From IMG/VR virus record IMGVR_UViG_3300043447_000100, positions 1 to 64,000 of that record: a DNA stretch of 64,000 nucleotides. One strand, 5' to 3'. Below are positions 1-64,000 of this stretch, in pieces. The translations under genes and the position numbers were made by a program. Source of the DNA: a virus (taxonomy: Duplodnaviria > Caudoviricetes). How positions within the stretch are numbered: the stretch's first letter is position 1; each line of letters opens with the position of its first letter. The notes below the pieces were generated by a model. The model was not told where the DNA came from. It did not search any database and saw nothing but the letters and a program-made list of their open reading frames with translations.

Positions 1-76
1 ACCCAGCATTTTCGTTGGGTTTGCGCTCAGTCTGCTGTGCCACAGGCGTAGATTCTGACTTATTTTCTTGCTGCAT
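1..76 (-). CDS. 5' part of a small hypothetical late protein (MQQENKSESTPVAQQTERKPNENAG...), runs off the window edge
   Basis: Open frame on the minus strand from ATG at 76 (alternative in-frame ATG at 82), directly behind a GATAAATA motif; not in the ORF track because it is truncated. Confidence 0.7.
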   Translation of the reverse strand, partial: MQQENKSESTPVAQQTERKPNENAG

Positions 77-81
77 TGTCA

Positions 82-89
82 TATTTATC
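82..89 (-). promoter_or_regulatory. gp55-type late promoter GATAAATA
   Basis: Same motif recurs before most structural genes; T4 late consensus is TATAAATA. Confidence 0.7.
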
Positions 90-91
90 TC

Positions 92-3000
92 TTATCTAAT
101 CTGCTGGTTTAGGAATTCCGCTACGCCGGTTGTCTCGATTACTAGAGGCAAGTCTACGACTCTTCTCAAGATTGAGGCAGTACTGAAGCTGTCATTGGCT
201 GAATCCGCTACGATTGTGGTTGGGAATGTAGCAGTTACGTTGCCGAATATGTCTCCAGTATCAGGATCGATATTGTCAATTTCAACCACGTTGTTTAGAG
301 TTATGACAACGTTTCCGGCATTTTGAACAACGCTACTGATAGTATATTCATTGAAAATCTGAACGTTGGCTCTCATAACTGGGTTACTAGAATCTAAAAT
401 ATCAATATTCAATGGCTCAGCAATCTCGATTGTCCAGATATCTTTCTTGACTAGCGGAACACTAGAATCCTGTTTATTTGCTGCCACAGATGCCGCGGTG
501 TATTCGACATATTCAGTGTTGTAATAACTATCAACAATCGTAAACACATTAGATGTTTCACGGGTTACTGGATTGTAATACTTGACTTCTTTGCTGTTGC
601 CAGTGTATGTGAATGTGATATCAGAGCCGACTTGAGCGTATCTAATATCAGAGTTATCACTTACTAAGAAGTTGAACTTGCCGGTTGTAGCTACAGTGTT
701 AGCAACGTTGATATTATTCACGAACGTTGCGCACTTAGTAGCACCATTGTAGAATGAAATCTTATCACCGGTGGATAGCTGTGTAATACGATCATTTAGG
801 GCAGTGCCGATAGTGTTCACGCCGTTAGTGTCGTATGAGAACGTATAAACGCCTGTGCTATTATCTCTAGCAGTAATACTACGAGTTACAACACGGTCAT
901 AGAAAGTGCTGATTGCTCGTTTGGCTGACATCTTGTTCTCTTCTAGGACACCTTGAACTTGAGCGTATTTGACAATGTGCTCAGCGATTACGTCTGTATT
1001 CTCAGTGTAATCATTAGCCGCTAGAGAGCGAGTGTAATCACGACCGCGCTGTAAGCCACTGATCTTACCAAAGTCCGGACTTGTGTAGTCAATGTTGATC
1101 TCTTTGAAGCGTAGGTTCTCGCCGTTGATTAGTACTTCGTTGCCTGATGCTACTTGTGCGTAGACCACAGAGCCTGGGTTATTGTAGAAGTATACCTTAG
1201 TAGTGTTTACGTTTGTTAGGGTGAACCATTCAAAACCTGTGTTGATACTTGAGCCGTCTGGCTTAGTAAACTTCAAGTTAGTAATACGGTCACTTTCTAA
1301 GCCGTCAATGATTGTTGCGTAAAGACCAGCGTCAGTGTCAAACGTTACGGTTCTAGCAGAGTAGTCACCAGTAGCAGAGAATGTAGCTAGAGATACGAGA
1401 GCAAACGGATCTTTGACCTTGAATGACTCAGCGATCCCATCAGCGTCATAACTTACACTTGTGATGTATGTTCTGGTATATGCGTTCTCGCGGTAGATAA
1501 CTGGAGTGTTAGGTGTACCAGTTACCGTGCTCCATGTTTGATTGATTCTGAAACGAGTTTCATTTGGACTTGCGGTCGGAACAAAACTAGTAACTAGAAC
1601 TTTATCGCCTGGTACAATCTCAGCTTCAACGATTAGTGTATTCACGCCGTTGATATCTTGTAGCTGTAGCTTACTTGCTGGGATGTATTCACGTAGGTAG
1701 TCATTGTCCTTGTCGATAACACTTACGAATAAGCGATCAACGTTAGTGAACTTGATACCAGCTGATGGAGGCGTACTTGTACGAACGATTGAGCGATAGA
1801 TTACGCCATCACGTTGAACGTATTGATTAGATTCATAACGCTGACCGTTGACCCATGTTGAGTATGTGCCTTGATAGTTTGGCACGATTTGCCAGTCGGA
1901 CAATAGTTGTGGTTGAACAACCATTGAGTTTTTAGCAATGTTCAAGCTAGGGTTGAAGTTATCAATCAACTGAACGTATGAGTTGGTGTTTGGCGTTCTT
2001 GCTGTCAATGAAGAAGAACCAGTTACCCAGAAGTCAGTTTCTGCCCATGTCAACACTTCTGTTGTTGGGTTTTTATTGACGTTAGACTTTAGAGCAACGT
2101 AGTATTTAGAACCTAAGAATACAACATCGCCGTCATAGTATGTAGTTGTGTTATTCCATACACGATTGACCGTAGGATCAACGTTGTACAAATACATCTG
2201 ACGAGTTACGTCCTGAACAGAACTGCTGTCAAAATAGTTTACAGTACTCACATAGAACTTACGATTGTTCATACGGAACGCTGGGTTGATGCCCTCGCCT
2301 GATACGAATACTAGTTGACCGTTCAACAAGTTGTGAGGATTGTCGAATGTGACTAGTGGTGGCTGAGTTGAGTCGATTTGTAGACCCTTGAAGAAGCCGC
2401 CGGCAGTCTTAGCAAGTGTACTGTTGAATACAGGAATGTATGACACGGTTGCGTCAGTAATGCGCTGTGTTGACAACTTCTGGTCAGTAGTTCTGCCAAA
2501 TGTGGTGACAGAAATAGTTGATGTTGAGGTCGGGAACACTTGTGTCAATACGTTGATCTTACCGCCGATCTTGTTAGCGTTTGTGGTGATCGTGTACAAG
2601 TCTGGAGGTGTTTCACCAGGAACTTGATATGATAAGGTAACAATGTCGTTCTCATATAGAGGTGTTTCGTTAGGGTTGAAAACAACGTTGAATGAGAACT
2701 TGTTGTCGAATGGTGTACCATCGTCAAACAAACCTGTAAAGATTTCTGAGGCAGAGGTCAATGCCCAATCGGTTGGCGTGTTGGCAGCTGGTGGTTTATT
2801 CGTGTTGCTTGTTACTGCTCTGTATAATGAGCTACCAACTACAACTACATAACCGATATCATAAGTTAGCGCACTGTCCCAATCTTGGAAGAAGTTAGCG
2901 TTAATAAAGTCAGCGTCGAACTGATAGAATGTACCACTTTGGAAGTCGTAGTTTACGTTCCAGTTTACCTTAGTAGCATCTGCTGGGTCAACTTGTGGAA

Positions 3001-6000
3001 TTTCTGCGCCGTTAACCTGTACAGTGAAGTAACCGATGTCAAAGTCACTGATACCATAAACTGGTGCTGGGTATGATACTTGTGGGTTCTTATCAACGTG
3101 AATAATCTTACGATACACTTGCGTTGGTGCTGGACCGTCGTAACGTAGGCCGTTGATTTCAACGATCAAGTTGTTCTGAGTACTGAAAGTCATGCCCGCA
3201 ATGTAGCCGTCAGTTGTAACAACGTCTGCTGTACCGCCGAAGTATGAACTCAACTTGAAGTATGTGTAACCGTCAGTTGACTGAACAGTGTCACTGATAG
3301 CAATGTAATAGACCTTAGGTGAGTTGTAGCCTACGATTGTAGCTAAGTCACCTACTAGTGTCCACTGATGTGTGCCAGTGCCGATTGTAAAGCCTTTGCC
3401 AGCAATAGTGTTGCCGTTGACAGAATAAACTTTACCGGCGGTGCCGTTTGTGCCGTCACCAGCGATTCTGTCGCCTTGATGATACTTCTTAGTATTGTCA
3501 AACTTTTCACTAGTACCTGTTAGAGTAATAGTCATGCCTTCTTCTAAGCGAGTAGTAGAAGCACAACGGAAGATGCCGTTCTCAATACGATCAACAGTGA
3601 TAGCACTGTAGTTATCGTCGCCCAAGAACTCTGTTAGTTCTAGGGTTGTGCGTTGAACTGTCTTCTCTTTAGCAAGCGTGAATACTAGACCAGTTGTGGT
3701 ACCAGCAGTAGTTGTTACTGCGCTACCGTCTTCGTTCACTAAGGTGAATGATGACTTGCCGTTTGTAGCACTCAACTTGTAAATCTTAGAACCACTCGAG
3801 GCAGTACTAAAGCCAGAGATTGAACCAGTGCCGCTGTAAGTAGTGCCACTTGGTAGTGTTACATACATTGTTAGCTTGGTCAAGTCTGTTGATAGCTGTG
3901 TACTCTGGCAAGTAAACTGACCGCCTGTGCCCGTGATAGCAACGTTGCGCAGTGCTAAGTTGATAGTCTCAGTAAAGTTAGAAGAAGCGCCTTGTGTTGA
4001 TACAATGTGCTGAGTTACAGGAACAGAGATGCCGCCCTGACGCTTATCTGTAACCTTGATAATGTCGCCAAAGTTGATATCTTCGTCAGCAAATGTAACT
4101 GTTAGTGTTGTGCCTACAGTTACTGCAGTGTAGTCAGCAGGAGTTAGAATCGCATCGTTCTTGTAGATAGCGATATCAGTAACATCACCGACAACAGGAA
4201 CTTGGTACTCAAGTTGCTTAGCTGTCGCATTGTAAAGAGTCTTTAGAACGCCGTTCTCAAGAACTTCGCCATGAGTGCCGCCAACAACAAAGTGACCTAG
4301 AACGTTCGTAGCAATAGCAAATGAAACGAAAGTGTCGGTAGGTACATAGAACTTGTTGAACACAATCTTGGCTGGGTTGAACGGATCGTTGACAGGATCT
4401 AGAGCACGAACAGGTTGAATACTGTAGTGGTGACCGTAGTTGATACTTGCTGGATCAGTTTCGCCATAAGCAGCGTCAGTAAAGTTAGTGATGTATGTTA
4501 GGCGCTTAGCGTCACTTGAACTTGTGCCCATGTGAACCATGACTGATAGCCAGTAGTTTTCGTCAGATGGTAGATCGATCTGACTGTATGGGATATCAAG
4601 TTCAATCTCACTGTGATACTGATTTGTCTTACCGTAGTCTTTGACTGAGCGTAGTGGGTAGTTATCAGTAGTACCGCGAACTAAGTGAACGCCGTTGCCG
4701 TACTCATAAACAACGATATCAAATGTATCGGTACCTGGAGTTACAATCTCCACATACTGATCGACCCAGTTTACTGTGTACTCGGCAGTGATGCCTGGGT
4801 TATCAGTTTGTGGGATTAGTCGAGTCTGTGTAATACCTACGTTTCTGTAAACTGTTACTGAAACAGGGTTAGCAACTACATCACGGAAAGAAATCGCACT
4901 TACGCCAGAGATAACTGTGCCGTCTTTGCGCTTGATTGCGCCTTGAATAGCACCCTTGATCTTGACCATGTTGAAGCCAGTGTGTGCCATGTTTGTAGTT
5001 GTTACTGCGCCCTTAGCAGTCAAGTTTTGATTCCATGTAGCGCCAGCGATTGTCTTGACGGTCATGTTGATACCGTCTGTAACGACACCAGCAACTAGTT
5101 CTTCTGGTGAGAAGCCGTATTCAAAGTCCATGCCTTTAATATCAATCTCTTCACTCATGCCTGGGTTGCCTACTAAACTGTCATACACGATAGTTGATAG
5201 TTGGCCGGCGCCTAGTGTTAGTAGCGGAACACGATTGTAGTCGTTCTCTGCTTCGTCTTTTGATTCGTAGATAGCAACAGAGTTGTCGTCTACAACTGCC
5301 ATCCAGTAGTTGACATTGTTGATTAGACCAAAGTCAGTTTGTGGGTAACTGTCAGAGTAGATGACTTCTGTTACGGTGCCGATAGGATCATCGATAGGAT
5401 CAGCAAGAGCAATAACTGTTTGTGGCTTGACTAAGCGACCTAGAGTACCTCGTGGCACTGTGACTTTGTTCAAGTTAGCAGTAGCATCGTTAGGTGTAGG
5501 GTGTAGAGTAATCTTGTTGCCTACGTTACGAGCATAGTAGTATGACGTTGTTCTTGCTGTTGGTGAAGTGTAGATAGCTTTGACCAAGTCGCCAGTTACG
5601 TAAGTTGTCTCTAACGTTGGTCTAGCATTAGCTGAAGCATAGTAGTCGCCTCTAGCATTTGCTGGATACGGCACAATAGTGATGCTCATTGGCGGCTGTG
5701 GAGTCGTAGATGGAGAGATAGGAGCTCTTGTGTCAGTATCAATGTAAGTTACTGCTGGGCCGCCGAATGTTTCAGCGATTTTGATTTTGTTACCAGATTC
5801 TACTGACTGAACATAGAACTGCTTCTTGCCGTCAATGTTGCCAAAAACGTCAGCCGTATTGAACTGAACAATGTAGCCAGTAGCAATATTTGCTGTTGTT
5901 GCTAAGGTAATAGTGCCACCTGTAGTTGTGCCGGCGTCTGTTCTAGTACCTGTTGTACTGAATGTGTTATCAATTACTAGACTGCCCCAACCAGTAGCGT

Positions 6001-9000
6001 TAGCAGTAATAGTAACGCCTGTTAGCGTGATGGCACGAATACCTGAATCAACACTAGCAATAGTGTATGGCACGTTGTAGTCTAAGGCTTCTTCATCAAT
6101 TAGGTCAGCAACAAAGCGAACTTTGTTACCTACTGCTAGTGTAGCAACATCATTCAAGATGATAGCGTTGTTGCCAGTGTAGCAAGCGATAGCAACAGGA
6201 ACACGAGTTGTTGTAAACTCACTACTACCGTTTACGCTAATGATTGCTTCTTGGTATGACGCAACACGCGGCTCAGTAGTGTAAATTGTGATACTGTTTG
6301 TGTCCAAGTCAACTTGATTTGGTACGAATGTATAAGTCTTGCCTTCTGAGAATGAGGCATCTTTTACAGTTTGATATGGGAACTTAGTACCGCTCATCAA
6401 CTGTGACATATCACTTGTAGTAAAGCCTGGCATATTAGCACGTGGCTTGTAGAAACCTACAATGCGATCAAGGGCGTTTAGAGAAATATCGCCGCCGTCG
6501 ATTTCGTCCCAGTATTTGAAGTCAAACTCTCTAGTTAGTTCGTCAGTCTTTAGGTCAATGTTAGCGCGGAATACTGAGCCAGAGAACACAACTAGGTCAC
6601 CCTTGCTGTAGTACTTGCCCTTACTCCAATCTTTAGAGTCCCAGCCACCTACGCCCCAACGTGTGATTGATGCTTCCCAGTCTGTTGCGTTTGACTTGAA
6701 TGATGTGCGATCAAACTTCATCGCAACTTTCATCTCACGAACAGGAATGTTGTCGGTGTAAATCTTGACACGAGCAGTAACGCCTAGTGTGCCAGCAACT
6801 TGATCGCCTTCAGCAAAGTTGACACGATCTTTATCTGTCTCAGGTACTGCTGAGATTGATAGCAATGAACCTACCACAACACGAGTATCGTTTAGACCAG
6901 CACGTGCTTCCTCTAGTGTGCTATGTAGGGCGATGCGTTGTTGACTTCTGTAGTTTGATTCTACTAGGTCAGTACTTGCTACGCCAATTGTTTCAACATA
7001 GTAGTATTCAGGAACATCTGGTGTTCTTTCGGTAGTTACTCTTACATAATCACCGGTTCTGAATGGTAGATTATCAATAGAGGTTTCATCTTCAAGAGTT
7101 ATGAATGGATAACTCTTGACTAGTGGATTGCCGCCAATAGGGTTAGGATATGTAACATAGAGTGGGTCACTCATTAAGGTTGGTGACCATGTTACAGATT
7201 GAACGCCGTATTCTATTTCGGTAGTTGTGTAGCCTGTTAGACTATCCTTGTAGCTATCGTAAAGAGCAATATGCTTGTCATCAACAATCTTTAGATAGTA
7301 GTAGCGGTAGTTCTTCAAGCCTTGAGTAGCACTGTCATCTTGAATATTGACTACGGTTACGCAGTCACCGTCCTGGAAATTGTGACCTACCATGTAGATT
7401 TGACTTAGAACGTGATCGACCTGTGTTGAGTTGAAGAATGAGTTGATTGAACTCTGTGATACTCTGACTTCAGGTAAGGTTGGGTAACCGCTGCCTGGCT
7501 CAACAACTTCAACTGAACGAACATAGTCACTCTCTAAGTGAGCGTGTAGGATAGCTTCTGTTCTTACGCCGTAAGGATACTCTGTTGTGTCGTAGTAAAC
7601 TGAAACTTTAGGCGCAGAAATATAACCGCGGCCTTCGTCCATGATGTTTGTTAGTGTAGGCAATAGATACACTAGTGTGCCTGCTTCGTGCGGCAATACT
7701 TTGATGTATGTAGTGTTGCGGCGTAGATCACTGATAGTGTTAGTCTTGCGATCTAACTTGTTGTATTCAATGACTTCATCACCGATCTTGACCGTGCCAA
7801 ACGCTGGTAACACGCCAGTCTCGTCTAGTACCATATATATGTCAGTGTTCTTTACAAGATATGTTAGAGAACTTACTAGAACTTTAGCAGTTTGTGAGTT
7901 ACTGATACTTAGACCGTGATTTGCTAACCAGTCTTGATAGATTGTCTGAGTCCACTCAGCATCATCTTTGGTGTACTGATTATCTGCAGTGGCGGCTGCG
8001 TTAGTCAACAATAGCTGTGGTGACTCGAACTTAGCACGAGAGGTGATGTAGCGACTTGGCAAATCAAAGTCGGTAAAGCTGCCTTGGTATGTCTCAATGT
8101 CATCATAGTGGAATGCGAACGCTTTGATATGAACGTGATAAGGCTTGACTTCGTTTAGATAGCCCTCAACAAGTTGAGTTGCGTCACGCTGATACTTCTT
8201 ATATGGCTTCAACTGACGAATAGTGTGCTCAACGTCAACAAGACTTGTCTTGTTCAACCATGTTAGATAGTTCTGATCTTGTAGAGCTTCACTCTGAATG
8301 TAGTTGAACATTGTAATCAAACTTTGATTGCGTTCGATTGTTGTTTCGTTTTCGTAAAGTTGTTCATTGATCCAGCGAACGATGTAATAGATTTCTTTCG
8401 ATGGGATCGGATCTGTTTGTGTGTACAACTTGCTCTTGATTTTAATTGTGCTGTCTTGTAGACCAACACGAGTCCAACCATCTGCTGTACTGTAAACATA
8501 GATTTCATTTACACCGGCGCCATTCTTAGCAACACGAACAACTAGACCGTCAGAGATTGTTGTTGTGCCTGTAGCGCCAACATATAAGCCACCAGCACTT
8601 AGTGTTAGTAAGTCTGTGTATGAGTCAACTTCAAACATAACTTTAGTGTCAGCACTGTAGCCGTCTGCCCACCAATATGTGTATTCCCAGTACTCAGCCG
8701 TGTCAAACAACTTGCCGCTCATTGAGCCAAAGTAATCGTTTAGCTGAATTGCTGAACCGCCTGGTGTTGCACTCAAGCGAATGTATTGACCGTATATGTC
8801 AGTACCGATAGTAGAAACGCCTGATGCTTCTTTGATATAGTAAGTTGTGTTTACTGCTAGACCGCCGTAAGCGTTGTCTTTGAATGTAATAGGCTGACCT
8901 GCGTATAGACCCGTTACTTTTGTGCCGTCGCTGTTGCTGATGTACAATCTAGATGTGCTGTTAGCAGTAACTTCTACGGTGATATATTGCTCTTGATTCA

Positions 9001-12000
9001 ACAAATAAACACCGCGAATTTCAGAGATAGGATATTTTGCTGCCACGTTGTTAGCATATTGAACAAAGTTCTTTAGTGCTAGTGCGCGGTCAATAAACAT
9101 GCTCTGACGAGGACGGAATGATGTGCCGTAACGAGCTAATGCTGGTAGTGCTGGGTCAGGAACAACTGCGCCTGTCAAGTCTAAGCCCATGAATGAAGTC
9201 AAGTACTTCAAGTACATACCGGTTGGTTCATCTAAAACGTTCAATGGTAGACCTTGTAAGAAGCTACCGTCATCACCGTCTTGAATTAATGACCAGTCTG
9301 TGTGACCTTGATCAGGATTTGAACCGATACTGTAACCCAAGTGTAGAGCAGTGCTGCCGTCTTGAATTGAATCTTGCGTATTGAACAACGCAATAACGTT
9401 TGTTGTTAATGCGACTAAGAAAGGAATACCACTTGACTTAGGATCAAGAATATATTGAGCTAAGTTAGCAGGACTGATTGTCTTGCCTTCTGGAATTTCA
9501 TCATAATTTTTTACCCAGAAATAGAATAGATACTTGGTTGAGTTTGTTGAATTATCAAAGTATTGTGTTGTCACGAACTTGTCTAAGTTAGTAACATAGC
9601 CTGAGCCTTGATAATCAGTAGGGGTGACTGTGCTTTCTACCCACGTGTAGATGCCGACAGTACTGCCTGGGAACGCTTTGCCAAAATACTTTGAGTTGTA
9701 AGCAACATCGGCTACGATAGTGTCAGTGGCAGCATCGTGATACGTCTGGTTGTAGTTCATCATACGTAACTCGGTAGTATCGATCCATACGTGACCTACT
9801 TTATTCTTAGCCCAGATTACACCTGAAGTATAGTCTGCAGGATCATGTGAGCCGATATAGTCACTATTGATCTCAATAGCACTCAACATCTTGCCTTGAA
9901 CAGGGTCAATATAATCTAAGTATTCTAAAGTTGAGTTTGTTAGGGTATCATATAAGGATACTGAAGTTAGACGGTTAGCATCTACTTGTGGTAGGCCGCG
10001 TTTGTTTTCGTACCATGTAGAGTGACGTACTGATGCTGTTGATGATTTAGGATCTTCTGCGCCTAGCGTAAAGCGTAGGACACGACCAGCGCCGTTCTCG
10101 TACCAGTTCTTAGAACCGATAACGATTACGTTTTCATGATAAGCGATTGCTTCGCCATAGCGAGATACTGTGGCTTTTGCGCCTCGAGCAGTAATTTCGG
10201 CTGCTGATTGTGTGATTGGGTTACAGTATTGACCGAATACAAACATGCCAGGCTTATCTGCGCTTTCTTCTGCTGTAGGCATGTAAACATATTGATAAAC
10301 GCTACCAGCATTTTCAGTTTCTTCTACAAATGTAGTTGCGCCGTTGTCAAAGATTGTATCGTTTGCTTCGTAGTCGTCTGTAAAGTCAAATGTTGTTTCT
10401 GATAGTGACTTGTCGTTAGGAGCACCAACTAAGATAGCATCTGTTAGTTTGCCTGGTAGTCTAGACATAGCAACAGTGTAGCCGAACTGACCTACGCTAT
10501 CGTAATCAATATCATAGATAGTTTGTATATTAGTGTACGCGGTGATACCTAAGTTTGTTAGGTCAGTCATAGTAGCACCAACAAGGTCGATCTGGTCGTC
10601 AGCGGTAGCAGTTGTGCCTGGCTTGTTAGTGATTGTGATAACGTCAGTAGTGTTACTGTAATCAGCAACAACGTTAGTAGGTTCGATTGAGTTGATTTGA
10701 TATGCTACACGATTGCGAGGTGATGCTGTGTAGCCTAGTGCTACGATAGCAGTATCATCATTCATGTCTTGTGAGTCATAAGGTACAGCAAAGCCGTCGA
10801 TAAAGATTGTACCAAAGACATTAGCAGTGCTTGATACCGTAGCGTAAACTTTGCCGTAGCGTTGACCTAAGTTAGTCCAGCGATATACAGCGCCTTGAAC
10901 GTTTTGATGGTCATCAACGTTGTTCATTTCGTACGGTGCGCCTACAAATACTTCAGCGCCGTATCTGCTTGTGGTAACTGACTTGCCGTATTGAATGCCG
11001 ATGTTAGGGTTCTTACTTACAGTTACTTGTTGTAGCACTAGGTTACTGAAATCAACGTAGATAGTTGAGCCTACTGGTGGTGCCGTGTTGAATCTTAACG
11101 TTGTATAATTTTCAAATGAGTAGTCGGTAGTAGGAATCAATTCACTGTTGATGTACACTGCGACTGCGCCGACTCGAGGCTTAGCTGTAGTGTTTTTATC
11201 AATAATACTAGTTTCAATAGTAAAGACTTGCTTGCCGATAATGTCTTGAATATAAGAACGTGAAGCACGATCATAGAAGTAAACTGTGCCCTCGTTTGAG
11301 CCTTTAGTGCCTACTGCTAGTGGAGCGCCTACGATTAGTTTAGAACCGTCAGCCGATGTAGTTAGTACTTTGCCGAAACCCCAGCCGCTTGTAGGCGCTT
11401 GTAGTTTGTTGACATAGTGGAATGTTGTGCCGTCAAACTTGTAAACGAATACGCAGTTAGCGCCGCCTAAGTAGACCCACTGTGTTTCAGTGTATGTTGT
11501 GTTGCCTGTGTTTGCCTTGTTTGACTTTACCGCATCACTAACGCTGATAACGCCGTTAGCAACGATCAAATCAGCGTGTGTGACTTCTGTTAGTTTGTAG
11601 TATGTGATGCCGTTGTTTTTCTCTGAACTACCGAAGTCGACCATGAAGAAGCCAGTGCCTGGGTTAGCAATGTAGGCACGATCAGTAATCACCGTTCTTG
11701 TGCCGTCGGCATTTAGTGTGATATCATATGTACAAGTAGCAACAACTTGTGCTACTGATGCGTCTTTTAGAGACATAGTAACATCGTAGGTTGTTATGGC
11801 TGGTGTGTCGTTTGACACTGTGTAGAACTTGACAAGACCGCCGTTAGCATAAAGCACATTGTTGCCTAGAGTTAGCACACGATCATTAGCATACGCTACT
11901 GATGTACCATAGTAAGCGTCGGCACTGTATGTGTCTTGTGCTACGGTCGTAGAAAAATCATAATTTTTTGGATAAGTGTACTGATACTCTGGTGTGCCTT

Positions 12001-15000
12001 CATAGACCGCCCAGTTGCCGGTACTATCATCGTCGATCCAGCGCAAGCGTGAAGCAAACTCACTGTACTTGACATGATTAGATGCTTTTGCTAGGTCACT
12101 TGCTTGTGCCATGCGAACTGCTTGTAACTTGAATGTGATGCCAGTGCCAGTCAATGACTTGACTGTTTTAGCAAGTGTAATAGGTAGTACGATTGTTGAA
12201 AGTGAAGGTACTGAACTTACTTGATAGTAGCCGTCAACATTAGAGTTGAAGTCAATAATAGTAATAGGATCGTTAGCAACAAGACCGTGGGGCTGAGCAA
12301 ACTCAACTGTTACTGTTTTGTTGAAGTTGTTAGTAACTGTTGAAACTGTTGTGCCGATACTAACAGGCGTGAATACATTCCATGTGTCTTTGTAGTTAGC
12401 AACCCAAACATAGTCGCCTCTATACAACTTAGAAACCGCGTCAGTAACATCATTCAAGTCACTGAGTGTGTATGCTTGCCAATCAGTGTCATCAATGTTT
12501 ACGTAACCGGCAGTAGGCAGACCACGCTCATCGTTGTATGCTGATGTGAATAGTGGCAAGAAGTTTGCGTTTACTGGTGGGCGTTCAAAGTTGATTAGTT
12601 CATTCTGATAACTGTAACCAGTAACATCAACATTATCTTTTAGTTTTGTATCACCAACAGCAACTTTTTGGCCAACTGAAGGCATTGATACTAGTGATAC
12701 TGTTGCTGACTTAGATACACCGTTGATAGATGTAGAAATAGTAGGCGCTGGCGATGAGTCACCAAAGCCGATTGTGCTTGGGTTGCCTGTTAGTAAGTTC
12801 TTGTAGAGTTTGACTTCAACAAAGTTACTGTTGAGTACACTGCCGAACTGACCGTTCAAGATTGCCCAGTTTTCACGAACGTCATAGTCTAGTTCGCCTT
12901 GTAGTGGAGTAGCACCAACGAATGTCTCGGCAGTAGCCTTTGTGCCTTTGCCCTGAATCATTTGTTGATACAAGCGTACTTGTGCTGTATCAGTTAGCGC
13001 GGCGTCAGCAAAGAACTTGCGAGGACGGAAGCCGATTAGACCGAACGCTAACAAGTCTTCGTCTTGCTCTAAGTTTGCTTGCTGTGGGTTATACAAGGCA
13101 ATACTTTCACTAGCGATTGTACTTGGGTTAGGTAGCAAGCCTTGGCGAATGTCGTCATAATTAGACTGTGACCACTGTGTGTAGTCAAAGTCAGAGCCTG
13201 CTTCGATTAGTTCGATTGCGCTCCAATATTCGTTCTTGTAGGTAACGATTTGACCTTTAGCGTACTTGTTGCCCTTGCTCCACTCTTTGATATCTGATTG
13301 ATTTAGAATAAAGCCGTGAGCGTTTACATAGCCGCTCCAGTTTGCGGTTTTCTGGCCCTGAATAATTAGACGAGCTTGACGTAGACCACTTGCTGGTGAG
13401 TAGATTGTGTCACCGAAGATTGTTTGATTGTCGAATACAACTGCGTGTTCGATTGTTGCTAGGTTGATGTTAGTAAACGCAACACTGTCGCCATCACTTA
13501 GAATACGAACGGTTAGTGTTTCGTTGTCACGAATAACAGCCATGTCTTGATGTGCTAGTGGCACTAAGTTCTGATTGAGAACAAAGTTTTCATCGCCTAG
13601 TGTTAGAGGTTGTGGTACTGTGCCTGCTTTGTATGCTTTGAATTCACGAGCGTTAGGGTTCAAGGAGATAGTTGAACCAACTTCCCACTCTTGTTGTGCC
13701 CATGCTAAGAACTCTTTGATCATTAGATTCCAGTCTACCTGATCAGTACCGCGTAGATTGTCAAAAATCACGCCGTGTTCTGCTTGCCAACGACCATAGT
13801 TGCGAATGAACTCTGATACGCCTTGTGTAGTGTAGAACTCTGTGCCATAAGCGATAGGAACAGTAGACGTTGGGTCGTACACTGTTGATAGTTCAACTGA
13901 TGCTCTATTGATTGTAATCTTCTCATACAAGCCTGCTTTAGGCTCTACTGTGTGAAAGTATGGATCAACTAAACTGTTGCCCCAAACTTGATAACCAGAG
14001 TTAGTCTTTTGAATGATAACGCTTGAATAAACTACTGTATCAACAGGCACATCATCATACAATAAGATGCTGTAGCTGTCGTCAGGAATCACTAAGTTAG
14101 TTTGTGTAGCACTTGGTGCTGTGTTCTCAGTTAGGAAACGCAAGAACTGTTTGTCAGAGAAGCCGCCGATCTTATAGATCATACGAACATCTGTGTTTTG
14201 TAGAGCAGTCTGTACTTGTTCTTGACCGCTGTTGCCGTGACGCTTGATGTAGTCAACTACCCAGTTCATATAACTGTGTTTAGCAGTGCCAGCACCATAT
14301 ACTGTTAGTTGTCGTGGGTCTAAACGATAGCGGTCGTTGAATACGAACTGCTGTAAGTCTGAGTTGTACTTGTATGTGTCTAAGTCAGCACATAGGTTGT
14401 AGAAGTCTGCTGGTCTGAATGTTGATAGTAGTTTTACTAAGTCAAACGGCCAGGTTGATGAACGACGGTATGCTGCCTCTGTTGGGCCCATGTCACCTAC
14501 TGTCCAGTCACGGTTGAATGTTAGACTGTCGTAGTTGCCAACGATGCGCTCTAGTGGGTCAACTAGTTCACCTAGTTCGTTGACAGGTAGTGCGTCTAGT
14601 AAGCCTGGACGAACAAAGCGTTGATTTACGATTGGGTTGCCGTCGTTCCAGATTAAGCCGTCAGCAATGTCTTGCCACATTACTTCGTTGCCTGATGTGT
14701 ATGGCGCAACGCCGTAGCGTGATTCCCACCATGTTGGCTTGTCTGCTAAGCCTAGCATTTGCCATGGTTGACGAGCTGGGTCTACTGTGTCATAGAACCA
14801 TTGATAGATACCGCGCCAGCCGCCTTGCTTCAACAAGCCGCCTGATAGTTTGTTTGTGCTCTTGCCATAGTTGTAACTAAACTTGTCGTTGCGGATAAAT
14901 GTTTGCTTGCGCCAGTTACTGATTCTGTTTCTACCAACCCATGATAAGAAGTTCTTAGTGTACGCTGGTAGTAGTTCTTCAAATGTGTAGTGTGTTTTTC

Positions 15001-18000
15001 TCCACTCGCCTGGGAAGATATCAGCGTAACCGATTGCGGCTGGCTGAGCGATCTTTAGGTTGTTGAAGATACGAGTTTCAAATTCTAAGAGGGCAATGTC
15101 ACGGAAGTCATTGAACTTGCCGTCAGCGAATGTGCCATAGAGTTTTGTTAGACTGCCATCGTGACCTTGAATCATGTAGATTACTGTGTCAAGTTGTTGC
15201 TCAGTAACTACACGAGGAGCAAACGCTTGATACAAGCCCAACTTTGTTGGTGTGTTAGGAACATAACTGCCCCATGTCTGATTGTATTCACGAACTGTTA
15301 CTGTTGAACCTCTTGTGATAGCACGAGTTAGCAGTAGTGATGAGTCTGTTGTGCTAACAGTGTAATCGCGGCCGCGTAGTAGTTGCTCTGTGCTACCTGA
15401 AGTTGTAGTTAGATAAACTGCTAGACCATAGTAGTTTGCGGTAGTGTAATCATACACACGAGATAGTTTGAATACTGCGGTAGTAATATCTACTTCGTAT
15501 GTAACAGTTGAAGTTTTGTAAGGGCTACCACTAACGAGCATGTCTGACCAGTAGAACGAATTCTTTTCATTCTTTGTGCTAGAGATGCGGTAGATGATAT
15601 CGTCTAAGATTTCAGCTGGGCTTTGACGAACGCTGTAATCACTTGCGGCGGCTAGTTCAACAATCTTTGCTTTGTAGTCGCTGTATTCTACAGCACTGTG
15701 CTGTAGGGCATGAACTAGATTGAACTCAGGGTTGCGCAAGAATGTAGCAGGTAGCACTAGACTTGCTGAGTTTTGAACGATAGCAGTGCCGTAGCGAGTT
15801 AGATCGCCTGCTTCACTAAAGTTGTTGATACCGTTAGGAACACCAGTCAAGCCTGGTGAGTTTCTGAAAATACTGCCGTAGTAGTTGTTCAAGTCGCCGT
15901 TCGCAACTGACTTTAGTTGCTCGTTGAACGGGTTGTTAGTCATGTTAGACGGAATCTGGAACTTAGATGTTGGGCTAACTTGTTCACTGATGAAAAGAAC
16001 TGATACTTGATCGCCTGCTGATAGCTCAGTGTCGAACACAATGTTTGTGATGTTCTTTTTGGTGTTGCGAGTAACGGTATAATCAGCGGTAGAAATAAAG
16101 TCGCCGTTCTTATAAACTTGAACTGGTGACCATGAACTTGTTTGCTCACTTACTAATACGTCAAGTGTTACCATAGCAGTAGCGATAGTAATGTCTTGTA
16201 CATTGATTTGATATTGCTGACTTTGAGCGACTGATTCAACCCAGCCTGTGCGCTTGACTGTAGCACCGTTGACTGTTTGATGAATGAAACCGTCGCTGAT
16301 GTTTTTGGTTACTGTTGCGCCTGCGTTTGTGTAAGTGAACGTATCACTGTTGAGATTGACTGTGAATAAGAAGTCGCCTGTGTTTGCTGGGCTACTGTAT
16401 TCAACTGAGAAGCCTAGTACAGCATCGTTAGTTGCTGTTGAACTGCCGATAGTGTAACTGAATAGTTTAGTACCACTGAACGCAGAGTTTGTGTATGTAG
16501 AGAAACTTACGCCGGTAGCATCAAACGCATCAAATAGCGGTGCTTGATTGATAGCAGTTTTCTTTTGACTTTCGATCCAGCCTGTTTCGCCAGTTGGAGT
16601 TGTGCCCCAGCGCCATGCTGTGCCCAAGTAGTCACCAGGACCTTGAGCAATGTAAATTTGTGAATCAGTGTCAACTGTCACACCGACTACCGGTGTTAGA
16701 GAGATTTTCTCTACGTTGTTTGTTTTGATACGTTTGACATCGAATACTGTTTTGCGAATACGCTCGTCTTCATCTGACGCGAATACAATACGGGTGCCGC
16801 TACCAAGTTCGATTTCACTTTCGCCTACGATTCGCAGGTTGTATTCGCCTTGTTTTACGTTGACTAGCGGTGCGCCGCCTTCGTATGTACTTGTACTAAC
16901 TGCGATTGAGCGTTGTACGTGGTCAACTTGACGAACATAGTAAGTTGTGCCCGCTGTTAGACCGGTAGGCAATTTACCCGACAATGCTGTGAATGTTACC
17001 GGCATGTCTTTGACTAGGTATGTCGTATCGTTGACAATGATACCAAAGTCTGTGACTGAGCGTGATGTGCGAACTACTGATGATAAGACAGAGAATGAAC
17101 TTGCGCCGTTTACGTTCTTCATAGCATTAGTTTCACGTGTGTCTAAGAAGTTGACAATACCGGCACTAACTGTGCCACTATCAAACATACGCAAGTCACT
17201 TTGAAACTCGATAATTGGGCGTGAAGCACGAGTCTGTGTGTTGTATTGGTTTGCTGTTACATAACCGTTGTATTTGAAATGAGTGTCGATAACGTTTTGG
17301 TGGAACCAGCGGTTAGAACGACTCCATGCGTTACGATCCGCACTTGCGCGGTCGATTGTGATGTAGTCAGGCTGAATAGGAACATAGAGCGTGATACTCC
17401 AGTCTGTTGTGTCGTATGGATCATTGTCCCAAGGAATGTACATACCACCGCCGGTAATTTCTGTACATAGCATCTCGGTGACTGCGATTAGTTCGATTGA
17501 TGTGCCTACGCCTTGAACATAGTACGCCTTGTTTCGATACGCTTCTTGCTTGACGTTACTGCCCAAGTCGATCTTTAGGCCGTTGATTAGGGTTAGACCG
17601 CTAGGTGTTGTGTATGTTTTCTGACCAATGATTTGAGTAACGTCTAGGGTATCGCTTAGTTTGATAGCATCAGGGCCTAGAGGTAGCCAGTAGTATTGAG
17701 AGAAGTTTACTGCTTTGTCTAGGTTGATGAAACTGTCCCAGCTGTATAGCTTGTTAGTGAATAGCTTGTTGTGATCTTGGGCAGTCCAGCCTTGATTACG
17801 CAGGGCACGAACGATGCCTGGGTAGTCAATGAAGTCTGTAGTTACAGAGGTGTCTTTCTTCTGGAAAGTAACGGCAGGGTCGAACTGATAGTCTGAACGC
17901 TCTTTAGTAGGCTCAACTACATACTTGTCTGTTGGAGAAATAGCATAGCCATGTCTGTTGCCAATGTAGCCCTGGACAGTTTTCATGTCCGGTTGTGATG

Positions 18001-18094
18001 TTAGAACATCTAGCGTTGCGGCTAGAAATTGCTGATTTGTCTCGGTCTTGAAGATTGATGGGAGAAAATCTAGTGTTCTGACTTGTTGTGCCAT
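92..18094 (-). CDS. Giant 6000-aa virion structural protein, probably a baseplate wedge/fibre-platform protein with FG-GAP-like propeller and CBM5/12-like repeats
   Basis: Uninterrupted 18 kb ORF just downstream of the gp6-like gene. FG-GAP-like motifs (GFGKVLTTSADGSKLIVGAP, YGKSVTTSRYGAEVFVGAP, FGYTVAMS..ILVGAP), about six W-x5-Y-x2-G-x2-V repeats, and repeated small beta modules (GLTAGTTYYV, GGLAVNTTYYI, PHGLVANDPITI). Confidence 0.8.
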   Translation of the reverse strand: MAQQVRTLDFLPSIFKTETNQQFLAATLDVLTSQPDMKTVQGYIGNRHGYAISPTDKYVVEPTKERSDYQFDPAVTFQKKDTSVTTDFIDYPGIVRALRNQGWTAQDHNKLFTNKLYSWDSFINLDKAVNFSQYYWLPLGPDAIKLSDTLDVTQIIGQKTYTTPSGLTLINGLKIDLGSNVKQEAYRNKAYYVQGVGTSIELIAVTEMLCTEITGGGMYIPWDNDPYDTTDWSITLYVPIQPDYITIDRASADRNAWSRSNRWFHQNVIDTHFKYNGYVTANQYNTQTRASRPIIEFQSDLRMFDSGTVSAGIVNFLDTRETNAMKNVNGASSFSVLSSVVRTSRSVTDFGIIVNDTTYLVKDMPVTFTALSGKLPTGLTAGTTYYVRQVDHVQRSIAVSTSTYEGGAPLVNVKQGEYNLRIVGESEIELGSGTRIVFASDEDERIRKTVFDVKRIKTNNVEKISLTPVVGVTVDTDSQIYIAQGPGDYLGTAWRWGTTPTGETGWIESQKKTAINQAPLFDAFDATGVSFSTYTNSAFSGTKLFSYTIGSSTATNDAVLGFSVEYSSPANTGDFLFTVNLNSDTFTYTNAGATVTKNISDGFIHQTVNGATVKRTGWVESVAQSQQYQINVQDITIATAMVTLDVLVSEQTSSWSPVQVYKNGDFISTADYTVTRNTKKNITNIVFDTELSAGDQVSVLFISEQVSPTSKFQIPSNMTNNPFNEQLKSVANGDLNNYYGSIFRNSPGLTGVPNGINNFSEAGDLTRYGTAIVQNSASLVLPATFLRNPEFNLVHALQHSAVEYSDYKAKIVELAAASDYSVRQSPAEILDDIIYRISSTKNEKNSFYWSDMLVSGSPYKTSTVTYEVDITTAVFKLSRVYDYTTANYYGLAVYLTTTSGSTEQLLRGRDYTVSTTDSSLLLTRAITRGSTVTVREYNQTWGSYVPNTPTKLGLYQAFAPRVVTEQQLDTVIYMIQGHDGSLTKLYGTFADGKFNDFRDIALLEFETRIFNNLKIAQPAAIGYADIFPGEWRKTHYTFEELLPAYTKNFLSWVGRNRISNWRKQTFIRNDKFSYNYGKSTNKLSGGLLKQGGWRGIYQWFYDTVDPARQPWQMLGLADKPTWWESRYGVAPYTSGNEVMWQDIADGLIWNDGNPIVNQRFVRPGLLDALPVNELGELVDPLERIVGNYDSLTFNRDWTVGDMGPTEAAYRRSSTWPFDLVKLLSTFRPADFYNLCADLDTYKYNSDLQQFVFNDRYRLDPRQLTVYGAGTAKHSYMNWVVDYIKRHGNSGQEQVQTALQNTDVRMIYKIGGFSDKQFLRFLTENTAPSATQTNLVIPDDSYSILLYDDVPVDTVVYSSVIIQKTNSGYQVWGNSLVDPYFHTVEPKAGLYEKITINRASVELSTVYDPTSTVPIAYGTEFYTTQGVSEFIRNYGRWQAEHGVIFDNLRGTDQVDWNLMIKEFLAWAQQEWEVGSTISLNPNAREFKAYKAGTVPQPLTLGDENFVLNQNLVPLAHQDMAVIRDNETLTVRILSDGDSVAFTNINLATIEHAVVFDNQTIFGDTIYSPASGLRQARLIIQGQKTANWSGYVNAHGFILNQSDIKEWSKGNKYAKGQIVTYKNEYWSAIELIEAGSDFDYTQWSQSNYDDIRQGLLPNPSTIASESIALYNPQQANLEQDEDLLAFGLIGFRPRKFFADAALTDTAQVRLYQQMIQGKGTKATAETFVGATPLQGELDYDVRENWAILNGQFGSVLNSNFVEVKLYKNLLTGNPSTIGFGDSSPAPTISTSINGVSKSATVSLVSMPSVGQKVAVGDTKLKDNVDVTGYSYQNELINFERPPVNANFLPLFTSAYNDERGLPTAGYVNIDDTDWQAYTLSDLNDVTDAVSKLYRGDYVWVANYKDTWNVFTPVSIGTTVSTVTNNFNKTVTVEFAQPHGLVANDPITIIDFNSNVDGYYQVSSVPSLSTIVLPITLAKTVKSLTGTGITFKLQAVRMAQASDLAKASNHVKYSEFASRLRWIDDDSTGNWAVYEGTPEYQYTYPKNYDFSTTVAQDTYSADAYYGTSVAYANDRVLTLGNNVLYANGGLVKFYTVSNDTPAITTYDVTMSLKDASVAQVVATCTYDITLNADGTRTVITDRAYIANPGTGFFMVDFGSSEKNNGITYYKLTEVTHADLIVANGVISVSDAVKSNKANTGNTTYTETQWVYLGGANCVFVYKFDGTTFHYVNKLQAPTSGWGFGKVLTTSADGSKLIVGAPLAVGTKGSNEGTVYFYDRASRSYIQDIIGKQVFTIETSIIDKNTTAKPRVGAVAVYINSELIPTTDYSFENYTTLRFNTAPPVGSTIYVDFSNLVLQQVTVSKNPNIGIQYGKSVTTSRYGAEVFVGAPYEMNNVDDHQNVQGAVYRWTNLGQRYGKVYATVSSTANVFGTIFIDGFAVPYDSQDMNDDTAIVALGYTASPRNRVAYQINSIEPTNVVADYSNTTDVITITNKPGTTATADDQIDLVGATMTDLTNLGITAYTNIQTIYDIDYDSVGQFGYTVAMSRLPGKLTDAILVGAPNDKSLSETTFDFTDDYEANDTIFDNGATTFVEETENAGSVYQYVYMPTAEESADKPGMFVFGQYCNPITQSAAEITARGAKATVSRYGEAIAYHENVIVIGSKNWYENGAGRVLRFTLGAEDPKSSTASVRHSTWYENKRGLPQVDANRLTSVSLYDTLTNSTLEYLDYIDPVQGKMLSAIEINSDYIGSHDPADYTSGVIWAKNKVGHVWIDTTELRMMNYNQTYHDAATDTIVADVAYNSKYFGKAFPGSTVGIYTWVESTVTPTDYQGSGYVTNLDKFVTTQYFDNSTNSTKYLFYFWVKNYDEIPEGKTISPANLAQYILDPKSSGIPFLVALTTNVIALFNTQDSIQDGSTALHLGYSIGSNPDQGHTDWSLIQDGDDGSFLQGLPLNVLDEPTGMYLKYLTSFMGLDLTGAVVPDPALPALARYGTSFRPRQSMFIDRALALKNFVQYANNVAAKYPISEIRGVYLLNQEQYITVEVTANSTSRLYISNSDGTKVTGLYAGQPITFKDNAYGGLAVNTTYYIKEASGVSTIGTDIYGQYIRLSATPGGSAIQLNDYFGSMSGKLFDTAEYWEYTYWWADGYSADTKVMFEVDSYTDLLTLSAGGLYVGATGTTTISDGLVVRVAKNGAGVNEIYVYSTADGWTRVGLQDSTIKIKSKLYTQTDPIPSKEIYYIVRWINEQLYENETTIERNQSLITMFNYIQSEALQDQNYLTWLNKTSLVDVEHTIRQLKPYKKYQRDATQLVEGYLNEVKPYHVHIKAFAFHYDDIETYQGSFTDFDLPSRYITSRAKFESPQLLLTNAAATADNQYTKDDAEWTQTIYQDWLANHGLSISNSQTAKVLVSSLTYLVKNTDIYMVLDETGVLPAFGTVKIGDEVIEYNKLDRKTNTISDLRRNTTYIKVLPHEAGTLVYLLPTLTNIMDEGRGYISAPKVSVYYDTTEYPYGVRTEAILHAHLESDYVRSVEVVEPGSGYPTLPEVRVSQSSINSFFNSTQVDHVLSQIYMVGHNFQDGDCVTVVNIQDDSATQGLKNYRYYYLKIVDDKHIALYDSYKDSLTGYTTTEIEYGVQSVTWSPTLMSDPLYVTYPNPIGGNPLVKSYPFITLEDETSIDNLPFRTGDYVRVTTERTPDVPEYYYVETIGVASTDLVESNYRSQQRIALHSTLEEARAGLNDTRVVVGSLLSISAVPETDKDRVNFAEGDQVAGTLGVTARVKIYTDNIPVREMKVAMKFDRTSFKSNATDWEASITRWGVGGWDSKDWSKGKYYSKGDLVVFSGSVFRANIDLKTDELTREFDFKYWDEIDGGDISLNALDRIVGFYKPRANMPGFTTSDMSQLMSGTKFPYQTVKDASFSEGKTYTFVPNQVDLDTNSITIYTTEPRVASYQEAIISVNGSSEFTTTRVPVAIACYTGNNAIILNDVATLAVGNKVRFVADLIDEEALDYNVPYTIASVDSGIRAITLTGVTITANATGWGSLVIDNTFSTTGTRTDAGTTTGGTITLATTANIATGYIVQFNTADVFGNIDGKKQFYVQSVESGNKIKIAETFGGPAVTYIDTDTRAPISPSTTPQPPMSITIVPYPANARGDYYASANARPTLETTYVTGDLVKAIYTSPTARTTSYYYARNVGNKITLHPTPNDATANLNKVTVPRGTLGRLVKPQTVIALADPIDDPIGTVTEVIYSDSYPQTDFGLINNVNYWMAVVDDNSVAIYESKDEAENDYNRVPLLTLGAGQLSTIVYDSLVGNPGMSEEIDIKGMDFEYGFSPEELVAGVVTDGINMTVKTIAGATWNQNLTAKGAVTTTNMAHTGFNMVKIKGAIQGAIKRKDGTVISGVSAISFRDVVANPVSVTVYRNVGITQTRLIPQTDNPGITAEYTVNWVDQYVEIVTPGTDTFDIVVYEYGNGVHLVRGTTDNYPLRSVKDYGKTNQYHSEIELDIPYSQIDLPSDENYWLSVMVHMGTSSSDAKRLTYITNFTDAAYGETDPASINYGHHYSIQPVRALDPVNDPFNPAKIVFNKFYVPTDTFVSFAIATNVLGHFVVGGTHGEVLENGVLKTLYNATAKQLEYQVPVVGDVTDIAIYKNDAILTPADYTAVTVGTTLTVTFADEDINFGDIIKVTDKRQGGISVPVTQHIVSTQGASSNFTETINLALRNVAITGTGGQFTCQSTQLSTDLTKLTMYVTLPSGTTYSGTGSISGFSTASSGSKIYKLSATNGKSSFTLVNEDGSAVTTTAGTTTGLVFTLAKEKTVQRTTLELTEFLGDDNYSAITVDRIENGIFRCASTTRLEEGMTITLTGTSEKFDNTKKYHQGDRIAGDGTNGTAGKVYSVNGNTIAGKGFTIGTGTHQWTLVGDLATIVGYNSPKVYYIAISDTVQSTDGYTYFKLSSYFGGTADVVTTDGYIAGMTFSTQNNLIVEINGLRYDGPAPTQVYRKIIHVDKNPQVSYPAPVYGISDFDIGYFTVQVNGAEIPQVDPADATKVNWNVNYDFQSGTFYQFDADFINANFFQDWDSALTYDIGYVVVVGSSLYRAVTSNTNKPPAANTPTDWALTSASEIFTGLFDDGTPFDNKFSFNVVFNPNETPLYENDIVTLSYQVPGETPPDLYTITTNANKIGGKINVLTQVFPTSTSTISVTTFGRTTDQKLSTQRITDATVSYIPVFNSTLAKTAGGFFKGLQIDSTQPPLVTFDNPHNLLNGQLVFVSGEGINPAFRMNNRKFYVSTVNYFDSSSVQDVTRQMYLYNVDPTVNRVWNNTTTYYDGDVVFLGSKYYVALKSNVNKNPTTEVLTWAETDFWVTGSSSLTARTPNTNSYVQLIDNFNPSLNIAKNSMVVQPQLLSDWQIVPNYQGTYSTWVNGQRYESNQYVQRDGVIYRSIVRTSTPPSAGIKFTNVDRLFVSVIDKDNDYLREYIPASKLQLQDINGVNTLIVEAEIVPGDKVLVTSFVPTASPNETRFRINQTWSTVTGTPNTPVIYRENAYTRTYITSVSYDADGIAESFKVKDPFALVSLATFSATGDYSARTVTFDTDAGLYATIIDGLESDRITNLKFTKPDGSSINTGFEWFTLTNVNTTKVYFYNNPGSVVYAQVASGNEVLINGENLRFKEINIDYTSPDFGKISGLQRGRDYTRSLAANDYTENTDVIAEHIVKYAQVQGVLEENKMSAKRAISTFYDRVVTRSITARDNSTGVYTFSYDTNGVNTIGTALNDRITQLSTGDKISFYNGATKCATFVNNINVANTVATTGKFNFLVSDNSDIRYAQVGSDITFTYTGNSKEVKYYNPVTRETSNVFTIVDSYYNTEYVEYTAASVAANKQDSSVPLVKKDIWTIEIAEPLNIDILDSSNPVMRANVQIFNEYTISSVVQNAGNVVITLNNVVEIDNIDPDTGDIFGNVTATFPTTIVADSANDSFSTASILRRVVDLPLVIETTGVAEFLNQQIR

Positions 18095-18125
18095 AGTAGT
18101 TACTTACCTATAAATTGTTATAGAG

Positions 18126-18133
18126 TATTTATC
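18126..18133 (-). promoter_or_regulatory. Late promoter GATAAATA for the giant gene
   Basis: Motif 31 nt upstream of ATG 18094, with AGGT RBS in between. Confidence 0.75.
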
Positions 18134-18151
18134 AGCGGAAAAACCGCTGAT
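18131..18151. other. Perfect 8-bp inverted repeat ATCAGCGG-N5-CCGCTGAT overlapping the late promoter
   Basis: Seen directly; no U-tract on the transcribed (minus) strand, so not a classical terminator. Confidence 0.55.
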
Positions 18152-18172
18152 TTCTAAGATGGCACCTGAATC

Positions 18173-21100
18173 TTAGCGATTCATGTTAGAGGCATTTAGC
18201 GATGTGATTACTACGATATCGTTTGTGGTGGCAGCATTTACGAAGATTTCGTATGGCGCTGACTTGATTTCGTACATATCGCCGAACTTTTTAGACGGAT
18301 CAGCCGGTACCAAGATAGTACTGCTGATTAGTCCGCCTAGTTCTGAGTGTAGATAAGCACTCAATTCTGAGAAGTAAAATGTGTCGCCAAAGTTCCAGTT
18401 AGCAATGTCAAAGTACTTGTTCATTGCGGCCAGAACGCTACTGCGGATCTGCGTATCACTGGCTGTTGTTGAACTGCCCTTGACTACTTTGATCGTTGCT
18501 TGTAGCGCAGGATCAGCTTTGGAGCCGAAAAGCGGCTTGAATGTTACGCTGTTTAGAACAACGCTGTCACTCAACATCTTGTATTCGTTGAGACCATTAT
18601 ATGATAGCTGTAGCTCTGTTAGAGTCGGTTCGTCTGGCTTAGTGATTGAACCGGTTGTATCTGTTACCCAGTTTGAGTAATTAGTATAATACGCCTGAGT
18701 CACTAGATACAAGTCAATAATGTTAGTTGTAGCAGGGTCGATACGAGTTGTTTGGCCGCTGTTGTGACGATACTGGAAGTGTAAGCCGCCTAAGCCTGGC
18801 TCTACCTTGTAGTTGCTTGTTACGTCTGTTAGATACAGCACTGCTGGGTAAGTCGCTGGTAGTTCTGCTGACTGATAGAAGCGGTTGTTGACTTTAGCGC
18901 CGCTAACTGCGTCAAGTTGCTCAACTGAAGTTGTAGCGTATGTGAATGTGTATGCGTCTACGATAGACACAATAGTGAACTTGCCGTTGTAAGCAGCCGT
19001 TGTTGATGATGTGCCTGCGCCTGAGATTTCGACAGTCAAGCCTTCTGATAGCAAGTGTGCGATTAGACTTGTAGCAGTCACGTTGTAGGCGGTTGAACCT
19101 ACTTCGTGCGTAGCAGATAGTGTGACTGTTAGCGCATCTTCAGCAAAGAATACAGAGCCGGTAGCATACTCATACACGTTGTCGTTAGCTTGTGCTAAGG
19201 TCTTGATGTATGCGCTTTCGTAAACAACTGTTGCTGGCGGTAGCACTTCGGTGATTATTGTGCCGTTTGTTTGTGTGACTACGCTTGAGAAAACACTTGT
19301 TGCCGACGTAATTGTAGGGTTAGTGACTGTTGTATTAGTACGGGTCTTGACAAGTTCAACGAATACGTCAGGGTCTTCATTGTATAGACTTGTCTGATTG
19401 ATCGCTGATACTGATACGCGGAAGTCGTCTGAAAAACCGTCGCTTTGAATAGGCTGACCTACAACATAAAGCGGCACATCACGAGTTGCTTCTTTGATTG
19501 TGACTGTATCGGTCAGCACTTTGCCGGTCTTAGGATCGAATACTTTGTTTGCGTTGTTGAACAGGAAGCGAACTTCTGAAACGCTTGAGAAGTAGTAATC
19601 AACGTTGCGAATAGCGACAACATAAGCATTGTCTGAGGCATTGTAGGTGAACTTTACAAGATAGTCGGCATACACTGGTGTAGCAGTGTAAGCAGGAACT
19701 TCTTTGAGACTCCAGCGAACATCTGTTACAAGTTTTCTATGGTCGAATTGTAGAACAAAGTCTTTTTGTAGTCTGATGTTCTGAATAGCCTCAGTGCGAA
19801 CTGATTGGTCTACGTTTGTGCTAAACTGAGGGATGATCTTAGCAATCTTAGTATTGCGTGGTACGTAGCCGCTGAGCGTGATCGGACCAACGCCTTCAGA
19901 CAAGTTACCGATGCCGTAGTTGTAGCCGTCGCCCACTACGTTCTCTACTGCTACCCAGATGTATTTTTTACCGGTGTCACGTGAAGTGATACGATTGCTT
20001 TCGTCAAAGAACTTTGTAGAATCTACAGGTACGAACTTTACAAGGGCGCCCTTAGTTAGATACTTTGTCTCTGAACTACTGAATGAGCCGGTTGACTGCG
20101 GTACTTCTTCGTATTGCGTACCAGTTGATGATACTGTTTGCTGTGTGAAAAAGAAACCGTTGACTTTTGAGCCATCAATCGCAGTCAAGTGCCACTTGTA
20201 GTCTGTTAGACTTGTATCAACAGCTTGATAGTAGGTATGATAGTATTGTAGCGCGGCAGTTTGCGATAACAAGTTTGCTAACGTTGTATTGACGAACTCA
20301 CTTGCGTAGAATACGTTGCTTGCTGAGAATGTTGTTTGATACGGTTGATTATCAAAAGTTAGGGCGCCGTCTGCCGCAAATACGTTCGTTGAACTATACT
20401 TGCCGGTCGGGTCTAACAAGTCCAAGTTACGAGCGACACCAATTGATGTGCGGTTCACTGCTTTTGACTTGATGATACTATTGTATAGTGTGTACGGGAA
20501 GTTTGTATAGTCCTCGCCGTTGACCATACGATTCTGTGTATAATAACGAGCAGGCGCACGTTCCTTGATGTTAGCAAGACTTTCACGAGTTAGCGCAGTG
20601 CTGTTAGGTGTTTGTAGAGATAGGGTAACTGTGAGAGTCTCAGTCTTGCCTGAGCGACTGATGTAGTCAATCGTTGCTGAGATGCCGTTCATTTCAGCAG
20701 GGTTGATCGTGTATTGTAGGGCGTTGCTACTGCGAACTAAGGTTCTGTAAGAGCCGACCGGAATTTCTGAGAATACGCCGTCGCCGAATACAAATGTGAT
20801 TTGATCGTTTGCTCTGCTTGTGATACTGTAAATTGTGCGGGTCTTAGAGCCGTTGACTGATGCTGTCGCATACACGCTAGGAACTTCTGTCCATAGAGTA
20901 TCAGTTGTGTTTGCTGATGATAGTGACCACAACCACACATCGTTGTCGTTGATGCCTTGAACGTTGATGTCCTGAATGTTGTTTTGAATTTTTTCAGCGA
21001 ACGAGAAGTCAAGTTGTTGTAGAGAGCCCTGCTTGAAATAAAAGAAGAAGCCCGTGTTTGCGCTGCCGTAGCCTAGTTTGTCGTTTCTGTAAAGAACATT

Positions 21101-21808
21101 GAACTGGCCCTTTGGTGAAGGTGGCACTTCATACAACTTTGTTGAGTTTAGACTTGTTGCGCTTACTAGTTCAAATGAGGTAGAAGCGCCGTTGATTGTT
21201 GTTTGAAATGTTACGATAGGCAATCTTGTAGCAGGAATATTGATTGTGTATTCGTCTGTTTTTACATCTGAGATTGTTTGACTGTTGCCTGGCTTGCCGA
21301 TGCGCTGACTTGTTAGTAGAGCCGCGTTGATGATTGTATTGAACTGATCTTGCCAGTTAGCGTTGCCTGGATCGTTCCATAGAATTGGGGTATTGCTTAG
21401 ATTGTAGCCGTTTGAGTCTGTGATGTTTTCAGTAGTTTTGATGGAAGTAACTTTGATAACGCCCTCGGCCGCTTTGTTGCGCTTAGGAGTGTAACCTACA
21501 AGATTGGCCAACTTTACAACACTATCACGGCGTTCGGCTGTATCAAGGAAGTTTTCACGAGCGTTCAAGTCACCACGGAATGCTAGGGCCTGGCCCATGT
21601 AAGCGATAACGTCAAGTAGCGCAACGAATTCACTAGACTCAATGTAGTCATTGAATGTCTCAGGATAGTTGCGAGTTAGGTAGTCAATGAAGTTCTTGCG
21701 TAGGCTTTCGTAGTCATAACTCTGAAGGTCAGCCGAGCTGTATGCTTCATAGAGTTTAGTCCAGTCTTGTACGCCAAAGAGTCTTGCTTGTCTTGAGGTT
21801 GATGCCAT
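18173..21808 (-). CDS. gp6: Baseplate wedge subunit, T4 gp6-like, enlarged (1211 aa)
   Basis: N-terminal YDYESLRKNFIDYL...LLDVIAY...ARENFLDTAERRDSVVKLANLVGYTPKR, then ESLANIKERAPARYYTQNRMVNGEDY and C-terminal FGDTFYFSEL, all typical of gp6; adjacent to gp25. Confidence 0.88.
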   Translation of the reverse strand: MASTSRQARLFGVQDWTKLYEAYSSADLQSYDYESLRKNFIDYLTRNYPETFNDYIESSEFVALLDVIAYMGQALAFRGDLNARENFLDTAERRDSVVKLANLVGYTPKRNKAAEGVIKVTSIKTTENITDSNGYNLSNTPILWNDPGNANWQDQFNTIINAALLTSQRIGKPGNSQTISDVKTDEYTINIPATRLPIVTFQTTINGASTSFELVSATSLNSTKLYEVPPSPKGQFNVLYRNDKLGYGSANTGFFFYFKQGSLQQLDFSFAEKIQNNIQDINVQGINDNDVWLWSLSSANTTDTLWTEVPSVYATASVNGSKTRTIYSITSRANDQITFVFGDGVFSEIPVGSYRTLVRSSNALQYTINPAEMNGISATIDYISRSGKTETLTVTLSLQTPNSTALTRESLANIKERAPARYYTQNRMVNGEDYTNFPYTLYNSIIKSKAVNRTSIGVARNLDLLDPTGKYSSTNVFAADGALTFDNQPYQTTFSASNVFYASEFVNTTLANLLSQTAALQYYHTYYQAVDTSLTDYKWHLTAIDGSKVNGFFFTQQTVSSTGTQYEEVPQSTGSFSSSETKYLTKGALVKFVPVDSTKFFDESNRITSRDTGKKYIWVAVENVVGDGYNYGIGNLSEGVGPITLSGYVPRNTKIAKIIPQFSTNVDQSVRTEAIQNIRLQKDFVLQFDHRKLVTDVRWSLKEVPAYTATPVYADYLVKFTYNASDNAYVVAIRNVDYYFSSVSEVRFLFNNANKVFDPKTGKVLTDTVTIKEATRDVPLYVVGQPIQSDGFSDDFRVSVSAINQTSLYNEDPDVFVELVKTRTNTTVTNPTITSATSVFSSVVTQTNGTIITEVLPPATVVYESAYIKTLAQANDNVYEYATGSVFFAEDALTVTLSATHEVGSTAYNVTATSLIAHLLSEGLTVEISGAGTSSTTAAYNGKFTIVSIVDAYTFTYATTSVEQLDAVSGAKVNNRFYQSAELPATYPAVLYLTDVTSNYKVEPGLGGLHFQYRHNSGQTTRIDPATTNIIDLYLVTQAYYTNYSNWVTDTTGSITKPDEPTLTELQLSYNGLNEYKMLSDSVVLNSVTFKPLFGSKADPALQATIKVVKGSSTTASDTQIRSSVLAAMNKYFDIANWNFGDTFYFSELSAYLHSELGGLISSTILVPADPSKKFGDMYEIKSAPYEIFVNAATTNDIVVITSLNASNMNR

Positions 21809-21829
21809 GTTGTTATTCCCGTGATTTAG

Positions 21830-21837
21830 TATTTATC
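21830..21837 (-). promoter_or_regulatory. Late promoter GATAAATA for gp6
   Basis: Motif 21 nt upstream of the ATG, GGGA RBS in between. Confidence 0.75.
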
Positions 21838-21855
21838 AGCGAGAAAATAGGCGTT

Positions 21856-22302
21856 TTAGAGTTGCGATGCTACGCCTGACATAGCATCCAAGGTGATTGC
21901 TACTTTCGCAAAGTCGCCTGACGGGTTGAATGACACATCCATGCCTATGATAACTGAGTTTTCGTATGAGTAAAGTTCAAGTGACTCTAGGTTGATTCTA
22001 GGATCTTGGCCAACTACTCTGCGGACTTCTTGATCGATTTCATCTCTAACATCTGCGGTGTTAGGTTCAAAAATATAGCTCCAGATGGTGGTGCCGTATG
22101 ATGGCTTGCCAGGCTTGTCGCCCTGCTTGATGTTGAACGCATTGAGCAGGTCACGAATAACTAACTCTTTATCTGTGATTAGCGTCTTTCTATTAGCAAC
22201 AGGGCGTTGAGGCGTGTCTGTGATACTGCCAGTTGCGCTGGAAGTAAATTCAGATAGCGGAGTGTTGACGTCCTGCGTAGAAAAGCCTTTGTAGATTGCC
22301 AT
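21856..22302 (-). CDS. gp25: Baseplate wedge subunit / sheath initiator, gp25-like
   Basis: YKGFST...DLLNAFNIKQGDKPGKPSYGTTIWSYIFEP...DPRINL matches the GPW/gp25 family pattern. Confidence 0.88.
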   Translation of the reverse strand: MAIYKGFSTQDVNTPLSEFTSSATGSITDTPQRPVANRKTLITDKELVIRDLLNAFNIKQGDKPGKPSYGTTIWSYIFEPNTADVRDEIDQEVRRVVGQDPRINLESLELYSYENSVIIGMDVSFNPSGDFAKVAITLDAMSGVASQL

Positions 22303-22307
22303 AATGA

Positions 22308-22315
22308 TATTTATG
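22308..22315 (-). promoter_or_regulatory. Late promoter CATAAATA (contains the upstream gene's stop codon), 5 nt before the gp25 ATG
   Basis: Seen directly; no room for a Shine-Dalgarno. Confidence 0.65.
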
Positions 22316-24122
22316 CTGTGCTTGACTGAGATGCGCTGTACTTGTCTTGTGCTAGGCTCAGTGCTTCTAGAGAGGCGTCAAGTTTCGCTCTTGCTGCCGC
22401 TATTTTATCTTCTTGGCCAGGAGTGCTGCCGTAAGTTTCTACAGCGGTGGCTAAACTTAGTTCGTTTGCTCGGACATCGCCGACTGCGTTTTGTAACTCG
22501 GCGTATGCTGTCTTTTGCTTCTCTGCTAACTTGTCGATATTTGCTGTGTTGACTGGCTCATCGCTACTTAATGATGTGAACGGATTAGGAATTCGCACAT
22601 CGCCTAGTAGCTGACCTGCTTTAGCTTTTACTGCCGCGAATGTATTTGTGCCTTCTGCTAACATTGGTGATTTTAAGCCGTCTGCTGATGGGATTGCTGA
22701 TAACGCTGACTCGACTTGAGCCATAGCGCCACCGGCCATTGCTTTTACTTTGTCGAGACTTAAACCGGCAGCGGCGCCTCCCGTGCCAGATAGCATTGAT
22801 GTTAGTTGCTTTGATGTGTTAGAAACTAAGTTGCCGCCTAACGATGATGCTTTGTTTAGAAGGTCGCCTGCGCCAAGCCCAGTTAGTGAAGAAGATACTC
22901 CGCCCGTAGATTTGCCTATTAACGCAAACATAGCGCCAGCACCGCCAGGCAATGCGTTGAGACCGCTCGTCAATGAATTCTTCAGCGTAGAAGTGCCGCC
23001 GGTAAGATTTCCCAGCAGTGAAGATGCTCCTGTTGTCACAGTGCTAATTGCTGATGACGCAAATGCTTTAGATGCTTTTGATATTTTTTGTTTTGCGGCG
23101 GCCATGTCGGCCTCTGCTTTGTTTGCTCGTTCTAAGTCGGCAGCATCACCTGAGTTTCTATAGTCTCGTTTGGCGGCGTAGTATTCTTCTTCTGCGGCAT
23201 CATATTCTGCTTTTGCTGAATCATATGATGCGGCGGCTTTTGATGACGGTGATGCTTCTGTTGTTGATGATGTGACTTTGCCCAGTACATTCTTGACACC
23301 GCCTTTGAGTGAGCCAAATGAACTTTCAACCGCCGAGAACGCTGACTCCATTGTTGACTTTAGCCCAAGCCCGCCTGTGCCTAGCGAGTCTAAACTTGTT
23401 TTGAGACCACCAAGACCGCCAGAGAGCGAGTCGCTTAGACTACCTGCAAGTTTACCGCCTGCTAAGTTGTCTTTGAGACTGCCTAGTGCGCCGGTAATGC
23501 TATCACTATTGATTGACGACAATGCGGAAGTAGATGTGCCGCTCGATGAGCCAAATAAATTTTTGACTGCGCTGACACCCATTGCCGCGGCAGCCATAAT
23601 AGGCCCACTTGATTGTAGTGAGTTTTCTTTTCCTGTTAAAATGCCTGCACTTTTTAGTTTATCTGCGCTACCAGCAATTACTGATTGAATGATGCTAACT
23701 TGCTTGCCTGTATTGTTAATTAGTGACTCACCGGACTGTACGCCTTGTTCGCCTGTTGTTGATGTGCCCAATGCTTCTGCCGGAGGCATGCCTCTTTGAA
23801 TTAATGCGGTCATATGCGCACCAGCGCCCGGAGGAATTGCGTTGGCTGCTTCAAGTTGTCTAACAGTTAGTCCCGTTGCTGCACTAATAACGCCAGCGTT
23901 CTTTAGTTCCTGTTCACTAGCAGATTGAGCATTGACTGCCATCTGAGCAGAGATTGCTTTAATTGCTGATGCTGATACATTATCACTTGAAACTGTAGGA
24001 TTAGGCATCGTAGCAATTTCAGTATTTGAAGCAGGATTAAGAGGAGTTGATGCCGTGTTAGTATTAAGGGCATCGACTGCTACTGTAGTATTAGTAGAGG
24101 TTGAATCAATAATCATACTCAT
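22311..24122 (-). CDS. Ser/Gly/Ala-rich hypothetical virion protein (~603 aa), translationally coupled to gp5
   Basis: ORF track starts at 24152, but ATG 24122 overlaps the gp5 stop (ATGA) and has an AGGA RBS; low-complexity, helical-looking sequence. Confidence 0.7.
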   Translation of the reverse strand: MSMIIDSTSTNTTVAVDALNTNTASTPLNPASNTEIATMPNPTVSSDNVSASAIKAISAQMAVNAQSASEQELKNAGVISAATGLTVRQLEAANAIPPGAGAHMTALIQRGMPPAEALGTSTTGEQGVQSGESLINNTGKQVSIIQSVIAGSADKLKSAGILTGKENSLQSSGPIMAAAAMGVSAVKNLFGSSSGTSTSALSSINSDSITGALGSLKDNLAGGKLAGSLSDSLSGGLGGLKTSLDSLGTGGLGLKSTMESAFSAVESSFGSLKGGVKNVLGKVTSSTTEASPSSKAAASYDSAKAEYDAAEEEYYAAKRDYRNSGDAADLERANKAEADMAAAKQKISKASKAFASSAISTVTTGASSLLGNLTGGTSTLKNSLTSGLNALPGGAGAMFALIGKSTGGVSSSLTGLGAGDLLNKASSLGGNLVSNTSKQLTSMLSGTGGAAAGLSLDKVKAMAGGAMAQVESALSAIPSADGLKSPMLAEGTNTFAAVKAKAGQLLGDVRIPNPFTSLSSDEPVNTANIDKLAEKQKTAYAELQNAVGDVRANELSLATAVETYGSTPGQEDKIAAARAKLDASLEALSLAQDKYSASQSSTA

Positions 24123-25531
24123 TTTGGAATTCCTTTGCCTGCCGCTGGCCATGGATGATGAGTAGGTGCTCTACTTGTAACGCTTTCGAAACCTTTAGGC
24201 GCTGGCACAATCCAACCAACTGTTGGCGACTTTGCTGCATCAACATGAGATACTTTAGTCAATGAAGGCACTTCCGCTGCGGTTAGACCACTGCCACCTG
24301 AGTTTAGATTTACTTTAGCGCCTTGTAGCGATAATGTGCCGCCAGCTTCAACACCTGCTTTGCCACCGGCGTTCATAATCATTGAGCCGCCGATTTTGAA
24401 AGAATAATTTGACGCGGCATAACCTTGAAATGATGTACCTGTTTTGAACGCCATATCTTTGACGCTTTCAACTTTCATCGTGCCGCCGGCATACATTTGT
24501 AAGTCTTTACCAGCATTGATGTTTACATTCTTGTCTGCGTGTAAGTTTAGATCACCCTCTGTTCGTACATTGAATGAGTTCTTTGAAAAAATATCTATTG
24601 TGCCTTCTTTTCCTAACTCGATCCACGAATCGCCGTTTGAATGAATGATGAACAGAGTTTGTTCACTGTCATTCATCATAATTTGATGACCGGAAGCTGT
24701 TCTAATGCGAACTAAATTGTCAGCGCCGTACAAGTCGCCATCATCCATAACAAATGTATGACCGCCTGTTCTGCCGATTACTTTTAGTTTCGATTCGTCG
24801 GCACTGCCTACTGCTTGTGACGCAGTTTTAGCATTGTAGCCTCCTTCAAACATTAAACCGCCAGGAGTAGAGAAGCCAAATACTTTGCTTGGGCTTTCAC
24901 GCTGAGCACTTGATGAAATAGGGCCGCGAACTTTGTCACGAATCAGGCCTTGATTTTCGAAAATTGCTGATTGATAGCTATGAACCGGCTTAGGTTGATC
25001 GTAGACTGTGCCACTCTTAGCAACACTAGGGTCATTAAGATTCACGTTTGTTGTTGGTAGTCTGTCAACGCCGCCGTATGTTGTTGCTTCTTCACCGTTT
25101 GGAACTACCGAGCTTGAAGCGCCAATCGCAGGTATCATTGATAGTCCGCCAATAGGAGGCACACAGCCAATGTAGTAGCCGTTACCAGGAACAATTCTGC
25201 CGCCAGGGAACACACAAATAACTTCTGTGCCGATATCGGGCGCGGTTGCCCAAAAGCCATAGCTCATAGGATTGCCAACGAAGTTGCCGTCGCCACTTGT
25301 CGAGCCTTTACCGGTAAATGTACCAGAGAATGGACTCAAGTATCGGACAGGCATTAGGGCGCCACCGTCCTCACTGTCGGAACTAGCGCCACTACCGGCA
25401 AGATATACTTCAATCATACCGCTTCGTGTATCGTCTTGATTCTTCTTTACGATACCAACTCTAATAGAGTCGCCACTAGAACTATAATCTGACGATGGTT
25501 TTGAACTTTGGTTATCTTCATTTTGTGCCAT
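24119..25531 (-). CDS. gp5: Baseplate central spike, gp5/VgrG-like (OB fold plus beta-helix, no lysozyme domain)
   Basis: GIVKKNQDDTRSGMIEVYL...YGFWATAPDIGTEVICVF (gp5 OB fold), then GHTFVMDDG, RTASGHQIMMND, SWIELGKEGTIDI and 8-residue beta-helix repeats. Confidence 0.85.
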   Translation of the reverse strand: MAQNEDNQSSKPSSDYSSSGDSIRVGIVKKNQDDTRSGMIEVYLAGSGASSDSEDGGALMPVRYLSPFSGTFTGKGSTSGDGNFVGNPMSYGFWATAPDIGTEVICVFPGGRIVPGNGYYIGCVPPIGGLSMIPAIGASSSVVPNGEEATTYGGVDRLPTTNVNLNDPSVAKSGTVYDQPKPVHSYQSAIFENQGLIRDKVRGPISSSAQRESPSKVFGFSTPGGLMFEGGYNAKTASQAVGSADESKLKVIGRTGGHTFVMDDGDLYGADNLVRIRTASGHQIMMNDSEQTLFIIHSNGDSWIELGKEGTIDIFSKNSFNVRTEGDLNLHADKNVNINAGKDLQMYAGGTMKVESVKDMAFKTGTSFQGYAASNYSFKIGGSMIMNAGGKAGVEAGGTLSLQGAKVNLNSGGSGLTAAEVPSLTKVSHVDAAKSPTVGWIVPAPKGFESVTSRAPTHHPWPAAGKGIPK

Positions 25532-25544
25532 AGCTTATCCTAAT

Positions 25545-27524
25545 TTAATCTCTACCACCAGTATCTTCATCTGTTGTTTCACTGCTAGGATCATAGCCAT
25601 CAGTAAACAGCAATGTTTCATCAACAATAATACAATCTAACACTTGAATAAACGAACCTTTTGAAAATGTACTTTCTACTTTGATTACTCTGTATACCAT
25701 TCCATCGATTCCGGCATCTTTAGGTTTACTTGTTCTATAAAACTGCAACTTGTCAGTAATGTCCATCAGCCCATTGTCTTTATAATCTATTGCCATTTTG
25801 AAATTTATTTCAATTAGCACTTGTCCGCTTAGTGGATTTATTGAGCCGTCATTGCTTGATAGCTTTTCGACGCCGGCTGCTAAGCTAATACCGGTCACGG
25901 TCATTAAGTAATCAGGGTCACCCATGATTTTAATTTTGGCCATACTTTGATCGCCAGGACTGTATAGGGTTGCTTTGACACTGTTGTTAATTGCCGCACT
26001 CTGATACAAACCAGCGCCAATATCATCTGTTTTTTCTGTTGATTTAGGAACGACTGGCACACTGCCTGTTTTATTAGGAGCTTCATCCTTGTTAGTGCTC
26101 ATTGAAGAAGTCACATAGTAAAGCTGATTGTATTCTTGAGTATAAGATAGAATTTCAGTATTCTCGCCAGTGAACAAATAGTTATAACGCTTATAAGGAC
26201 CCTTGTATATACAATTTTTGCCTACGTAATTAGAACGAACAAAGAAAACATCATATGGCTTGATTTGAAATTTCACATCATAAATCCATGTTTTATTTTT
26301 ATTGATGCCTTTTGCTTGAACTACTGGATTGACTGAGTACCACTGTAGCGGCTTGATTGGTGTTTTTGATATGTTCTTTGCTTCAGCATCTTGCGTTTTT
26401 AATGTATTCAGTGCCTCAGTGACGAATTCACTCTTTGTGATGATTGCATCAATAACTGCTGAAATTTTTGAACCGCCTTTAATAACGATTGCTTGCTTTT
26501 GAGTATCAAAACTTGTAGAGCTATAACTATCAGCAATGTTAACTTGCGTTGCTGATTTTTCTTGACTACCAGTTGCGGTCTTAGATGAGAACGTGGCATC
26601 ATTTACTAATCTTGCGGCAGGAATACCAGTAGTAGTTTCTTTATTGTTCTCATCTAAGAATTGAAAAGATACTTTGTATTCAACATCGTTTTGATTGCGT
26701 TCAATGCTTCTATTCACAGCATCATTTATTTGTTCAGATAAACTCTTTGATGATTTATCAGCGGTGCCTGATAGTATGTCGCCTACAGTCTTGCCTCTGA
26801 TAGTCATTGTTTCTTTGATTTCGCCTTGCATGTTGCCAAATGCTACCTGCTCGCCGACGATTACTGCTTCGACGTTATAGACTACCATCTTGCCGTCGAG
26901 TTTGAATTTCATGTTTGCGATTTTCAACTGAAAGTATCGCTGAATAACTGCGTTCTCGTCACCATCGCCACCGCCATTATCATAGCCTTGAACTTCAGGA
27001 CTACTGCTTGTGACGATATTACCGTTTATATCGTAGCCATAGAACTTGATGCCCAAGACAAAATGCTGGTTGAACCCGTTTGCTTCGTAGTCATCTGGTT
27101 GATCTTTTAAGATTTCGCTCTCGGCATTCAACTCACGAGATGCTTTGATCATATCAGTGAGGAATGAAAAGCCTTGTGTTTCAATGATTTTAAACTTTAC
27201 GCTAGTGCCGATCGATGCGATGTTTTCTCCGCCCGGCAATACGCTTGAGATTACGATGTTGTCGATATAGTAGTCGTAGCCTTCTTTTCCGGCGCCTAAT
27301 GTTCCGTCGAGTGTTAGTAGACGATCTTCAATTTCGTTATTGATGCCGCCGCTTTGAGCTATGATATACACGCCGTTACCATGTCCCTTTAACTCACTCA
27401 TGCTACCAGACTCAGCATAAGTGTTAAACGCTTCGGGCGTAAGCATGTATAGTGCGGCACTATAGGTCGCACTACTAAACTTGCTTAGCGGGTTAGGTTT
27501 GACTGTGCTGTTTGAGTCTGCCAT
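25545..27524 (-). CDS. Probable baseplate hub protein (gp27-like position), 659 aa
   Basis: Lies between gp53-like and gp5 genes; C-terminal AKIKIMGDPDY and GMVYRVIKVESTFSKGSFIQVL resemble hub-protein barrel ends. Confidence 0.55.
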   Translation of the reverse strand: MADSNSTVKPNPLSKFSSATYSAALYMLTPEAFNTYAESGSMSELKGHGNGVYIIAQSGGINNEIEDRLLTLDGTLGAGKEGYDYYIDNIVISSVLPGGENIASIGTSVKFKIIETQGFSFLTDMIKASRELNAESEILKDQPDDYEANGFNQHFVLGIKFYGYDINGNIVTSSSPEVQGYDNGGGDGDENAVIQRYFQLKIANMKFKLDGKMVVYNVEAVIVGEQVAFGNMQGEIKETMTIRGKTVGDILSGTADKSSKSLSEQINDAVNRSIERNQNDVEYKVSFQFLDENNKETTTGIPAARLVNDATFSSKTATGSQEKSATQVNIADSYSSTSFDTQKQAIVIKGGSKISAVIDAIITKSEFVTEALNTLKTQDAEAKNISKTPIKPLQWYSVNPVVQAKGINKNKTWIYDVKFQIKPYDVFFVRSNYVGKNCIYKGPYKRYNYLFTGENTEILSYTQEYNQLYYVTSSMSTNKDEAPNKTGSVPVVPKSTEKTDDIGAGLYQSAAINNSVKATLYSPGDQSMAKIKIMGDPDYLMTVTGISLAAGVEKLSSNDGSINPLSGQVLIEINFKMAIDYKDNGLMDITDKLQFYRTSKPKDAGIDGMVYRVIKVESTFSKGSFIQVLDCIIVDETLLFTDGYDPSSETTDEDTGGRD

Positions 27525-27525
27525 G

Positions 27526-27825
27526 TTAGAGTCCTAGTGCTCCAAAAACATATTCTTTTGTTGGTAGGTAGATGTAAGTGCCCAAAGCAAAATCAAATAG
27601 AGGATCTTTTAGCGTGTCTGGATTGCGCTGAGCAAATACCCACCACAATTTACTATCTCCATATAAGTCATGCGCTAATAAGTCAGGACGATGATTATAA
27701 GTAGCAGTAATCATCCAATAATTGTCATCCGCTTTTCCATAGATAGGACGATTTACCATGAAATCTAAAAATTTGTCGTTAACTGTTTTTGTACTTTTGT
27801 ATGGACTAGTTGCTGGATATTTCAT
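27526..27825 (-). CDS. gp53: Baseplate wedge protein, gp53-like LysM-type (~99 aa)
   Basis: YNHRPDLLAHDLYGDSKLWWVFAQRN motif; start moved to ATG 27825 (TAATG overlap, GGAGG RBS). Confidence 0.8.
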   Translation of the reverse strand: MKYPATSPYKSTKTVNDKFLDFMVNRPIYGKADDNYWMITATYNHRPDLLAHDLYGDSKLWWVFAQRNPDTLKDPLFDFALGTYIYLPTKEYVFGALGL

Positions 27826-29216
27826 TACCACATACCTCCGCCGAAGCCGGCATTTTTGCTACCTTGTAGTAGTTTACCACTAGCATAGTCTGTTAGGCTG
27901 AACTTATTACTAACAGCATATCTAGTTATCATTGGGTTGAATGTCAATGAAATTGATATTTTTGTAGGCACACGAGTCATGCCTGCGCTTGATACTGTGT
28001 TCTGTGCAGCGCCGCCTGAAGTAGGCGTGCCGCGTGTTGTTAGACCTGCGCCGAATAGTCGCATTACGCTATTGATTGCTCCGCCGATTGCGCCTAGCTC
28101 TCTGCCGAAACCTGGTTGCTGAAACGGTGTTAGACTTGCGCCGTTGATGCCGGTAGTGCCACCGTTAGGGTAAGCGTTGATATAGTCAACATCGTTAGGC
28201 AGGGTGTATGTGAAGTTTGTTAGCACGACAGGGTGATTGTCAAACTGATACTCGCCGAGGCCGCTCAAATAGAGCAGTGGTGGCGGCACACCGCGGTTCT
28301 TGTCTTGACCGTAGAACATCTTTGTAGCACTGCGACAGAAGTGAATAACAGCAAGCATATAGTTTGCTTCAGTAATGTCTTGTGCTGTAAAGTCGCCCGT
28401 GACTGTGATGTTTTCTACAGCACTGCCTTGATATGTGTAGACATTATAGTTGCTGTGAGCGATTGAATTAGTGTCATACTTAGCAGTGTAAGCAACTGAA
28501 ATCGTGGGCGTGTATGGGAAAATAACACCCTTGCCCTTTAGTGGCGCTAAGATGCCTGGGTTAGGTGCGTTGTAAAGATAATCACTTTGTGGTGCGAGTT
28601 TGATTCTGAAACGCCAGTCAGGTGATGATGCGAAGGGGACTGGCGCCGCTACGCCTGTGCCTGCGGCTTGACCTCCACCCGCGGCTGCTTCTAAATCTGC
28701 GTCTGTAGGTTGAGAGTCATTGTTGTATGCGTCTTCGGCATCTTGTCTTGCTTTTTCAAACGGGTCTTCATCAGGATTTACCCCTTCTTGTTCTTTGCCT
28801 GGACCAATACTTTCCTGAGTAGTGTTGTTACTGGTTACGCCTTCTTGATCAATGTATTCTGTTGGGTTTCCCTTCGTAGTAGAAACGCCAGAGTAGTATG
28901 GCTGTCCTGATTCTGGATTTATATGCCAGCCATATCTTAAATTACCAGTCTCATCGTATGGTGTGCCTGCTGGATCAATAGGAGTGGCAGTAGGAGTATT
29001 GGTCGCAGTTGTTACTTTTGTGGCGGCATTCAGTGATGCGTTAGTATCAGCTAATTGTTGATTCAGATTGCCTACTTCCGCTTTCAATTTGGCAATATAA
29101 GCCTGATTCATCTGATAATTTGGGTTGATGTTGGCCAAACTCGCTTGCTTGATTCGCAGAGATTCAATAATAGATGCTTTTTGTGCTAACAATGCGTCAA
29201 TGTTTGCCTGTGCCAT
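27825..29216 (-). CDS. Probable tail tube initiator / baseplate-tube junction protein (gp48/gp54-like), ~463 aa
   Basis: Tube-fold-like core VIFPYTPTISVAY...ENITVTGDFTAQ...PPPLLYLSGLG...PVVLTNFTYTLP...VPTKISISLTFNP; start moved to ATG 29216 (AAGGA RBS, late promoter upstream). Confidence 0.65.
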   Translation of the reverse strand: MAQANIDALLAQKASIIESLRIKQASLANINPNYQMNQAYIAKLKAEVGNLNQQLADTNASLNAATKVTTATNTPTATPIDPAGTPYDETGNLRYGWHINPESGQPYYSGVSTTKGNPTEYIDQEGVTSNNTTQESIGPGKEQEGVNPDEDPFEKARQDAEDAYNNDSQPTDADLEAAAGGGQAAGTGVAAPVPFASSPDWRFRIKLAPQSDYLYNAPNPGILAPLKGKGVIFPYTPTISVAYTAKYDTNSIAHSNYNVYTYQGSAVENITVTGDFTAQDITEANYMLAVIHFCRSATKMFYGQDKNRGVPPPLLYLSGLGEYQFDNHPVVLTNFTYTLPNDVDYINAYPNGGTTGINGASLTPFQQPGFGRELGAIGGAINSVMRLFGAGLTTRGTPTSGGAAQNTVSSAGMTRVPTKISISLTFNPMITRYAVSNKFSLTDYASGKLLQGSKNAGFGGGMW

Positions 29217-29241
29217 GGGTGGTTGTCCTTTTACTAAATAG

Positions 29242-29249
29242 TATTTATC
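29242..29249 (-). promoter_or_regulatory. Late promoter GATAAATA heading the baseplate operon
   Basis: Motif 25 nt upstream of ATG 29216. Confidence 0.75.
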
Positions 29250-29283
29250 GCCACAAAAACCGCTGTTTTTCATCCATTTTCTA

Positions 29284-29311
29284 TTGACTTTAGATATGGA
29301 TGTTGTATACT
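29284..29311 (+). promoter_or_regulatory. Sigma70-type promoter TTGACT-N16-TATACT for gp55
   Basis: Near-consensus -35/-10 boxes 20 nt upstream of the ATG. Confidence 0.65.
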
Positions 29312-29331
29312 AATGTTTTACAACTACATTT

Positions 29332-30231
29332 ATGAGTCTAGCACCTAAAAAACCCGTCAACTATCTAAACAACAAAGACATTCTCAAAGAGATACACCTA
29401 AGCAAAAATACATATTGCTCCTATTCAAAACCTGAGTATCATCAGTATGATTTTATCGTGGATTACGAAGATAACAGTAATCTAGAAGCTAATTTAGAGT
29501 ATGCCTCCAGCGAAGAAGTCATCAAAAAAGCTAAGGAAACTCGTGCCTTACGCAACGATATTGAGCAGAATTTGCCTAAGGGCACTACTGATCCTGAGTC
29601 TATTGATACTACTGATTTGATCTTTAGAGTCATGACCTGGGATCATATTCCTATGGCTCCTAAGGCTCCAAAAAAGATTGCCAAGAAGAAGTCAGCTAAG
29701 GACATCTTTGATTTTGACGAGGAGGAAGACATTTTTGAGGAACTAGAAGCAGTTGCTCCGGTCAAGAATGTTGACGACTTAGTTCATGTTCGGGTCAACT
29801 TCCCGCCGTTTCAACATTTCAAGTTCAATCGTGTTGGCAGTCTAGTTTGCGTCGGCAAATCACACTGGGAAGGCGATATGAAGACCGGCGAGTTTGCTCG
29901 TGACAAAGGTCAGATTACAAATAAACTAGCCCGCATGTATTTGAAACTGTGCGAGAAGTATGGCACAAAGTGGAACTGGCGCGGCTACTCTTACAACGAC
30001 GAAATGCGAGGCAGTGCTATCTTACAGTTGACTTATGTTGGTCTACGATTCAACGAGGCAAAGTCAAATAATCCGTTCGCTTACTTTACCGCAGTGTTGA
30101 ACAATTCATTCTGTCGGGTTCTCAACACTGAGAAGAAGAATCAAAGTATTCGTGACGACATTATGGAATACAACGGCCTCGCTCCATCTTTCACTAGACA
30201 ATTCGCAAACGAATACAAAGCACAAGAATAA
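29332..30231 (+). CDS. gp55: Late-transcription sigma factor, T4 gp55-like (299 aa, with a large insertion)
   Basis: NYLNNKDIL N-terminus, NWRGYSYNDEM and FNEAKSNNPFAYFT...NSFCRVLNTEKK; adjacent to gp47/gp46 as in T4-like phages. Confidence 0.88.
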   Translation: MSLAPKKPVNYLNNKDILKEIHLSKNTYCSYSKPEYHQYDFIVDYEDNSNLEANLEYASSEEVIKKAKETRALRNDIEQNLPKGTTDPESIDTTDLIFRVMTWDHIPMAPKAPKKIAKKKSAKDIFDFDEEEDIFEELEAVAPVKNVDDLVHVRVNFPPFQHFKFNRVGSLVCVGKSHWEGDMKTGEFARDKGQITNKLARMYLKLCEKYGTKWNWRGYSYNDEMRGSAILQLTYVGLRFNEAKSNNPFAYFTAVLNNSFCRVLNTEKKNQSIRDDIMEYNGLAPSFTRQFANEYKAQE

Positions 30232-30260
30232 CGGTTTGGTTGTTCTTACTCCAAAAGCAG

Positions 30261-30290
30261 TTGACTTTGTTGACTGCTTTTTGCTATACT
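30261..30290 (+). promoter_or_regulatory. Sigma70-type promoter TTGACT-N18-TATACT with extended -10 (TGn)
   Basis: Seen directly upstream of gp47. Confidence 0.7.
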
Positions 30291-30317
30291 TGTTAGAGAA
30301 TAACTTTTTATTATTAC

Positions 30318-31334
30318 ATGACAAAACTTTTCAACAAGGCCGCAGTATTTACCGATATTCATTTTGGACTAAAGTCAAACTCTATACAACACAATACTGA
30401 TTGTGCTAATTTTGTGGAGTGGTTTATCCAAAACGCAAAAGCAGAAGGTTGTGAGACCTGTTTCTTCTTGGGCGATTATAATCACAATCGTGCAGCTATC
30501 AATATTCAAACTCTACAGTTTGGTTTACGGGCGCTTGAGCGTCTGAGTCAATCATTTGATCAGGTATTCTTTATTGCGGGCAATCACGACCTATATTATC
30601 GTGACAAGCGTGATGTTCATAGTGTCGAGTGGGCAAAACATCTACCCAATGTAAAAATTATTGACGATTGGTTCGAAGCGGGTGATGTTGTTATTGCTCC
30701 CTGGCTCTGCGGTGAAGATTGGAAAAACTTACAGAATAAATCTGGCAAATACTTGTTCGGTCATTTTGAGCTACCGCATTTTTATATGAACGCAATGGTC
30801 GAAATGCCAGATCATCAAGAATTACAAACTAATCACCTCAAAAACTTTGAAAGTGTGTTTAGTGGGCACTTTCACAAGCGTCAACAAAAGGGCAATGTCA
30901 CATACATTGGCAATGCTTTTCCTCATAACTTTAGCGATGTTGGCGATGATGAGCGCGGCATGATGATACTAGAGTGGGGCTGTGAACCCGTGTTCTACAA
31001 ATGGGCAGACGCTCCTAAATTTCGCATCTATACACTAAGTTCGGTGCTAGAAGAACCAGAAAACTTGCTTTTGAAGAACAGTTATGTTAAAGTTAACCTT
31101 GATATTGATATTTCATTTGAAGAGTCAACTTTCTTGCGTGAAACTCTCGTACCACAATACGGATTGCGTGAAATGAGTTTGATTCCTATGCGAACCGATA
31201 TTGAAACTGATTCAACTGACTATACTAATCTTGCGTTTGAATCGGTTGATACTATTATTCAGAAACAAATTGAAGAACTACAAGAAGGTTCATTTGATAA
31301 AAAGCTATTGTTAGACATTTACCGCGCACTATGA
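30318..31334 (+). CDS. gp47: Recombination nuclease subunit (Mre11/SbcD-like)
   Basis: Metallophosphoesterase motifs DIHFG, LGD, GNHD, GHFE, SGHFH. Confidence 0.93.
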   Translation: MTKLFNKAAVFTDIHFGLKSNSIQHNTDCANFVEWFIQNAKAEGCETCFFLGDYNHNRAAINIQTLQFGLRALERLSQSFDQVFFIAGNHDLYYRDKRDVHSVEWAKHLPNVKIIDDWFEAGDVVIAPWLCGEDWKNLQNKSGKYLFGHFELPHFYMNAMVEMPDHQELQTNHLKNFESVFSGHFHKRQQKGNVTYIGNAFPHNFSDVGDDERGMMILEWGCEPVFYKWADAPKFRIYTLSSVLEEPENLLLKNSYVKVNLDIDISFEESTFLRETLVPQYGLREMSLIPMRTDIETDSTDYTNLAFESVDTIIQKQIEELQEGSFDKKLLLDIYRAL

Positions 31335-33418
31335 TCACATTAAAAACCTTAAAACTCAAAAACTTCTTATCTATCGGCAATGTAGAACAGACAATCAACT
31401 TTGACAACAAGGATCTAACGCTTATTTTAGGCGAGAACTTAGACTTGGGCGGCAATGACGCTGGTAGTCGCAACGGCACTGGCAAGACTTCAATGCTACA
31501 GGGCTTGTCTTACGCTCTTTTCGGCACTGCTATCAACAACATCAAAAAAGATAACTTAGTCAATCGCACGAATGAGAAAAACATGACCGCTACTATCGAA
31601 TTTGCGGTTCGTGGTGTCGATTACAAGATTGTTCGTGGTCGTAAGCCCAATGTCTTGAAGTTCTATATCAACAATAAAGAACAAAGCACCGATGATGATG
31701 CGCAGGGTGATAGTCGTGAGACACAAGATGCTATCGAACGAGTCTTGTGTATGTCTAACACTATGTTTCAGCATATCATTGGTTTGAACTCATACACTAC
31801 GCCCTTCTTATCACTCAAAGTAGGTGAGCAACGAGTTGTTATTGAGCAGTTGCTTGGTATCACCTTGCTGTCAGAGAAAGCAGATAAAGTCAAAGAACTC
31901 AACAAAGCAGTCAAAGATGCGATTGCCCTAGAGGAGGTCAGAATCCGCTCTGTTGAACAAGCAAACAGTCGTATCACAGAGCAAGTCGATAGTTTAAAAC
32001 GCCGTCAAGTACTGTGGCAGAAAAAGCACGATAGCGATGTTGCCCATCTAATCTCAACATACGAGCGTCTAACTGCTATGGACATTGAAGCAGAGATTCA
32101 AGCACACAGTGCCTTGAGTGCTTATGCTGAATTGAAGCGACAGCACGAATCATTCCAATCCATTCTTACTCGTCAAACTGCGTGGGAAAATAAAATTTCT
32201 ACAGAGTTGAATGGTTTGGAAACAAAACTAGCAGAGTTGAAGTCTATTGATGTTGAAGCTGAGCTACAAGCACACCGAGACTTGTCAGCATGGACAGTCA
32301 AGGCCGCAAATATGCGCCAGCTACAAACCTACATCGACAGTTGCTTAGCGGCTGAGAAAAAAGAGCAAAAACTCATCGACAAGTTGAAGAAAGAAGTCGA
32401 AGAGTTGAAAGATCACAAGTGCTATGCTTGCGGTCAAGACTTTCACGACGATAATCATGCGACAGTGTTAGCTACTAAAGAGAAGGCGCTACAAGAAGCC
32501 GCACTACAATCACTAGCTACTAACACTCAGCTACTCGAACATCAAGATGCGCTTAAGGCTCTTGAACCCCTGGGCGATAAACCCGTCACGCACTTCAAAA
32601 CCGAAGCAGAAGCTGTTCGTTTGAGCAGTGAAGTAGCAAATATTGAAGCGCAGATTGTTGCTAAGCGCGGCGAGAGTGATCCGTATGCTGAACAACTAGC
32701 GGAATTTGTATTGCCAGAGCTAGGTGACGAGCCTGTGACGCACTATCGCACTGTTGAAGAAGCAATCTCTCATAAAAACATGATTTCTACGACTGAACAG
32801 CAGTTAGTGATGAAAAATGAAGAGACTGACCCGTATAGTGAGCAAATCGCAGAGATGGAGCATCAAGCTATTCAGCAAGTTAGCTATGATGAGATCGATA
32901 GACTCAACAAGCAGTTTGCCCATCAGGATTATCTACTCGACTTGCTTACAAACAAGAAGAGTTTTGTCAGAAAACGCATTATTGAGCAAAATTTGACTTA
33001 TTTGAACACTCGTTTGAGTCACTATCTTACAAAAATGGGTCTGCCGCACAACGTTGTGTTTCAGAATGACCTATCAGTTGAAATTACTGAGTTAGGTCGT
33101 GACTTAGACTTTGATAACTTGTCACGAGGTGAGCGAAATCGACTAATTTTAGGTCTAAGTTTCGCATTTCGTGATGTTTTTGAGAATTTGTACTCTCCGA
33201 TCAACTTAATGATGATCGATGAGTTGATTGACAACGGTATGGACTCAGTTGGCGTTGAAAACAGCGTTGCTGTACTCAAAGATTTGGTTCGTAGACGCAA
33301 CAAGTCAGTATGGTTAGTCAGTCACAAAGACGAATTGGTCAGTAGAATCGATAAAATCATGAAAGTCGTGAAAGAAAACGGTTTTACGACCTATGAGATG
33401 TCAACTGACGCAGAATAA
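31331..33418 (+). CDS. gp46: Recombination ATPase subunit (Rad50/SbcC-like)
   Basis: KNFLSIG, Walker A GSRNGTGKTS, Zn hook CYAC, signature LSRGE, Walker B LMMIDE, VSH loop; ATGA overlap with gp47. Confidence 0.93.
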   Translation: MITLKTLKLKNFLSIGNVEQTINFDNKDLTLILGENLDLGGNDAGSRNGTGKTSMLQGLSYALFGTAINNIKKDNLVNRTNEKNMTATIEFAVRGVDYKIVRGRKPNVLKFYINNKEQSTDDDAQGDSRETQDAIERVLCMSNTMFQHIIGLNSYTTPFLSLKVGEQRVVIEQLLGITLLSEKADKVKELNKAVKDAIALEEVRIRSVEQANSRITEQVDSLKRRQVLWQKKHDSDVAHLISTYERLTAMDIEAEIQAHSALSAYAELKRQHESFQSILTRQTAWENKISTELNGLETKLAELKSIDVEAELQAHRDLSAWTVKAANMRQLQTYIDSCLAAEKKEQKLIDKLKKEVEELKDHKCYACGQDFHDDNHATVLATKEKALQEAALQSLATNTQLLEHQDALKALEPLGDKPVTHFKTEAEAVRLSSEVANIEAQIVAKRGESDPYAEQLAEFVLPELGDEPVTHYRTVEEAISHKNMISTTEQQLVMKNEETDPYSEQIAEMEHQAIQQVSYDEIDRLNKQFAHQDYLLDLLTNKKSFVRKRIIEQNLTYLNTRLSHYLTKMGLPHNVVFQNDLSVEITELGRDLDFDNLSRGERNRLILGLSFAFRDVFENLYSPINLMMIDELIDNGMDSVGVENSVAVLKDLVRRRNKSVWLVSHKDELVSRIDKIMKVVKENGFTTYEMSTDAE

Positions 33419-33441
33419 ATTTTTTAGCACACAGACACACT

Positions 33442-33449
33442 AATAAGTA
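33442..33449 (+). promoter_or_regulatory. Variant late promoter AATAAGTA, 6 nt before the resolvase ATG
   Basis: The same ATAAGTA variant occurs at 41095. Confidence 0.5.
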
Positions 33450-33455
33450 GAGCAC

Positions 33456-33971
33456 ATGGCAAGTAAAAGTAAGATCAAAGGCAGTAGTTGGGAGCGTGAT
33501 TGCGCAAAATTCCTAACTGAGCTATACGGAGCAACATTTATTCGTAATATTACGGGTAGTGGCGCATACATCGGTGGTAAAAACATCACTCGTAAAGCAA
33601 ATCTTACTGAGGGTCAAATTCGCAGTAGTAAGGGCGACATTACGCCGCCTGATGACTGGGATCAGTTCAACGCTGAAGCTAAAAACTACGGCGAACTCGA
33701 CTTTCACAACTTCTATGTAGGTTGTAGACAACTAGATGTGTGGTTAGAACAACTAATCACAGTCGCCGATTCAAATGACTTTAATATACTCATGTTTAAG
33801 ATCACACGAAGAGGTAAATATGTTGCCGTTCAACCTAATCAACACTTGACTTTTGTAAATTATACAGTGTATAATAGCAAGACGTTAGGTCAGTGGTACA
33901 TCACTGATTTTGACGAATTCTTTGCTAACAATAGTAAAGTTGTTGAATCTCTATCTAAATCACTAAAATAA
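33456..33971 (+). CDS. Holliday junction resolvase, PD-(D/E)xK (Hjc-like)
   Basis: SKIKGSSWER, SGAYIGG, GDI, AEAKNY catalytic pattern. Confidence 0.8.
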   Translation: MASKSKIKGSSWERDCAKFLTELYGATFIRNITGSGAYIGGKNITRKANLTEGQIRSSKGDITPPDDWDQFNAEAKNYGELDFHNFYVGCRQLDVWLEQLITVADSNDFNILMFKITRRGKYVAVQPNQHLTFVNYTVYNSKTLGQWYITDFDEFFANNSKVVESLSKSLK

Positions 33972-33978
33972 AACTATC

Positions 33979-34069
33979 GTTCGAACCACCGAGATAAAGG
34001 GGTCGATCTACTACAATTAGGTTTATATCAATACTGTTCGAACTGGCGAGATAAAGCGGTCGATCTACT
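33979..34069 (+). repeat. Two 34-bp direct repeats (33979-34012, 34036-34069), each a hairpin with a GAGAUAAA loop
   Basis: GTTCGAACcacCGAGATAAAGgGGTCGATCTACT vs GTTCGAACtggCGAGATAAAGcGGTCGATCTACT; the 4 differences keep the stem (C-G to G-C swap, C-G to U-G wobble, bulge change). Confidence 0.85.
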
Positions 34070-34095
34070 TTTTAAAATCAAAATAGTCAAACAAA

Positions 34096-34555
34096 GACTC
34101 AAACTAGAAACGTACTCGTGGCAATCCGACACTGCCCGTGGAGAAAGACCAAAGTGGGGTCAATACTAACCACAACAAGTCTCTAAACGCAAAATCTCCC
34201 TCGGAAGAGGATTACTGCGCCCGACAGACTTGAGTCCATCATACTCATACAACGGGCAAACACTATAGGTTCTATCGGTGCTTCGGCGAACGTTCTACCT
34301 TGGTTGTGAAAAATAACAACCGAACAGAAGAAAATTACAGGGGGGAGACCTTGAGCTACGTCTGCGTTATTTACAGCAGATGTGGTTCAAGTGTTTATGT
34401 TTCGCCTCGTTTCACTCGCCGAAACTCGTGATCGTACCGCTTCGCTAAGTACGACACGAGACCTGTAAACAAAAAAAGAATAGGTCAGAAGGCTCTGAAA
34501 GAGCCAATGATAAGACGGAACGGAACGAAGTGGAGTTCCTCTTCGAATGAGAGGA
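34096..34555 (+). ncRNA. Candidate large structured non-coding RNA or structured origin region
   Basis: No ORF; at least ten nested helices, including a 16-bp stem whose three non-Watson-Crick pairs are all G-U on the + strand, plus C(UUCG)G and GGAA tetraloops; ends approximate. Confidence 0.65.
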
Positions 34556-34786
34556 TTAAAAGAAAGGAAGTTTCGTCTTCTTAGTAGTTTCTAAGTTCTC
34601 TTCAATTACCGAATTAATTGCTTCGGTTTGTTTATAGGACATGTTGAGGACATCTACGAATGTAACTCCACCTCTCATGTACCAACTCATCTTCAGTGCG
34701 TTCTTTTCAATCGCATCTGCCTGTTTGACCATATCTTCGGTCAACTTCTCAACTTGGTCAGGACTTTTGTCGAGAAGGATTAACCG
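34556..34786 (-). CDS. gp51-like / tail assembly chaperone C-terminal module, probably made as a -1 frameshift extension of the gp26-like gene
   Basis: LKMSWYMRGGVTFVDVLNMS-type helical motif; frame is open back through the slippery site at the end of gp26-like; no convincing RBS of its own. Confidence 0.7.
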   Translation of the reverse strand, partial: RLILLDKSPDQVEKLTEDMVKQADAIEKNALKMSWYMRGGVTFVDVLNMSYKQTEAINSVIEENLETTKKTKLPFF

Positions 34787-34795
34787 AAAAAATTT
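34726..34795 (-). promoter_or_regulatory. Programmed -1 ribosomal frameshift signal (slippery site plus stem/pseudoknot)
   Basis: A-AAU-UUU-UUC at 34795-34786, 8-nt spacer, 9-bp stem CUUCUCGAC/GUUGAGAAG, loop UGACCA complementary to downstream UGGUCA. Confidence 0.75.
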
Positions 34796-35604
34796 GTATA
34801 GTTCAGTTCAAGTGGTTGTGAATACTCATTACTACAGTGTGAACATTTGATATCTAGAGGAGTGTCACTGTTAGAATTGCGAATTTTACCACTAAACTCT
34901 TTGATAGCAGTGTTAGTTTTAGTATCGCATTTTTCCATGAACTCTATAATGTAAGCATTTTCACGGACAGTTACTTCAGGTGTCTTGATATACTCAATAG
35001 TTTGTGCTACTACTTCAATCAACATTGCTGTTAATTTGTTCATGCTGTCTTTAGATAACTGTTGCTTTTGTTCACTATCTTCCATCTGCTCAAGTTGAGC
35101 AATCATGCGCTGAACTTCAAACTGGCGCATAGCGTTGGCATTTACTTCAGCGTAAGTCAGTGGTCGGAACTTGAATTCAAGATCGCCAATAGTTAGCACT
35201 TCGCTATAGTCTAACTTTCGCTGTTTTTCCATGAGCAGTTTCATCAAATCAACATCAAATTTAGTTGACTCTTCGCACTTAGGGCAAGTGCTTTCAATGT
35301 CTAATTTACCATCAACACTAGCCGCTCTAACTGCTACGATTAGGGCGTCACTATCTAACTCACTCAACTTCCACGCATCTTTTACTGCTGGAACACAGTT
35401 TTCGATAACCTGGACGATAGCTGTGCCGTTGAACAGGGCGTCTGGAGTACGCAGGACAATCTCATCCGCGTTAGTCATAGGGTAAATCGCAACTTCACCA
35501 GTCGGTGATACTTCAACGATGCTAGGATCATAATAGTTTGTGCCTGACGGCAGTTTGTAATAGAACGCTGGACGACGGAAATATTGTTGTAATGGGTTTG
35601 ACAT
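34780..35604 (-). CDS. gp26: Baseplate hub assembly chaperone, gp26-like
   Basis: YYKLPS...IYPMTNADEI...LIVAVRAAS...CPKC...FRPLTY...CSHC...NFF pattern of T4-like gp26 homologues. Confidence 0.75.
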   Translation of the reverse strand: MSNPLQQYFRRPAFYYKLPSGTNYYDPSIVEVSPTGEVAIYPMTNADEIVLRTPDALFNGTAIVQVIENCVPAVKDAWKLSELDSDALIVAVRAASVDGKLDIESTCPKCEESTKFDVDLMKLLMEKQRKLDYSEVLTIGDLEFKFRPLTYAEVNANAMRQFEVQRMIAQLEQMEDSEQKQQLSKDSMNKLTAMLIEVVAQTIEYIKTPEVTVRENAYIIEFMEKCDTKTNTAIKEFSGKIRNSNSDTPLDIKCSHCSNEYSQPLELNYTNFFG

Positions 35605-35625
35605 GTGGTAGCTCCAAAAGTCAGG

Positions 35626-35655
35626 TATTTATACGAGTATTTTGGGCGATAAATA
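35626..35655. promoter_or_regulatory. Back-to-back late promoters: TATAAATA (-, 35626-35633) and GATAAATA (+, 35648-35655)
   Basis: Both motifs lie in the 74-bp gap between the divergent gp26-like and tape measure genes. Confidence 0.75.
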
Positions 35656-35678
35656 ATAGATACTACAATGGAATAACC

Positions 35679-38426
35679 ATGGAAGACGCAGATAAAATAG
35701 TCAACGAACTTAGAGAGATACATCAGTTCTTAAAAGATCAATCCAGCAAAATGTCTGGGTCTGGTTCTGCGGGCAATACATCGTCGCCTGCCGTAAAATC
35801 GTTCGACCGCGGAACTGAGAAAATTGTTGCCGCTATCAATCTGCTTAATGTTTCTATTACGAAGAGCGCCGCTACCACTAAATCACGTGACGATAATTTA
35901 AATAAACTCAATCAAGACTTAGAAAAGTATCTAACAAAAGAAGAAAAGCGTCAAAAGAGAAAAGAAGAATTAGCTGCCGCAGAAGAAAAAGCATCAAAAG
36001 AAGCTATTAAGCAACAAGAAGAAGCCACTAAAACCAATAAAACATATACTGAGGAATTAGAAGAGCAGACAAAAAAGATTAAGGATCAGAATAAAGGCGT
36101 AAGAGATCATGCCACTGCTATTTCTGAGCGAATAAGAGCAGAAAAATCAGCCGCTTCACAAAGTCAAGCAACATGGGAAGTTTATAAGCAAGCTGGTGAT
36201 GCTACTGATATATTGAAGACCAAGTTTTTTGATCTTGCTGGTGATAGTATGGGTGCTCAAATCACATTAAGAGCCTTTGCCGCAGGTCTTGAAGGCTTAA
36301 AGAATTTTACACTATCATACGCAAAATCAATATATGCTGGTGAGCGAGGCAACTTAGCACTAGCTAAATCATCAACTGAAGCAGTTAAGCCACTGATAAG
36401 TCTGACCGACGCTCTTGGTAACATGCTAACATTTGCGTCATTCTTCATGCCTGGTAGTTTAATAATGAAGGGTCTGACCTTTTTTACTGGCATTGCTCTT
36501 AAAAGTGCAGCAAAGGGAGCAGAATTAGCTGCCGAAGCAAACGAGAAAGCAGCCGAACAGACAGACAAACTTTTCAAAACCTTCAATGCTCTTAGTAAAG
36601 CCGGCATTAATACAACCGGCGGTCTAGACGGCATCTTTGATCAACTACAGACGCTAGGCATGACAATGCCTCAGATCGAGCAGTTTTCTCAAATCTTAGC
36701 AAGCAATACTAAGCACTTGCGTGTATTCGGCGGCACAATGGAAGGCGGTGCTAAACAATTCGCAACAGTAGCGGGTCAGCTTTACAAGAGTGATATCGGT
36801 AAGCAGTTTGAACGAGCAGGCATAGCTGCCGAAGAACAAGCCGATATGACAATGAACTATCTGTCACTACAGGCAAGACTAGGCACCCTACAGAAAAAGA
36901 ACACTGAAGATTTAATCAGAAGCAGTGCTGAGTTTGTAAAAGAACTTGACATGGCAGCAGAACTATCAGGTTCGACTCGCAAGCAACAGATGGAAGAGCG
37001 TGAGATGGCAATGGCCGACGACCGCTTCCGTAGTGCGTTGATTGATGCTACTAACAGAAACGATCAAAAAGAAATTGCTAGACTACAGATGTATCAAAAA
37101 GCAGCCGCAATGGCAGGTGCAGCTGGTGATACAAAAGGCAGACAAGGTATTCTACACTACGCTGCAGGTGGTCCAGTAACAGAAGGCTCAGTGGCGGCAA
37201 TGCGTCAATACGGCCTTCAAACAATGGGCCGAGGCGGCACAGATGAATCCGCTATCGCTGGGCACATGGCTCGTGCGTCGAGACAAAATCAACGCACATT
37301 CACTGGCGTCAGTAGATACACTGGCACAATAGCAGGTGTCCAAACTGACGTTGCTTCACCAGCAGACTTTAGCACAAGAATTGAAGGTTTACTAGACGCC
37401 GCAAGAAAAGAAGGCTTCGAAGGCAACTTACAAGATTTCTTGAAAACAGAACAGGGCAAACGATTACTAGGCGGCGATAAGAAAGTAGCGCAAACAGTAG
37501 ATATCAATAGAACACAGCAAGCCGCTGGTATGTATATGGATTCTGCTGTTAACAAGTTAGATTTTTTTGCTGATCTTCAGAAATCAGCATCTGAAACTTT
37601 TGCTAAAGCAGTAGGTGAATTTAGTAAGACTGTTGGCGGCAAACATCCTGCCGGAGGCGTACCAGGAGGATTGGGAACAAGAACACCGGTGGCACCACCC
37701 GCTGGTAATCCTGGTGGAGTTGGTTCAAGGGCAGTATGGTCTTCGAGTGAAGTATCTGCGGCAAAAGAAGCATTGAAAGATCCTAATCTAGGTAGAAGAG
37801 ATCGAGCATATTACGAAGATATGTTGGCAAGACAATCTTCAAATGAATCTCCTTCTGCGGATATACTAGACTTTGCTGGAGGTGTTGCAGGCAACCCTCA
37901 AAACTTTGAAAAGTTGAATAGCGATCTGAAACAGAGTGTTCTAGCGGCGGCGCAAGAATATACCAACGCAACAGGCAAGAAATTAAAAATCAATAGCGCA
38001 CACAGAACTCCTGAAGAACAAGAACGAGTTCGAGGACAAGTTGGTGGTTTAGCTGCCAAGCCAGGTACTAGTTTACATGAAAAAGGCATGGCCATCGATA
38101 TTGATGGCTCAAGAGATCCACTCGTTCAGCAAGCACTAATGAAACAAGGATTGAAGAATGTAGCAGTGCCTGGAGAACCATGGCACTGGCAAAAGTTTGC
38201 CCTTGGTGGTATCTCTAATAGCCCTGCTATTTTCGGCGAAGCTGGTCCAGAAGCCGCTGTTCCGCTACCAGATGGCCGTTCAATTCCAGTCACAATGAAC
38301 GATAACGGTATGACAAAAGAGCTACTTGACGCAGTAAGAGTGTTGATTTCTAAGCAGGACACTATGATTGAACACTTAGAAGACACTGCTTCACAAAGCA
38401 GAAAACTTGTTCGTGCTACTGTCTAA
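35679..38426 (+). CDS. Tape measure protein with C-terminal peptidase M15 (LAS Zn peptidase) domain, ~915 aa
   Basis: Long helical Ala/Lys/Gln-rich body; INSAHRT..EQ...AAKPGTSLHEKGMAIDI...EPWHWQ; terminal FALGGI...GEAGPEAAVPL motif; start moved to ATG 35679, downstream of the promoter. Confidence 0.8.
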   Translation: MEDADKIVNELREIHQFLKDQSSKMSGSGSAGNTSSPAVKSFDRGTEKIVAAINLLNVSITKSAATTKSRDDNLNKLNQDLEKYLTKEEKRQKRKEELAAAEEKASKEAIKQQEEATKTNKTYTEELEEQTKKIKDQNKGVRDHATAISERIRAEKSAASQSQATWEVYKQAGDATDILKTKFFDLAGDSMGAQITLRAFAAGLEGLKNFTLSYAKSIYAGERGNLALAKSSTEAVKPLISLTDALGNMLTFASFFMPGSLIMKGLTFFTGIALKSAAKGAELAAEANEKAAEQTDKLFKTFNALSKAGINTTGGLDGIFDQLQTLGMTMPQIEQFSQILASNTKHLRVFGGTMEGGAKQFATVAGQLYKSDIGKQFERAGIAAEEQADMTMNYLSLQARLGTLQKKNTEDLIRSSAEFVKELDMAAELSGSTRKQQMEEREMAMADDRFRSALIDATNRNDQKEIARLQMYQKAAAMAGAAGDTKGRQGILHYAAGGPVTEGSVAAMRQYGLQTMGRGGTDESAIAGHMARASRQNQRTFTGVSRYTGTIAGVQTDVASPADFSTRIEGLLDAARKEGFEGNLQDFLKTEQGKRLLGGDKKVAQTVDINRTQQAAGMYMDSAVNKLDFFADLQKSASETFAKAVGEFSKTVGGKHPAGGVPGGLGTRTPVAPPAGNPGGVGSRAVWSSSEVSAAKEALKDPNLGRRDRAYYEDMLARQSSNESPSADILDFAGGVAGNPQNFEKLNSDLKQSVLAAAQEYTNATGKKLKINSAHRTPEEQERVRGQVGGLAAKPGTSLHEKGMAIDIDGSRDPLVQQALMKQGLKNVAVPGEPWHWQKFALGGISNSPAIFGEAGPEAAVPLPDGRSIPVTMNDNGMTKELLDAVRVLISKQDTMIEHLEDTASQSRKLVRATV

Positions 38427-38431
38427 CCTAC

Positions 38432-38439
38432 GATAAATA
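38432..38439 (+). promoter_or_regulatory. Late promoter GATAAATA, 7 nt before the portal ATG
   Basis: Seen directly; no Shine-Dalgarno. Confidence 0.75.
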
Positions 38440-38446
38440 ATACACG

Positions 38447-40213
38447 ATGTCAACATACAAGAAACGCTTTTCAAACCCTAGTGGTACCCTTAGTCCAATT
38501 TCAGGCGCCCAAGCAGGCAACTGGAACAACAGTGCTGGTTCATCTACGGGCTACACTAACGACTTTGCGTTCAGAAACTATGGCAGTCGTCTACCAGAAG
38601 TCTACACTGGTCACCCTAACCGCGTAGAACGATACAATCAATATGAGATGATGGACGTTGATCCCGAAATCAACGCTTGCTTAGACATTCTAAGTGAGTT
38701 CTCAACTCAACAAAACGAGCACAACAAGACACCGTTTGATATCACATTCAACGAAGATCCTACACAAATTGAAGTCGAGCTAATCAGCAAGCAACTTAAA
38801 CAGTGGTGTAAACTAAACGAATTTGATACTCGCATCTTCAAAATCTTCAGAAACACAATGAAGTACGGCGATCAAATCTTTGTTCGTGACCCTGAGACAT
38901 TCAAGCTCTACTGGATCGACATGACCAAAGTAGTCAAGGTCATTGTCAACGAAAGCGAGGGCAAAGAGCCTGAGCAATACGTCTTACAAGATATCAACAT
39001 CAACTTACAGAACTTAACAGTCGCACAAAAATCTACGACTGACTTAGGTATGAACCCTGCTATGGGCTTCGGCGGCACTGCTGGCGGCGTTGGTGGTCAA
39101 GGCTACACAACACCTCAAGGTAAGCAAGCAAGCGGCGGCTCACGTTTTACACTCGGCATCAATGAAAACGCAATCGATGCTACACACGTTGTTCATCTAT
39201 CACTAACTGAAGGCTTAGACCGCTACTGGCCATTTGGTCAATCAGTCCTAGAAAACATTTTCAAAGTCTACAAGCAAAAAGAATTGCTCGAAGACGCTAT
39301 CTTAATCTATCGTGTTCAACGTGCGCCTGAGCGCCGCGTGTTCAAGATTGACGTTGGTAATATGCCATCACACATGGCTATGGCATTCGTCAATCGCATC
39401 AAAGACGAGATTCATCAGCGTAGAATCCCTACCGCACACGGCGGCGGTTCAACAGTAGACGCTACATACAACCCGCTATCAATGAACGAAGATTACTTCT
39501 TCCCAGTCAACAGTGAAGGCCGCGGTAGTACAGTAGAGATGCTACAGGGCGGTCAGAACTTAGGCGAGATTGATGACTTGAAATACTTCAACAACAAGTT
39601 AGCTCGTGGTTTACGTATTCCAAGTTCATATCTACCTACAGCACCAGACGAAGCAAAAACACCACTAAGCGATGGTCGTGTTGGTACTGCTATGATTGAA
39701 GAATATCGCTTCAATCAATACTGCGAACGCTTACAAAACTACATCTCTCGTAAACTAAACGAAGAATTCAAACTATTCTTGCGCTGGAGAGGCTTCAACG
39801 TAGATACAACCCTATTTGATTTGAAGTTCAACGCACCTCAAAACTTTGCTTCATATCGTCAAGCAGAGCTAGATACAGCACGTGTAAACACGTTCCAAAC
39901 AATGGCACAACTACCATACATGAGCACTCGTTTCTGTATGGAACGCTTCCTAGGCTTATCACAAGAAGAGATCAAACAGAATCAGAAATTGTGGCATGAA
40001 GAGCGCACTGAGCCTGAAGATTCAGATTCCGCAGCAAGCGGCAGCGATTTACGCAGTATCGGTATCTCTAGTGGCGATATTGAAGGCGATGAAGAAGTCG
40101 CTGATGAAATTGAAGGCATGGATCAAATGGGCGGCGAAGAAGGTATGGAGCAAATCGCACCAGTAGGCGGCCCAGAAGCAGGTGGCATGCCTCCACCAGC
40201 GCCACCGATGTAA
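38447..40213 (+). CDS. gp20: Portal protein
   Basis: LLEDAILIYRVQRAPERRVFKIDVGNMP, MNEDYFFP, LQGGQNLGEIDDLKYF...LRIPSS: T4 gp20 family signature. Confidence 0.95.
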   Translation: MSTYKKRFSNPSGTLSPISGAQAGNWNNSAGSSTGYTNDFAFRNYGSRLPEVYTGHPNRVERYNQYEMMDVDPEINACLDILSEFSTQQNEHNKTPFDITFNEDPTQIEVELISKQLKQWCKLNEFDTRIFKIFRNTMKYGDQIFVRDPETFKLYWIDMTKVVKVIVNESEGKEPEQYVLQDININLQNLTVAQKSTTDLGMNPAMGFGGTAGGVGGQGYTTPQGKQASGGSRFTLGINENAIDATHVVHLSLTEGLDRYWPFGQSVLENIFKVYKQKELLEDAILIYRVQRAPERRVFKIDVGNMPSHMAMAFVNRIKDEIHQRRIPTAHGGGSTVDATYNPLSMNEDYFFPVNSEGRGSTVEMLQGGQNLGEIDDLKYFNNKLARGLRIPSSYLPTAPDEAKTPLSDGRVGTAMIEEYRFNQYCERLQNYISRKLNEEFKLFLRWRGFNVDTTLFDLKFNAPQNFASYRQAELDTARVNTFQTMAQLPYMSTRFCMERFLGLSQEEIKQNQKLWHEERTEPEDSDSAASGSDLRSIGISSGDIEGDEEVADEIEGMDQMGGEEGMEQIAPVGGPEAGGMPPPAPPM

Positions 40214-40216
40214 TCA

Positions 40217-40224
40217 GATAAATA
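40217..40224 (+). promoter_or_regulatory. Late promoter GATAAATA, 7 nt before ATG 40232
   Basis: Seen directly. Confidence 0.7.
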
Positions 40225-40231
40225 ATATATC

Positions 40232-40456
40232 ATGTTGTTATTAGAGTTTTACCAAGGTCAAGTTCCTGAAGGCTATCAAGATATTGATAGCGATAAATCT
40301 GCGCCTAAGTGGAAAGAGGGTCGCAAAACTAAACTTACACTAGGCATGCTTAATAAAATGCGCAGAATGAAAGACGTTCAGACATTTGAAAGAGCAAATG
40401 ACCTCAAAAAAATCAGACAACAATATAAGCCACCAGAACAAGCACCTGGCTTATAA
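40232..40456 (+). CDS. Small basic head-module protein (74 aa), possible prohead core component
   Basis: Position after portal, own late promoter; stop overlaps the convergent HNH stop (TTATAA). Confidence 0.65.
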   Translation: MLLLEFYQGQVPEGYQDIDSDKSAPKWKEGRKTKLTLGMLNKMRRMKDVQTFERANDLKKIRQQYKPPEQAPGL

Positions 40457-40969
40457 GAACCAGATAGTCCAATTCTTGGCTGTTTGTAATTTGCCATTTA
40501 TCATTTGACTTATATTGCCTTGACTGGCACTAAGATTATATCTTTTTATGAAATCATTGATTTTCATCTCCACGATTTCTCCTGTCTTTAAATTCTTTAG
40601 CCTATAAACTGGCTTTTCTTTTCTTCTTGGTCTAGATAGTAAATGATCTGGCTTTCTGAGTTTTATGAAATTATGAGTGCCGGCATCCACTCTTTTTCTA
40701 TTAATTTCTCTGCTATGTTCTGATATCTCCCTAGGAGTCAATCTTAATTTTTGAGACAATAAAAAACAAGCTCCGTGATCACCTTGTCGCTTATGAATAT
40801 CGTAATGCTCTTGTAAAGTTACTGCTGTTAAGTTTTCTGGAGAATTATTTGAATGATTGCCGTCGATATGATGAATCTCATAGCTTCTTCCATCCGTCTC
40901 TTTGGGAATAATTCCGTAGTGTTTTTCGTAAATCTTTCTATATTTTGTCGTGCCGCAGTAAATACACAT
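40451..40969 (-). CDS. Free-standing HNH homing endonuclease
   Basis: YEIHHIDGNHSNNSPENLTAVTLQEHYDIH HNH motif, C-terminal NUMOD1-like HTH; AT-rich; opposite strand to the operon; GGAG RBS. Confidence 0.88.
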   Translation of the reverse strand: MCIYCGTTKYRKIYEKHYGIIPKETDGRSYEIHHIDGNHSNNSPENLTAVTLQEHYDIHKRQGDHGACFLLSQKLRLTPREISEHSREINRKRVDAGTHNFIKLRKPDHLLSRPRRKEKPVYRLKNLKTGEIVEMKINDFIKRYNLSASQGNISQMINGKLQTAKNWTIWFL

Positions 40970-40970
40970 G

Positions 40971-41021
40971 CTGATGCTCCAATAAGCGTTAGAGTAGTTG
41001 GGCCTGCCAGCCGCGAACTAC
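40971..41021 (+). ncRNA. Two-hairpin structured element antisense to the HNH 5' leader
   Basis: CUGAUGCU/AGCGUUAG (2 G-U pairs, + strand only) and GUAGUU-G-GGC/GCC-GCG-AACUAC; bracketed by convergent TAAATA motifs. Confidence 0.55.
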
Positions 41022-41026
41022 ATCAA

Positions 41027-41034
41027 TATTTATG
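41027..41034 (-). promoter_or_regulatory. Late promoter CATAAATA for the HNH gene
   Basis: Motif 57 nt upstream of ATG 40969. Confidence 0.65.
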
Positions 41035-41093
41035 ACTTATCCTACAAAAAAGTGTAAAAAATACGCATATTGAGCATACTTTTTTTGAAATAG

Positions 41094-41101
41094 CATAAGT
41101 A
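41094..41101 (+). promoter_or_regulatory. Variant late promoter CATAAGTA for the core-protease-scaffold-capsid operon
   Basis: Motif upstream of AGGAG RBS and ATG 41138. Confidence 0.55.
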
Positions 41102-41137
41102 ATAAACGAATGCCATTTAACCTACAGGAGAATAATA

Positions 41138-41992
41138 ATGAGCGCACAAAAGTTTGAAAAACTCATTGATCTAATCATCAATGAAGACCAAGAAAAAGCA
41201 GAACAATTATTTCACGAGATCGTCGTTGAGAAGTCACGTGAAATCTATGAATCAATCATCGCTGAAGAAGACCTAGAAGAAGGTGCTGATGAAGACCTAG
41301 AAGAAGGTTTAGAAGAAGAGCAAGACGCTTTAGAATCTGAAGAAGTTGCGATGGAAGACGAAGAATTCGGCGACGAAGAAGGCGAAGACTTAGGCGTTGA
41401 AGGCGACGAAGAAGATTTTGGCGGCGAAGAAGATTTCGGCGATGAGGCAGACCTAGAAGCCGGCGACGAAGAAGGCGAAGGCGACATTGAAGACCGCGTT
41501 ATCGACCTAGAAGACAAGCTAGACCAGCTAATCGCTGATTTCGAAGCTGAAATGGGCGGCAGTGATGAAGGCGAAGATGAATTCGGCGGCGCTGACGATG
41601 AAGGCGGCGAAGTTGCTGATTTCGGTGACGAAATTGCTGCAGGCGACGAAGGCGATGAAGTTATGGAAGCTGTTCAACTAAAGAAAGTTACAGTTAAGCA
41701 TGGTGACAATGGTGCTCAGACAAAAAGTCCAACACTACAAAACCCAAAGCGTCTAGAAACAGGCGGCAAGCCAGTAAAGTTTGACGGTGCTGAAACAGCT
41801 CCTACAGCTCCAAAGAAGCCATCAAACGCTTACTCTAAGGGTGAGAAGACTGATGACGCTGGTAACGTAAACAAAGTTGGCGGCAACGCAGGCAAACTAA
41901 AGCCAGCTGTTAAGCCAACGACAGCTCAAGCTAGTGGCGTAAACAACAAGAGTGTAGTTGGCGAGTCTCGCACAGCTAAGCGCCGCATCTAA
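41138..41992 (+). CDS. Highly acidic prohead core/scaffold protein (gp67-like role)
   Basis: Long Glu/Asp tract then Lys-rich C-terminus; between portal and protease; many L/I-x-E potential gp21 sites. Confidence 0.7.
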   Translation: MSAQKFEKLIDLIINEDQEKAEQLFHEIVVEKSREIYESIIAEEDLEEGADEDLEEGLEEEQDALESEEVAMEDEEFGDEEGEDLGVEGDEEDFGGEEDFGDEADLEAGDEEGEGDIEDRVIDLEDKLDQLIADFEAEMGGSDEGEDEFGGADDEGGEVADFGDEIAAGDEGDEVMEAVQLKKVTVKHGDNGAQTKSPTLQNPKRLETGGKPVKFDGAETAPTAPKKPSNAYSKGEKTDDAGNVNKVGGNAGKLKPAVKPTTAQASGVNNKSVVGESRTAKRRI

Positions 41993-42005
41993 GGAACATA
42001 GGGAA

Positions 42006-42710
42006 ATGGCATTGTACCTAGAAAGAGAGATAATGTTGCTAGAAAACACTAGGGCTTATCTCTATCGCTGGACCCACATACCTACTGGAAAGTGGTATGT
42101 GGGTTCGCGAACTGCTGTAGGTGCCCATCCAGAAGACGGATACTATTGTTCTAGCGCAGAAGTCAAGCCATTGATATTAGCAAACCCGCAAGAGTGGAAA
42201 CGTGAAATATTAGCTATCGGTGAACCACTATACATTCGTAATCTAGAGACAAAATATCTAACTAAAATTGAGGCTGCTCAGGATAGCATGAGTTTCAATA
42301 AGCATAATGGCGGTGATAAGTTTTACTTTACTGGAATGAATCACTCGGCTGAAACAAAAGAAAAGTTGAGAGTTGCGTTTACTGGTTCAAAACATTCAGA
42401 CGAAACTCGCGCCCATTTTTCTAAGATCAGACAAGGTGAAGGTAATCCATTCTTTGGTAAAAATCACAATGATGATACTAAACAGAAGCTGAGTGCAGCG
42501 GTGACAGGATTCAAGCACACTGACGCAGCTAAGGCAAAAATAACAGCAGCACAAACAGGCAAAGCTCGTTCGGCGAATGCCCGAAGTGCCATTTCTGCTG
42601 GAATAAGTAGCTTAGCGAAGAAAAAATGTAGTCACTGCGGCGGAGAATTTTCCCCAGCCCTCTTCGGACGTTGGCATGGTGACAACTGTACAAGGAAAGA
42701 TACAAAATGA
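42006..42710 (+). CDS. Free-standing Seg-like GIY-YIG homing endonuclease with NUMOD3 repeats (~234 aa)
   Basis: AYLYRWTH..GKWYVGSR...DGYYCSS; four HS/T-x-E/D-T/A-K/R repeats including GNPFFGKNH; C-terminal CSHC...RWHGDNC; start moved to ATG 42006. Confidence 0.85.
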   Translation: MALYLEREIMLLENTRAYLYRWTHIPTGKWYVGSRTAVGAHPEDGYYCSSAEVKPLILANPQEWKREILAIGEPLYIRNLETKYLTKIEAAQDSMSFNKHNGGDKFYFTGMNHSAETKEKLRVAFTGSKHSDETRAHFSKIRQGEGNPFFGKNHNDDTKQKLSAAVTGFKHTDAAKAKITAAQTGKARSANARSAISAGISSLAKKKCSHCGGEFSPALFGRWHGDNCTRKDTK

Positions 42711-43357
42711 ACAAGAGACTATTACAAGAATATCTTGCTCCCTCTTCAAACAGAATGGTCACTGAATCAGAAGCGAACTCTGAAGGTGGCAAGAGTTTCT
42801 ACATGAAAGGCATATTTATTCAGGGAGGAGTTCGCAACGCAAACGAACGAATTTATCCAGTAGATGAAATCGAACGAGCAGTAGCAACTATTACTGAACA
42901 AATTAAGAACGGCAACTCTGTTTTAGGTGAAGTAGATCACCCAGATGATCTAAAAATCAACTTAGATAGAGTTAGTCACATTATTACCGATATGTGGGTT
43001 GAAGGACCAACAGGCTTCGGGAAACTAAAAATTTTACCAACTCCTATGGGCGATGTTATCGCTAAGATGCTAGGTGCTGGTGTGAAACTCGGTGTCAGTT
43101 CACGAGGCAGCGGCAACGTTGACGAAATGACTGGCAAGGTCAGTGACTTTGAAATTGTCACTGTGGACATTGTAGCACAGCCAAGTGCGCCTAATGCTTA
43201 CCCAAAAGCAATTTACGAAGGTCTAATGAACATGAAGAATGGTCATAAGATTATCGAAAATCTAAAAGGCGACCGTAACAGTGCGAGTGTTCAGCGATAC
43301 TTGCAAGACGAAGTAGTTCGTCTTATCAAGGATCTAAAAATCAACAAGGGGAATTAA
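42707..43357 (+). CDS. gp21: Prohead core protease
   Basis: GIFIQGGVRNANERIYP, LGEVDHP, RVSH, LGVSSRGSG, DIVAQPSAPNA. Confidence 0.95.
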   Translation: MNKRLLQEYLAPSSNRMVTESEANSEGGKSFYMKGIFIQGGVRNANERIYPVDEIERAVATITEQIKNGNSVLGEVDHPDDLKINLDRVSHIITDMWVEGPTGFGKLKILPTPMGDVIAKMLGAGVKLGVSSRGSGNVDEMTGKVSDFEIVTVDIVAQPSAPNAYPKAIYEGLMNMKNGHKIIENLKGDRNSASVQRYLQDEVVRLIKDLKINKGN

Positions 43358-43359
43358 GC

Positions 43360-44457
43360 ATGTTTGATGCTATCAAACCACTACTTGAAAGCGGCCTTGT
43401 AAATGGCGAAACTGCTCAAGCTATCAATGAAGCATGGGAAGCAAAGCTAAGTGAAGCCCGCGAACAAGTTCGTAGTGAACTCCGTGAAGAGTTTGCTAGA
43501 AAATACGAACATGACAAGAACGTTATGGTCGAAGCCCTTGACAAGATGGTAACAGAAGGCCTTCAAGCTGAAATCAGTGAATTCCAGCAAGAGCGCCAAG
43601 CAATGAACGAAGACCGCGTAAAAGCACAAGTAAAGCTACGTGAAAACGCAAGCAAGTTCAATGAATTCATGGTTAGTAAGCTAGCCGAAGAAATCAAAGA
43701 ACTACGTGCTGACCGTCAAATTCAACTCGAATCACGTGAGAAGCTAGAGCAATTCGTTGTTCAAGCTCTAGCTCGTGAAATCAAAGAGTTCGAAACTGAC
43801 AAGCGTGCAGTTGTTGAAGCTAAAGTGAAGTTAGTAGCTGAAGGCCAAAAACAACTAGAAGCTCTAAAAGCTAAGTTCATCAGTGAAAGTGCTAAGAAAC
43901 TAAACACTGCTGTTACAGGTCAACTCAAAGGCGAAATCAGCCAGTTGAAAGAAGACATCAAGAGTGCTCGTGAGAGTGCCTTTGGTCAACGTCTATTTGA
44001 AGCGTTTGCTGCCGAATTCAGTGCTACTCACCTAAATGAGAAAGCTGAAACTCGCAAGCTAATGGCTCAACTAGAAGAAGCTCAAGTTCAACTAGCAGAA
44101 AGTAAAAAACAAATCGATTCTACTAAGCAATTAGTTGAGTCAAAAGAACGTGAAGTTCGCATCATCAAAGAGTCAAATCTACGTGAAAAAGCAATGGCAG
44201 AATTGCTAGGCACCCTAAACGAAGAGAAAGCTCAAGTAATGAAGAACTTACTAGAAAGCGTACAGACACCAAAGCTAAAGTCCGCTTTCGATAAGTATCT
44301 ACCAGCAGTACTAAACACTGTTGTTGAGACAAAGCCTGCTGCAAAGAAGGCAATGATCAGCGAGAGTATTGAAGTAACTGGTGATAAATCTGCCGTTAAG
44401 ACTGAAGTTGAAGGAGATGATAATCTCGTAGACTTCAAACGCTTGGCAGGGCTTTAA
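43360..44457 (+). CDS. gp22: Major prohead scaffolding protein
   Basis: Coiled-coil Glu/Lys-rich protein between gp21 and gp23. Confidence 0.8.
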   Translation: MFDAIKPLLESGLVNGETAQAINEAWEAKLSEAREQVRSELREEFARKYEHDKNVMVEALDKMVTEGLQAEISEFQQERQAMNEDRVKAQVKLRENASKFNEFMVSKLAEEIKELRADRQIQLESREKLEQFVVQALAREIKEFETDKRAVVEAKVKLVAEGQKQLEALKAKFISESAKKLNTAVTGQLKGEISQLKEDIKSARESAFGQRLFEAFAAEFSATHLNEKAETRKLMAQLEEAQVQLAESKKQIDSTKQLVESKEREVRIIKESNLREKAMAELLGTLNEEKAQVMKNLLESVQTPKLKSAFDKYLPAVLNTVVETKPAAKKAMISESIEVTGDKSAVKTEVEGDDNLVDFKRLAGL

Positions 44458-44487
44458 AAATCGACATATCTACAGGAGAAACATAAA

Positions 44488-45678
44488 ATGTCAAAAGTAC
44501 TATTAGAGAGCCGTTGGGGTGAAACCAAAGAAGCCCTCCTAGAAGGTCTCAAGGGCACAAAACGCTCAACAATGGGTGTTATCTTAGAAAACACCAAAAA
44601 GCAACTACTAGCTGAATCTTCAGCCGGTACAACAACTGCTGGTAACATTGCTACACTAAACCGTGTAATTCTACCAGTTATCCGTCGTGTAATGCCAACC
44701 GTTATCGCTAACGAATTGGTAGGCGTACAGCCAATGACAGGTCCAGTAGCTCAGATTCACACACTACGTGTACGTTATGCTAACAGCATGACTGACTCTT
44801 CAGCTGCAGCAACTTCAACAACAGCCGGCGAAGAAGCACTATCACCATTCAAGATCGCTCAGGCGTATTCTGCTGGTACAGGCGCTACTCAAACTGCTTA
44901 CACAGCTGCAAACACAGCCGCCCTAGAAGGCGCCGGTGGCCGTCAAATCAGTGTACAAATCTTGCGTCAAGCTGTTGAAGCTAAGTCACGTAAGCTACAA
45001 GCTCGTTGGACATTCGAAGCCGCTCAAGACGCACAAGCACAACATGGTATCGACGTTGAAGCCGAAATCATGGCTGCTCTAGCTCAAGAGATCACTGCTG
45101 AAATCGACCAAGAGATTCTATTGAGTCTACGTAGTCTAGCCGCTACAGAATTCACTTACAACCAAGCTACCGTTTCTGGTACAGCTACATTCGTAGGTGA
45201 CGAACACGCCGCTCTAGCTGTTCTAATCAACCGTACAGCTAACCTAATCGCTCAACGCACTCGTCGTGGCGCAGGTAACTGGGCTGTTGTTTCTTCTGAA
45301 GCTCTAACTGTTCTACAGTCAGCTACAACATCTGCTTTCGCACGTACTACAGAAGGTACATTCGAAGCTCCAACAAACACTAAGTTCGTTGGTACACTAA
45401 ACAACGCAATGCGTGTGTTCGTTGACTCATATGCTCCAACAGGTACAGCAGTACTAGTTGGTTACAAGGGTTCTTCAGAAACTGACGCTGCAGCGTTCTA
45501 CTGCCCATACGTTCCATTGATGAGCAGTGGTGTTGTTCTAGATCCAGCAACATTCGAACCAGTCGTATCATTTATGACACGTTACGGATATGTTGAGCTC
45601 ACAAATACTGCCTCTTCGTTCGGAAATGCGGCAGATTACTTGGGTGAAGTTGCAATCCAGAACGTTACGTTCCAATAA
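44488..45678 (+). CDS. gp23: Major capsid protein (compact, 396 aa)
   Basis: ILPVIRRVMP..IANELVGVQPMTGP, VEAKSRKLQARWTFEAAQD...HGIDVEAE, RTRRGAGNW, GYKG..ETDAAAFYCPYVPL, FMTRYG; AGGAG RBS. Confidence 0.97.
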   Translation: MSKVLLESRWGETKEALLEGLKGTKRSTMGVILENTKKQLLAESSAGTTTAGNIATLNRVILPVIRRVMPTVIANELVGVQPMTGPVAQIHTLRVRYANSMTDSSAAATSTTAGEEALSPFKIAQAYSAGTGATQTAYTAANTAALEGAGGRQISVQILRQAVEAKSRKLQARWTFEAAQDAQAQHGIDVEAEIMAALAQEITAEIDQEILLSLRSLAATEFTYNQATVSGTATFVGDEHAALAVLINRTANLIAQRTRRGAGNWAVVSSEALTVLQSATTSAFARTTEGTFEAPTNTKFVGTLNNAMRVFVDSYAPTGTAVLVGYKGSSETDAAAFYCPYVPLMSSGVVLDPATFEPVVSFMTRYGYVELTNTASSFGNAADYLGEVAIQNVTFQ

Positions 45679-45721
45679 TCAACCCAGGGATGGGAAGACC
45701 CGAGAGAGAAATCTCTCAAAC

Positions 45722-45748
45722 AAAAAAGAGGCCTTCGGGTCTCTTTTT
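45722..45748. terminator. Bidirectional intrinsic terminator between gp23 and the convergent endonuclease
   Basis: A-tract, AGAGGCC-UUCG-GGUCUCU stem-loop, U-tract. Confidence 0.88.
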
Positions 45749-46542
45749 CATTTATTATGTTTACATTTATCGCCGTGCCATCTACTATACATACCTGAGC
45801 TAACAATCTTATCGCAGTATGTGCATTGTTTCTTTATCTGTGATGGATGTTTACCAGTAGCAAGCATTGCGTTATTAGCAGCAGGTCCCAACAAGTTATG
45901 TATGCCAGCATCAATCATTCGTTTATTGTGTTCTGGGCCTAACCAGTTATGAGTTCCTTCTTCTATTCTTTTGGTATTAGTTAGACCACCAATAGCTGTC
46001 CCGTCTTCTCGTGTGCGCCATGGGTGTGTGCCTTCTCTGCTCCATTGTTTGGCTGGATTGTTCTCTCCTAGATTGATGTGAGTGCCTCGCTTCATCGCCA
46101 ACTTAGCATTACGACCATCTTTATTGGGATGATGCTCTAAAAATGCGGCAAGTGCTTCGGGGTCTCGATTCATCCAGTGTTTGTCTCCCCTTACGATTTT
46201 ATCAGGGTCTCGACGGGTCCAATGATTGTCGCCGCTAAGAGTGGCTGCTATCTCTGGGTTCTTCATCGGATTATCTTCACTAGTCCAGCCGACAGAACCA
46301 ATGGCGACATTCATGCAGTTTGGCTTACCAACATTCTCACTGAGATAACGCTGTTCGAGTTCAATAAGTGAATCTGTATCTTCTGCGTACTCCAGTATCT
46401 CCCGAGTAACATCAGTACGATTTTTTATAGAACGAGGCCAGTTGCCAGAACCAATATACCCATCATTGATATTGGACGTACTGTGTCTCCCGACATAGTA
46501 TTTGCCGTTCTTGTGAGTCGTCTTGTAGATGAAATGAATCAT
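45748..46542 (-). CDS. Free-standing Seg-like GIY-YIG homing endonuclease (~264 aa)
   Basis: HFIYKTTH..GKYYVGRHST...DGYIGSG, GTH/NH-W repeats, C-terminal CTYC...RWHGDKC; true start ATG 46542 (the ORF-track extension is promoter sequence). Confidence 0.88.
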   Translation of the reverse strand: MIHFIYKTTHKNGKYYVGRHSTSNINDGYIGSGNWPRSIKNRTDVTREILEYAEDTDSLIELEQRYLSENVGKPNCMNVAIGSVGWTSEDNPMKNPEIAATLSGDNHWTRRDPDKIVRGDKHWMNRDPEALAAFLEHHPNKDGRNAKLAMKRGTHINLGENNPAKQWSREGTHPWRTREDGTAIGGLTNTKRIEEGTHNWLGPEHNKRMIDAGIHNLLGPAANNAMLATGKHPSQIKKQCTYCDKIVSSGMYSRWHGDKCKHNK

Positions 46543-46548
46543 ATCACT

Positions 46549-46577
46549 ATTATAGCACACTTCTAACACGAAGTCAA
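46549..46577 (-). promoter_or_regulatory. Strong sigma70-type promoter TTGACT-N17-TATAAT with extended -10, 6 nt before the ATG
   Basis: Minus strand reads TTGACTTCGTGTTAGAAGTGTGCTATAATAGTGATATG. Confidence 0.85.
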
Positions 46578-46629
46578 CTGCCTGTCAAGCGAAATGGACC
46601 ACCGCCCGCCATTCAATATATCCATTTTA

Positions 46630-46637
46630 GATAAATA
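46630..46637 (+). promoter_or_regulatory. Late promoter GATAAATA
   Basis: 23 nt upstream of ATG 46661. Confidence 0.75.
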
Positions 46638-46660
46638 CTACATAAAGATAAGAACTCACT

Positions 46661-48172
46661 ATGGCAACACGAGCACCAACGATTTCAGATGAACCATTAG
46701 CATCGCAACGTACAACAACTACGGCAACGACTGCTCGTGGCGCTGTGGCTGTAGACGCAGGCGCAGTTACGCAAACAGTATCAAGACGCTCTGTTACACT
46801 TGCCCCTACTACGATTCCTACATCAGCGGTTCAAGCAGACCCGCTACTACCAGCACAACAAGCCGCTATCGCCGCACAAACAGGCGCACCAGCAATCAAC
46901 CCGCAAAACATCGCACCTATCTCTGAGATTACCGGCGCTAATGTGATGCTTATTCAACCTGTTACGATACAAGAAATCGTAAACAAACCAGGCGGTACAA
47001 CTACTGGTGAAATTCAATATCTTGTTGGTAACTCTTTTGTTGCTGACCCTGACTTCAAGTATGACTCGCCAAGCGACACGCTATTAGTCAACGGCTCTAT
47101 CAGAGCAAACAACTTAACAACATTCGGCAAAGTAAACTTAGGTTACATCAGCAACATTGCTATCACAGGCGGTACTGCTAATCAAATCATTTCTCTCAAC
47201 GCTGATGGCACACTCAAGTGGATCAATCAATCACCACCACTAACATACAGCAACAGCAACGTAGCAAGTTATCTAACTTCAACATTCGCAAGTTATCTAA
47301 ACAACTATGTACCTGCGTATCACGGCAATCTAACAGTCAACAAGATTGCGGCTAACTCTATCACAGTAACGTCTGCTAACTTACACGTTACAGGCGGTGC
47401 TAATGGTCAGACACTACAAACAGACGGCGCAGGCAATCTAACATTCGTAACACCTTCATCATACGGCAACGGTGATGTGTACGCTTACATGCGCACGTAT
47501 CTACCTACAAACGCAGTAGATGTATCAGGCGCTAACATTGTAGCATCTACAAGTCTACGAACAACAGAACTAATCGCTAATGGTCAAGTGTATCTAGGTC
47601 ACTTAGACAACATTCGCATTGACGGCGGCTCTTCAGGTCAAGTTCTAGCAACTGATGGTGCTGGCGACTTAGTGTGGGTATCACAAGACAAGCTAAAGAA
47701 CGAACTAGCAGGCAGTGACACACAAATTCAATTCAATGATGCTAACGTTCACGGTGCCTCTGCTAATCTAACATTCAACAAAGCAACAAATACATTTACA
47801 ACAGATAATGTTGTTGCTAATAACATCACATTGGGTAATGCTACTGAATCAGTCAGAAACGAATTCTGGTTCAAGGCAGCTACTCATTCAACAGCTAACT
47901 CAGTCATTCTAGTAATGCCAGCCGCAAACGTAGCAGGTCTCGATGTAACAATCGTAGCTACTGAGGGCACGAACGCTAGAAAGATTAGTAAGATTTTGGT
48001 TGCTACATTGGGTAGCGTGACCAATCACTCCGAATACTCTACAAGGTATGTCGGTCCCAACCCCGGTGACTTCGATGTGAATCAGATCGGCCAAAACATT
48101 GCTCTCAGTGTTAAGCCGACCACAGCCAACACCGTAGTTTACAACATGATCGTAACAACATATAAAGATTGA
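46661..48172 (+). CDS. Fibre-like structural protein (503 aa)
   Basis: Three GG-x2-Q-x-L-x-TDG-x-G-x-L-x-W/F repeats, GSDTQIQFND linker, C-terminal domain shared with the next gene. Confidence 0.7.
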   Translation: MATRAPTISDEPLASQRTTTTATTARGAVAVDAGAVTQTVSRRSVTLAPTTIPTSAVQADPLLPAQQAAIAAQTGAPAINPQNIAPISEITGANVMLIQPVTIQEIVNKPGGTTTGEIQYLVGNSFVADPDFKYDSPSDTLLVNGSIRANNLTTFGKVNLGYISNIAITGGTANQIISLNADGTLKWINQSPPLTYSNSNVASYLTSTFASYLNNYVPAYHGNLTVNKIAANSITVTSANLHVTGGANGQTLQTDGAGNLTFVTPSSYGNGDVYAYMRTYLPTNAVDVSGANIVASTSLRTTELIANGQVYLGHLDNIRIDGGSSGQVLATDGAGDLVWVSQDKLKNELAGSDTQIQFNDANVHGASANLTFNKATNTFTTDNVVANNITLGNATESVRNEFWFKAATHSTANSVILVMPAANVAGLDVTIVATEGTNARKISKILVATLGSVTNHSEYSTRYVGPNPGDFDVNQIGQNIALSVKPTTANTVVYNMIVTTYKD

Positions 48173-48187
48173 AAGGTATAATAAATC

Positions 48188-50464
48188 ATGGCACAAACAG
48201 CATTTAATGTCGTCGGTGGTCTATCAGTCGGTAGCTCACAAATCCAAGTAATCGACGCCAACGGTAACCTAGTTCTAACGAACTCTAGTAACGTTGACTT
48301 GGGCAACGTAGCAAACGTACATATCGCAGGCGGCACATCAGGTCAACACTTGATGACTGACGGCAACGGTTCTCTAAGCTGGGCAACAGTATCAACAAGT
48401 GGTCTCTCAAACGGCACCACTCAAGTTGATATTGACGACAGTTCAGACATTCGTTTCTCTGTTGGCGGCAACGCTAACACGGCAGTATTCAACTCTAACG
48501 GCAACATCACTCTAAAGAGTGGCGCGGCACTAAAGTTTGGTAACACATCTACGATGATTCAGAACAGTGGCAACGATATCGTTATCACTCTCAACAGTAG
48601 TAACGCTCTAAGTGGCTTACAACTATCTGGCACAGGTCGTATCAAGGGCACTAACGGTCAAGTTATTGCTGTTGCTGGCACAGACACATTCAACATTGCT
48701 CAAAAGCTAACTGTTGGTTCTGTTACTGCTAACACAGGCATCAAACTAATCTCTAACGCCTCTTCAAGTCACGGCATTACAATTTTCCCAGGCACAAGTG
48801 CTAACTACAACTTAGTACTACCAGCATCAACAGGTGCTAATGGTCAAACTCTAATCACTGACGGCAATGGTCAACTATCATTCGCTGATATCGTTGAAGG
48901 CACTAACACACAAGTTCAGTTCAATGACAGTGGCTACATGGGCGCTGTTGCTGAGTTTACATTCGACAAATCAACAAACACACTAGCAACTACTAACCTA
49001 ACACTAGGCGGCAACGCTACAGTTGGCGGCACACTAGGCGTAACAGGCAACGTAAGTGTTGCTAACGTTGCGGCAAGTGGCGCTCTAGCAGTCACCGGCA
49101 ACACTACAGTTACAAACATCTCAGCTAGTGGCAACAGTGCGGTTACAGGCAACGCTACAGTAACAGGAACACTAGGTGTAACAGGCAACGCAAGTGTTGG
49201 TAACATCTCTGCTTCAGGTGCCGCATCTGTTGGTGGTAACGCTACAGTTACTGGTACTCTAGGCGTAACAGGCAACACTTCAGTAACAAACATTGCCGCA
49301 AGTGGCAACGCTACAGTAACTGGCAACGTGGCAGTAACTGGCGAACTAGCAGTAAGTGGCGATACAACAGTTGCTTATCTACAAGCATCTGACGGTATTA
49401 CAGTAACAGCAAGTGGCATTACAGTAACTGGCAACTCAAGTGTAACAGGCTCATTCCTAGTAACAGGTAACGCCGCCGCTACGGGCAGTCTAAGTGCTAC
49501 AGGTAACGTATCTGGCAACAACCTATCAGTAACTAACAACGCTAACATCGGCGGTACAGCTAACGTAGTTGGCGCAGCCGCATTCGGTAGTACAGTTGAT
49601 ATCGCTGGCAATACAACAGTAACTGGTAACCTAGTAGTTCAACAGAAAGCAAGTATCTCTGGTGATCTAGAAATCAGTGGTAACATTATCGTTAGTGGTA
49701 ACACTTCATATCAGAACGTAACAACAACAGCAACAGAAGACCCATTCATTATGCTTGGCGCTAACAACGCCGCAAACTTGGTCGAACTAGGCTTGTATGG
49801 TGTTTACAGTAACACAAACTACACTGGTTGGGCTCGTGATCACAACGATGGCATCTGGAAGTTGTTCAACACAACAGTAGCTCCTACTAACACAGTTGAC
49901 TGGGCTAACGTAACATACTCTACAGCTAAGTTCGGTAGTGTACAAACTACTGCTAACATCTCTGTTGGCAACGTAGCTAACGTTGGTGGTAACCTAAACG
50001 TATCAGGCGCAGCCGCTGTTACTGGTAACGTAACTGCTAACAACGTATCATTGACTAACAACATTGACGGTAAAGAAGCTATCTTCACTCAAGTCAGTGC
50101 TAACAAGTACATGATTGGTGACACACTACCAACATCATACATGGGCGCTACTACAGCGACTACAACTAGCATCACTGCTGGTCAAGTTATCGCTAAAGTA
50201 CCTGCGGTTGACGGTCAAGCTATTGAGTTCCGCATCAAAGGCATCGACGGCACTAACAAGTTCCAGACTTCTACAATCACTGCTCTAGTAGGCGTAGCCG
50301 CTAGTGACCAAGTTGACCACACAGAGTATGGCACAGTTATTCGTGGCTCAGCCGCTGGCTCACTAAACGTAGCAATCGTTGACTCACACGGTAACGTAGC
50401 TCTAACAGTATCACCAACAAGTAGCAACTCTACTGTTTGGACGGTACAATATCGTAGTCTATAA
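48188..50464 (+). CDS. Fibre-like structural protein with beta-helix repeats (758 aa)
   Basis: GNxxV hexa-repeats, TDGNG motifs, GTNTQVQFND linker, C-terminal domain paralogous to that of the 503-aa protein. Confidence 0.75.
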   Translation: MAQTAFNVVGGLSVGSSQIQVIDANGNLVLTNSSNVDLGNVANVHIAGGTSGQHLMTDGNGSLSWATVSTSGLSNGTTQVDIDDSSDIRFSVGGNANTAVFNSNGNITLKSGAALKFGNTSTMIQNSGNDIVITLNSSNALSGLQLSGTGRIKGTNGQVIAVAGTDTFNIAQKLTVGSVTANTGIKLISNASSSHGITIFPGTSANYNLVLPASTGANGQTLITDGNGQLSFADIVEGTNTQVQFNDSGYMGAVAEFTFDKSTNTLATTNLTLGGNATVGGTLGVTGNVSVANVAASGALAVTGNTTVTNISASGNSAVTGNATVTGTLGVTGNASVGNISASGAASVGGNATVTGTLGVTGNTSVTNIAASGNATVTGNVAVTGELAVSGDTTVAYLQASDGITVTASGITVTGNSSVTGSFLVTGNAAATGSLSATGNVSGNNLSVTNNANIGGTANVVGAAAFGSTVDIAGNTTVTGNLVVQQKASISGDLEISGNIIVSGNTSYQNVTTTATEDPFIMLGANNAANLVELGLYGVYSNTNYTGWARDHNDGIWKLFNTTVAPTNTVDWANVTYSTAKFGSVQTTANISVGNVANVGGNLNVSGAAAVTGNVTANNVSLTNNIDGKEAIFTQVSANKYMIGDTLPTSYMGATTATTTSITAGQVIAKVPAVDGQAIEFRIKGIDGTNKFQTSTITALVGVAASDQVDHTEYGTVIRGSAAGSLNVAIVDSHGNVALTVSPTSSNSTVWTVQYRSL
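49009..49330 (+). repeat. Intragenic repeats of GNATVxGTLGVTGNxSVxNIxASG
   Basis: Three clear copies plus partial ones; DNA repeats such as ggcaacgctacagt and ctaggcgtaacaggcaac. Confidence 0.75.
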
Positions 50465-50476
50465 TCTTTAGACAGC

Positions 50477-50484
50477 GATAAATA
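50477..50484 (+). promoter_or_regulatory. Late promoter GATAAATA
   Basis: Upstream of the 144-aa gene, abutting a terminator hairpin. Confidence 0.7.
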
Positions 50485-50487
50485 AAA

Positions 50488-50515
50488 GCAGAAGACTAAA
50501 CATCTTCTGCTTTTT
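50488..50515 (+). terminator. Intrinsic terminator GCAGAAGA-N7-TCTTCTGC-TTTTT
   Basis: 8-bp stem plus U5 after the 758-aa gene. Confidence 0.7.
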
Positions 50516-50535
50516 ACATTGGGAGACATGGAACA

Positions 50536-50970
50536 ATGGCATCAAAAAACTTCGTAGTCAATAATGGACTAACGTCAGGCAATATCGTGCTTGACGCCGC
50601 AACCGCAAACATCACTGGCGTAGCTACGGTAACAGCTACAGCCGTATCAGCTAACACCATCTCTGCTACGGGCAACGTAACGCTAAGCGGCACACTCTAC
50701 AGAACACCGTCAACCGCTAACGAATACTTTGAGCTATTCGACTCGGTTACAGCCGACACTCGTGCTTACAATGGTGATGGTACACTAAACACTAAGACAA
50801 AGACACTGCCATCTTCCTTAGTGCTGGTTCAGAAATACAACTATGACGCTAACTTAGCAGTGACTACAAAAGTCATTTATGCTAACTCAGTTAGTGCTCC
50901 TAACATCAGAGCAACAGCAACATACAACTACGACAGTAGCGGTACACTAACAAGCATCACTATCGCTTAA
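50536..50970 (+). CDS. Small structural/adaptor protein (144 aa)
   Basis: N-terminal KNFVVNNGL motif like that of the 758-aa protein; C-terminal YD-like beta hairpins (YNGDGTL, YNYDANL, YNYDSSGTLTSI); GGGAG RBS. Confidence 0.7.
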   Translation: MASKNFVVNNGLTSGNIVLDAATANITGVATVTATAVSANTISATGNVTLSGTLYRTPSTANEYFELFDSVTADTRAYNGDGTLNTKTKTLPSSLVLVQKYNYDANLAVTTKVIYANSVSAPNIRATATYNYDSSGTLTSITIA

Positions 50971-50980
50971 GGATAGAACG

Positions 50981-52462
50981 ATGACATTCGCTTTAGTAGG
51001 TTCAACAATCACTCAGAGTGGCACAGACAACGCTCTACCAACAACCAGTGGCAACGGCTTCACAGTCACTACTGCTAACGGTATCAACACGGTCAGCTTT
51101 GGCACTAACACACTTGTTATTACAGGCACGTGTACCGTAGCATACAATCAGGTGCTAACTAACACAAGTGGCGGCGGCATCAACATTCAAGCTGGCGGCA
51201 CTCTCACATTCAACGGCGAACAAACAATCAACGGCGTAGCACAGCCAGTAGGCGGCGTATTGGCAAACATTGTATCTACTGGTATCGCCGCACCTCTAGG
51301 CGCTATTCGTCTAACATCTACAAACGTGAACTCACGAGCAATGCTTGTTGTTCGCAACTGTGAGATTCGTGTAAACAGTAGTGAATGGGCTTCAATCTCT
51401 GCTAACGATAACGGGTTGAACACAATCAGAACAGAAGGTGACTTTGCTTTCATTCAAGCAGACCTATCACTAACAGGCACCAACAAGAAGCGTGTTCGTA
51501 TCAACAGTGCTAACCCTGTGTTAGACTTACAAGCAACTAATACTCGTAGTGGTATGTGGTTCAACTTTGGCGCGGCACAAACAAGTGTCAAGGGCTATAC
51601 ACCACTGAACGTAGATGGTCCAGAAATCAACGTGGCATCCCTAACAACTGCTAACCAAGTTGTGCTGGATGGTTATAACATCAACGGCGTTGTTGGTAGT
51701 TACTACACTAACGCTCATATCGTTATCTTCGGTGGCGCTTGGTGTAAGTTGAAGAACTTTCATCGTGGCACTAATATGACTTGGTATCCTAGTGATGGTA
51801 CTACTACTCAAAACAACTTTATTGAGTGGAGCACAGGCTTACGCTTTGAAGTAAAAGACGCTATCGGCAACAACATTCAAAGTGCTAAGGTCTATGTTCC
51901 TGCTAATACAAACACCATGACCTTTAGACCAAAAGGACAAACATCGGCTGTTCGTAGTCAGCCAACACTCAACTTATCAACCGACGCCACTGGTGTTGTT
52001 ACTAGTGAATACACATACGCTTGTGGCTTATCTACAGGTGGTGGCACTAACATCAACGCTAACACTTCTACTTACTTCTGTCCAACGACAACAGCTGGTG
52101 CCGAAGCAACTACATACAAGATTCGTCACTACGGCTATGGAGCAACAAGTGGCACTATTACGCTTGCTCGTTCTACAGATGCGGTTATTACAGCCGCTCT
52201 ACCAGCAGATGTTTCAGCGACCCTCACAGAAGCGGCAGCGGCAGCACTAACAGGTATCACAATCACTAAGGCAACGGGAACACCGTCTCCTACAAATCAA
52301 CACACGATTACAGTAACAGCAAGTGCTAACAGAACCTTAGACCAAATCTATTGTTTCTGGAAGCAATGGTTCTGCCAGTTCGCTAACTTTGATGTGAACG
52401 ATGTATTGGTCGAATCTAACAACAAACTAATCTTGGGTAATTACAAGATTGTAATGGCATAA
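50981..52462 (+). CDS. Putative adhesin/receptor-binding head module A (493 aa)
   Basis: Beta-rich, parallel-beta-helix-like N-terminus; C-terminal ~80 aa shared with the next gene; AAGGA RBS. Confidence 0.65.
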   Translation: MTFALVGSTITQSGTDNALPTTSGNGFTVTTANGINTVSFGTNTLVITGTCTVAYNQVLTNTSGGGINIQAGGTLTFNGEQTINGVAQPVGGVLANIVSTGIAAPLGAIRLTSTNVNSRAMLVVRNCEIRVNSSEWASISANDNGLNTIRTEGDFAFIQADLSLTGTNKKRVRINSANPVLDLQATNTRSGMWFNFGAAQTSVKGYTPLNVDGPEINVASLTTANQVVLDGYNINGVVGSYYTNAHIVIFGGAWCKLKNFHRGTNMTWYPSDGTTTQNNFIEWSTGLRFEVKDAIGNNIQSAKVYVPANTNTMTFRPKGQTSAVRSQPTLNLSTDATGVVTSEYTYACGLSTGGGTNINANTSTYFCPTTTAGAEATTYKIRHYGYGATSGTITLARSTDAVITAALPADVSATLTEAAAAALTGITITKATGTPSPTNQHTITVTASANRTLDQIYCFWKQWFCQFANFDVNDVLVESNNKLILGNYKIVMA

Positions 52463-53920
52463 AGGAATAACATGGCAGACGTAAGCATAACAACAAACGA
52501 CACATTCTCAACTCATACAGCAGATACTAACTTTACTCGTCCTACTAACGCTGGTGAGACAATCGTTATCAACGCTGGTCAAGTAAACATCGGTGCCTCA
52601 ACTCAAGCAGGTCCAATCACAGTCAACATTGACCAAGACTTAGTGTGTAACAGACTTAGAATTCTAGGTCATTCATCTAACGCTACTAACAGAACAACAG
52701 TCAACATTGGTATGGCTGAGACTGGAACTACTAACGGCACTATTGGTCAGGGCGTAGTTATCAAGTGTTTGACAGATGCCCAATGGACAGCAGATACTGG
52801 TTCTATCAACACTGGTGGTTACACAACAGTCAACATCTACAATAGTATTCTAAAGAGCACGGGCAACGGTCCTGCTATCGGTCAATATCAACCGACTCAA
52901 GATCAGGGCAACGTTCGTATGAACATCTACAACTCACGTTTTGAGAACTATGCGGCAAGTGACTTCCGAGATTACGGTGACGGTGGTGAACCTATGATTG
53001 CTCCTTCGTCAAGATTACAAAACGTAGTGTTTCGTGGTTTCACAAAAGTATGGTTCAACGGCTCACCTACCTCAGACAGTTACGGTATCGACATGGTTTC
53101 ATATGACCCTACTGGTGGTACACTAATGGGTCTTGCTATTGCTGACGCTACTGTTGACGTTACTTTCAACAAGTGTTCAAGTGACCGTTACGGTATTCAG
53201 CAAGCAACAACACGTACTCAAACCCTAAACTTGATTGACTGCCAGTTGACTGATAGTATTGTTATCAACCAAAACGTCACTAACAACCGAGTATTCAACT
53301 TCTCTAAAACGGTTGGTAGTAAAGTCGTGACAGGTGCCGCTACATACCCGCTACGTATTCTAAACAGCGTGGGTGTAGTTCAGACTATTACTCAAACACC
53401 AGGTAGTGAAACAACAGCCGCTATCAACTGGTTGACGCTAACTAATCCAGGCACTAACAACGCTGGTTTCGCTACAATGAGTGCCGCTAACGTCCTATCT
53501 GCTACAAGTGATACTAACTTTACAATCGTTCGTCGCTTGCCACTAAAGATTCAACTCAACGACTATCGCTACAAGCGACTTGAGCGAGTTATTGACGCTA
53601 ATGCCTTATCACTAACAACCAGCGCCGCTAAAGACGCTATTCTACTAACAGGTGTAGCCGACTTAGATAAAGCCGCTACGCTAACACAAGCCGCCGCCAC
53701 CGCACTAACTGGCATCACAATCACTAAAGCAACCGGCACACCTTCTCCTACAAACCAACACACGATTACTGTAACAGCCTCTGCTAACAGAACATTAGAC
53801 GATATCTATTGTTTCTGGAAAAACTGGTGGGTACAAGATGCTCAATGGGACGTAACAGACGAAATAACAGTTAGCGGCACAAGAATGATCTTAGGTAACT
53901 ACAAGATCGTCATGGCATAA
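52244..53920 (+). repeat. Diverged direct repeat (52244-52462 and 53702-53920, offset 1458) encoding the shared C-termini
   Basis: 33 identical residues ALTGITITKATGTPSPTNQHTITVTASANRTLD, then IYCFWK and terminal ILGNYKIVMA-stop; DNA differences in the identical blocks are synonymous. Confidence 0.9.
52472..53920 (+). CDS. Putative adhesin/receptor-binding head module B (482 aa)
   Basis: Different beta-helix-like N-terminus, same C-terminal module; AAGGA RBS. Confidence 0.65.
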   Translation: MADVSITTNDTFSTHTADTNFTRPTNAGETIVINAGQVNIGASTQAGPITVNIDQDLVCNRLRILGHSSNATNRTTVNIGMAETGTTNGTIGQGVVIKCLTDAQWTADTGSINTGGYTTVNIYNSILKSTGNGPAIGQYQPTQDQGNVRMNIYNSRFENYAASDFRDYGDGGEPMIAPSSRLQNVVFRGFTKVWFNGSPTSDSYGIDMVSYDPTGGTLMGLAIADATVDVTFNKCSSDRYGIQQATTRTQTLNLIDCQLTDSIVINQNVTNNRVFNFSKTVGSKVVTGAATYPLRILNSVGVVQTITQTPGSETTAAINWLTLTNPGTNNAGFATMSAANVLSATSDTNFTIVRRLPLKIQLNDYRYKRLERVIDANALSLTTSAAKDAILLTGVADLDKAATLTQAAATALTGITITKATGTPSPTNQHTITVTASANRTLDDIYCFWKNWWVQDAQWDVTDEITVSGTRMILGNYKIVMA

Positions 53921-53921
53921 C

Positions 53922-53929
53922 AATAAATA
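53922..53929 (+). promoter_or_regulatory. Late promoter AATAAATA for the 784-aa gene
   Basis: Motif followed by AAGGA RBS. Confidence 0.6.
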
Positions 53930-53948
53930 GCACAATAAGGATACTAAA

Positions 53949-56303
53949 ATGATTTCAGGAACAACATTTACGGGCGTAGAAACATCAGGCAACGTTGACT
54001 TGGCTGGGGATACCTCAGAATCCAACATCACGCTTGGCGCTGGTAACTACTACAACGTCCCAGCTACATTCACAAACGTAACGTTCGATACTACAAACGG
54101 CAACGTTATGCTGGAGATGGACCGAGCCAACACCACTTATATGTTCAATAGCTGTACATACGTAGGCACCACAAACAAGATCAAAATCTTGCCTAATGCC
54201 GCTAACATCGTAATTTCTACATCTATTGCCAACTCAAACTTTGCTACACAAGCAGGTGGCTCAGGTAGTTACACAATCACAACGCCTAAAGCAACGGTCA
54301 AGTTCACTGGACACAAAGCAAATAGCCGTATCGTTGTTCGTCAGAGTGGCTCAGTCACCGAAACAACTAAAGCAACTACAACTGCCGACGCTGTTATGAC
54401 TACTCAGTACGACTTGACAACTACAATCACATACCGTGTATTCTGTGCTGGCTACAAACCAGTATCAGGCTCACTAACATTCTCAGCAAGTGGTCAAAAT
54501 ACAATCACAATCGCTCAGGAAGTTAGTGACGGTTATTCAACACCTACAGTAACAGTACGCACAATCAATGGCACCACAATCAATGCTGGCGGCGCAGTTG
54601 ATATCAGCACAACTGGCAGCACAATTGGCTTTACTAATGCTCTTCCTGACCTACGTGAAGCTCTAAGTGCTGTTGCCAGTGCTTGGGTTGACCAATCTAC
54701 TCTATACAATCTAGATACAAGCTACCCATTTGACTTAGACTCTGTTTCTGGTATTGAAATCTTAGAACCATGGGCATTAGTAGATGATGATAACTCTCAA
54801 AATGAAGGTTACATCAGAATGAACGCCACAACCGGCGCAATTTCTCTAATGAGAATGTGTATTATTACTACTGGTAACACAGACCCAGTTCGTTTACGTA
54901 TTTACAACGGCGCTACGGTACAACAAGACATCTCATTGACTGTGCAACCCATCAACACTCTTGTGACCATCGATCATACTCAAACAACAGTCACTGCTCG
55001 CATGGAAATCAAGAATGCCGATGAAGTATTCATTGTAAACACTGAAACATTCATTGCTAATGGCAAATCACAGAAGAAGTTCTACAAGAACAGTAACACC
55101 GCGTTTACTCAAAACGTTGATGCTACTATTACTGGCACAGTTCGCTACGATGTGGCCATTACAAAAGTCGTTACCGCTACTCGAAATGACGTTGACGCTA
55201 ACGGTACTACCCGTACATTCGCTAAAGCGTTCCAGATTTACAACGATACTACAACCCGTCAAGACCTATTGAATCAAATTGCGGCTATCATGGCGGCTGA
55301 TGACTCATTCAACTCTAAGACCTATACTCTAAACGGCAACATTATTGTTCTGCCACAGGGCTGCCAAGTCATTTACGCCAACGGCAACATTGTCAGTGGT
55401 CAGTTGACAGCGTTCTTGACAGTCAGAGACAACTCAGGTAACGCTTTCGTATTCCCACAACAGCGCCCACTAGTTATCTCTCACGGCGGCACATTCACTG
55501 GCTCTATCAACTATGCGGTTGTAAACGCCGCTGGCAACGTTATCACCGACGCTGATGGTGTAGCAGTGCAGGGTTCTATTGCTCAAAACGCTTCCATCAA
55601 CCGAGGCATCCCTACAAACGTAGATACTGCTCTAACCGTGTACTTTTCAGCCAACGGATGTCAGCCTGGCAGTGCCTCAGGAACCCTGATCCTAGCTGGC
55701 TTGACCTTCTCTCTAACTCCATACGACGAAACAGTAATGTTGTACAGTAACGAAGCTCAAGCAACCGACGATATCAATGCTGGTACCCGTGCTTGGAATA
55801 CGGAGATTGATAACATCACTATCGACTGGACAAACAAGGTTATAACAGTACCTAACTCAATCCTAGACTGTGAAATCAACTTCCTATACCGCAAGTGGAA
55901 GAAGTCTGTTGACGCTGATACTACTAAGTTGAGCTACGGTATTGCCCTAGTCGGTACAAACCAATCAAGAGCACCTACCGCTACTAACAACCAGTATCTA
56001 TGGAACCCTGAGTGGTCATTTGACAACAACTGGGCCGTAAACTGTGCCGCTAACCGCTCAGTAAGCTCACCACTACAGTTGAGTGCTTCTAACATCGACC
56101 GTAATGATACCGCTAACCGCAACGGCGTTGTTTATGTGTTCCCTCTAGCCAACGGCTCAGCGCCGGTTCTACGCTTGGTAGTTGGTACAAGTCAGGAATT
56201 CCAGGTAGACACGACTAACAAGTTGACTGCTATGACTGATGACTTGACAACAACCCTAGAAAAGCTAGACGTACTCAAGCGTAATCTAACAAACTTGATG
56301 TAA
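53949..56303 (+). CDS. Multi-domain beta-rich virion protein (784 aa) with Ig/transthyretin-like segments and a C-terminal coiled coil
   Basis: YRVFCAGYKP and VYFSANGCQP beta-sandwich-type motifs; helical tail LTAMTDDLTTTLEKLDVLKRNL. Confidence 0.6.
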   Translation: MISGTTFTGVETSGNVDLAGDTSESNITLGAGNYYNVPATFTNVTFDTTNGNVMLEMDRANTTYMFNSCTYVGTTNKIKILPNAANIVISTSIANSNFATQAGGSGSYTITTPKATVKFTGHKANSRIVVRQSGSVTETTKATTTADAVMTTQYDLTTTITYRVFCAGYKPVSGSLTFSASGQNTITIAQEVSDGYSTPTVTVRTINGTTINAGGAVDISTTGSTIGFTNALPDLREALSAVASAWVDQSTLYNLDTSYPFDLDSVSGIEILEPWALVDDDNSQNEGYIRMNATTGAISLMRMCIITTGNTDPVRLRIYNGATVQQDISLTVQPINTLVTIDHTQTTVTARMEIKNADEVFIVNTETFIANGKSQKKFYKNSNTAFTQNVDATITGTVRYDVAITKVVTATRNDVDANGTTRTFAKAFQIYNDTTTRQDLLNQIAAIMAADDSFNSKTYTLNGNIIVLPQGCQVIYANGNIVSGQLTAFLTVRDNSGNAFVFPQQRPLVISHGGTFTGSINYAVVNAAGNVITDADGVAVQGSIAQNASINRGIPTNVDTALTVYFSANGCQPGSASGTLILAGLTFSLTPYDETVMLYSNEAQATDDINAGTRAWNTEIDNITIDWTNKVITVPNSILDCEINFLYRKWKKSVDADTTKLSYGIALVGTNQSRAPTATNNQYLWNPEWSFDNNWAVNCAANRSVSSPLQLSASNIDRNDTANRNGVVYVFPLANGSAPVLRLVVGTSQEFQVDTTNKLTAMTDDLTTTLEKLDVLKRNLTNLM

Positions 56304-56624
56304 TCACAGGCGTATATCGTCTAACCCGACAGTAGCATCAACAGTCAATTCGTACTGTTGATGCTCTTTTTCTTTGATGTGCTTGAAATGTAGGCGGCTA
56401 CAGCAAGCACATATACTACGACCTTCTACCAAGTCCATCTGACAAGCATCCGTGGCTTCAAATCCACACCGTTCGCACTTGAGTGAGACTTCACGCTTCT
56501 TGCGGTACTTAGCACTGTCACAACTGCTACAGTATTTGCGCCACAGACGAACACCAGTAACACTTTTACCTGCACTGCGCCCTGGTCGTTCGCCACATTG
56601 CTCACACATTGGTCGTTTATTCAT
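56304..56624 (-). CDS. Small double zinc-finger protein (106 aa), degenerate HNH-like
   Basis: CEQC, CSSC, CERC, CACC; true start ATG 56624 because the ORF-track extension overlaps the next gene and its promoter. Confidence 0.75.
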   Translation of the reverse strand: MNKRPMCEQCGERPGRSAGKSVTGVRLWRKYCSSCDSAKYRKKREVSLKCERCGFEATDACQMDLVEGRSICACCSRLHFKHIKEKEHQQYELTVDATVGLDDIRL

Positions 56625-56629
56625 AAACT

Positions 56630-56698
56630 TATTTAGTTTTGTCTTCGTTCGTATAGAAGACATTCCAACAGTCGTTCCATATCCAAAATGAATAAATA
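56630..56698. promoter_or_regulatory. Divergent late promoters: ACTAAATA (-, 56630-56637) and AATAAATA (+, 56691-56698), with a 7-bp inverted repeat (56640-56662) between them
   Basis: Motifs seen directly; TGTCTTC...GAAGACA. Confidence 0.6.
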
Positions 56699-56724
56699 CA
56701 TGATAAAGGCAGAGAACAACTACA

Positions 56725-59700
56725 ATGTCAAAGCAAATCATTAACTTAGGCTCTTCAGCAAACGACGGAACAGGTGATCCGTTACGAGTTGCGTTTGAGA
56801 AGATCAATAACAACTTCAGTGAACTGTTCAATACGGCCATGCCTAACGGCCCGGACGGCAGTATTCAGTATCGTGCTGGCAACGACCTAACCGACGCTGC
56901 CTATCTTGGCGGCACATATGTAGCCATCGGCAAGCCTAACCGCGTTCTAACAAGTACAGACGCATCTACCTGGGACACTGGCTCAACACCTACCTCTGCT
57001 GACCTAAACTCACTTGTATCAGACGGCTATAATATCTATGGCGTAGGCGACTCCGGCACAATCGTAAGCACAACTACTGGCACAACCTGGACCACACAAA
57101 CTTCAGGCACAACTGAAGACCTGTATTTTATCGCAGTCAACGCCGCCGGTAATCAATTTGTAGCAGTAGGCGCTAACGGCACAATTCTAACCTCTTCAAT
57201 CACAGCGGGCGCAGTAGCAACAGCCTGGACCACACAAACTTCTCCTGTAACAACAGCCCTACGCTCTGTTGCCCATGACGCAATACTAAACGTATGGGTA
57301 GCAGTAGGCGACAGTGGTGTTGTTCTAACTTCTACAACCGGCGCTACCTGGACTCAAGCAGTAGTACCTGTAAGCGTAGCATACACTGGCGTTACCGCAT
57401 ACAACGGCTACTTCTTAGTCGTAGGCGCATCAGGCACAGTATTAGAAACTGCTGACACAATCACTTGGACAAATAGAACGGGCACGACTACTGAAAATCT
57501 AACAGGCGTCACCTCAATTTCAATCCCTGCTGTACCTACACCAATTCAAACAGCGTTTGCTGTTGGCGATAACGGTACCATCATTAGCAGTCCATTCAAC
57601 ATGGGCTTTACAGCATGGGACGCGACTACTTACCCGTCAACAACTACTAATGATCTCTACGGCGTAGTCAACCTCAACGGTATGCTACAAGCGATGGGCT
57701 ATCGTGGTACGGTAGTTCAAATGATTGACGGTGCGTTAGCATCAGACGATATTGACGCAGGCTTGTCAGGCAGTGCTAAACTAATCTTTGATGAAGCGGC
57801 TAACTTAGTTTCAATCGCTTCTAATATCGTACCTCAAACAGACGTAGCATGGTCACTTGGTGCTAACGGCAACGCATGGGGCAACATTTGGGTCTCTGGC
57901 GCAAGCGGCTTACACGTAGGTGAAGTAGACATTCGAACAAGTCTAAACACAGTAACCTTACACACTACAGGTAACGTAGCAAACTTAGCAAACTTATCAG
58001 TCAACACGCTAACAGCCGCCGGCGGCATCAACGCACCTAACTTGACTGTTGCTAACCTAGACGTAACTAACATTGCTAACATCAACATCATTGATGCTAA
58101 CACTGCTACTATTGATGAACTAACTTCATCAAACATCACAACTGGCAACCTAACCTCCGCTAACGGTACATTCACATCCGACGTATCAATCGCAGGCAAT
58201 CTAACAGTTGCGGGCAACTCATTCATTTCGCTTGCTAACAATACACAAACCGGTAACTTAGCGGTTGTTGGTAACGCTCGTGTTCTAGGCAATCTACTTG
58301 TTGATGATGATATCAGAGCAGACTTCTATTACGGTAACGGTGTCAATCTAACAGGTATCACTAAGGGCGCTAATGGTCCAGCGGGCACTATTCAGTTCGC
58401 TCTAGGCGACGGTGCTAACTTCTCATATGACGCTACGCTCTACTGGTCTAATGACGCTACTCGAACACTTTACTCACCTAACTTTGCTGGTAACTTCATC
58501 GGTAACTTGTCAGGCAATATCAATGCCAACGCAATCACAGCCAACTACATTGATGTAAACATTCAAGCAAACATCGCATCACTCTACGCAGAGTATGCTA
58601 ACATCAACGGCGAACTCGATGTTATCGACATTACTACTACCGGCAACATCGTAAGCGGGGGCAATCTATCAGTTGCCGGTAGTACTTCTATTACTGGCGA
58701 CATTACTGCCGCACAAGCAACATTTGCAAACGTAAATACGGGCAATGTTAGAGTTACCGCAAACATCTTAGCACAGAACGTCACTGCTAATGCTAACGTA
58801 TCAGCCGCAAACGTTATTGCCACTCGTATTGAATCAGCAACAGTTACTGCTACAACATCAGTAACAACACCGCTAATCACCGCCACTGCCGGTACAATCA
58901 CAACAGCAACTGGTACAACGCTAAACTACACAACAGCAACGATTCCTACAATCAATGCTACAACAGTCACAGCCGCAACATCAGTAACAGCACCTGAGTT
59001 CTACGGCAATCTAAACGGCAACGTTACTGCTACTCGTGCTACAATCACAGGTAACTTAGATGTAGGCAACGTCAACATTCTAACTAGTGCTGGTTCATTC
59101 AACGGCAATCTAAACGGCAACGTAGTCGGTACAACTGGTACATTCTCAGGCACAATGACTGCCGCTATCAGTGACTTAGGTATTGCTACTGCCGATTCAC
59201 TAACAACGCCAGCGATTACAGTTGACGATATCAATGTAAACACAGCACTAGACGCTCCTCTAGCACGTATCACACAACTAAACGTTGGTAATACCACTGC
59301 TACCGGTAACATCACTGCTACTAACTTTATCGCTAGTGGCGCTTTCCGCGGTTCACTAGTTGGTAACGTAACAGGTAACGTAACAGGCAACGTAGCAGGT
59401 AACATTGTATCAACAGGTACATCAACATTTGCTAACGCTTCATTCGGTAACATTACTGCCGTCGGCAACGCTCAGATTACTAATCTAACGGCGACTACTA
59501 CAACATTCGGTACAGCAAACGTCAACGGCAACTTACGTGCGGGCAACATCGACGGCGGTAACTTAGTTCGTGCTAACTACTTCGAAGGCGTATTCACAAC
59601 AGCGTCAGCAGAACAACCTAACATCACGCTACTAGGTACACTACAGCAACTACGTGTTCAAGGTACTAGTAACTTTGCTGGCAATATCACAGCGGGCAAT

Positions 59701-62499
59701 GCTGTATTTGAAGGCAACGTAGAGATTGACCGCAACTTAGTTGTTACAGGCGGTCTAACAGTCTTAGGCAACACTACAACAATCAATGCTACAACGCTTG
59801 ACGTAGAAGACCCGATCATCAACTTAGGTGGCGGCTCAGGTGGTACACCACTACTAGCAGACGACGGCTTAGACCGTGGTGTTGCTATGTCTTACTACAC
59901 AACAAGTGCTCAGACAAGTTACATGGGTTGGAAGAATGACGAGGATCAATTCGTATTTGCTTCTCGTGCTACAATCACTAACAACATTGTAACAGCAGTA
60001 GAACTAGGCAACATCAGAGCAAACGTAGGTAACTTCAACACAATCACGATTGCTAACGATGCTACGTTCTCAAGCAACATTACTGCTGATAACATCACAG
60101 TAAGCGGCAACGTAGATGCGGCTTACTTACACGGCGATGGTTCAAACATCACTGACTTGACTGTAATGGGTCTAGCCGCTGGTGCTAACATCACACTCTC
60201 ACAAGACGCTACTACAAACGTTTGGACAATCACAGCGGCAATGGTCAGCCCAACAGTCGGCCCAGCAATGGCTGTACAGTTCTCAGATTCGGTAGGCAAC
60301 TTTGACGGTGATGCTAACTTCTTGTTCGACAAGGTAAATGCTAACCTCAACATCATCGGCAATGTCAATGCCACTGAGTTCTACGGCGATCTAACAGGCA
60401 ACGTCACTGGCAACATCACAGGTACGATTGCTTCATTTGCTACATCAGTTACAACGACCGACTTCTTCGGCGATCTAACAGGCGATGTAACTGGTAACGT
60501 TACTGGCAACATTACAGGTACTAGTGGCACATTCACTGGCAACATTAGTGCTGGTAACTTAGCAGTCACTGGTAACACAGCACTAGCTAACATGACTGCT
60601 AGTAACGCTACTATCGGTAACATCTACGGTAACATCAGAACAGGCACACAGCCGTTTATTACCGATCTACCAGGCTTAGTAACACTCAACGTATCAGGCA
60701 ATGCTACTGCTGGTAACGTCAATGCTGGCAACTTACTAACGGCTAACTTCTTACACGGTGTACTTGATATCCCTAGCGGCATTCAACCTAACATCACACA
60801 AGTTGGTACACTAACATCACTAAACGTTGGTGCTGGTATTACTTCGGCAACACTTACAACTACAGGCAACATCACAGCGCCTAACGTCAATGCTAATACA
60901 TTCGGCATTCATACAGGCAACGTAGTAGGCAACGTTCAGGGCAACTTGAGTGGTACTAACGTATCACTAACAAGCACAATCACAGCCGCTGTTGGTAACT
61001 TAGCAAACATCAACGCTAGTTACATCGACGGCGGTAACATGGTTACTGCTAACTATCTACACGGTGTCTTAGATGCTACAAGTTCAGCACAGCCTAACAT
61101 CACAAGTATTGGCACACTAGCAACACTAACAGTTGTTGGTAACATCAGTGCTGGTAATGTAGCAGGCGGCAACTTAGTTCGTGCTAACTTCTTACAAGGT
61201 ACACTAACAACTGCTCTACAGCCTAACATCACACAAGTTGGTACACTAAGCAACTTAGCAGTCGGTGCTAACATCACTGCTGGCGTTGACATCACTGCTG
61301 GCAACTTAGTAAGCGGTACATTCTTACACGGTGTCTTAGATGCTACAAGTGCGGCTCAACCTAACATTACTTCTGTTGGTACACTAACATCACTAACAGT
61401 TACAGGTACTGCTACTACAGGCAACATCACAGCCGCTAACGTTTCACTCAGTGGCAACATTACTGCCGCCGGTAACGTAAGTTCAGGCAACAATGTAAGC
61501 GGTATCAACGCACAGTTCACTGGTCTTGCTAACTTAGGCAACATTCGTATCACAGGCAGTAACATTACTGAAGTTGGTACAACAGCCGCTGGTAACTTCA
61601 GACTCAACAGTGCTAACAACAACCTAATCATCTCTACATCTAGACAAACAGCAACAGATGTAGCAGGTAAAGAACTAACAATCACAACCGGTGGTGCTGT
61701 CAGTGGCATGGTTGGCACAATCGGTGGCAACTTGAACCTAACAACTGGCAACGGCTTCCAAGCCAACGCTGGTCACATCAACATCAGAACTGGTAACGGT
61801 GAAGTTACAGGTGCTGCCGGTGGTAACATCTACATCGTGCCTGGTCACACTATCGGTAGTCCAGCGATTGTTGAAGGTGCTCTAACGTACATTCAAGGCG
61901 GTAACACAACAGATCGTGACGCTGGTCAAGTACAGATTCAAGGCGGTAATGCCTCTGGTGGCCTAGTATACGGCGGTAACGTAACAATCAAGCCTGGTGT
62001 TGGTACAATTGGCAACGCTCACGTATACATTGACAAGCATCGTTGGCCTAATGCTGACTCAACTGCTAACTCAGTGATTGCTACTGACGGTACAGGTAAC
62101 TTGACATTCTTGACCGCCGCACAATTACTAGGCAACTTGAAGACAGCGTTTAGTAACATAACTGCTAACACAGTTAGACTAGATGCTAACGTCAACCCTA
62201 ACTTGACAGTCAATGCTGGTAACGTAGTTACATTTGGTGGCCCAGTTCAAACTGTAGGCATCAAAGCAACTGCTCAAACAAGCAATACAGGTTCACACTT
62301 AGTTGAACTACGTGTAACACCAACCGGTGTTTACATTGATAACCCATTCAGTGCTAACATTGACTTTAGCACAAGTGGCAATAACTTACAAGACGACTTC
62401 GGCACACTAGACGGCGAGATCGGCACAAACTGGACTTGGGACATGAGTAAGAATCCATTAGCTGGATTACAAACTTTTGACCTTCAGACGCTACCATAA
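56725..62499 (+). CDS. Long fibre protein (1924 aa): gp9/gp10-type N-terminal anchor, Asp-box-like beta-propeller, long beta-helix shaft
   Basis: MSKQIINLGSSANDGTGDPLRVAFEKINNNFSEL is the T4 gp9/gp10-like N-terminal motif; GxSGTI-x2-S-x2-G-x2-W repeats; six QPNIT-x-GTL-type repeats. Confidence 0.8.
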   Translation: MSKQIINLGSSANDGTGDPLRVAFEKINNNFSELFNTAMPNGPDGSIQYRAGNDLTDAAYLGGTYVAIGKPNRVLTSTDASTWDTGSTPTSADLNSLVSDGYNIYGVGDSGTIVSTTTGTTWTTQTSGTTEDLYFIAVNAAGNQFVAVGANGTILTSSITAGAVATAWTTQTSPVTTALRSVAHDAILNVWVAVGDSGVVLTSTTGATWTQAVVPVSVAYTGVTAYNGYFLVVGASGTVLETADTITWTNRTGTTTENLTGVTSISIPAVPTPIQTAFAVGDNGTIISSPFNMGFTAWDATTYPSTTTNDLYGVVNLNGMLQAMGYRGTVVQMIDGALASDDIDAGLSGSAKLIFDEAANLVSIASNIVPQTDVAWSLGANGNAWGNIWVSGASGLHVGEVDIRTSLNTVTLHTTGNVANLANLSVNTLTAAGGINAPNLTVANLDVTNIANINIIDANTATIDELTSSNITTGNLTSANGTFTSDVSIAGNLTVAGNSFISLANNTQTGNLAVVGNARVLGNLLVDDDIRADFYYGNGVNLTGITKGANGPAGTIQFALGDGANFSYDATLYWSNDATRTLYSPNFAGNFIGNLSGNINANAITANYIDVNIQANIASLYAEYANINGELDVIDITTTGNIVSGGNLSVAGSTSITGDITAAQATFANVNTGNVRVTANILAQNVTANANVSAANVIATRIESATVTATTSVTTPLITATAGTITTATGTTLNYTTATIPTINATTVTAATSVTAPEFYGNLNGNVTATRATITGNLDVGNVNILTSAGSFNGNLNGNVVGTTGTFSGTMTAAISDLGIATADSLTTPAITVDDINVNTALDAPLARITQLNVGNTTATGNITATNFIASGAFRGSLVGNVTGNVTGNVAGNIVSTGTSTFANASFGNITAVGNAQITNLTATTTTFGTANVNGNLRAGNIDGGNLVRANYFEGVFTTASAEQPNITLLGTLQQLRVQGTSNFAGNITAGNAVFEGNVEIDRNLVVTGGLTVLGNTTTINATTLDVEDPIINLGGGSGGTPLLADDGLDRGVAMSYYTTSAQTSYMGWKNDEDQFVFASRATITNNIVTAVELGNIRANVGNFNTITIANDATFSSNITADNITVSGNVDAAYLHGDGSNITDLTVMGLAAGANITLSQDATTNVWTITAAMVSPTVGPAMAVQFSDSVGNFDGDANFLFDKVNANLNIIGNVNATEFYGDLTGNVTGNITGTIASFATSVTTTDFFGDLTGDVTGNVTGNITGTSGTFTGNISAGNLAVTGNTALANMTASNATIGNIYGNIRTGTQPFITDLPGLVTLNVSGNATAGNVNAGNLLTANFLHGVLDIPSGIQPNITQVGTLTSLNVGAGITSATLTTTGNITAPNVNANTFGIHTGNVVGNVQGNLSGTNVSLTSTITAAVGNLANINASYIDGGNMVTANYLHGVLDATSSAQPNITSIGTLATLTVVGNISAGNVAGGNLVRANFLQGTLTTALQPNITQVGTLSNLAVGANITAGVDITAGNLVSGTFLHGVLDATSAAQPNITSVGTLTSLTVTGTATTGNITAANVSLSGNITAAGNVSSGNNVSGINAQFTGLANLGNIRITGSNITEVGTTAAGNFRLNSANNNLIISTSRQTATDVAGKELTITTGGAVSGMVGTIGGNLNLTTGNGFQANAGHINIRTGNGEVTGAAGGNIYIVPGHTIGSPAIVEGALTYIQGGNTTDRDAGQVQIQGGNASGGLVYGGNVTIKPGVGTIGNAHVYIDKHRWPNADSTANSVIATDGTGNLTFLTAAQLLGNLKTAFSNITANTVRLDANVNPNLTVNAGNVVTFGGPVQTVGIKATAQTSNTGSHLVELRVTPTGVYIDNPFSANIDFSTSGNNLQDDFGTLDGEIGTNWTWDMSKNPLAGLQTFDLQTLP
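59611..61400 (+). repeat. Dispersed intragenic repeats encoding GN-x-V-x-ANYLHG-x-L-x5-QPNIT-x-VGTL
   Basis: Near-identical DNA such as cacggtgtcttagatgctacaagt and cctaacatcacacaagttggtacacta. Confidence 0.75.
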
Positions 62500-62506
62500 T
62501 GATAGC

Positions 62507-62514
62507 GATAAATA
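62507..62514 (+). promoter_or_regulatory. Late promoter GATAAATA
   Basis: Upstream of AGGA RBS and ATG 62542. Confidence 0.75.
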
Positions 62515-62541
62515 TTAGATAAACAACAGGAAGACCCTAAA

Positions 62542-64000
62542 ATGGCAACACAAGTACAATTTAGACGCGGCACGGCAGCACAAAATAACTCATTCACTGG
62601 CGGCGCTGGCGAACTAACAGTTAACCTATCATCAATGTCTCTACGAGTTCACGACGGCACAACAGCCGGCGGCTTTGAACTAGCTCGTGCTGACTTGACT
62701 AACGTTACTGGCTCAATCCCAGCACAACCAGGCGGTATTGATACAACAGTTCAATACAATGATGCTGGTGCTCTAACGGGTAGTACTAACTTTACATTCA
62801 ACAACATCACACAAACCACTACAATGGCTAACGTTGTTGTTACGGGTCAAGTTGGCAGTGGCTTGATTCCTAATGCTAACATTACATACGACTTAGGTAC
62901 TGCCACAAATCGTTGGAAAGACTTGTATCTAAGCGGTTCAACTATCTTTATTGGCGATGCTAACATCAAGTCATATCAGCAGGTTGTTCTCATTCAAGGT
63001 CTAAGTGTTACTGCTAGTGGTGCTGTTGACTTAGCAAACGTACCTAGTGCTGGTGGTATGTTCGTTGCTGGCACAGCGGGTGTCGGTGCTAACTTGAACG
63101 TAACAGGCGCAGCCGCTGTTGGTGCTAACCTATCAGTTACAGGCAATGCCGCTGTTACAGGTAACGCTACATTCTCAGCTAACGTAGCAGTTGCTAACGT
63201 ACTATCAAGTAACGTTGCTCTAGCAAACATCGCTAACGTAGCAAATATCATCAATGCTCCTAACGCTAATATCTCTAGCAATCTAGTAGCAGGTAACGCT
63301 AACATTGCTGGTAATCTAGCAGTTGTAGGCAACACAGTATTCACAGGCACAGTAAACGGCGGTAACGCTGCCTTTGCTAACATCTCTGTACAGAACATTA
63401 CTCTAAGTGGTACAACTTCTCTAGACCGTATCAACAACGGTGCTTCTCAGTTAATTTTCAACTCATTGAACGGTAACTTAGATGGTCAAATCAATGGCGT
63501 AGCAGTTATCACTTTAGCTGATAACCAAATCGTAGCAAGACAAACACTAAACGCTCTAGCAGGCATCACTACTACAACAGTTACAGCAAGTGGCGACATT
63601 ACTACAACTAGTGACGTAAACGCTGACGTAGTAAACGCCACAGGTGGCGTAAACACATCTACAGTAGATGCTGACAGTGGTGTAACAACTACAACCCTAA
63701 ATGCTAACGCTGGTGTAACAACTACAACAGTAACTTCAACTGCTGGTGTAAACACAACAACACTAGACGCTAACGCTGGTGTAACTACTACATCTGTCAC
63801 AGCAAACGTAGGCATGACTACTGCTAACTTGACTGCGACAGCAAACGTAAACTTAGGCCAGGTTGCTAACGTACACATTCAAGGCGGCACAGCTAATCAA
63901 TATCTACAAACAGATGGCTTAGGCACCTTAGTATGGTCAACTATACCATCAGGTAACGGCATTGCTAACGGCACATCAAACGTACTAATCCCTGTCGCTG
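62542..64000 (+). CDS. Fibre protein with Mtd-N/hyaluronidase-type N-terminal anchor, truncated by the window end
   Basis: MATQVQFRRGTAAQNNSFTGGAGELTVNL...LRVHDGTTAGGFELARADL, PGGIDTTVQYND, LIPNANITYDLGTATNRWKDLYLSG; absent from the ORF track because there is no stop in the window. Confidence 0.85.
   Translation, partial: MATQVQFRRGTAAQNNSFTGGAGELTVNLSSMSLRVHDGTTAGGFELARADLTNVTGSIPAQPGGIDTTVQYNDAGALTGSTNFTFNNITQTTTMANVVVTGQVGSGLIPNANITYDLGTATNRWKDLYLSGSTIFIGDANIKSYQQVVLIQGLSVTASGAVDLANVPSAGGMFVAGTAGVGANLNVTGAAAVGANLSVTGNAAVTGNATFSANVAVANVLSSNVALANIANVANIINAPNANISSNLVAGNANIAGNLAVVGNTVFTGTVNGGNAAFANISVQNITLSGTTSLDRINNGASQLIFNSLNGNLDGQINGVAVITLADNQIVARQTLNALAGITTTTVTASGDITTTSDVNADVVNATGGVNTSTVDADSGVTTTTLNANAGVTTTTVTSTAGVNTTTLDANAGVTTTSVTANVGMTTANLTATANVNLGQVANVHIQGGTANQYLQTDGLGTLVWSTIPSGNGIANGTSNVLIPVA
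63541..63830 (+). repeat. 33-bp (11-aa) tandem repeats, consensus TTLxAxAGVTT
   Basis: About eight consecutive units, e.g. TTLNANAGVTT, TTVTSTAGVNT, TTLDANAGVTT. Confidence 0.75.

Follow-up and report, generated by a model that had tools for sequence, protein, structure and literature searches.

What a phage genome holds in a long gap between two converging gene blocks is the question raised by positions 33969-34558, that is 590 bases uncovered by ORFs (stop-to-stop frames, 70-codon threshold) in the window analysed here, which covers the initial 64 kb of an IMG/VR virus record that totals 183.7 kb and is estimated to be 52% complete. The portal protein shares 46-50% identity with its counterparts in Agrobacterium phage Atu_ph07 and Pseudomonas phage PA5oct (46% for PA5oct), and the source is therefore regarded as an uncultured jumbo phage whose core is T4-like. 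A preliminary description of this DNA, made from the letters alone, took the gap for the only large non-coding one, which is borne out at the scale of the whole record, as the only longer uncovered stretch lies within the tRNA array and this one is the sole long non-tRNA gap of the 183.7 kb. Upstream, a block on the + strand carries a gp55-like late sigma factor, gp47-like and gp46-like genes and a PDDEXK_15/RusA-like nuclease ending at 33971; facing it on the - strand, a small conserved ORF of 62 aa (34556-34744) belongs to the same block as a baseplate-hub gene (34780-35604).

The element in this gap is non-coding. No frame-consistent ORF exists among its homologues, where the longest stop-free stretches reach 43-112 codons and vary in strand and frame from one version to the next. 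Across the whole window, none of the 4227 models of Rfam 15, including tmRNA, RNase P, 6S, group I/II introns, GOLLD, ROOL, OLE, CrcZ and riboswitches, matches at gathering; at E<=10, positions 33900-34850 return only chance-level matches to eukaryotic snoRNAs and miRNAs (E 0.6-6), and no Rfam match is found in eight related loci. ARAGORN finds no tRNA or tmRNA in the window while detecting 19 tRNAs elsewhere in the same genome, which agrees with the earlier exclusion of tRNA, tmRNA, RNase P and introns, and the silence of Rfam at both thresholds supports the view of an undescribed ncRNA. A group I/II intron can be set aside on further grounds: besides lacking any Rfam intron match, the element stands between two complete converging genes, what distinguishes its relatives is the swapping of domains, not whether a gene contains or lacks the element, and since no gene is interrupted the element is not an intron. 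It is present in single copy per genome, has no blastn DNA match among 50,697 deposited phage genomes, and a literature search for structured RNAs of jumbo phages brought nothing specific. On balance, we lean towards the gap encoding, on the + strand, a large structured ncRNA of an undescribed family, ca. 400-480 nt long and acting in trans as a scaffold or decoy; the parts of this reading, and the alternatives to it, differ considerably in how far the comparative evidence carries them.

Relatives were gathered in four ways, namely from protein neighbours, by exact-pattern scans of IMG/VR, by one metagenome scan and by model search of the records containing the loci, yielding about a dozen distinct versions (the window, L004, L002, L003, L015, L016, L018, L025, L031, L034, L039, L005 and L030/L122). 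Three further pattern matches (L022, L026 and L036) were discarded as chance occurrences in GC-rich coding DNA. In all versions, the PDDEXK nuclease gene precedes the element, and on the other side the small ORF and hub operon point their 3' end towards it; in some of them (L003, L005, L030), one more small ORF has been inserted upstream of the element. In the more distant L006, the nuclease of which is 41% identical, the gap is only 212 nt long and mostly coding.

Regarding folding, the + strand of 34096-34555 reaches a minimum free energy of -149.6 kcal/mol against -118.5 +/- 6.4 for dinucleotide shuffles (z -4.88; 0/100 as good), so the shuffle comparison proposed in the preliminary description comes out in favour of structure; the - strand gives z -2.70, and homologues give -3.4 (L002), -5.7 (L003) and -2.1 (L005). 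When anchored stems were extended allowing both G-U and A-C and terminal non-Watson-Crick pairs were trimmed, interior wobble pairs across distinct stems amounted to seven G-U vs. no A-C, with hairpin P7 adding three more G-U pairs, and the folding strand is therefore the + strand. This asymmetry does not by itself prove RNA, as G-T pairs are tolerated in folded single-stranded DNA.

The comparison of the gap among related phages provides the strongest support, in the form of one recurring pattern whereby a loop is conserved and its stem altered by compensatory substitutions, as seen in P0, P2, P3, P3a, P4', P5, P6, P8, P9 and P11. In a MAFFT alignment of seven sequences (A7), 92.9% of the cells of the 5' domain are paired vs. 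27-45% with partners slid by one to three columns, and seven pairs change on both sides, with a covariation score reached by 0/500 shuffles, a statistic inflated by related rows, because the sample, of about a dozen distinct sequences, comes from a single phage clade. A model-fitted alignment of nine distinct rows (A8), which brings in L002 and L003 and leans towards the model, has 15 of 26 pairs changing on both sides (0/500 shuffles reach its score, with the same inflation), and sliding partners by one to three columns lowers the paired fraction of the 5' domain from 92% to 27-43%. For P8, six of eight pairs do so, again with 0/500 shuffles reaching the score and under the same proviso. The anchored hairpins P0, P2, P6, P8 and P11 each display two to six different stems around the same loop. 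The element is very probably a genuine structure under selection, and it is likely to be RNA rather than DNA.

Following the + strand from the nuclease stop codon, two tandem hairpins, R1 and R2, with the loop GAGAUAAA, occupy 33979-34069 ahead of the element and are found nowhere else in the 183.7-kb record; they occur in two copies in the window, L002, L003 and L004, in one copy in L016 and not at all in L015, L018 and L034, and may belong to the transcript. The conserved structure begins with P0 (34085-34099), AGUC [AAACAAA] GACU in the window, where stems vary round the same loop (ACAGGUC/GACCUGU in L015, ACAGGU/ACCUGU in L018 and L034); the extent of 34096-34555 first proposed thus has to be stretched in the 5' direction. 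Next comes the 5' strand of P1, UAGAAACGU (34105-34113), which pairs with 34290-34297 and closes the whole 5' domain. This helix, described early on as TAGAAACGT/ACGTTCTA, is predicted by RNAalifold and well conserved; being invariant in nearly all versions, it lies beyond the reach of covariation.

Within the domain closed by P1, local hairpins replace several of the long-range helices of the initial folding scheme. P2 (34117-34138, loop AUCCGACAC) changes on both sides at all seven pairs, with stems such as GGCA/UGCC, ACAGACA/UGUCUGU (L018), ACUGAUG/CGUCAGU (L034), GGAG/CUCC (L002) and CUGGC/GCCGG (L003), the loops of the latter two differing from AUCCGACAC. P4' (34219-34257) pairs GCCCG with CGGGC round the conserved loop ACAGAYYAA in the window, and GUCCA/UGGUC (L016), GUCA/UGAC (L018), GCCUG/CGGGC (L034) or GUCU/AGGC (L002) elsewhere. 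The helix TGCCCGT/ACGGGCA had been drawn through one arm of each; covariation favours instead P2 (34117-23/34133-38) and P4' (34219-23/34253-57), because L034 changes both P2 arms while ACGGGCA stays constant, and because both P4' arms change together in L018, L016 and L002. Between the two, P3 (AG..AGAC/GUCUCU; 34142-34184) encloses P3a, with a conserved loop GGNCAAUACUAA and stems reading GUGG/CCAC, GAGU/GCUC, GCGU/GCGC, GCGC/GCGC or GAUC/GAUC, 100% of cells being paired. As L002 changes both P3 arms to CUCUG/CAGAG, the GUCU at 34179-82 more likely pairs with AGAC at 34146-49 than within the CAAGTCT/AGACTTG helix previously suggested. P4 (CGCA/UGCG) in turn encloses P5 (CCUC [GGAA] GAGG, 34199-34210), the pair spanning 34188-34219; P5, already recognised in the first description, changes on both sides at three of four pairs, while P4 is conserved without covariation and missing in L002. 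Two further early pairings do not survive comparison, GACC/GGTC being broken in L016, L018 and L034, and the alternative GACTCAA/TTGAGTC falling within a 20-nt insertion limited to the window and L004, the same two versions in which an extra hairpin (34232-34246) is inserted within P4'. The two-domain plan itself was roughly right, and several of its long-range helices were wrong.

The 5' domain ends with a 32-nt core (34268-34299) containing a small C(UUCG)G hairpin and the 3' strand of P1. The window, L002-L004 and L015-L017 share this core without any change and L018 has three differences; L034 and L039 retain the stem GUGC/GCG under another loop. RNAalifold proposed that the P2 loop (CCGA) makes a kissing contact with the core (UCGG), but this contact was rejected, since L034 weakens it and L018 breaks it at GACA.

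The linker region starts with P6 (34300-34323), a hairpin noted from the outset and now supported by covariation, with four different stems, namely UUGGUUGU/RCAACCGA, CCAGU/ACUGG (L015), CCAGA/UCUGG (L018) and UAAUAGU/AUUAUUA (L034), around the loop GAAAAAUA. It is followed by a purine-rich linker, AGAAGAAAA, with a run of six G (34340-34345), conserved in all versions with a standard 5' domain (34324-34349). This run had suggested a primer resembling ColE1 RNA II, the G tract locking the transcript onto its template as an R-loop to start replication, a model to which the conservation of the G6 run with its flanks ACAGGGGGGAGAC in most versions and the recombination and replication genes next door lend some appeal. 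The rest of the evidence makes it very improbable: L005 and L030/L122 have no G run (in the latter, none upstream of P8) and keep the 3' module nonetheless; in a sister RNA found in more distant phages, L008 breaks its run; no GC-skew turn occurs at 34.3 kb in the local profile of this 52%-complete record, and no origin feature was found; the run has an intramolecular partner, UCUCCC at 34197-34202, a strand that also forms P5; and the model explains none of the conserved loops.

Downstream of the linker, the 3' module comprises P7, P8 and P9. P7 (34350-34391) is found by folding as the 16-bp hairpin originally described (34350-65/34376-91), complete with its three G-U pairs, and other versions have at this position a 9-10 bp hairpin of unrelated sequence. 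P8 (34399-34425), the GTTTCG/CGAAAC of the preliminary description, is confirmed by covariation, with six different stems closing a 15-nt loop of consensus UAUCGCUUCGCUCAA (CCUCGUUUCACUCGC in the window), and the P8 model, R2, scores 33-50 bits in every version. P9 (34426-34460, loop CGCUUCGCUAA) is in every version a 9-14 bp stem of unrelated sequence with a loop containing one or two UCGCU-like pentads; it was judged by direct reading of each version, because the MAFFT alignment is out of register there and RNAalifold on it is meaningless. The stem first given as CTCGTG-A-TCGTAC/GTACGA-CACGAG is corroborated by the 98%-identical L004, in which one A-U pair of the window is flipped to U-A and the bulge has migrated. 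By contrast, the helix TTACAGG/CCTGTAA that had been thought to enclose this module occurs in the window only: its 3' strand, CCUGUAA (34462-34468), pairs there with UUACAGG at 34335-34341, its membership in the conserved structure is uncertain, and in L004, L002 and L003 its place is taken by UCGCUGAAGCA, which has 11 nt of complementarity to the core.

Where the element stops varies among versions. A U-rich run follows P9 by 2-4 nt on the + strand in L015, L018, L034, L039 and L122 and lies further downstream in L005 and L016, the scanner not calling P9 a terminator in these relatives because the loops are too long (11-24 nt); the window has an A run after P9 in place of a U-rich one, and no + strand intrinsic terminator. 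Read directly, P10 (34491-34505) is followed on the - strand by a U-rich run, as are its equivalents in L005, L018, L034 and L122 (U5-7), and is therefore probably the terminator of the hub operon. With U runs after P9 on one strand and after P10 on the other, the RNA of the five versions with a run 2-4 nt behind P9 probably ends after that hairpin. Of the three last hairpins of the earlier scheme, P10 more likely serves the opposite strand, and P11 (GGAAC GGAACGAAGUGGA GUUCC) with the overlapping P12 (34517-34554) are candidate members; P11 reads GAGGC/GCCUC round a similar loop in L016 (loop consensus GGAAYGAARUGGA), and L018 and L034 have a different hairpin at this position. In the window, the element would start at or before P0 (34085) and end somewhere between 34461 and 34555.

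These ends bear directly on whether the structure could simply be a 3' UTR, i.e. a structured tail stabilising the mRNA of the recombination operon and, together with P10, insulating the converging units. The element stands exactly between the two operons, the U-rich runs after P9 (+ strand, in L015, L018, L034, L039 and L122) and P10 (U5-7, - strand) are those expected of such a boundary, and no separate conserved promoter was found for it: a strong sigma-70-like site at 33846-33875 was rejected as a conserved driver, as it is located within the nuclease ORF and missing from L015, L016 and L018. Such a cis-acting role is nevertheless deemed unlikely, as stability elements need neither constant loops of 7-15 nt nor a near-invariant 32-nt core while the genes around fall to 68% identity, L006 gets by with its short and mostly coding gap, and the window version has no + strand U run. 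Another reading is that of a regulator acting by base pairing, whose conserved single-stranded loops, or whose antisense read-through, would target mRNAs of the phage or the host and set the timing of late-gene expression. In the window, a + strand transcript has no clear stop and would continue antisense to both the 62-aa ORF and the hub gene. Several loops are also long enough to serve as seeds, and the A-rich ARN-like tracts (in the P0 loop and the AGAAGAAAA linker) together with the U-rich run after P9 in relatives are reminiscent of Hfq-binding features. Against this, the 183.7 kb contain two complements of the P8/P9 loop 9-mer, each within an ORF and at chance level, and a base-pairing regulator rarely needs ca. 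400 nt of conserved structure; this explanation too seems improbable, to about the same degree as a 3' UTR.

The way in which the parts are combined is as informative as the parts themselves. The element is mosaic, with a core and loops that are nearly invariant and whole domains swapped between near-identical phages. Its 5' half is 81-84% identical to those of L015 and L016, the flanking genes being 68-69% identical; more broadly, the 5' domain of the window matches L015, L016 and L018 (71-82%) and its 3' domain L002, L003 and L004 (95-96%). The nuclease of L002 and L003 is 100% identical in amino acids to that of the window, yet their 5' domains have strongly diverged, although still detected by the 5'-domain model R1 (E 1e-6 and 1e-5, respectively). 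In L005 and L030/L122, this model misses the 5' domain and P8-P9 are kept, so the P8-P9 module is encountered behind three different 5' domains, i.e. the standard one, that of L005 and that of L030/L122. As it is common to unrelated 5' domains, the 3' hairpin pair can be viewed as the oldest and most constrained part of the element.

Exchange occurring precisely at an invariant core could also be understood if the conserved entity were single-stranded DNA, the + strand hairpins serving as priming, nicking or recombination sites. Such a role would fit the accessory ORFs inserted beside the element in L003, L005 and L030, the constant presence of a nuclease gene upstream, and a REP/MITE-like repeat of a Methylomonas MAG in which hairpins display this same loop of 15-20 nt. 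What makes it quite improbable is the architecture, since several helices gathered into one domain by a closing helix that spans 190 nt, tetraloops of the GNRA and UUCG types and U-rich runs after P9 are all typical of RNA; besides, no nick-site or iteron pattern was found, and T4-like phages are not known to need a single-strand origin. Single-strand origins of the ssoA type carry a conserved TAGCGT-like hexamer in a hairpin loop of the folding strand; such an origin was considered and rejected, as the + strand loops read UCGCU and not TAGCG, the AGCGA reading being that of the other strand.

Constant loops on drifting stems, one motif borne by two neighbouring hairpins, and a P8-P9 module common to unrelated 5' domains are what leads to the preferred reading, that of a trans-acting scaffold or decoy RNA. 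In this model, an RNA gene downstream of the sigma factor, gp47, gp46 and nuclease block, and converging on the baseplate-hub operon, would be presumably transcribed into a modular molecule ordered as a 5' domain (P0-P5 and P4', closed by P1 onto the core), P6, the G-rich linker and P7-P8-P9. P8, with its UCGCUUCGCUC-type 15-nt loop, and the adjacent P9 would form the handle for a putative sequence-specific, probably dimeric, RNA-binding protein of phage or host origin, and the exchangeable 5' domain would bring a second, faster-evolving activity. Protein binding as the mechanism is tentative, the conserved loops being what points to it. More speculative again, and rather doubtful at present, is the idea that the UCGCUUCGCUC-type hairpin pair is a recognition module for a protein widespread among bacteria, the phage RNA then acting as a decoy for a host factor in takeover or anti-defence. 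One MazF toxin reportedly cuts at a UCGCU-type pentad and, by analogy, a candidate for the decoyed factor might be an endoribonuclease of that specificity; were the decoy reading true, the swappable 5' domains would record an arms race.

Among known RNAs, GOLLD and ROOL, from phages and prophages, offer a close likeness, as they are large (400-800 nt), many-helix, carried by phages, conserved in loops and junctions, and found comparatively only. They usually adjoin tRNA genes, whereas the tRNA array lies ca. 128 kb away from the present element, which is moreover mosaic with interchangeable 5' domains, and their Rfam models match it neither at gathering nor at E<=10. Sponge RNAs such as CsrB/RsmZ, CrcZ and 6S share with it a length of a few hundred nucleotides, a motif repeated in loops or A-rich tracts and stems that are free to vary round fixed loops; they differ in that the element has only two UCGCUUCGCUC-type loops and no Rfam match, and by count the GGA motifs of CsrA type are not enriched in it. 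The pRNA of phi29, coded by the phage among its morphogenesis genes, is likewise structured and works through loops that are conserved. It is ca. 120-174 nt long, builds rings through loop-loop complementarity and is not known outside phi29-like phages; no self-complementary loops were found in the element, unlike in pRNA. PA5oct, a related Pseudomonas jumbo phage, expresses four ORF-free transcripts, ncRNA001-004, of 236-619 nt, two of which reach 1-5% of phage reads (PMC7318152). These lie at other loci and come without a described structure (PMC7318152), and models R1 (5' domain) and R2 (P8) have no match in the genome of PA5oct or in that of Salicola phage SCTP-2, so that the element is not one of the four.

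Large structured RNAs without a known job are rare and earlier ones proved biologically interesting; the present element, found in jumbo phages of an uncultured clade, is supported with unusual clarity by the comparison of few sequences, and its conserved 3' hairpin pair with interchangeable 5' domains suggests a handle-plus-payload logic.

Outside phages, a pattern scan of bacterial genomes found the exact 20-mer of the P8 loop in hairpin loops on unrelated stems of 6-10 bp in at least six lineages, where a rough estimate of the chance expectation for such cases is below one. They comprise a multi-copy repeat in a Methylomonas MAG, sites upstream of rnc and rplN in bacteria of the candidate phyla radiation (CPR), sites beside tRNA genes in Paceibacterota, and hairpins in Planctomycetes, an Ignavibacteria MAG and a Clostridia MAG. 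No Rfam family covers these hairpins and a literature search with the 14-mer of the loop returned nothing. Most of the 73 bacterial pattern matches were discarded as coding sequence for the peptide I-A-S-L-N-D, and a P8-like hairpin inside a helicase ORF of the phage record itself (near G000:128,960) is probably due to chance.

Back among phages, the more distant L007-L009 carry at the analogous locus a different conserved block of ca. 500 nt. Taken together with the recurrence of the loop in bacteria, this sister block may point to a wider, undescribed system of RNA-protein recognition. Folding of the block favours the strand opposite the hub gene (-119 vs. -104 kcal/mol), with many conserved G-U pairs and 18 compensatory pairs among only three sequences. 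The block shares with the window element a G run and an AGAAGRAAAA tract, and one of its hairpin loops, GAGCGNNAGCGA, is approximately the complement of the UCGCU-type motif.

Upstream of the candidate structured RNA element, a near-consensus sigma-70-type promoter (+ strand, window 33846-33875; TTGACT, 18-nt spacer, TATAAT; 11/12 matches) falls within the 3'-terminal part of the nuclease ORF and is directed into the gap; this promoter-like site is present in the window and in the related-phage locus L002, and is missing from the relatives L015, L016 and L018. Further along, two hairpins stand in tandem (window 33979-34012 and 34036-34069), with the loop GAGAUAAA and the flanks GUUCGAAC and GGUCGAUCUACU. 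The two copies differ from each other by compensatory changes and are found at no other locus of the phage genome; as for relatives, a single copy is present in L016, and the hairpin is absent from L015, L018 and L034.

Where the nuclease gene gives way to the RNA element, the junction is an insertion hotspot, and some versions carry accessory small ORFs there, namely L003:3642-3920 and L005:2762-3025, both on the + strand and sharing an FGKYKG...YL.W motif, as well as L122:1976-2164 (- strand), of the L030 type, which encodes a basic protein of 62 aa. On the hub side, the small ORF following the hub gene (window 34556-34779, - strand) encodes a protein conserved in all relatives, with the motif AWYMRGG. 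Its start is an ATG in L002, L003 and L005 and is replaced by AAA in the window and in L004, for which the remaining start is a TTG or an internal ATG.

In the more distant relatives, the analogous locus is occupied by a second conserved non-coding block, about 500 nt long and different from the first (L007:4391-4900, L009:3401-3920 and L008:2181-2690, each read on the - strand). It comes after the hub gene, the small ORF and also a membrane ORF, downstream of all three, and is adjoined by a GIY-YIG-like ORF. Comparison of the three sequences revealed compensatory changes at 18 pairs, with numerous G-U pairs on the opposite strand to that of the hub gene. The block also has a hairpin loop GAGCGNNAGCGA, the tract AGAAGRAAAA and a run of G residues; Rfam gave no match for it.

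Regarding P8, the hairpin of the RNA element with a conserved 15-nt loop, its loop sequence also occurs in several bacterial phyla as a hairpin loop closed by unrelated stems of 6-10 bp, in the form ATCTCGCT[T/A]CGCTCAATAAC or GGTATCGCTTCGCTCAAC. Such hairpins were found in a Methylomonas MAG (L064, L072, L076, L086, L092, L097, L106), candidate-phyla-radiation bacteria (L056, L081, L085, L087, L104, L105), Paceibacterota (L047, L075, L099), Planctomycetes (L050, L118) and further bacterial loci (L090, L103). They occur in a multi-copy repeat of roughly 300 nt, directly 5' of rnc and rplN, where the 3' arm covers the start codon, or in a terminator-like form adjoining tRNA genes; neither Rfam nor the literature provides a match for them. 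Within the phage record itself, a P8-like hairpin, UGUCG [CUUCGCUAAA] CGACA (G000:C1:128950-128980; L040, about 2455-2480), sits within a DNA helicase ORF, at its 3' end, and is probably a chance likeness.

Elsewhere in this genome, a single open reading frame of 6000 codons (window 92-18094, - strand) is followed by one of 1211 codons, and an array of 19 tRNA genes, all on one strand, spans G000:C1:162100-165110 (L041).

Follow-up and report, generated by a model that had tools for sequence, protein, structure and literature searches.

The analysed stretch of DNA, referred to here as the window, comprises positions 1 to 64,000 of the IMG/VR virus record IMGVR_UViG_3300043447_000100 (Duplodnaviria; Caudoviricetes), which belongs to an uncultured giant relative of phage T4. 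The minus strand of the window contains, between positions 35604 and 34780, an open reading frame for a gp26-like protein of 274 amino acids, which ends at the stop codon TAA (34782-34780). The protein matches the T4_baseplate family PF12322 (E 2.5e-20, 73.5 bits against a gathering cut-off of 24.5) and the baseplate hub family phrog_150 (E 2.5e-21), and its gene provides the only PF12322 match in the 183,666-base record. Read directly on the minus strand, the 3' end of the gene is ACA AAT TTT TTC GGT TAA. It holds the putative slippery heptamer U UUU UUC (34792-34786, codons AAU UUU UUC) and, overlapping with it, a second heptamer A AAU UUU (34795-34789); each of the two is in X XXY YYZ phase. 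From the T-run, the -1 frame continues without interruption as far as a stop codon at 34558-34556 and reads ...FFRLILLDKSPDQVEKLTEDMVKQ.... This extension (minus strand, 34792-34556 with its stop) is 78 codons long including the first phenylalanine, and adds 76 new codons after the Phe-Phe pair. The predicted products are a short protein of 274 amino acids and a transframe protein of 273 + 76 = 349 amino acids.

A predicted hairpin (34777-34745) with a 15-nt loop begins after a spacer of eight nucleotides from the heptamer, its stem of nine base pairs (34777-34769 with 34753-34745) including one G-U pair. The neighbouring gene on the plus strand (35679-38426), which is divergent from the gp26-like gene and is considered here for context only, encodes a tape-measure-like protein that matches the tape measure family phrog_1292 in residues 838-890 (E 9.2e-9) and has a weak C-terminal VanY / Peptidase_M15 match (E around 0.01). 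A sequence-only reading of the window had already described the two overlapping heptamers, the 76 added codons and both product lengths, the stem, and the divergent tape-measure-like neighbour; all were reproduced when recomputed or read again. Comparison of the region with a phage collection by blastn gave no match, and Rfam gave nothing above chance. The extension of the window alone matched nothing in Pfam and PHROGs; Rak2-group members match phrog_18291, to which no function is assigned.

The 236 metagenomic loci compared have 187 distinct junctions, all of them with the heptamer U UUU UUC in phase; this count does not represent independent events, since the relatives share ancestry. The heptamer was found in phase as T TTT TTC in 84 of 84 IMG/VR loci, in all 79 metagenome loci that could be analysed (an 80th runs off its contig), and, of 74 split loci detected through the motif of the extension, in 73; the 74th, L245, was read in translation only. 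Among isolates, all 15 jumbo phages and all four T4-like phages compared (S-PM2, P-SSM2, KVP40, and Aeh1) have T TTT TTY in phase. Motif and -1 phase are thus kept in every analysable split homologue. The overlapping A AAU UUU is not conserved and is limited to the subgroup of the window: the codon before the heptamer is GAT in 129 and AAT in 31 of the 187 junctions. Of the two heptamers that the sequence-only reading had put forward, only U UUU UUC is therefore a shared feature.

T is without exception the last base of the codon preceding the run, although the residue that this codon encodes varies among D, N, S, T, and G, and in isolates also H, A, R, and V. In the uncultured junctions the Phe pair is invariably encoded by TTT followed by TTC. 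At other positions of these genes, GAT makes up 68.6% of Asp codons and TTT 67.5% of Phe codons. Because the T before the run and the order TTT TTC are fixed despite varying residues and this codon usage, the constraint at the junction acts on the nucleotides, beyond the Phe-Phe dipeptide. The T-run is six bases long in 187 of 187 uncultured junctions, and six to nine over all split homologues. The position of the 0-frame stop varies by lineage, from 1 to 12 codons past the heptamer.

The hairpin downstream of the heptamer belongs to the minimum free energy structure of the window (-17.6 kcal/mol for 66 nt, z = -2.13), and 6 of 200 shuffled sequences fold equally well. Taken alone, the fold of the window exceeds chance only modestly. 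The homologous hairpin in relatives, however, has 77% of cells paired, against 40-51% when it is slid, and a covariation score of 0.237 compared with 0.178 after shuffling, a value reached by none of 500 shuffles. The stem covariation for which the sequence-only reading had called is therefore present in homologues. The minimum free energy of 40-nt segments at the hairpin averages -13.3 kcal/mol, as opposed to -4.0 kcal/mol within the gene, and the hairpin segment ranks in the top 5% of its own gene in 64 of 71 relatives. The arms of the hairpin contain synonymous codons that are rare elsewhere in these genes: AGG, otherwise 3.7% of Arg codons, stands in 105 of 187 junctions; CTT, otherwise 13.5% of Leu codons, in 139 of 187; and AAG, otherwise 26.3% of Lys codons, makes up 114 of the 125 Lys codons at its position. 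No outstanding hairpin was detected after the heptamer in 8 of the 15 jumbo isolates, which are the enterobacterial Rak2 group and RAS14 (percentiles 0.24-0.89), or in Aeh1 and KVP40. P-SSM2 and S-PM2 have a hairpin, and it encloses the annotated ATG of the small open reading frame.

The sequence-only reading had extended the hairpin to an H-type pseudoknot. The loop sequence UGACCA (34760-34755) is complementary to UGGUCA (34731-34726), and six base pairs are possible in this candidate second stem (34760-34726), whose duplex percentile in the window is 0.04. The pairing is kept in the relatives L023 and L107, and the GGACC/GGUCC of L024 represents one compensatory change. However, loop-downstream duplexes reach a percentile of 0.05 or lower in only 18 of 71 relatives, and no helix at fixed columns common to the 71 aligned relatives was found. 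Moreover, the minimum free energy structure pairs UGGUCA with a second copy of UGACC, forming a nested hairpin (34744-34725; UUGACC 34744-34739 with GGUCAA 34730-34725) that competes with the pseudoknot. The complementarity and its retention weakly suggest a pseudoknot within the window's own subclade.

Some relatives carry the two parts as one continuous gene. Such natural in-frame fusions were found in 17 proteins of 320-351 amino acids, in P0366, for which a precomputed domain table gives only PF12322, and in six loci, five of them distinct. The fused proteins align across the junction. None of the five distinct fused loci contains the heptamer, and no stable hairpin was detected in them (percentiles 0.10-0.72). 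Because in-frame fused lineages exist, the frameshift is not obligatory for the family. The uncultured phage LR756508 has no T-run, and its extension-like reading frame, which has an ATG of its own, is found in the +1 frame.

Programmed -1 frameshifting is recognised by a slippery heptamer in the phase of the 0 frame, an open -1 frame that is conserved from the shift site on and has no conserved start of its own, and a covariation-backed structure 5-9 nt downstream. The first two were found in the window and its split homologues, and the third in the window and its family, though not in the 8 of 15 jumbo isolates mentioned above. This strong comparative evidence indicates that a programmed -1 ribosomal frameshift on the gp26-like gene very probably yields a short and a long protein, as the sequence-only reading had proposed for the fusion of the gp26-like and gp51-like frames. 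That a fraction of ribosomes does shift at this site we infer from the sequences.

The best-surviving alternative, which is nevertheless improbable, is that the small open reading frame is a separate gene, translated through its own initiation or through termination-reinitiation coupling (from TTG 34744 or ATG 34732 in the window), and that the T-run merely encodes Phe-Phe. It draws on annotation, since separate coding sequences are recorded in S-PM2, P-SSM2, KVP40, Phosso, GAP32, 121Q, and others, on the ATGA overlaps in Atu_ph07 and Phosso, and on the invariance of the Phe-Phe pair in the protein, T4 included. An ATG closely follows or overlaps the 0-frame stop in the cyanophages, KVP40, Atu_ph07, and Phosso, and together with the separate annotation this means that separate initiation may occur there. 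Nevertheless, no start codon for the -1 frame is conserved among the 187 distinct junctions. The fourth codon of the -1 frame is ATG or GTG in 17 junctions and ATA, TTA, CTA, or GTA in 126, and a -1-frame stop lies immediately 5' of the heptamer in 64 of the 187. All complete loci of two sets (82 of 82 and 73 of 73) have the 78-codon -1 frame, and its peptide is conserved from the slip site on (FFR.(R/K)LL..), which is upstream of any start. The first candidate starts in the window, TTG 34744, immediately after the 3' arm of the stem, and ATG 34732, would delete 16-20 conserved residues, and the -1 frame of Aeh1 has no Met in its first 20 codons. The constrained synonymous positions, the location of the annotated ATG inside the hairpin in P-SSM2 and S-PM2, and the natural in-frame fusions also speak against a separate gene.

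A programmed ribosomal frameshift shares its T-run with a further explanation, transcriptional slippage, in which RNA polymerase would add one U on the T6 run and fuse the frames in some of the mRNAs. A homopolymeric run of six to nine T is indeed present in all split homologues, and rare variants would be compatible with the contig-level data. Productive transcriptional slippage, however, usually needs a run of about 8-9, and the run has only six T in all 187 uncultured junctions. The covarying hairpin 5-9 nt downstream would have no role in polymerase slippage, whereas its spacing is typical of ribosomal -1 frameshifting, and the strict order TTT TTC, in which no T follows the run, agrees with tandem re-pairing of tRNA-Phe. 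Contigs of two runs described as RNA-Seq, a label that is a guess, contain no indel, which is a weak argument. Transcriptional slippage is thus considered very improbable. The explanation that one real reading frame is split by gene decay, or by an indel from sequencing or assembly, is effectively refuted, despite the error-prone nature of homopolymer runs and the in-frame versions in some relatives, because the split is found again and again, in 236 loci of many samples and in the independently sequenced genomes of 19 isolates; contigs from four runs of different studies span the junction without indels, and the near-identical contigs L103-L106 agree there as well.

Under programmed ribosomal frameshifting, most ribosomes would read AAU UUU UUC GGU and terminate at UAA, producing the 274-residue counterpart of T4 gp26. 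A fraction would pause on U UUU UUC because of the hairpin eight nucleotides downstream, and the two tRNA-Phe could then re-pair one base back, from UUU UUC to UUU UUU. Translation in the -1 frame would add 76 codons and result in the 349-residue protein with a tail related to Gp51_C. The RNA signal would set the ratio of short to long protein from one gene, where T4 uses its paralogous genes 26 and 51. Both forms may be assembly chaperones for the hub and the tape measure.

The counterparts of the two products in phage T4 belong to the same family. T4 gp51 matches PF12322 (E 3.9e-52, 177.5 bits) and phrog_150, T4 gp26 matches PF12322 with 215.6 bits, and the two are paralogues (BLASTP E 2e-6). 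The profile of the extension aligns with that of gp51 in hhalign (85.5%, E 5.7e-6) over 37 columns at the C-termini of both, and in the same comparison the small open reading frames of P-SSM2 and S-PM2 reached 93.8% and 90.3%. The extension thus appears related to Gp51_C (PF28602), the domain at the C-terminus of T4 gp51, a likeness judged through the gp51 family profile and not the PF28602 model. Since T4 gp51 combines PF12322 with a C-terminal part to which the extension seems related, gp26 would be the counterpart of the short product and gp51 that of the long product. The name gp51-like, used for the small frame in the sequence-only reading, fits both this alignment and the 'gp51' reading frames of S-PM2, P-SSM2, and KVP40. 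An objection to that name, that T4 gene 25 and not 51 follows gene 26, was dropped because T4 gp51 has PF12322, the extension aligns with its C-terminus, and the cyanophage and KVP40 frames correspond to it; the extension has no similarity to T4 gp25. Searches of PDB sequences with the fused profile and the gp51 profile gave no match.

T4 gp26 (208 aa) and gp51 (249 aa) are listed as 'hub assembly chaperones' in Table 2 of Leiman et al. 2010 (PMC3004832). In both T4 and the window phage, the gene adjoins the hub/tape-measure block in divergent orientation. They differ in how the short and long forms arise: T4 has two paralogous genes, separate on its gene map, as the sequence-only reading had stated, and no slippery run (TTC TTT), whereas the window has one gene and a probable frameshift. 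Two PF12322 genes are found in T4 and one each in nine of nine other whole phage records and in the partial record of the window. In the extension of the window, about 30 additional residues (the WYMRGG region) also separate the Gp51_C-like part from the junction.

The cyanophages and KVP40 have a small reading frame directly after gp26, in the -1 frame and with T TTT TTC in phase, and the hairpin is shared by both cyanophages, S-PM2 and P-SSM2. These frames (S-PM2p208, PSSM2_015, and KVP40.0327) are annotated as an independent 'gp51 baseplate hub assembly catalyst' with its own ATG, whereas the clade of the window has no conserved start, and they are 59-62 codons long as compared with 78 in the window. 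In Sullivan et al. 2010 (PMC3037559), gp51 of cyanophages and KVP40 is described as about 20% of the T4 length and as 'missing only in Aeh1'. A joined coding sequence is recorded in none of the 15 jumbo phages and in none of the three T4-like records inspected (S-PM2, KVP40, and P-SSM2), and the small frame is uncalled in several records, such as those of RaK2, PA5oct, and RsoM2USA. Current genome records would thus overlook the long product. No published proposal of a frameshift at gp26/gp51 was found in openly accessible article texts, and term searches of the PA5oct paper, PRFect, Sharma et al. 2014, and the first 300,000 characters of Atkins et al. 2016 gave nothing relevant.

The T4 superfamily, as understood here, includes cyanophages, schizo-T4 vibrio and aeromonas phages, and Rak2-like and other jumbo phages. 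There is about an even chance that gp26 is joined to a gp51-type tail by a -1 frameshift in this superfamily both ancestrally and as a rule, that T4 is a derived exception in which duplication of the gene left one truncated copy (26) and one copy fused in frame (51), and that the pair is the T4-type counterpart of lambda G/GT. If so, the 'too short' marine gp51 and the 'missing' gp51 of Aeh1, two oddities of printed annotation, would be accounted for, and two long-obscure T4 genes, which emerge here as a short/long paralogue pair, would gain a role at the level of mechanism, the fixed ratio of short to long protein. The T4-type phages concerned count as some of the most abundant viruses of oceans and lakes. 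In culturable relatives, the roles of gp26 and gp51 in hub assembly could be approached directly by tuning the shift or abolishing it.

Tail assembly chaperone genes reportedly contain a conserved -1 frameshift, and the sequence-only reading had regarded gp26 and gp51 as the equivalents of lambda G and T. The likeness holds in the logic of the products, where a tail-assembly gene with a -1 shift close to its 3' end gives a short and a C-terminally extended form, and in the adjacency to the tape measure gene. It does not hold in sequence or in position and strand: hhalign detected no similarity to lambda G and T (probability 0.1-0.6%), and G and T lie between the tube and tape measure genes on the same strand, whereas the gene in the window is divergent from the tape-measure-like gene. 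In Xoo-sp13, XacN1, RAS14, and Atu_ph07, other genes are located upstream of the gp26-like gene. The lambda heptamer, as read in its sequence, is G GGA AAG instead of U UUU UUC, and the target here would be the baseplate hub. The virion mass-spectrometry table of phage CBB lists CBB_251 and CBB_247, while CBB_250 and CBB_249 are absent from it, and the products of the frameshift gene are apparently not virion components, as in lambda; in the PA5oct record, a neighbour of the gp26-like gene and not the gene itself is flagged as detected by mass spectrometry. The analogy with G/GT would therefore be one of function only, and the gp26-like genes would join the tail-assembly genes dependent on a conserved -1 frameshift as a second, non-homologous family.

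The gp26-like gene of the window and the open reading frame (ORF) that follows it are very probably linked by a conserved, programmed -1 ribosomal frameshift. The gp26-like ORF occupies positions 35604-34780 of the minus strand and encodes 274 amino acids, which match PF12322 ("T4_baseplate", E 2.5e-20) and phrog_150 ("baseplate hub"). Its 3' end, ACA AAT TTT TTC GGT TAA, contains the slippery heptamer U UUU UUC, read from the sequence at 34792-34786 (minus strand). The -1 frame is shut immediately 5' of the T-run and open throughout from there to the stop at 34558-34556 (minus strand); this extension is translated as FFRLILLDKSPDQVEKLTEDMVKQ...KTKLPFF. Slipping on U UUU UUC is predicted to yield a product of 273 + 76 = 349 residues. 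A 9-bp stem with a 15-nt loop (34777-34769 / 34753-34745, minus strand) is positioned 8 nt past the heptamer, and UGACCA in the loop is complementary to UGGUCA at 34731-34726. The coordinates of ORF, heptamer, stem, and loop complement in the sequence-only reading, which had proposed a -1 frameshift with a pseudoknot fusing gp26-like and gp51-like ORFs, are all correct. For the window's 66-nt segment the fold has an energy of -17.6 kcal/mol and a z-score of -2.13, and 6 of 200 shuffles are equally stable; taken alone it is just moderately unusual, so the case for frameshifting rests on comparison with relatives.

The IMG/VR record of the window has 183,666 bases and is estimated to be 52% complete. 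The neighbours of the gp26-like gene are of T4 type: a gp46-like nuclease, a tape-measure-like protein, and a gp20 portal. The tape-measure-like gene (35679-38426, plus strand) encodes 915 residues from ATG 35679, its ORF being open from TTG 35538, and residues 751-813 weakly match M15-type peptidases (VanY, Peptidase_M15_3). Directly 3' of the extension ORF, positions 34096-34555 form the sole large non-coding gap nearby, which is rich in inverted repeats.

Matches found by tblastn with the -1 peptide were in jumbo phages only and began at the slip site. All 15 jumbo isolates (Atu_ph07, Phosso, Xoo-sp13, GAP32, CBB, Ecwhy_1, PA5oct, XbC2, RaK2, 121Q, XacN1, RAS14, RsoM2USA, Yen9-04, and 7t3) have NNT TTT TTY 2-12 codons 5' of the gp26-like stop, and a homologous -1 ORF of about 72-84 codons opens exactly at the T-run. 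T TTT TTC is in phase in 84 of 84 IMG/VR loci, in 79 of 79 analysable metagenome loci (the 80th runs off its contig and was left out), and in 73 of the 74 split loci found by way of the extension motif, the 74th, L245, having been read as translation (...SSFFVRA* plus the -1 extension) and not as nucleotides. Pooled, the three scans comprise 236 loci with 187 distinct junction segments; owing to overlap between the collections and the relatedness of the phages, these are not independent events. Every complete -1 ORF of the collection loci has 78 or 79 codons. In L245 (IMGVR_UViG_3300032242_000890) a TAA interrupts the gp26-like frame some 40 codons ahead of the FF site, after which the frame runs on to ...SSFFVRA* with the -1 extension intact; the extra TAA is possibly a sequencing error, a pseudogene mutation, or a readthrough site. 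Uncultured phage LR756508 (L013, locus 2180-2540) is the only relative with the extension in another frame: its gp26-like gene ends ...NFLFPTE* without a T-run, and an ORF resembling the extension (hhalign 49%) is in the +1 frame, where its own ATG precedes the stop by 12 codons.

A -1 frame stop directly precedes the heptamer in 64 of the 187 junctions. The 0-frame stop lies one codon past the heptamer in most loci, where it is overlapped by -1 codon 4, which reads TTA, ATA, CTA, or GTA in 126 junctions; in 17 others it is ATG or GTG. There is therefore no conserved start codon. The peptide FFR.(R/K)LL is nevertheless conserved from its first residue. The GenBank records of PA5oct, RaK2, and RsoM2USA have no gene annotated over the extension ORF, and other records call it a "hypothetical protein" with varying, arbitrary starts.

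Since the Phe-Phe dipeptide is invariant at the protein level even in T4, the T-run is partly explained by coding. The codon 5' of the run always ends in T, whichever amino acid it encodes, the first Phe codon is always TTT, and the second is always TTC, the minor codon (elsewhere in the same genes TTT makes up 67.5% of Phe codons, and GAT 68.6% of Asp codons). T4, which needs no shift, has TTC TTT. The T-ending preceding codon and the fixed TTT TTC point to a constraint beyond protein coding. Further downstream, the arms of the hairpin are made of synonymous codons otherwise rare in these genes: -1 codon 5 is AGG (Arg) in 105 of 187 junctions (3.7% of Arg codons elsewhere), codon 6 is CTT (Leu) in 139 of 187 (13.5% of Leu codons elsewhere), and AAG accounts for 114 of 125 Lys codons at position 16 (26.3% elsewhere).

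The hairpin was analyzed in A3, an alignment of 71 distinct relatives that contains no gaps. Its outer stem joins columns 16-22 (AGCUUCU) to columns 46-52 (AGAAGCU), and the inner stem varies in sequence from phage to phage while complementarity is kept (ACGCC/GGCGU, ACACC/GGUGU, AUAUCUU/AAGAUAU). With a fixed structure, 77% of the cells are paired; sliding the partner columns lowers this to 40-51%. The inner-stem register differs among sequences, so the fixed structure undercounts pairing. Both sides change in 7 of 12 pairs. The score for covariation is 0.237 (shuffled alignments 0.178), and none of 500 shuffles reached the observed value. The 40-nt segment 3' of the heptamer has a mean minimum free energy (MFE) of -13.3 kcal/mol, and the remaining windows of that gene region average -4.0 kcal/mol. 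In 37 of the 71 sequences no other window is more stable, and in 64 the segment ranks in the top 5%. Among the isolates, Atu_ph07, Phosso, Xoo-sp13, XacN1, PA5oct, and RsoM2USA have a strong hairpin after the heptamer (percentile ≤0.03), that of 121Q is marginal (0.09), and the remaining 8 of 15 have no outstanding hairpin there (0.24-0.89).

The proposed pseudoknot fared less well. The complementarity of UGACCA and UGGUCA is real and is kept in two members of the window's subclade (L023, L107); a third, L024, has GGACC/GGUCC, one compensatory double change, and L025 has by eye a different 6-bp complement, GAGCGA/UCGCUC, in another register. In the MFE solution, the window's UGGUCA instead pairs with another UGACC copy, forming a nested hairpin. 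When helices between the loop and downstream sequence were sought at fixed columns of all 71 sequences, none was outstanding (best mean pairing 0.62; background 0.33, sd 0.10, 770 trials). Loop-downstream duplexes of individual sequences average -4.4 versus -2.9 kcal/mol in control windows, with a percentile ≤0.05 in 18 of 71, at positions that vary between sequences. A pseudoknot in the window is thus possible but unproven, and doubtful; it does not appear to be a feature of the family.

Natural fusions provide a control. An exhaustive search with HMMER, using the -1 peptide as query, yielded 151 proteins; at least 17 among the 150 matches listed are proteins of 320-351 residues with a C-terminal extension match. 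These are gp26-like (PF12322 in 4 of 4 scanned) and run in frame into the extension, for example ...LDLDWSSSFRNKILTQTPEE.... A further in-frame fusion, P0366, has 345 residues and is 58% identical to the window's extension. At the DNA level, 6 of 80 motif-seeded loci, 5 of them distinct, are fused in frame; all 5 lack the heptamer, and no stable hairpin forms at the corresponding site (percentiles 0.52, 0.10, 0.32, 0.72, and 0.44). Heptamer and hairpin are present with split frames and absent with joined frames. This association with the split state is the pattern expected of a frameshift signal and not of protein-coding constraint. In L183/L184 and P0366, the frames are fused inside the frameshifting clade (…NYCEYFR(V/A)(R/K)LLYM…), the L183 junction having GAA TAT TTT CGG in place of the T6 run; the split and fused states thus interconvert over short evolutionary distances.

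In T4, gene 26 (208 residues) is followed by gene 25, and gene 51 adjoins gene 26 divergently, ahead of genes 27, 28, and 29. This gene order suggested that the label "gp51-like" was wrong, a suspicion dropped on the evidence of PF12322 and of the profile and fusion alignments. T4 gp51 matches PF12322 (E 3.9e-52, residues 1-201) and, over its whole length, phrog_150; gp26 and gp51 (BLASTP E 2e-6) are thus paralogues. Homologues of gp51 have a second domain, PF28602 "Gp51_C". The extension profile A7 (52 sequences) aligns with the gp51-family profile A8 (33 sequences) over the last 37 columns of both (hhalign probability 85.5%, E 5.7e-6). The natural fusions and gp51 can be aligned over their full lengths (42%, E 2.6e-4), and their junction F-R-x-(K/R)-L-(L/I)...PEE-I matches F-K-L-L-L-N-P-D-E-I of gp51. 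Because of these matches, gp26 appears to be the counterpart of the short product and gp51 that of the transframe product, and both labels were right. T4 has two PF12322 genes, the window's partial record one, and nine of nine other whole phage records one each (PA5oct, RaK2, Atu_ph07, XacN1, S-PM2, P-SSM2, KVP40, Aeh1, and LR756508). T4 gene 25 likewise begins in the -1 frame after gene 26, by a TAATG overlap, and the end of T4 gp26, ...EFFELL*, resembles the transframe FFR.RLL, unlike the 0-frame ends of frameshifting genes.

The same split arrangement, with a -1 ORF of 59-62 codons, is present in four classical T4-like phages. P-SSM2 (AGT TTT TTC GTA TAA) and S-PM2 (TCT TTT TTC GCA TAA) have -1 peptides matching the gp51 family with hhalign probabilities of 93.8% and 90.3%, and hairpins of -15.6 and -14.2 kcal/mol (percentile 0.01 each). 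The probabilities are 32.7% for Aeh1 (GAT TTT TTC GAC TGA) and 6.9% for KVP40 (GAT TTT TTC GTA TAA), and their hairpins are not outstanding (percentiles 0.39 and 0.34). In S-PM2, P-SSM2, and KVP40 the -1 ORF is annotated separately as a 55-57-residue "gp51 baseplate hub assembly catalyst". The passages on gp51 in Sullivan et al. 2010 (PMC3037559) describe cyanophage and vibriophage gp51 as lacking the first ~200 residues and name Aeh1 as the sole T4-like phage without gp51. A frameshift from gp26, which would supply the N-terminal part, would explain both the short marine gp51 and the "missing" one of Aeh1. The Aeh1 genome (NC_005260, ~118.8-119.0 kb) has a 60-codon gp51-like -1 ORF with no Met in its first 20 codons, which would therefore not be called as a gene.

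It is possible that the small ORF is started independently in phages that have an ATG past the stop, such as the cyanophages, KVP40, Atu_ph07, and Phosso, but such initiation cannot explain the window's clade. In P-SSM2 and S-PM2 the stable hairpin encloses the annotated ATG of the small gp51, which would hinder independent initiation. Transcriptional slippage on the T-run is a less likely alternative, for which a run of six T and an RNA hairpin 3' of it are a poor fit. The recurrence of the arrangement rules out an assembly artefact, as do contigs from four runs, which cross the junction free of indels.

A -1 frameshift fusing the two ORFs, as proposed, is the best explanation. The full-text literature, searched outside subscription journals and supplements, contained no report of a gp26/gp51 frameshift, and no joined CDS is annotated in the 15 jumbo-phage records or the three T4-like records (S-PM2, KVP40, and P-SSM2). 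The virion mass-spectrometry table of CBB lists the tape-measure-like neighbour CBB_251 with 29 peptides; CBB_250 and CBB_249 are not listed. No relative with a solved structure was found by sequence. The sequence-only reading had also taken gp26 and gp51 as the equivalents of lambda G and T. Family membership was not upheld: hhalign against lambda G and T gave probabilities below 1%, and the gene order differs from that of G/GT. The likeness lies in a tail-assembly gene, situated beside the tape measure gene, in which a -1 shift close to the 3' end gives a short and an extended form, and the comparison with lambda G/GT is best regarded as an analogy of mechanism.

Follow-up and report, generated by a model that had tools for sequence, protein, structure and literature searches.

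Two head genes with a shared C-terminal junction module precede a separate body gene in a T4-like jumbo phage: a candidate split receptor-binding appendage

Multi-part fibres in described phages and the present locus

The host range of phages is set by modular receptor-binding proteins, and the known routes to multiple specificities are N-terminal anchors, gp10-like branching domains and DNA switches. The invertible tail-fibre segments of Mu and P1 switch by DNA inversion and diversity-generating retroelements (DGRs) by mutagenic retrohoming, and in both it is the C-terminal part that varies. The T4 long tail fibre is built from gp34, gp35, gp36 and gp37, products of consecutive genes with late promoters, as segments joined non-covalently from C-terminus to N-terminus. 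We analysed a locus in a 64,000-nt stretch of DNA (hereafter the window) from an uncultured T4-like jumbo phage, in which two consecutive genes, head A and head B, are followed by a third that we call the body. The locus is like the T4 long tail fibre in that consecutive genes with late promoters would encode consecutive fibre segments; the two differ, however, in having no kinship of sequence or fold, and in T4 no two paralogous segments compete as alternatives for a joint. With the Mu and P1 inversion systems and the DGRs the locus would share an outcome, more than one receptor specificity per fibre locus, but it has no inverted repeats, keeps both variants side by side and differs in the N-terminal part.

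Anchor-branch dual receptor-binding systems have been described for E. coli phage G7C gp66/gp63.1, for Klebsiella KP32- and KP34-like phages and for the K1-5 adapter (PMC6872550). One particle there carries two beta-helix spikes of different specificity, a short conserved element docks non-covalently on a conserved domain of the partner, and the genes are adjacent and have parts swapped by recombination. The window locus shares the adjacent genes with recombining parts, and the docking predicted for it, together with a reading in which its heads have two specificities, would extend the likeness. The elements themselves are placed differently. In the anchor-branch systems an N-terminal peptide of the secondary spike docks into a socket formed by a T4 gp10-like domain, which lies close to the N-terminal end of the primary spike. 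In the window the putative docking element is instead a ~90-residue domain at the C-terminus of both heads, with the N-terminus of a non-helix stalk protein as its candidate partner. The window arrangement also arose by fission of a single chain, unlike the anchor-branch systems. No T4 gp10-like domain was matched in head A, head B or the body by Pfam or PHROG searches, nor did such a fold appear among the structure matches listed.

The branched, L-shaped tail fibres of the T5-like phages DT57C and DT571/2, made of LtfA and LtfB (PMC4728585), are comparable in another respect. Two gene products build a fibre that is one protein, Ltf, in the close relative T5; one is held in place by the other, and each has recognition functions. 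That fibre combines one LtfA with one LtfB, without alternative N-terminal parts, and its families are unrelated to those of the window. It also has genetic and functional support. If our reading of the locus is correct, it shows another route to multiple specificities whose evolutionary steps can still be read, from a one-piece spike (like P0013, described below), through fission right after the joint domain, as in one-head loci like L003, L006 and L007, to the insertion of a second head, as in the window. Should the joint mediate assembly after translation, these roughly 90 residues would serve as a compact natural connector through which spike heads are exchanged, and such a connector would explain the clustering of recombination breakpoints at this domain in these genes.

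The cassette and its junction module

The phage is represented by a record of 183.7 kb with an estimated completeness of 52%. T4-like markers are present, namely a gp55-type late sigma factor, gp46/47, the gp20 portal, the gp21 protease, the gp23 head protein and a gp6-type baseplate wedge protein, with PHROG matches at E 1e-61 to 1e-257. The gene for the gp23-like major head protein stands just upstream of the cassette, whose neighbours in the window encode fibre-like proteins; a gene with a tail-protein N-terminus comes after it. All features of the cassette lie on the + strand. A T4-type late-promoter core, ATAAATA (50478..50484), located 52 nt 5' of the gene for the 144-aa protein p144, is the probable start of a transcript covering p144, head A and head B. 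The p144 gene (50536..50970) opens the cassette, is 97-98% conserved in the related loci L005 and L006, and matched neither a Pfam nor a PHROG family. Head A (493 aa, 50981..52462) and head B (482 aa, 52472..53920) follow, with a 9-nt gap between them across which they are in frame (TAA plus 9 nt). The body gene (784 aa, 53949..56303) comes after a 28-nt gap, out of frame with head B and behind three more in-frame stops. AGGA-type ribosome-binding sites lie 5' of both head B and the body, and a second ATAAATA core (53923..53929) lies 20 nt 5' of the body start, in agreement with a preliminary description that gave the body its own promoter and ribosome-binding site. Although non-coding DNA makes up 4.3% of the window, 11 of its 16 copies of ATAAATA fall no more than 60 nt 5' of a gene start on the same strand. 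The order A-B-body also occurs in L005, an independent assembly, where head B is 99% identical.

The AF2 model of head A (pLDDT 79) shows a right-handed, pectate-lyase-like beta-helix over about residues 1-350. This helix matched alginate and pectate lyases and tailspikes, among them Kp32gp38, Kp7 gp52 and CBA120 TSP2, with VIA Z of 9-11.6 over 220-240 aligned residues, which bears out for head A the beta-helix-like N-terminus proposed earlier. A transthyretin-like beta-sandwich (about 285-410; VIA Z 9.3, rmsd 1.7 A) and the C-terminal module described next complete the chain. Foldseek against the PDB gave no match for head A below E 0.02. The N-terminal 389 residues of head B are its own: they are unrelated to head A even at the profile level, and the signature ITQSGTD, which head A bears at its N-terminus, is absent from head B as judged by the N-terminal profile. 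ESM Atlas scores for this part were 0.87 or less and serve as leads only, the lead for a beta-helix being one weak match at 0.85. Pfam and PHROGs hold no family for head A, head B or the body, and for the two heads Pfam gave none at E<=0.1. A search of the PDB by sequence returned no match, and the region, head A, the body, P0027 and P0014 were all without a match among deposited phages.

Head A and head B had been described as having dissimilar N-termini and colinear C-termini, and alignment confirmed that only a C-terminal module is common to them. The single significant BLASTP alignment pairs A379-493 with B367-482 (116 aa, 61% identity, E 2e-32), and profile-profile comparison with hhalign found only A402-493 and B390-482 in common (probability 99.4%). 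We refer to this segment (52184..52459 in head A, 53639..53917 in head B) as the junction module. In the AF2 model of head A it is a complete, compact and confidently predicted alpha/beta domain (pLDDT ~90), with a consensus over ~90 aa of TGITxT...TLDxIYxxWKxW...LGNYxI, and the 183.7-kb record contains only the two copies. The longest run without a mismatch between the heads is 33 residues (ALTGITITK...NRTLD); they also agree in IYCFWK and end in the same ten residues, ILGNYKIVMA. The sub-regions PSPTNQHTITVTASANRTLD and ILGNYKIVMA are the same in A and B here and different between lineages, and the stretch between them is specific to the head type.

At the DNA level the two module copies contain a 154-nt direct repeat with 83% identity (52217-52370 and 53675-53828); inverted repeats were not found, and a DNA inversion switch is therefore rejected. 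Synonymous differences affect 11 of the 33 codons of the identical run (dS 0.50, dN about 0); for the last 92 codons the values are dS 1.17 and dN/dS 0.23. In the module tree, the copy in head B of the window pairs with that of another B-type head, P0004, and not with that of head A. This pairing and the dS of 1.17 exclude a recent duplication of A's module into B. Judged by the sequences, the module is under purifying selection and the A and B copies are not recent, as the preliminary description had argued.

Gene fission and the wider spike family

The search for a single-ORF homologue spanning the head/body junction identified P0013, a protein of 1283 aa with four members on four contigs. 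It carries the module at 431-537, and its residues 634-1281 align to body residues 153-780 (31% identity, E 3e-83). A profile of the module, with which head A and head B score E 1e-57 and E 1e-53, was searched against 1.84 billion proteins and returned 34 cluster representatives at E<=1e-3. About 25 of the 34 have 220-750 residues C-terminal to the module, and in these fused relatives it precedes at least four unrelated types of extension; P0015 and P0017 stop 7 residues past it. An internal module does not fit a terminal, released chaperone, so that a role as intramolecular chaperone is rejected, and Pfam gave no match to a self-cleaving C-terminal chaperone of the Peptidase_S74 type. The module tree has one clade that is all fused and another in which the fused P0013, P0014 and P0036 stand among split forms (100/99 support), so that fused forms serve as the outgroup of the split clade and also occur within it. 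This topology makes the fused state ancestral and therefore points to gene fission: by the relationships of their sequences, the head and body genes derive from a single-chain protein, of which the body is the C-terminal half. The earlier proposal of an ancestral single adhesin that was split is upheld by P0013, by the internal module of most distant relatives and by the tree. The same proposal placed the split in mid-fold, which proved incorrect. The cut lies at a domain boundary, the module being a complete domain after which P0015 and P0017 nearly end.

A profile of the first 60 residues of the body had no significant match in the fused relatives, and a profile of the 70 post-module residues of 24 fused relatives (all but P0013), searched against the reading frames of the window, left the body unmatched. 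Since both junction profiles failed, P0013 is the single link that spans the cut, and the likeness of QSGATFTG to ISGTTFTG was for this reason set aside as evidence. No further fused form with homology to the body was found. Searches of viral contigs did not recover loci for P0013, P0008, P0017 or the N-terminal part of head B, and searches of genome contigs did not recover the P0016 locus.

We define this spike family ('beta-helix / junction-module') by profile A3/A4. Its normal layout is an N-terminal right-handed beta-helix, a transthyretin-like beta-sandwich, the ~90-residue module and a variable C-terminal extension in a single chain; in the window, in L003-L007 and in P0008, unlike this layout, the chain ends at the module, with a gene of its own encoding the extension. 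The family is an undescribed viral protein family and the module a new domain, without a Pfam or PHROG entry. Ten fused relatives had no Pfam or PHROG family, save for the matches of P0038, a weak outlier, to beta-helix and endosialidase entries and those of P0043 to the F5/8 type C domain, the latter below Pfam's cut-off. Tail fibre, minor tail and tail proteins flank the fused relatives. Members occur in T4-like jumbo phages and in smaller environmental phages, with a distant one in the cultured cyanophage Syn5. This protein, gp54 (622 aa, EF372997 gene 54), a virion 'structural protein', matched head A by fold in BFVD (E 4e-16, TM 0.57) and was found by the family profile (E 2.4e-13) and the N-terminal motif profile (E 1.8e-15); the module profile did not detect the junction region in it. 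Like head A, gp54 has the ITQSGTD signature and a beta-helix, and its post-module segment resembles that of the fused relatives; unlike the window proteins, it is a single chain and comes from a T7-like podovirus.

Proposed head-body docking and its alternatives

The body contains three transthyretin/CnaB-like beta-sandwich domains (about 112-195, 300-370 and 503-595), an alpha/beta region and a long C-terminal helix (749-783), and Foldseek against the PDB gave only low-TM matches for it (0.07-0.11; best E 2.4e-4). Its first ~50 residues are its best-conserved part (54-68% vs about 30% elsewhere). Residues 1-111 (53949..54281), which conservation and the monomer model mark as the candidate partner of the module, are unfolded in that model with a pLDDT of 28-39, a value that could stem from the shallow alignment of 9 sequences.

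A head is directly followed by a body in L003, L004, L005, L006 and L007, and every junction combines a stop with a ribosome-binding site and an ATG. Counting heads in related genomes, as had been suggested, gave head-body pairs at all related loci and head B in the window's lineage only, with four related loci lacking it. B-type homologues, P0002 (93%) and P0004 (69%), retain the module. A third head type, P0008, and a body type, P0011, are clusters that both have contigs of 22757, 26822 and 9271 nt. The late-promoter core before the body is found in the two-head lineage only; relatives with a single head lack it where the head and body genes meet. In comparisons between genomes, head A keeps 66-90% identity and the body 34-44%; the 'one shared body' of the preliminary description is therefore not the constant part but the fastest-evolving piece. 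DNA identity to L006 is 88-100% over p144 and the head A N-terminal part, then falls to about 70% over the module and about 50% over the body. The module of the window is nearest to those of L003 and L006 (71-72% vs 60-63%), and the N-terminus of its body is nearest to those of L004 and L007 (68%).

With modest confidence, we favour the explanation that head A, head B and the body form one tailspike-like receptor-binding appendage, which underwent fission, then gained a second head, and is held together by non-covalent docking of the module. Within the clade of this phage, fission exactly after the module produced a 'head' and a separately translated 'body', and in the lineage of the window head B, with an unrelated N-terminal part and the same module, was then inserted between head A and the body. 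Each head would use its module to bind the body non-covalently at the body's conserved N-terminus (~55-110 residues). A-body complexes would occur on the particle next to B-body complexes, and the additional late promoter would raise the supply of body to match two heads. That two different heads share one stalk in this manner is plausible. We favour this explanation because the comparison with L006 shows the module and body segregating together, apart from the head A N-terminal part, because the N-terminus of the body is its best-conserved part yet unfolded in the monomer model, and because the head-to-body pairing is conserved across loci. It is weakened by the module and the body N-terminus showing no simple co-variation. 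More tentatively, and with some doubt on our part, the module and the body N-terminus may constitute a natural split-protein connector into which module-bearing heads can be plugged after translation, the patches common to A and B being the contact surface. The lineage-specific PSPTNQ...RTLD and ILGNYKIVMA would then ensure that both heads fit the resident body. One phage could make A-body and B-body spikes, either mixed or as alternatives, and a second specificity could be gained by inserting another module-bearing head gene, without DNA inversion, a DGR or an N-terminal anchor.

If the module were instead a self-contained domain for folding, oligomerisation or virion attachment, then the heads and the 784-aa protein would have become independent appendages after fission, and A and B would share the module through the same assembly step or particle site and not through docking on the body. 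The compact, complete fold of the module, the members that stop right after it and the missing co-variation with the body N-terminus are all consistent with this, and the four or more unrelated extensions that follow the module in fused relatives imply that it is not tailored to a single partner. We nevertheless consider independent appendages unlikely, since head and body genes are neighbours at all loci with context despite the low identity of the bodies, the module and body are inherited as a block relative to the head A N-terminal part, the most conserved part of the body does not fold alone, and the module and body segments were covalently adjacent in the ancestral chain. A different question is where the appendage sits. 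It could be a head fibre or a 'horn'-like structure on the capsid, serving decoration or reversible adhesion and not primary receptor binding, and the logic of split and docking could hold there as well. We take the horn proteins of Syn5 to be gp53 and gp54, and gp54, the only cultured relative of the family, matched by fold and profiles, may thus be a capsid and not a tail protein. The title of Raytcheva et al. 2014, as cited in PMC4102127, states that two novel Syn5 proteins make up the horn. The position of the cassette just downstream of the gp23-like gene agrees with a capsid location. The tail genes that flank the fused relatives, the fibre-like neighbours and the following tail-protein N-terminus in the window, and the match of the beta-helix to tailspike depolymerases speak against it, and we regard it as rather improbable.

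Two further explanations have, in our judgement, hardly any chance of being correct. Stop-codon readthrough or other recoding, which had also been raised in the preliminary description, would re-join the pieces into one chain, either A-B or head-body, and TAA plus 9 nt is indeed in frame at the A-to-B junction of the window and at the A-to-body junctions of L003 and L006. This spacing is not conserved, however: the B-to-body junction is out of frame with its additional stops, the junctions of L004 and L007 measure 20 nt, are out of frame and contain another TAA, and each junction has an ATG and an AGGA-type ribosome-binding site of its own. An A-B fusion would moreover place the module in mid-chain ahead of another head, and no relative shows this order. 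Head B could also be a non-functional remnant, or an assembly artefact arising from the repeated module, as repeats can mislead assemblers and four related loci lack this gene. Against this, the independent assembly L005 has the same A-B-body order with a nearly identical head B, and the two repeat copies, only 83% identical in DNA, are too different to be collapsed or duplicated in assembly. The head B ORF is intact, with a ribosome-binding site of its own, and the B-type homologues at 93% and 69% keep the module.

Fission of a one-piece spike

The reading frames of head A (493 aa, 50981-52462), head B (482 aa, 52472-53920) and the body (784 aa, 53949-56303) were all confirmed. The two heads align at BLASTP level only over their C-termini (A379-493/B367-482, 61% identity, E 2e-32), and profile comparison reduces the overlap to A402-493/B390-482 (probability 99.4%). 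The preliminary description had called them dissimilar except for colinear C-termini, and its motifs were all present: a 33-residue identical run, IYCFWK and identical final ten residues. The DNA repeat behind this shared domain of about 90 residues, here called the module, spans 154 nt at 83% identity. Synonymous differences occur in 11 of the 33 codons of the identical run (dS 0.50), and the last 92 codons give dS 1.17 and dN/dS 0.23. Judged from these substitutions, the protein sequence of the module is conserved and the A/B copy is not recent, as had been proposed. Within the module, the two heads of this genome agree exactly in two patches, PSPTNQHTITVTASANRTLD and ILGNYKIVMA, which differ between lineages, and the patch between them is specific to head type (CQFANFDV in A-type, VQDAQWDV in B-type heads). 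The B-type representative P0004 ends in LGNYRITTA, a tail otherwise found in the A-type heads of the related loci L004 and L007, and in the module tree head B clusters with P0004, not with head A. This grouping, together with the patch pattern, indicated that the A/B identity is patchy, reflecting gene conversion in the past or else selection towards a shared partner. No simple co-variation of the module with the body N-terminus was found among the few lineages compared.

A module profile search returned 34 proteins among 1.84 billion cluster representatives. About 25 of these carry the module internally, near residues 350-530, with another 220-750 residues behind it. A single-ORF homologue spanning the head-body junction, the main check proposed beforehand, was found in P0013, which has 1283 aa (compare 493 + 784 = 1277). 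Its module lies at 431-537, residues 634-1281 align to body 153-780 (31% identity, E 3e-83), and the chain is uninterrupted across the point where the window genes are cut. P0013 is not an artefact of assembly, since its cluster has four members of this length spread over four contigs. In a maximum-likelihood tree, 36 modules fell into two clades (100/99 support), one composed entirely of fused forms and the other mixing split forms with fused P0013, P0014 and P0036; fission is therefore the parsimonious direction. On these comparisons the split is real, old and derived, and fission of a one-piece spike with addition of a second head is well supported. The body-type extension follows the module in P0013 only; other fused relatives show at least three other extension types, and profiles across the junction had no match in distant fused relatives.

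Within the fused clade, the 1044-aa protein at L014:6624-9758, compared with L008:8001-11033, matches P0027 only from residue 424 on (76% identity), with module and extension alike and the head different. Several other loci match P0027 only over residues 1 to about 600-720, with head and module alike and the extension different. Because both head and extension are swapped around it, the module also serves one-piece relatives as a recombination joint.

Related loci and mosaicism

Five related loci were recovered. L005, an independent assembly of the same strain, has the order A, B, body (head A 94% and body 99% identical to the window proteins). The body directly follows head A in L003 (87%; body 44%, partial), L006 (90%; body 37%) and L007 (66%; body 34%), and in L004 it follows an A-like head whose 5' end is missing (58%; body 36%). 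Counting head copies thus gave two in L005 and one in each of the other four, from which head B is absent. Every head-body junction combines a stop codon, an ATG and a ribosome-binding site of the AGGA type, with gaps of 9 or 20 nt. With this layout in all loci and no head B in four, the head-body pair counts as conserved and head B as an insertion specific to its lineage. The body had been regarded as the constant shared part; it is instead the most divergent cassette component between genomes (34-44% in the four single-head loci versus 58-90% for head A). Indirectly, from contigs of identical lengths shared by the two clusters, P0011 (a body with 55% identity) is very probably the partner of P0008, which is a third type of head.

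Mosaicism is centred on the module. Against L006, the DNA of p144 (144 aa, 50536-50970, the first gene of the cassette) and of the N-terminal part of head A is 88-100% identical, but the module reaches about 70% and the body about 50%; module and body were therefore inherited together. Between the window and L005, strains otherwise 98-100% identical, only 50580-51740 (p144 and the head A beta-helix) has diverged from L005:7000-8170 (70-92% DNA identity, dS 0.65, dN/dS 0.22), and the window helix is nearer to the more distant L006 (91%) than to L005. By these identities, recombination seems to have exchanged the head helix and nothing else.

Predicted folds, docking and expression

The AF2 model of head A (pLDDT 79) begins with a right-handed parallel beta-helix matching alginate and pectate lyases and the tailspikes Kp32gp38, Kp7 gp52 and CBA120 TSP2 (Z 9-11.6), followed by a transthyretin-like beta-sandwich (Z 9.3, rmsd 1.7 A). 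The module is modelled as a compact alpha/beta domain (pLDDT ~90), so the cut falls at a domain boundary and not mid-fold as the preliminary description had it; the P0015 and P0017 chains terminate 7 residues past the same boundary. The body model (pLDDT 67) comprises three transthyretin/CnaB/pilin-like sandwiches, an alpha/beta region and a long C-terminal helix. Its first ~50 residues are its best-conserved part, and residues 1-111 have pLDDT 28-39, which fits a segment needing a partner to fold but may also come from a shallow alignment.

A candidate mechanism, and the most economical one, is that heads A and B would both dock non-covalently on the body. Rejoining of the genes by readthrough, earlier thought possible between A and B, was rejected given the stop, ribosome-binding site and ATG at every junction. 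An inversion switch was likewise rejected: no inverted repeats were found at the A/B DNA repeat locus, in line with the earlier proposal of a system without DNA inversion. The internal position of the module in most relatives speaks against an intramolecular chaperone, and recurrence of the A-B-body order in L005 against an assembly artefact; both were dismissed.

The T4 late promoter core ATAAATA occurs 16 times in the window, of which only 4.3% is non-coding, and 11 of these sit no more than 60 nt ahead of a gene start on their own strand. One precedes p144 and one the body, which agrees with the promoter previously assigned to the latter; none directly precedes head A or head B, or lies in the 9-20-nt head-body junctions of single-head relatives. 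We infer that the extra promoter would suit a requirement that bodies be as numerous as the A and B heads together. Syn5 gp54, a virion 'structural protein' of 622 aa, is matched by head A (BFVD, E 4e-16, TM 0.57; family profile E 2.4e-13; N-terminal ITQSGTD signature profile E 1.8e-15; head B lacks this signature). The Syn5 horn proteins are probably gp53 and gp54. Fused relatives sit among tail genes, and the appendage may be located on the tail or the capsid.

Genomic surroundings

The virus, a T4-like myovirus, is represented by a 183.7-kb IMG/VR record (estimated completeness 52%), the first 64 kb of which encode a gp55-type late sigma factor, gp46/47, portal, prohead protease, a gp23-like head protein, and baseplate wedge and hub proteins. 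The cassette belongs to a series of late, fibre-like genes that follows the head gene, and a Seg-like homing endonuclease gene (45748-46569, minus strand; PHROG 314, E 5e-23) separates the major head gene from it. Upstream, fibre-like proteins of 503 aa (46661-48172) and 758 aa (48188-50464) have a common C-terminal domain of ~85 residues (33% identity, E 5e-5), a second instance in this locus of unrelated fibre proteins with a common terminal domain. A minus-strand 178-aa ORF (56304-56840), zinc-ribbon-like with several CxxC pairs and without a family in a PHROG search, begins opposite the fibre gene of 1924 aa, covers 116 nt at that gene's start as well as its late-promoter motif, and terminates at the base adjoining the body stop codon. 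Its L005 counterpart is split between two frames, at 81% and 92% identity, suggesting an indel. A single minus-strand ORF of 6000 aa (92-18094), preceded at 32 nt by a late-promoter core, adjoins a gp6-like baseplate wedge gene; its product is presumably a giant virion protein.
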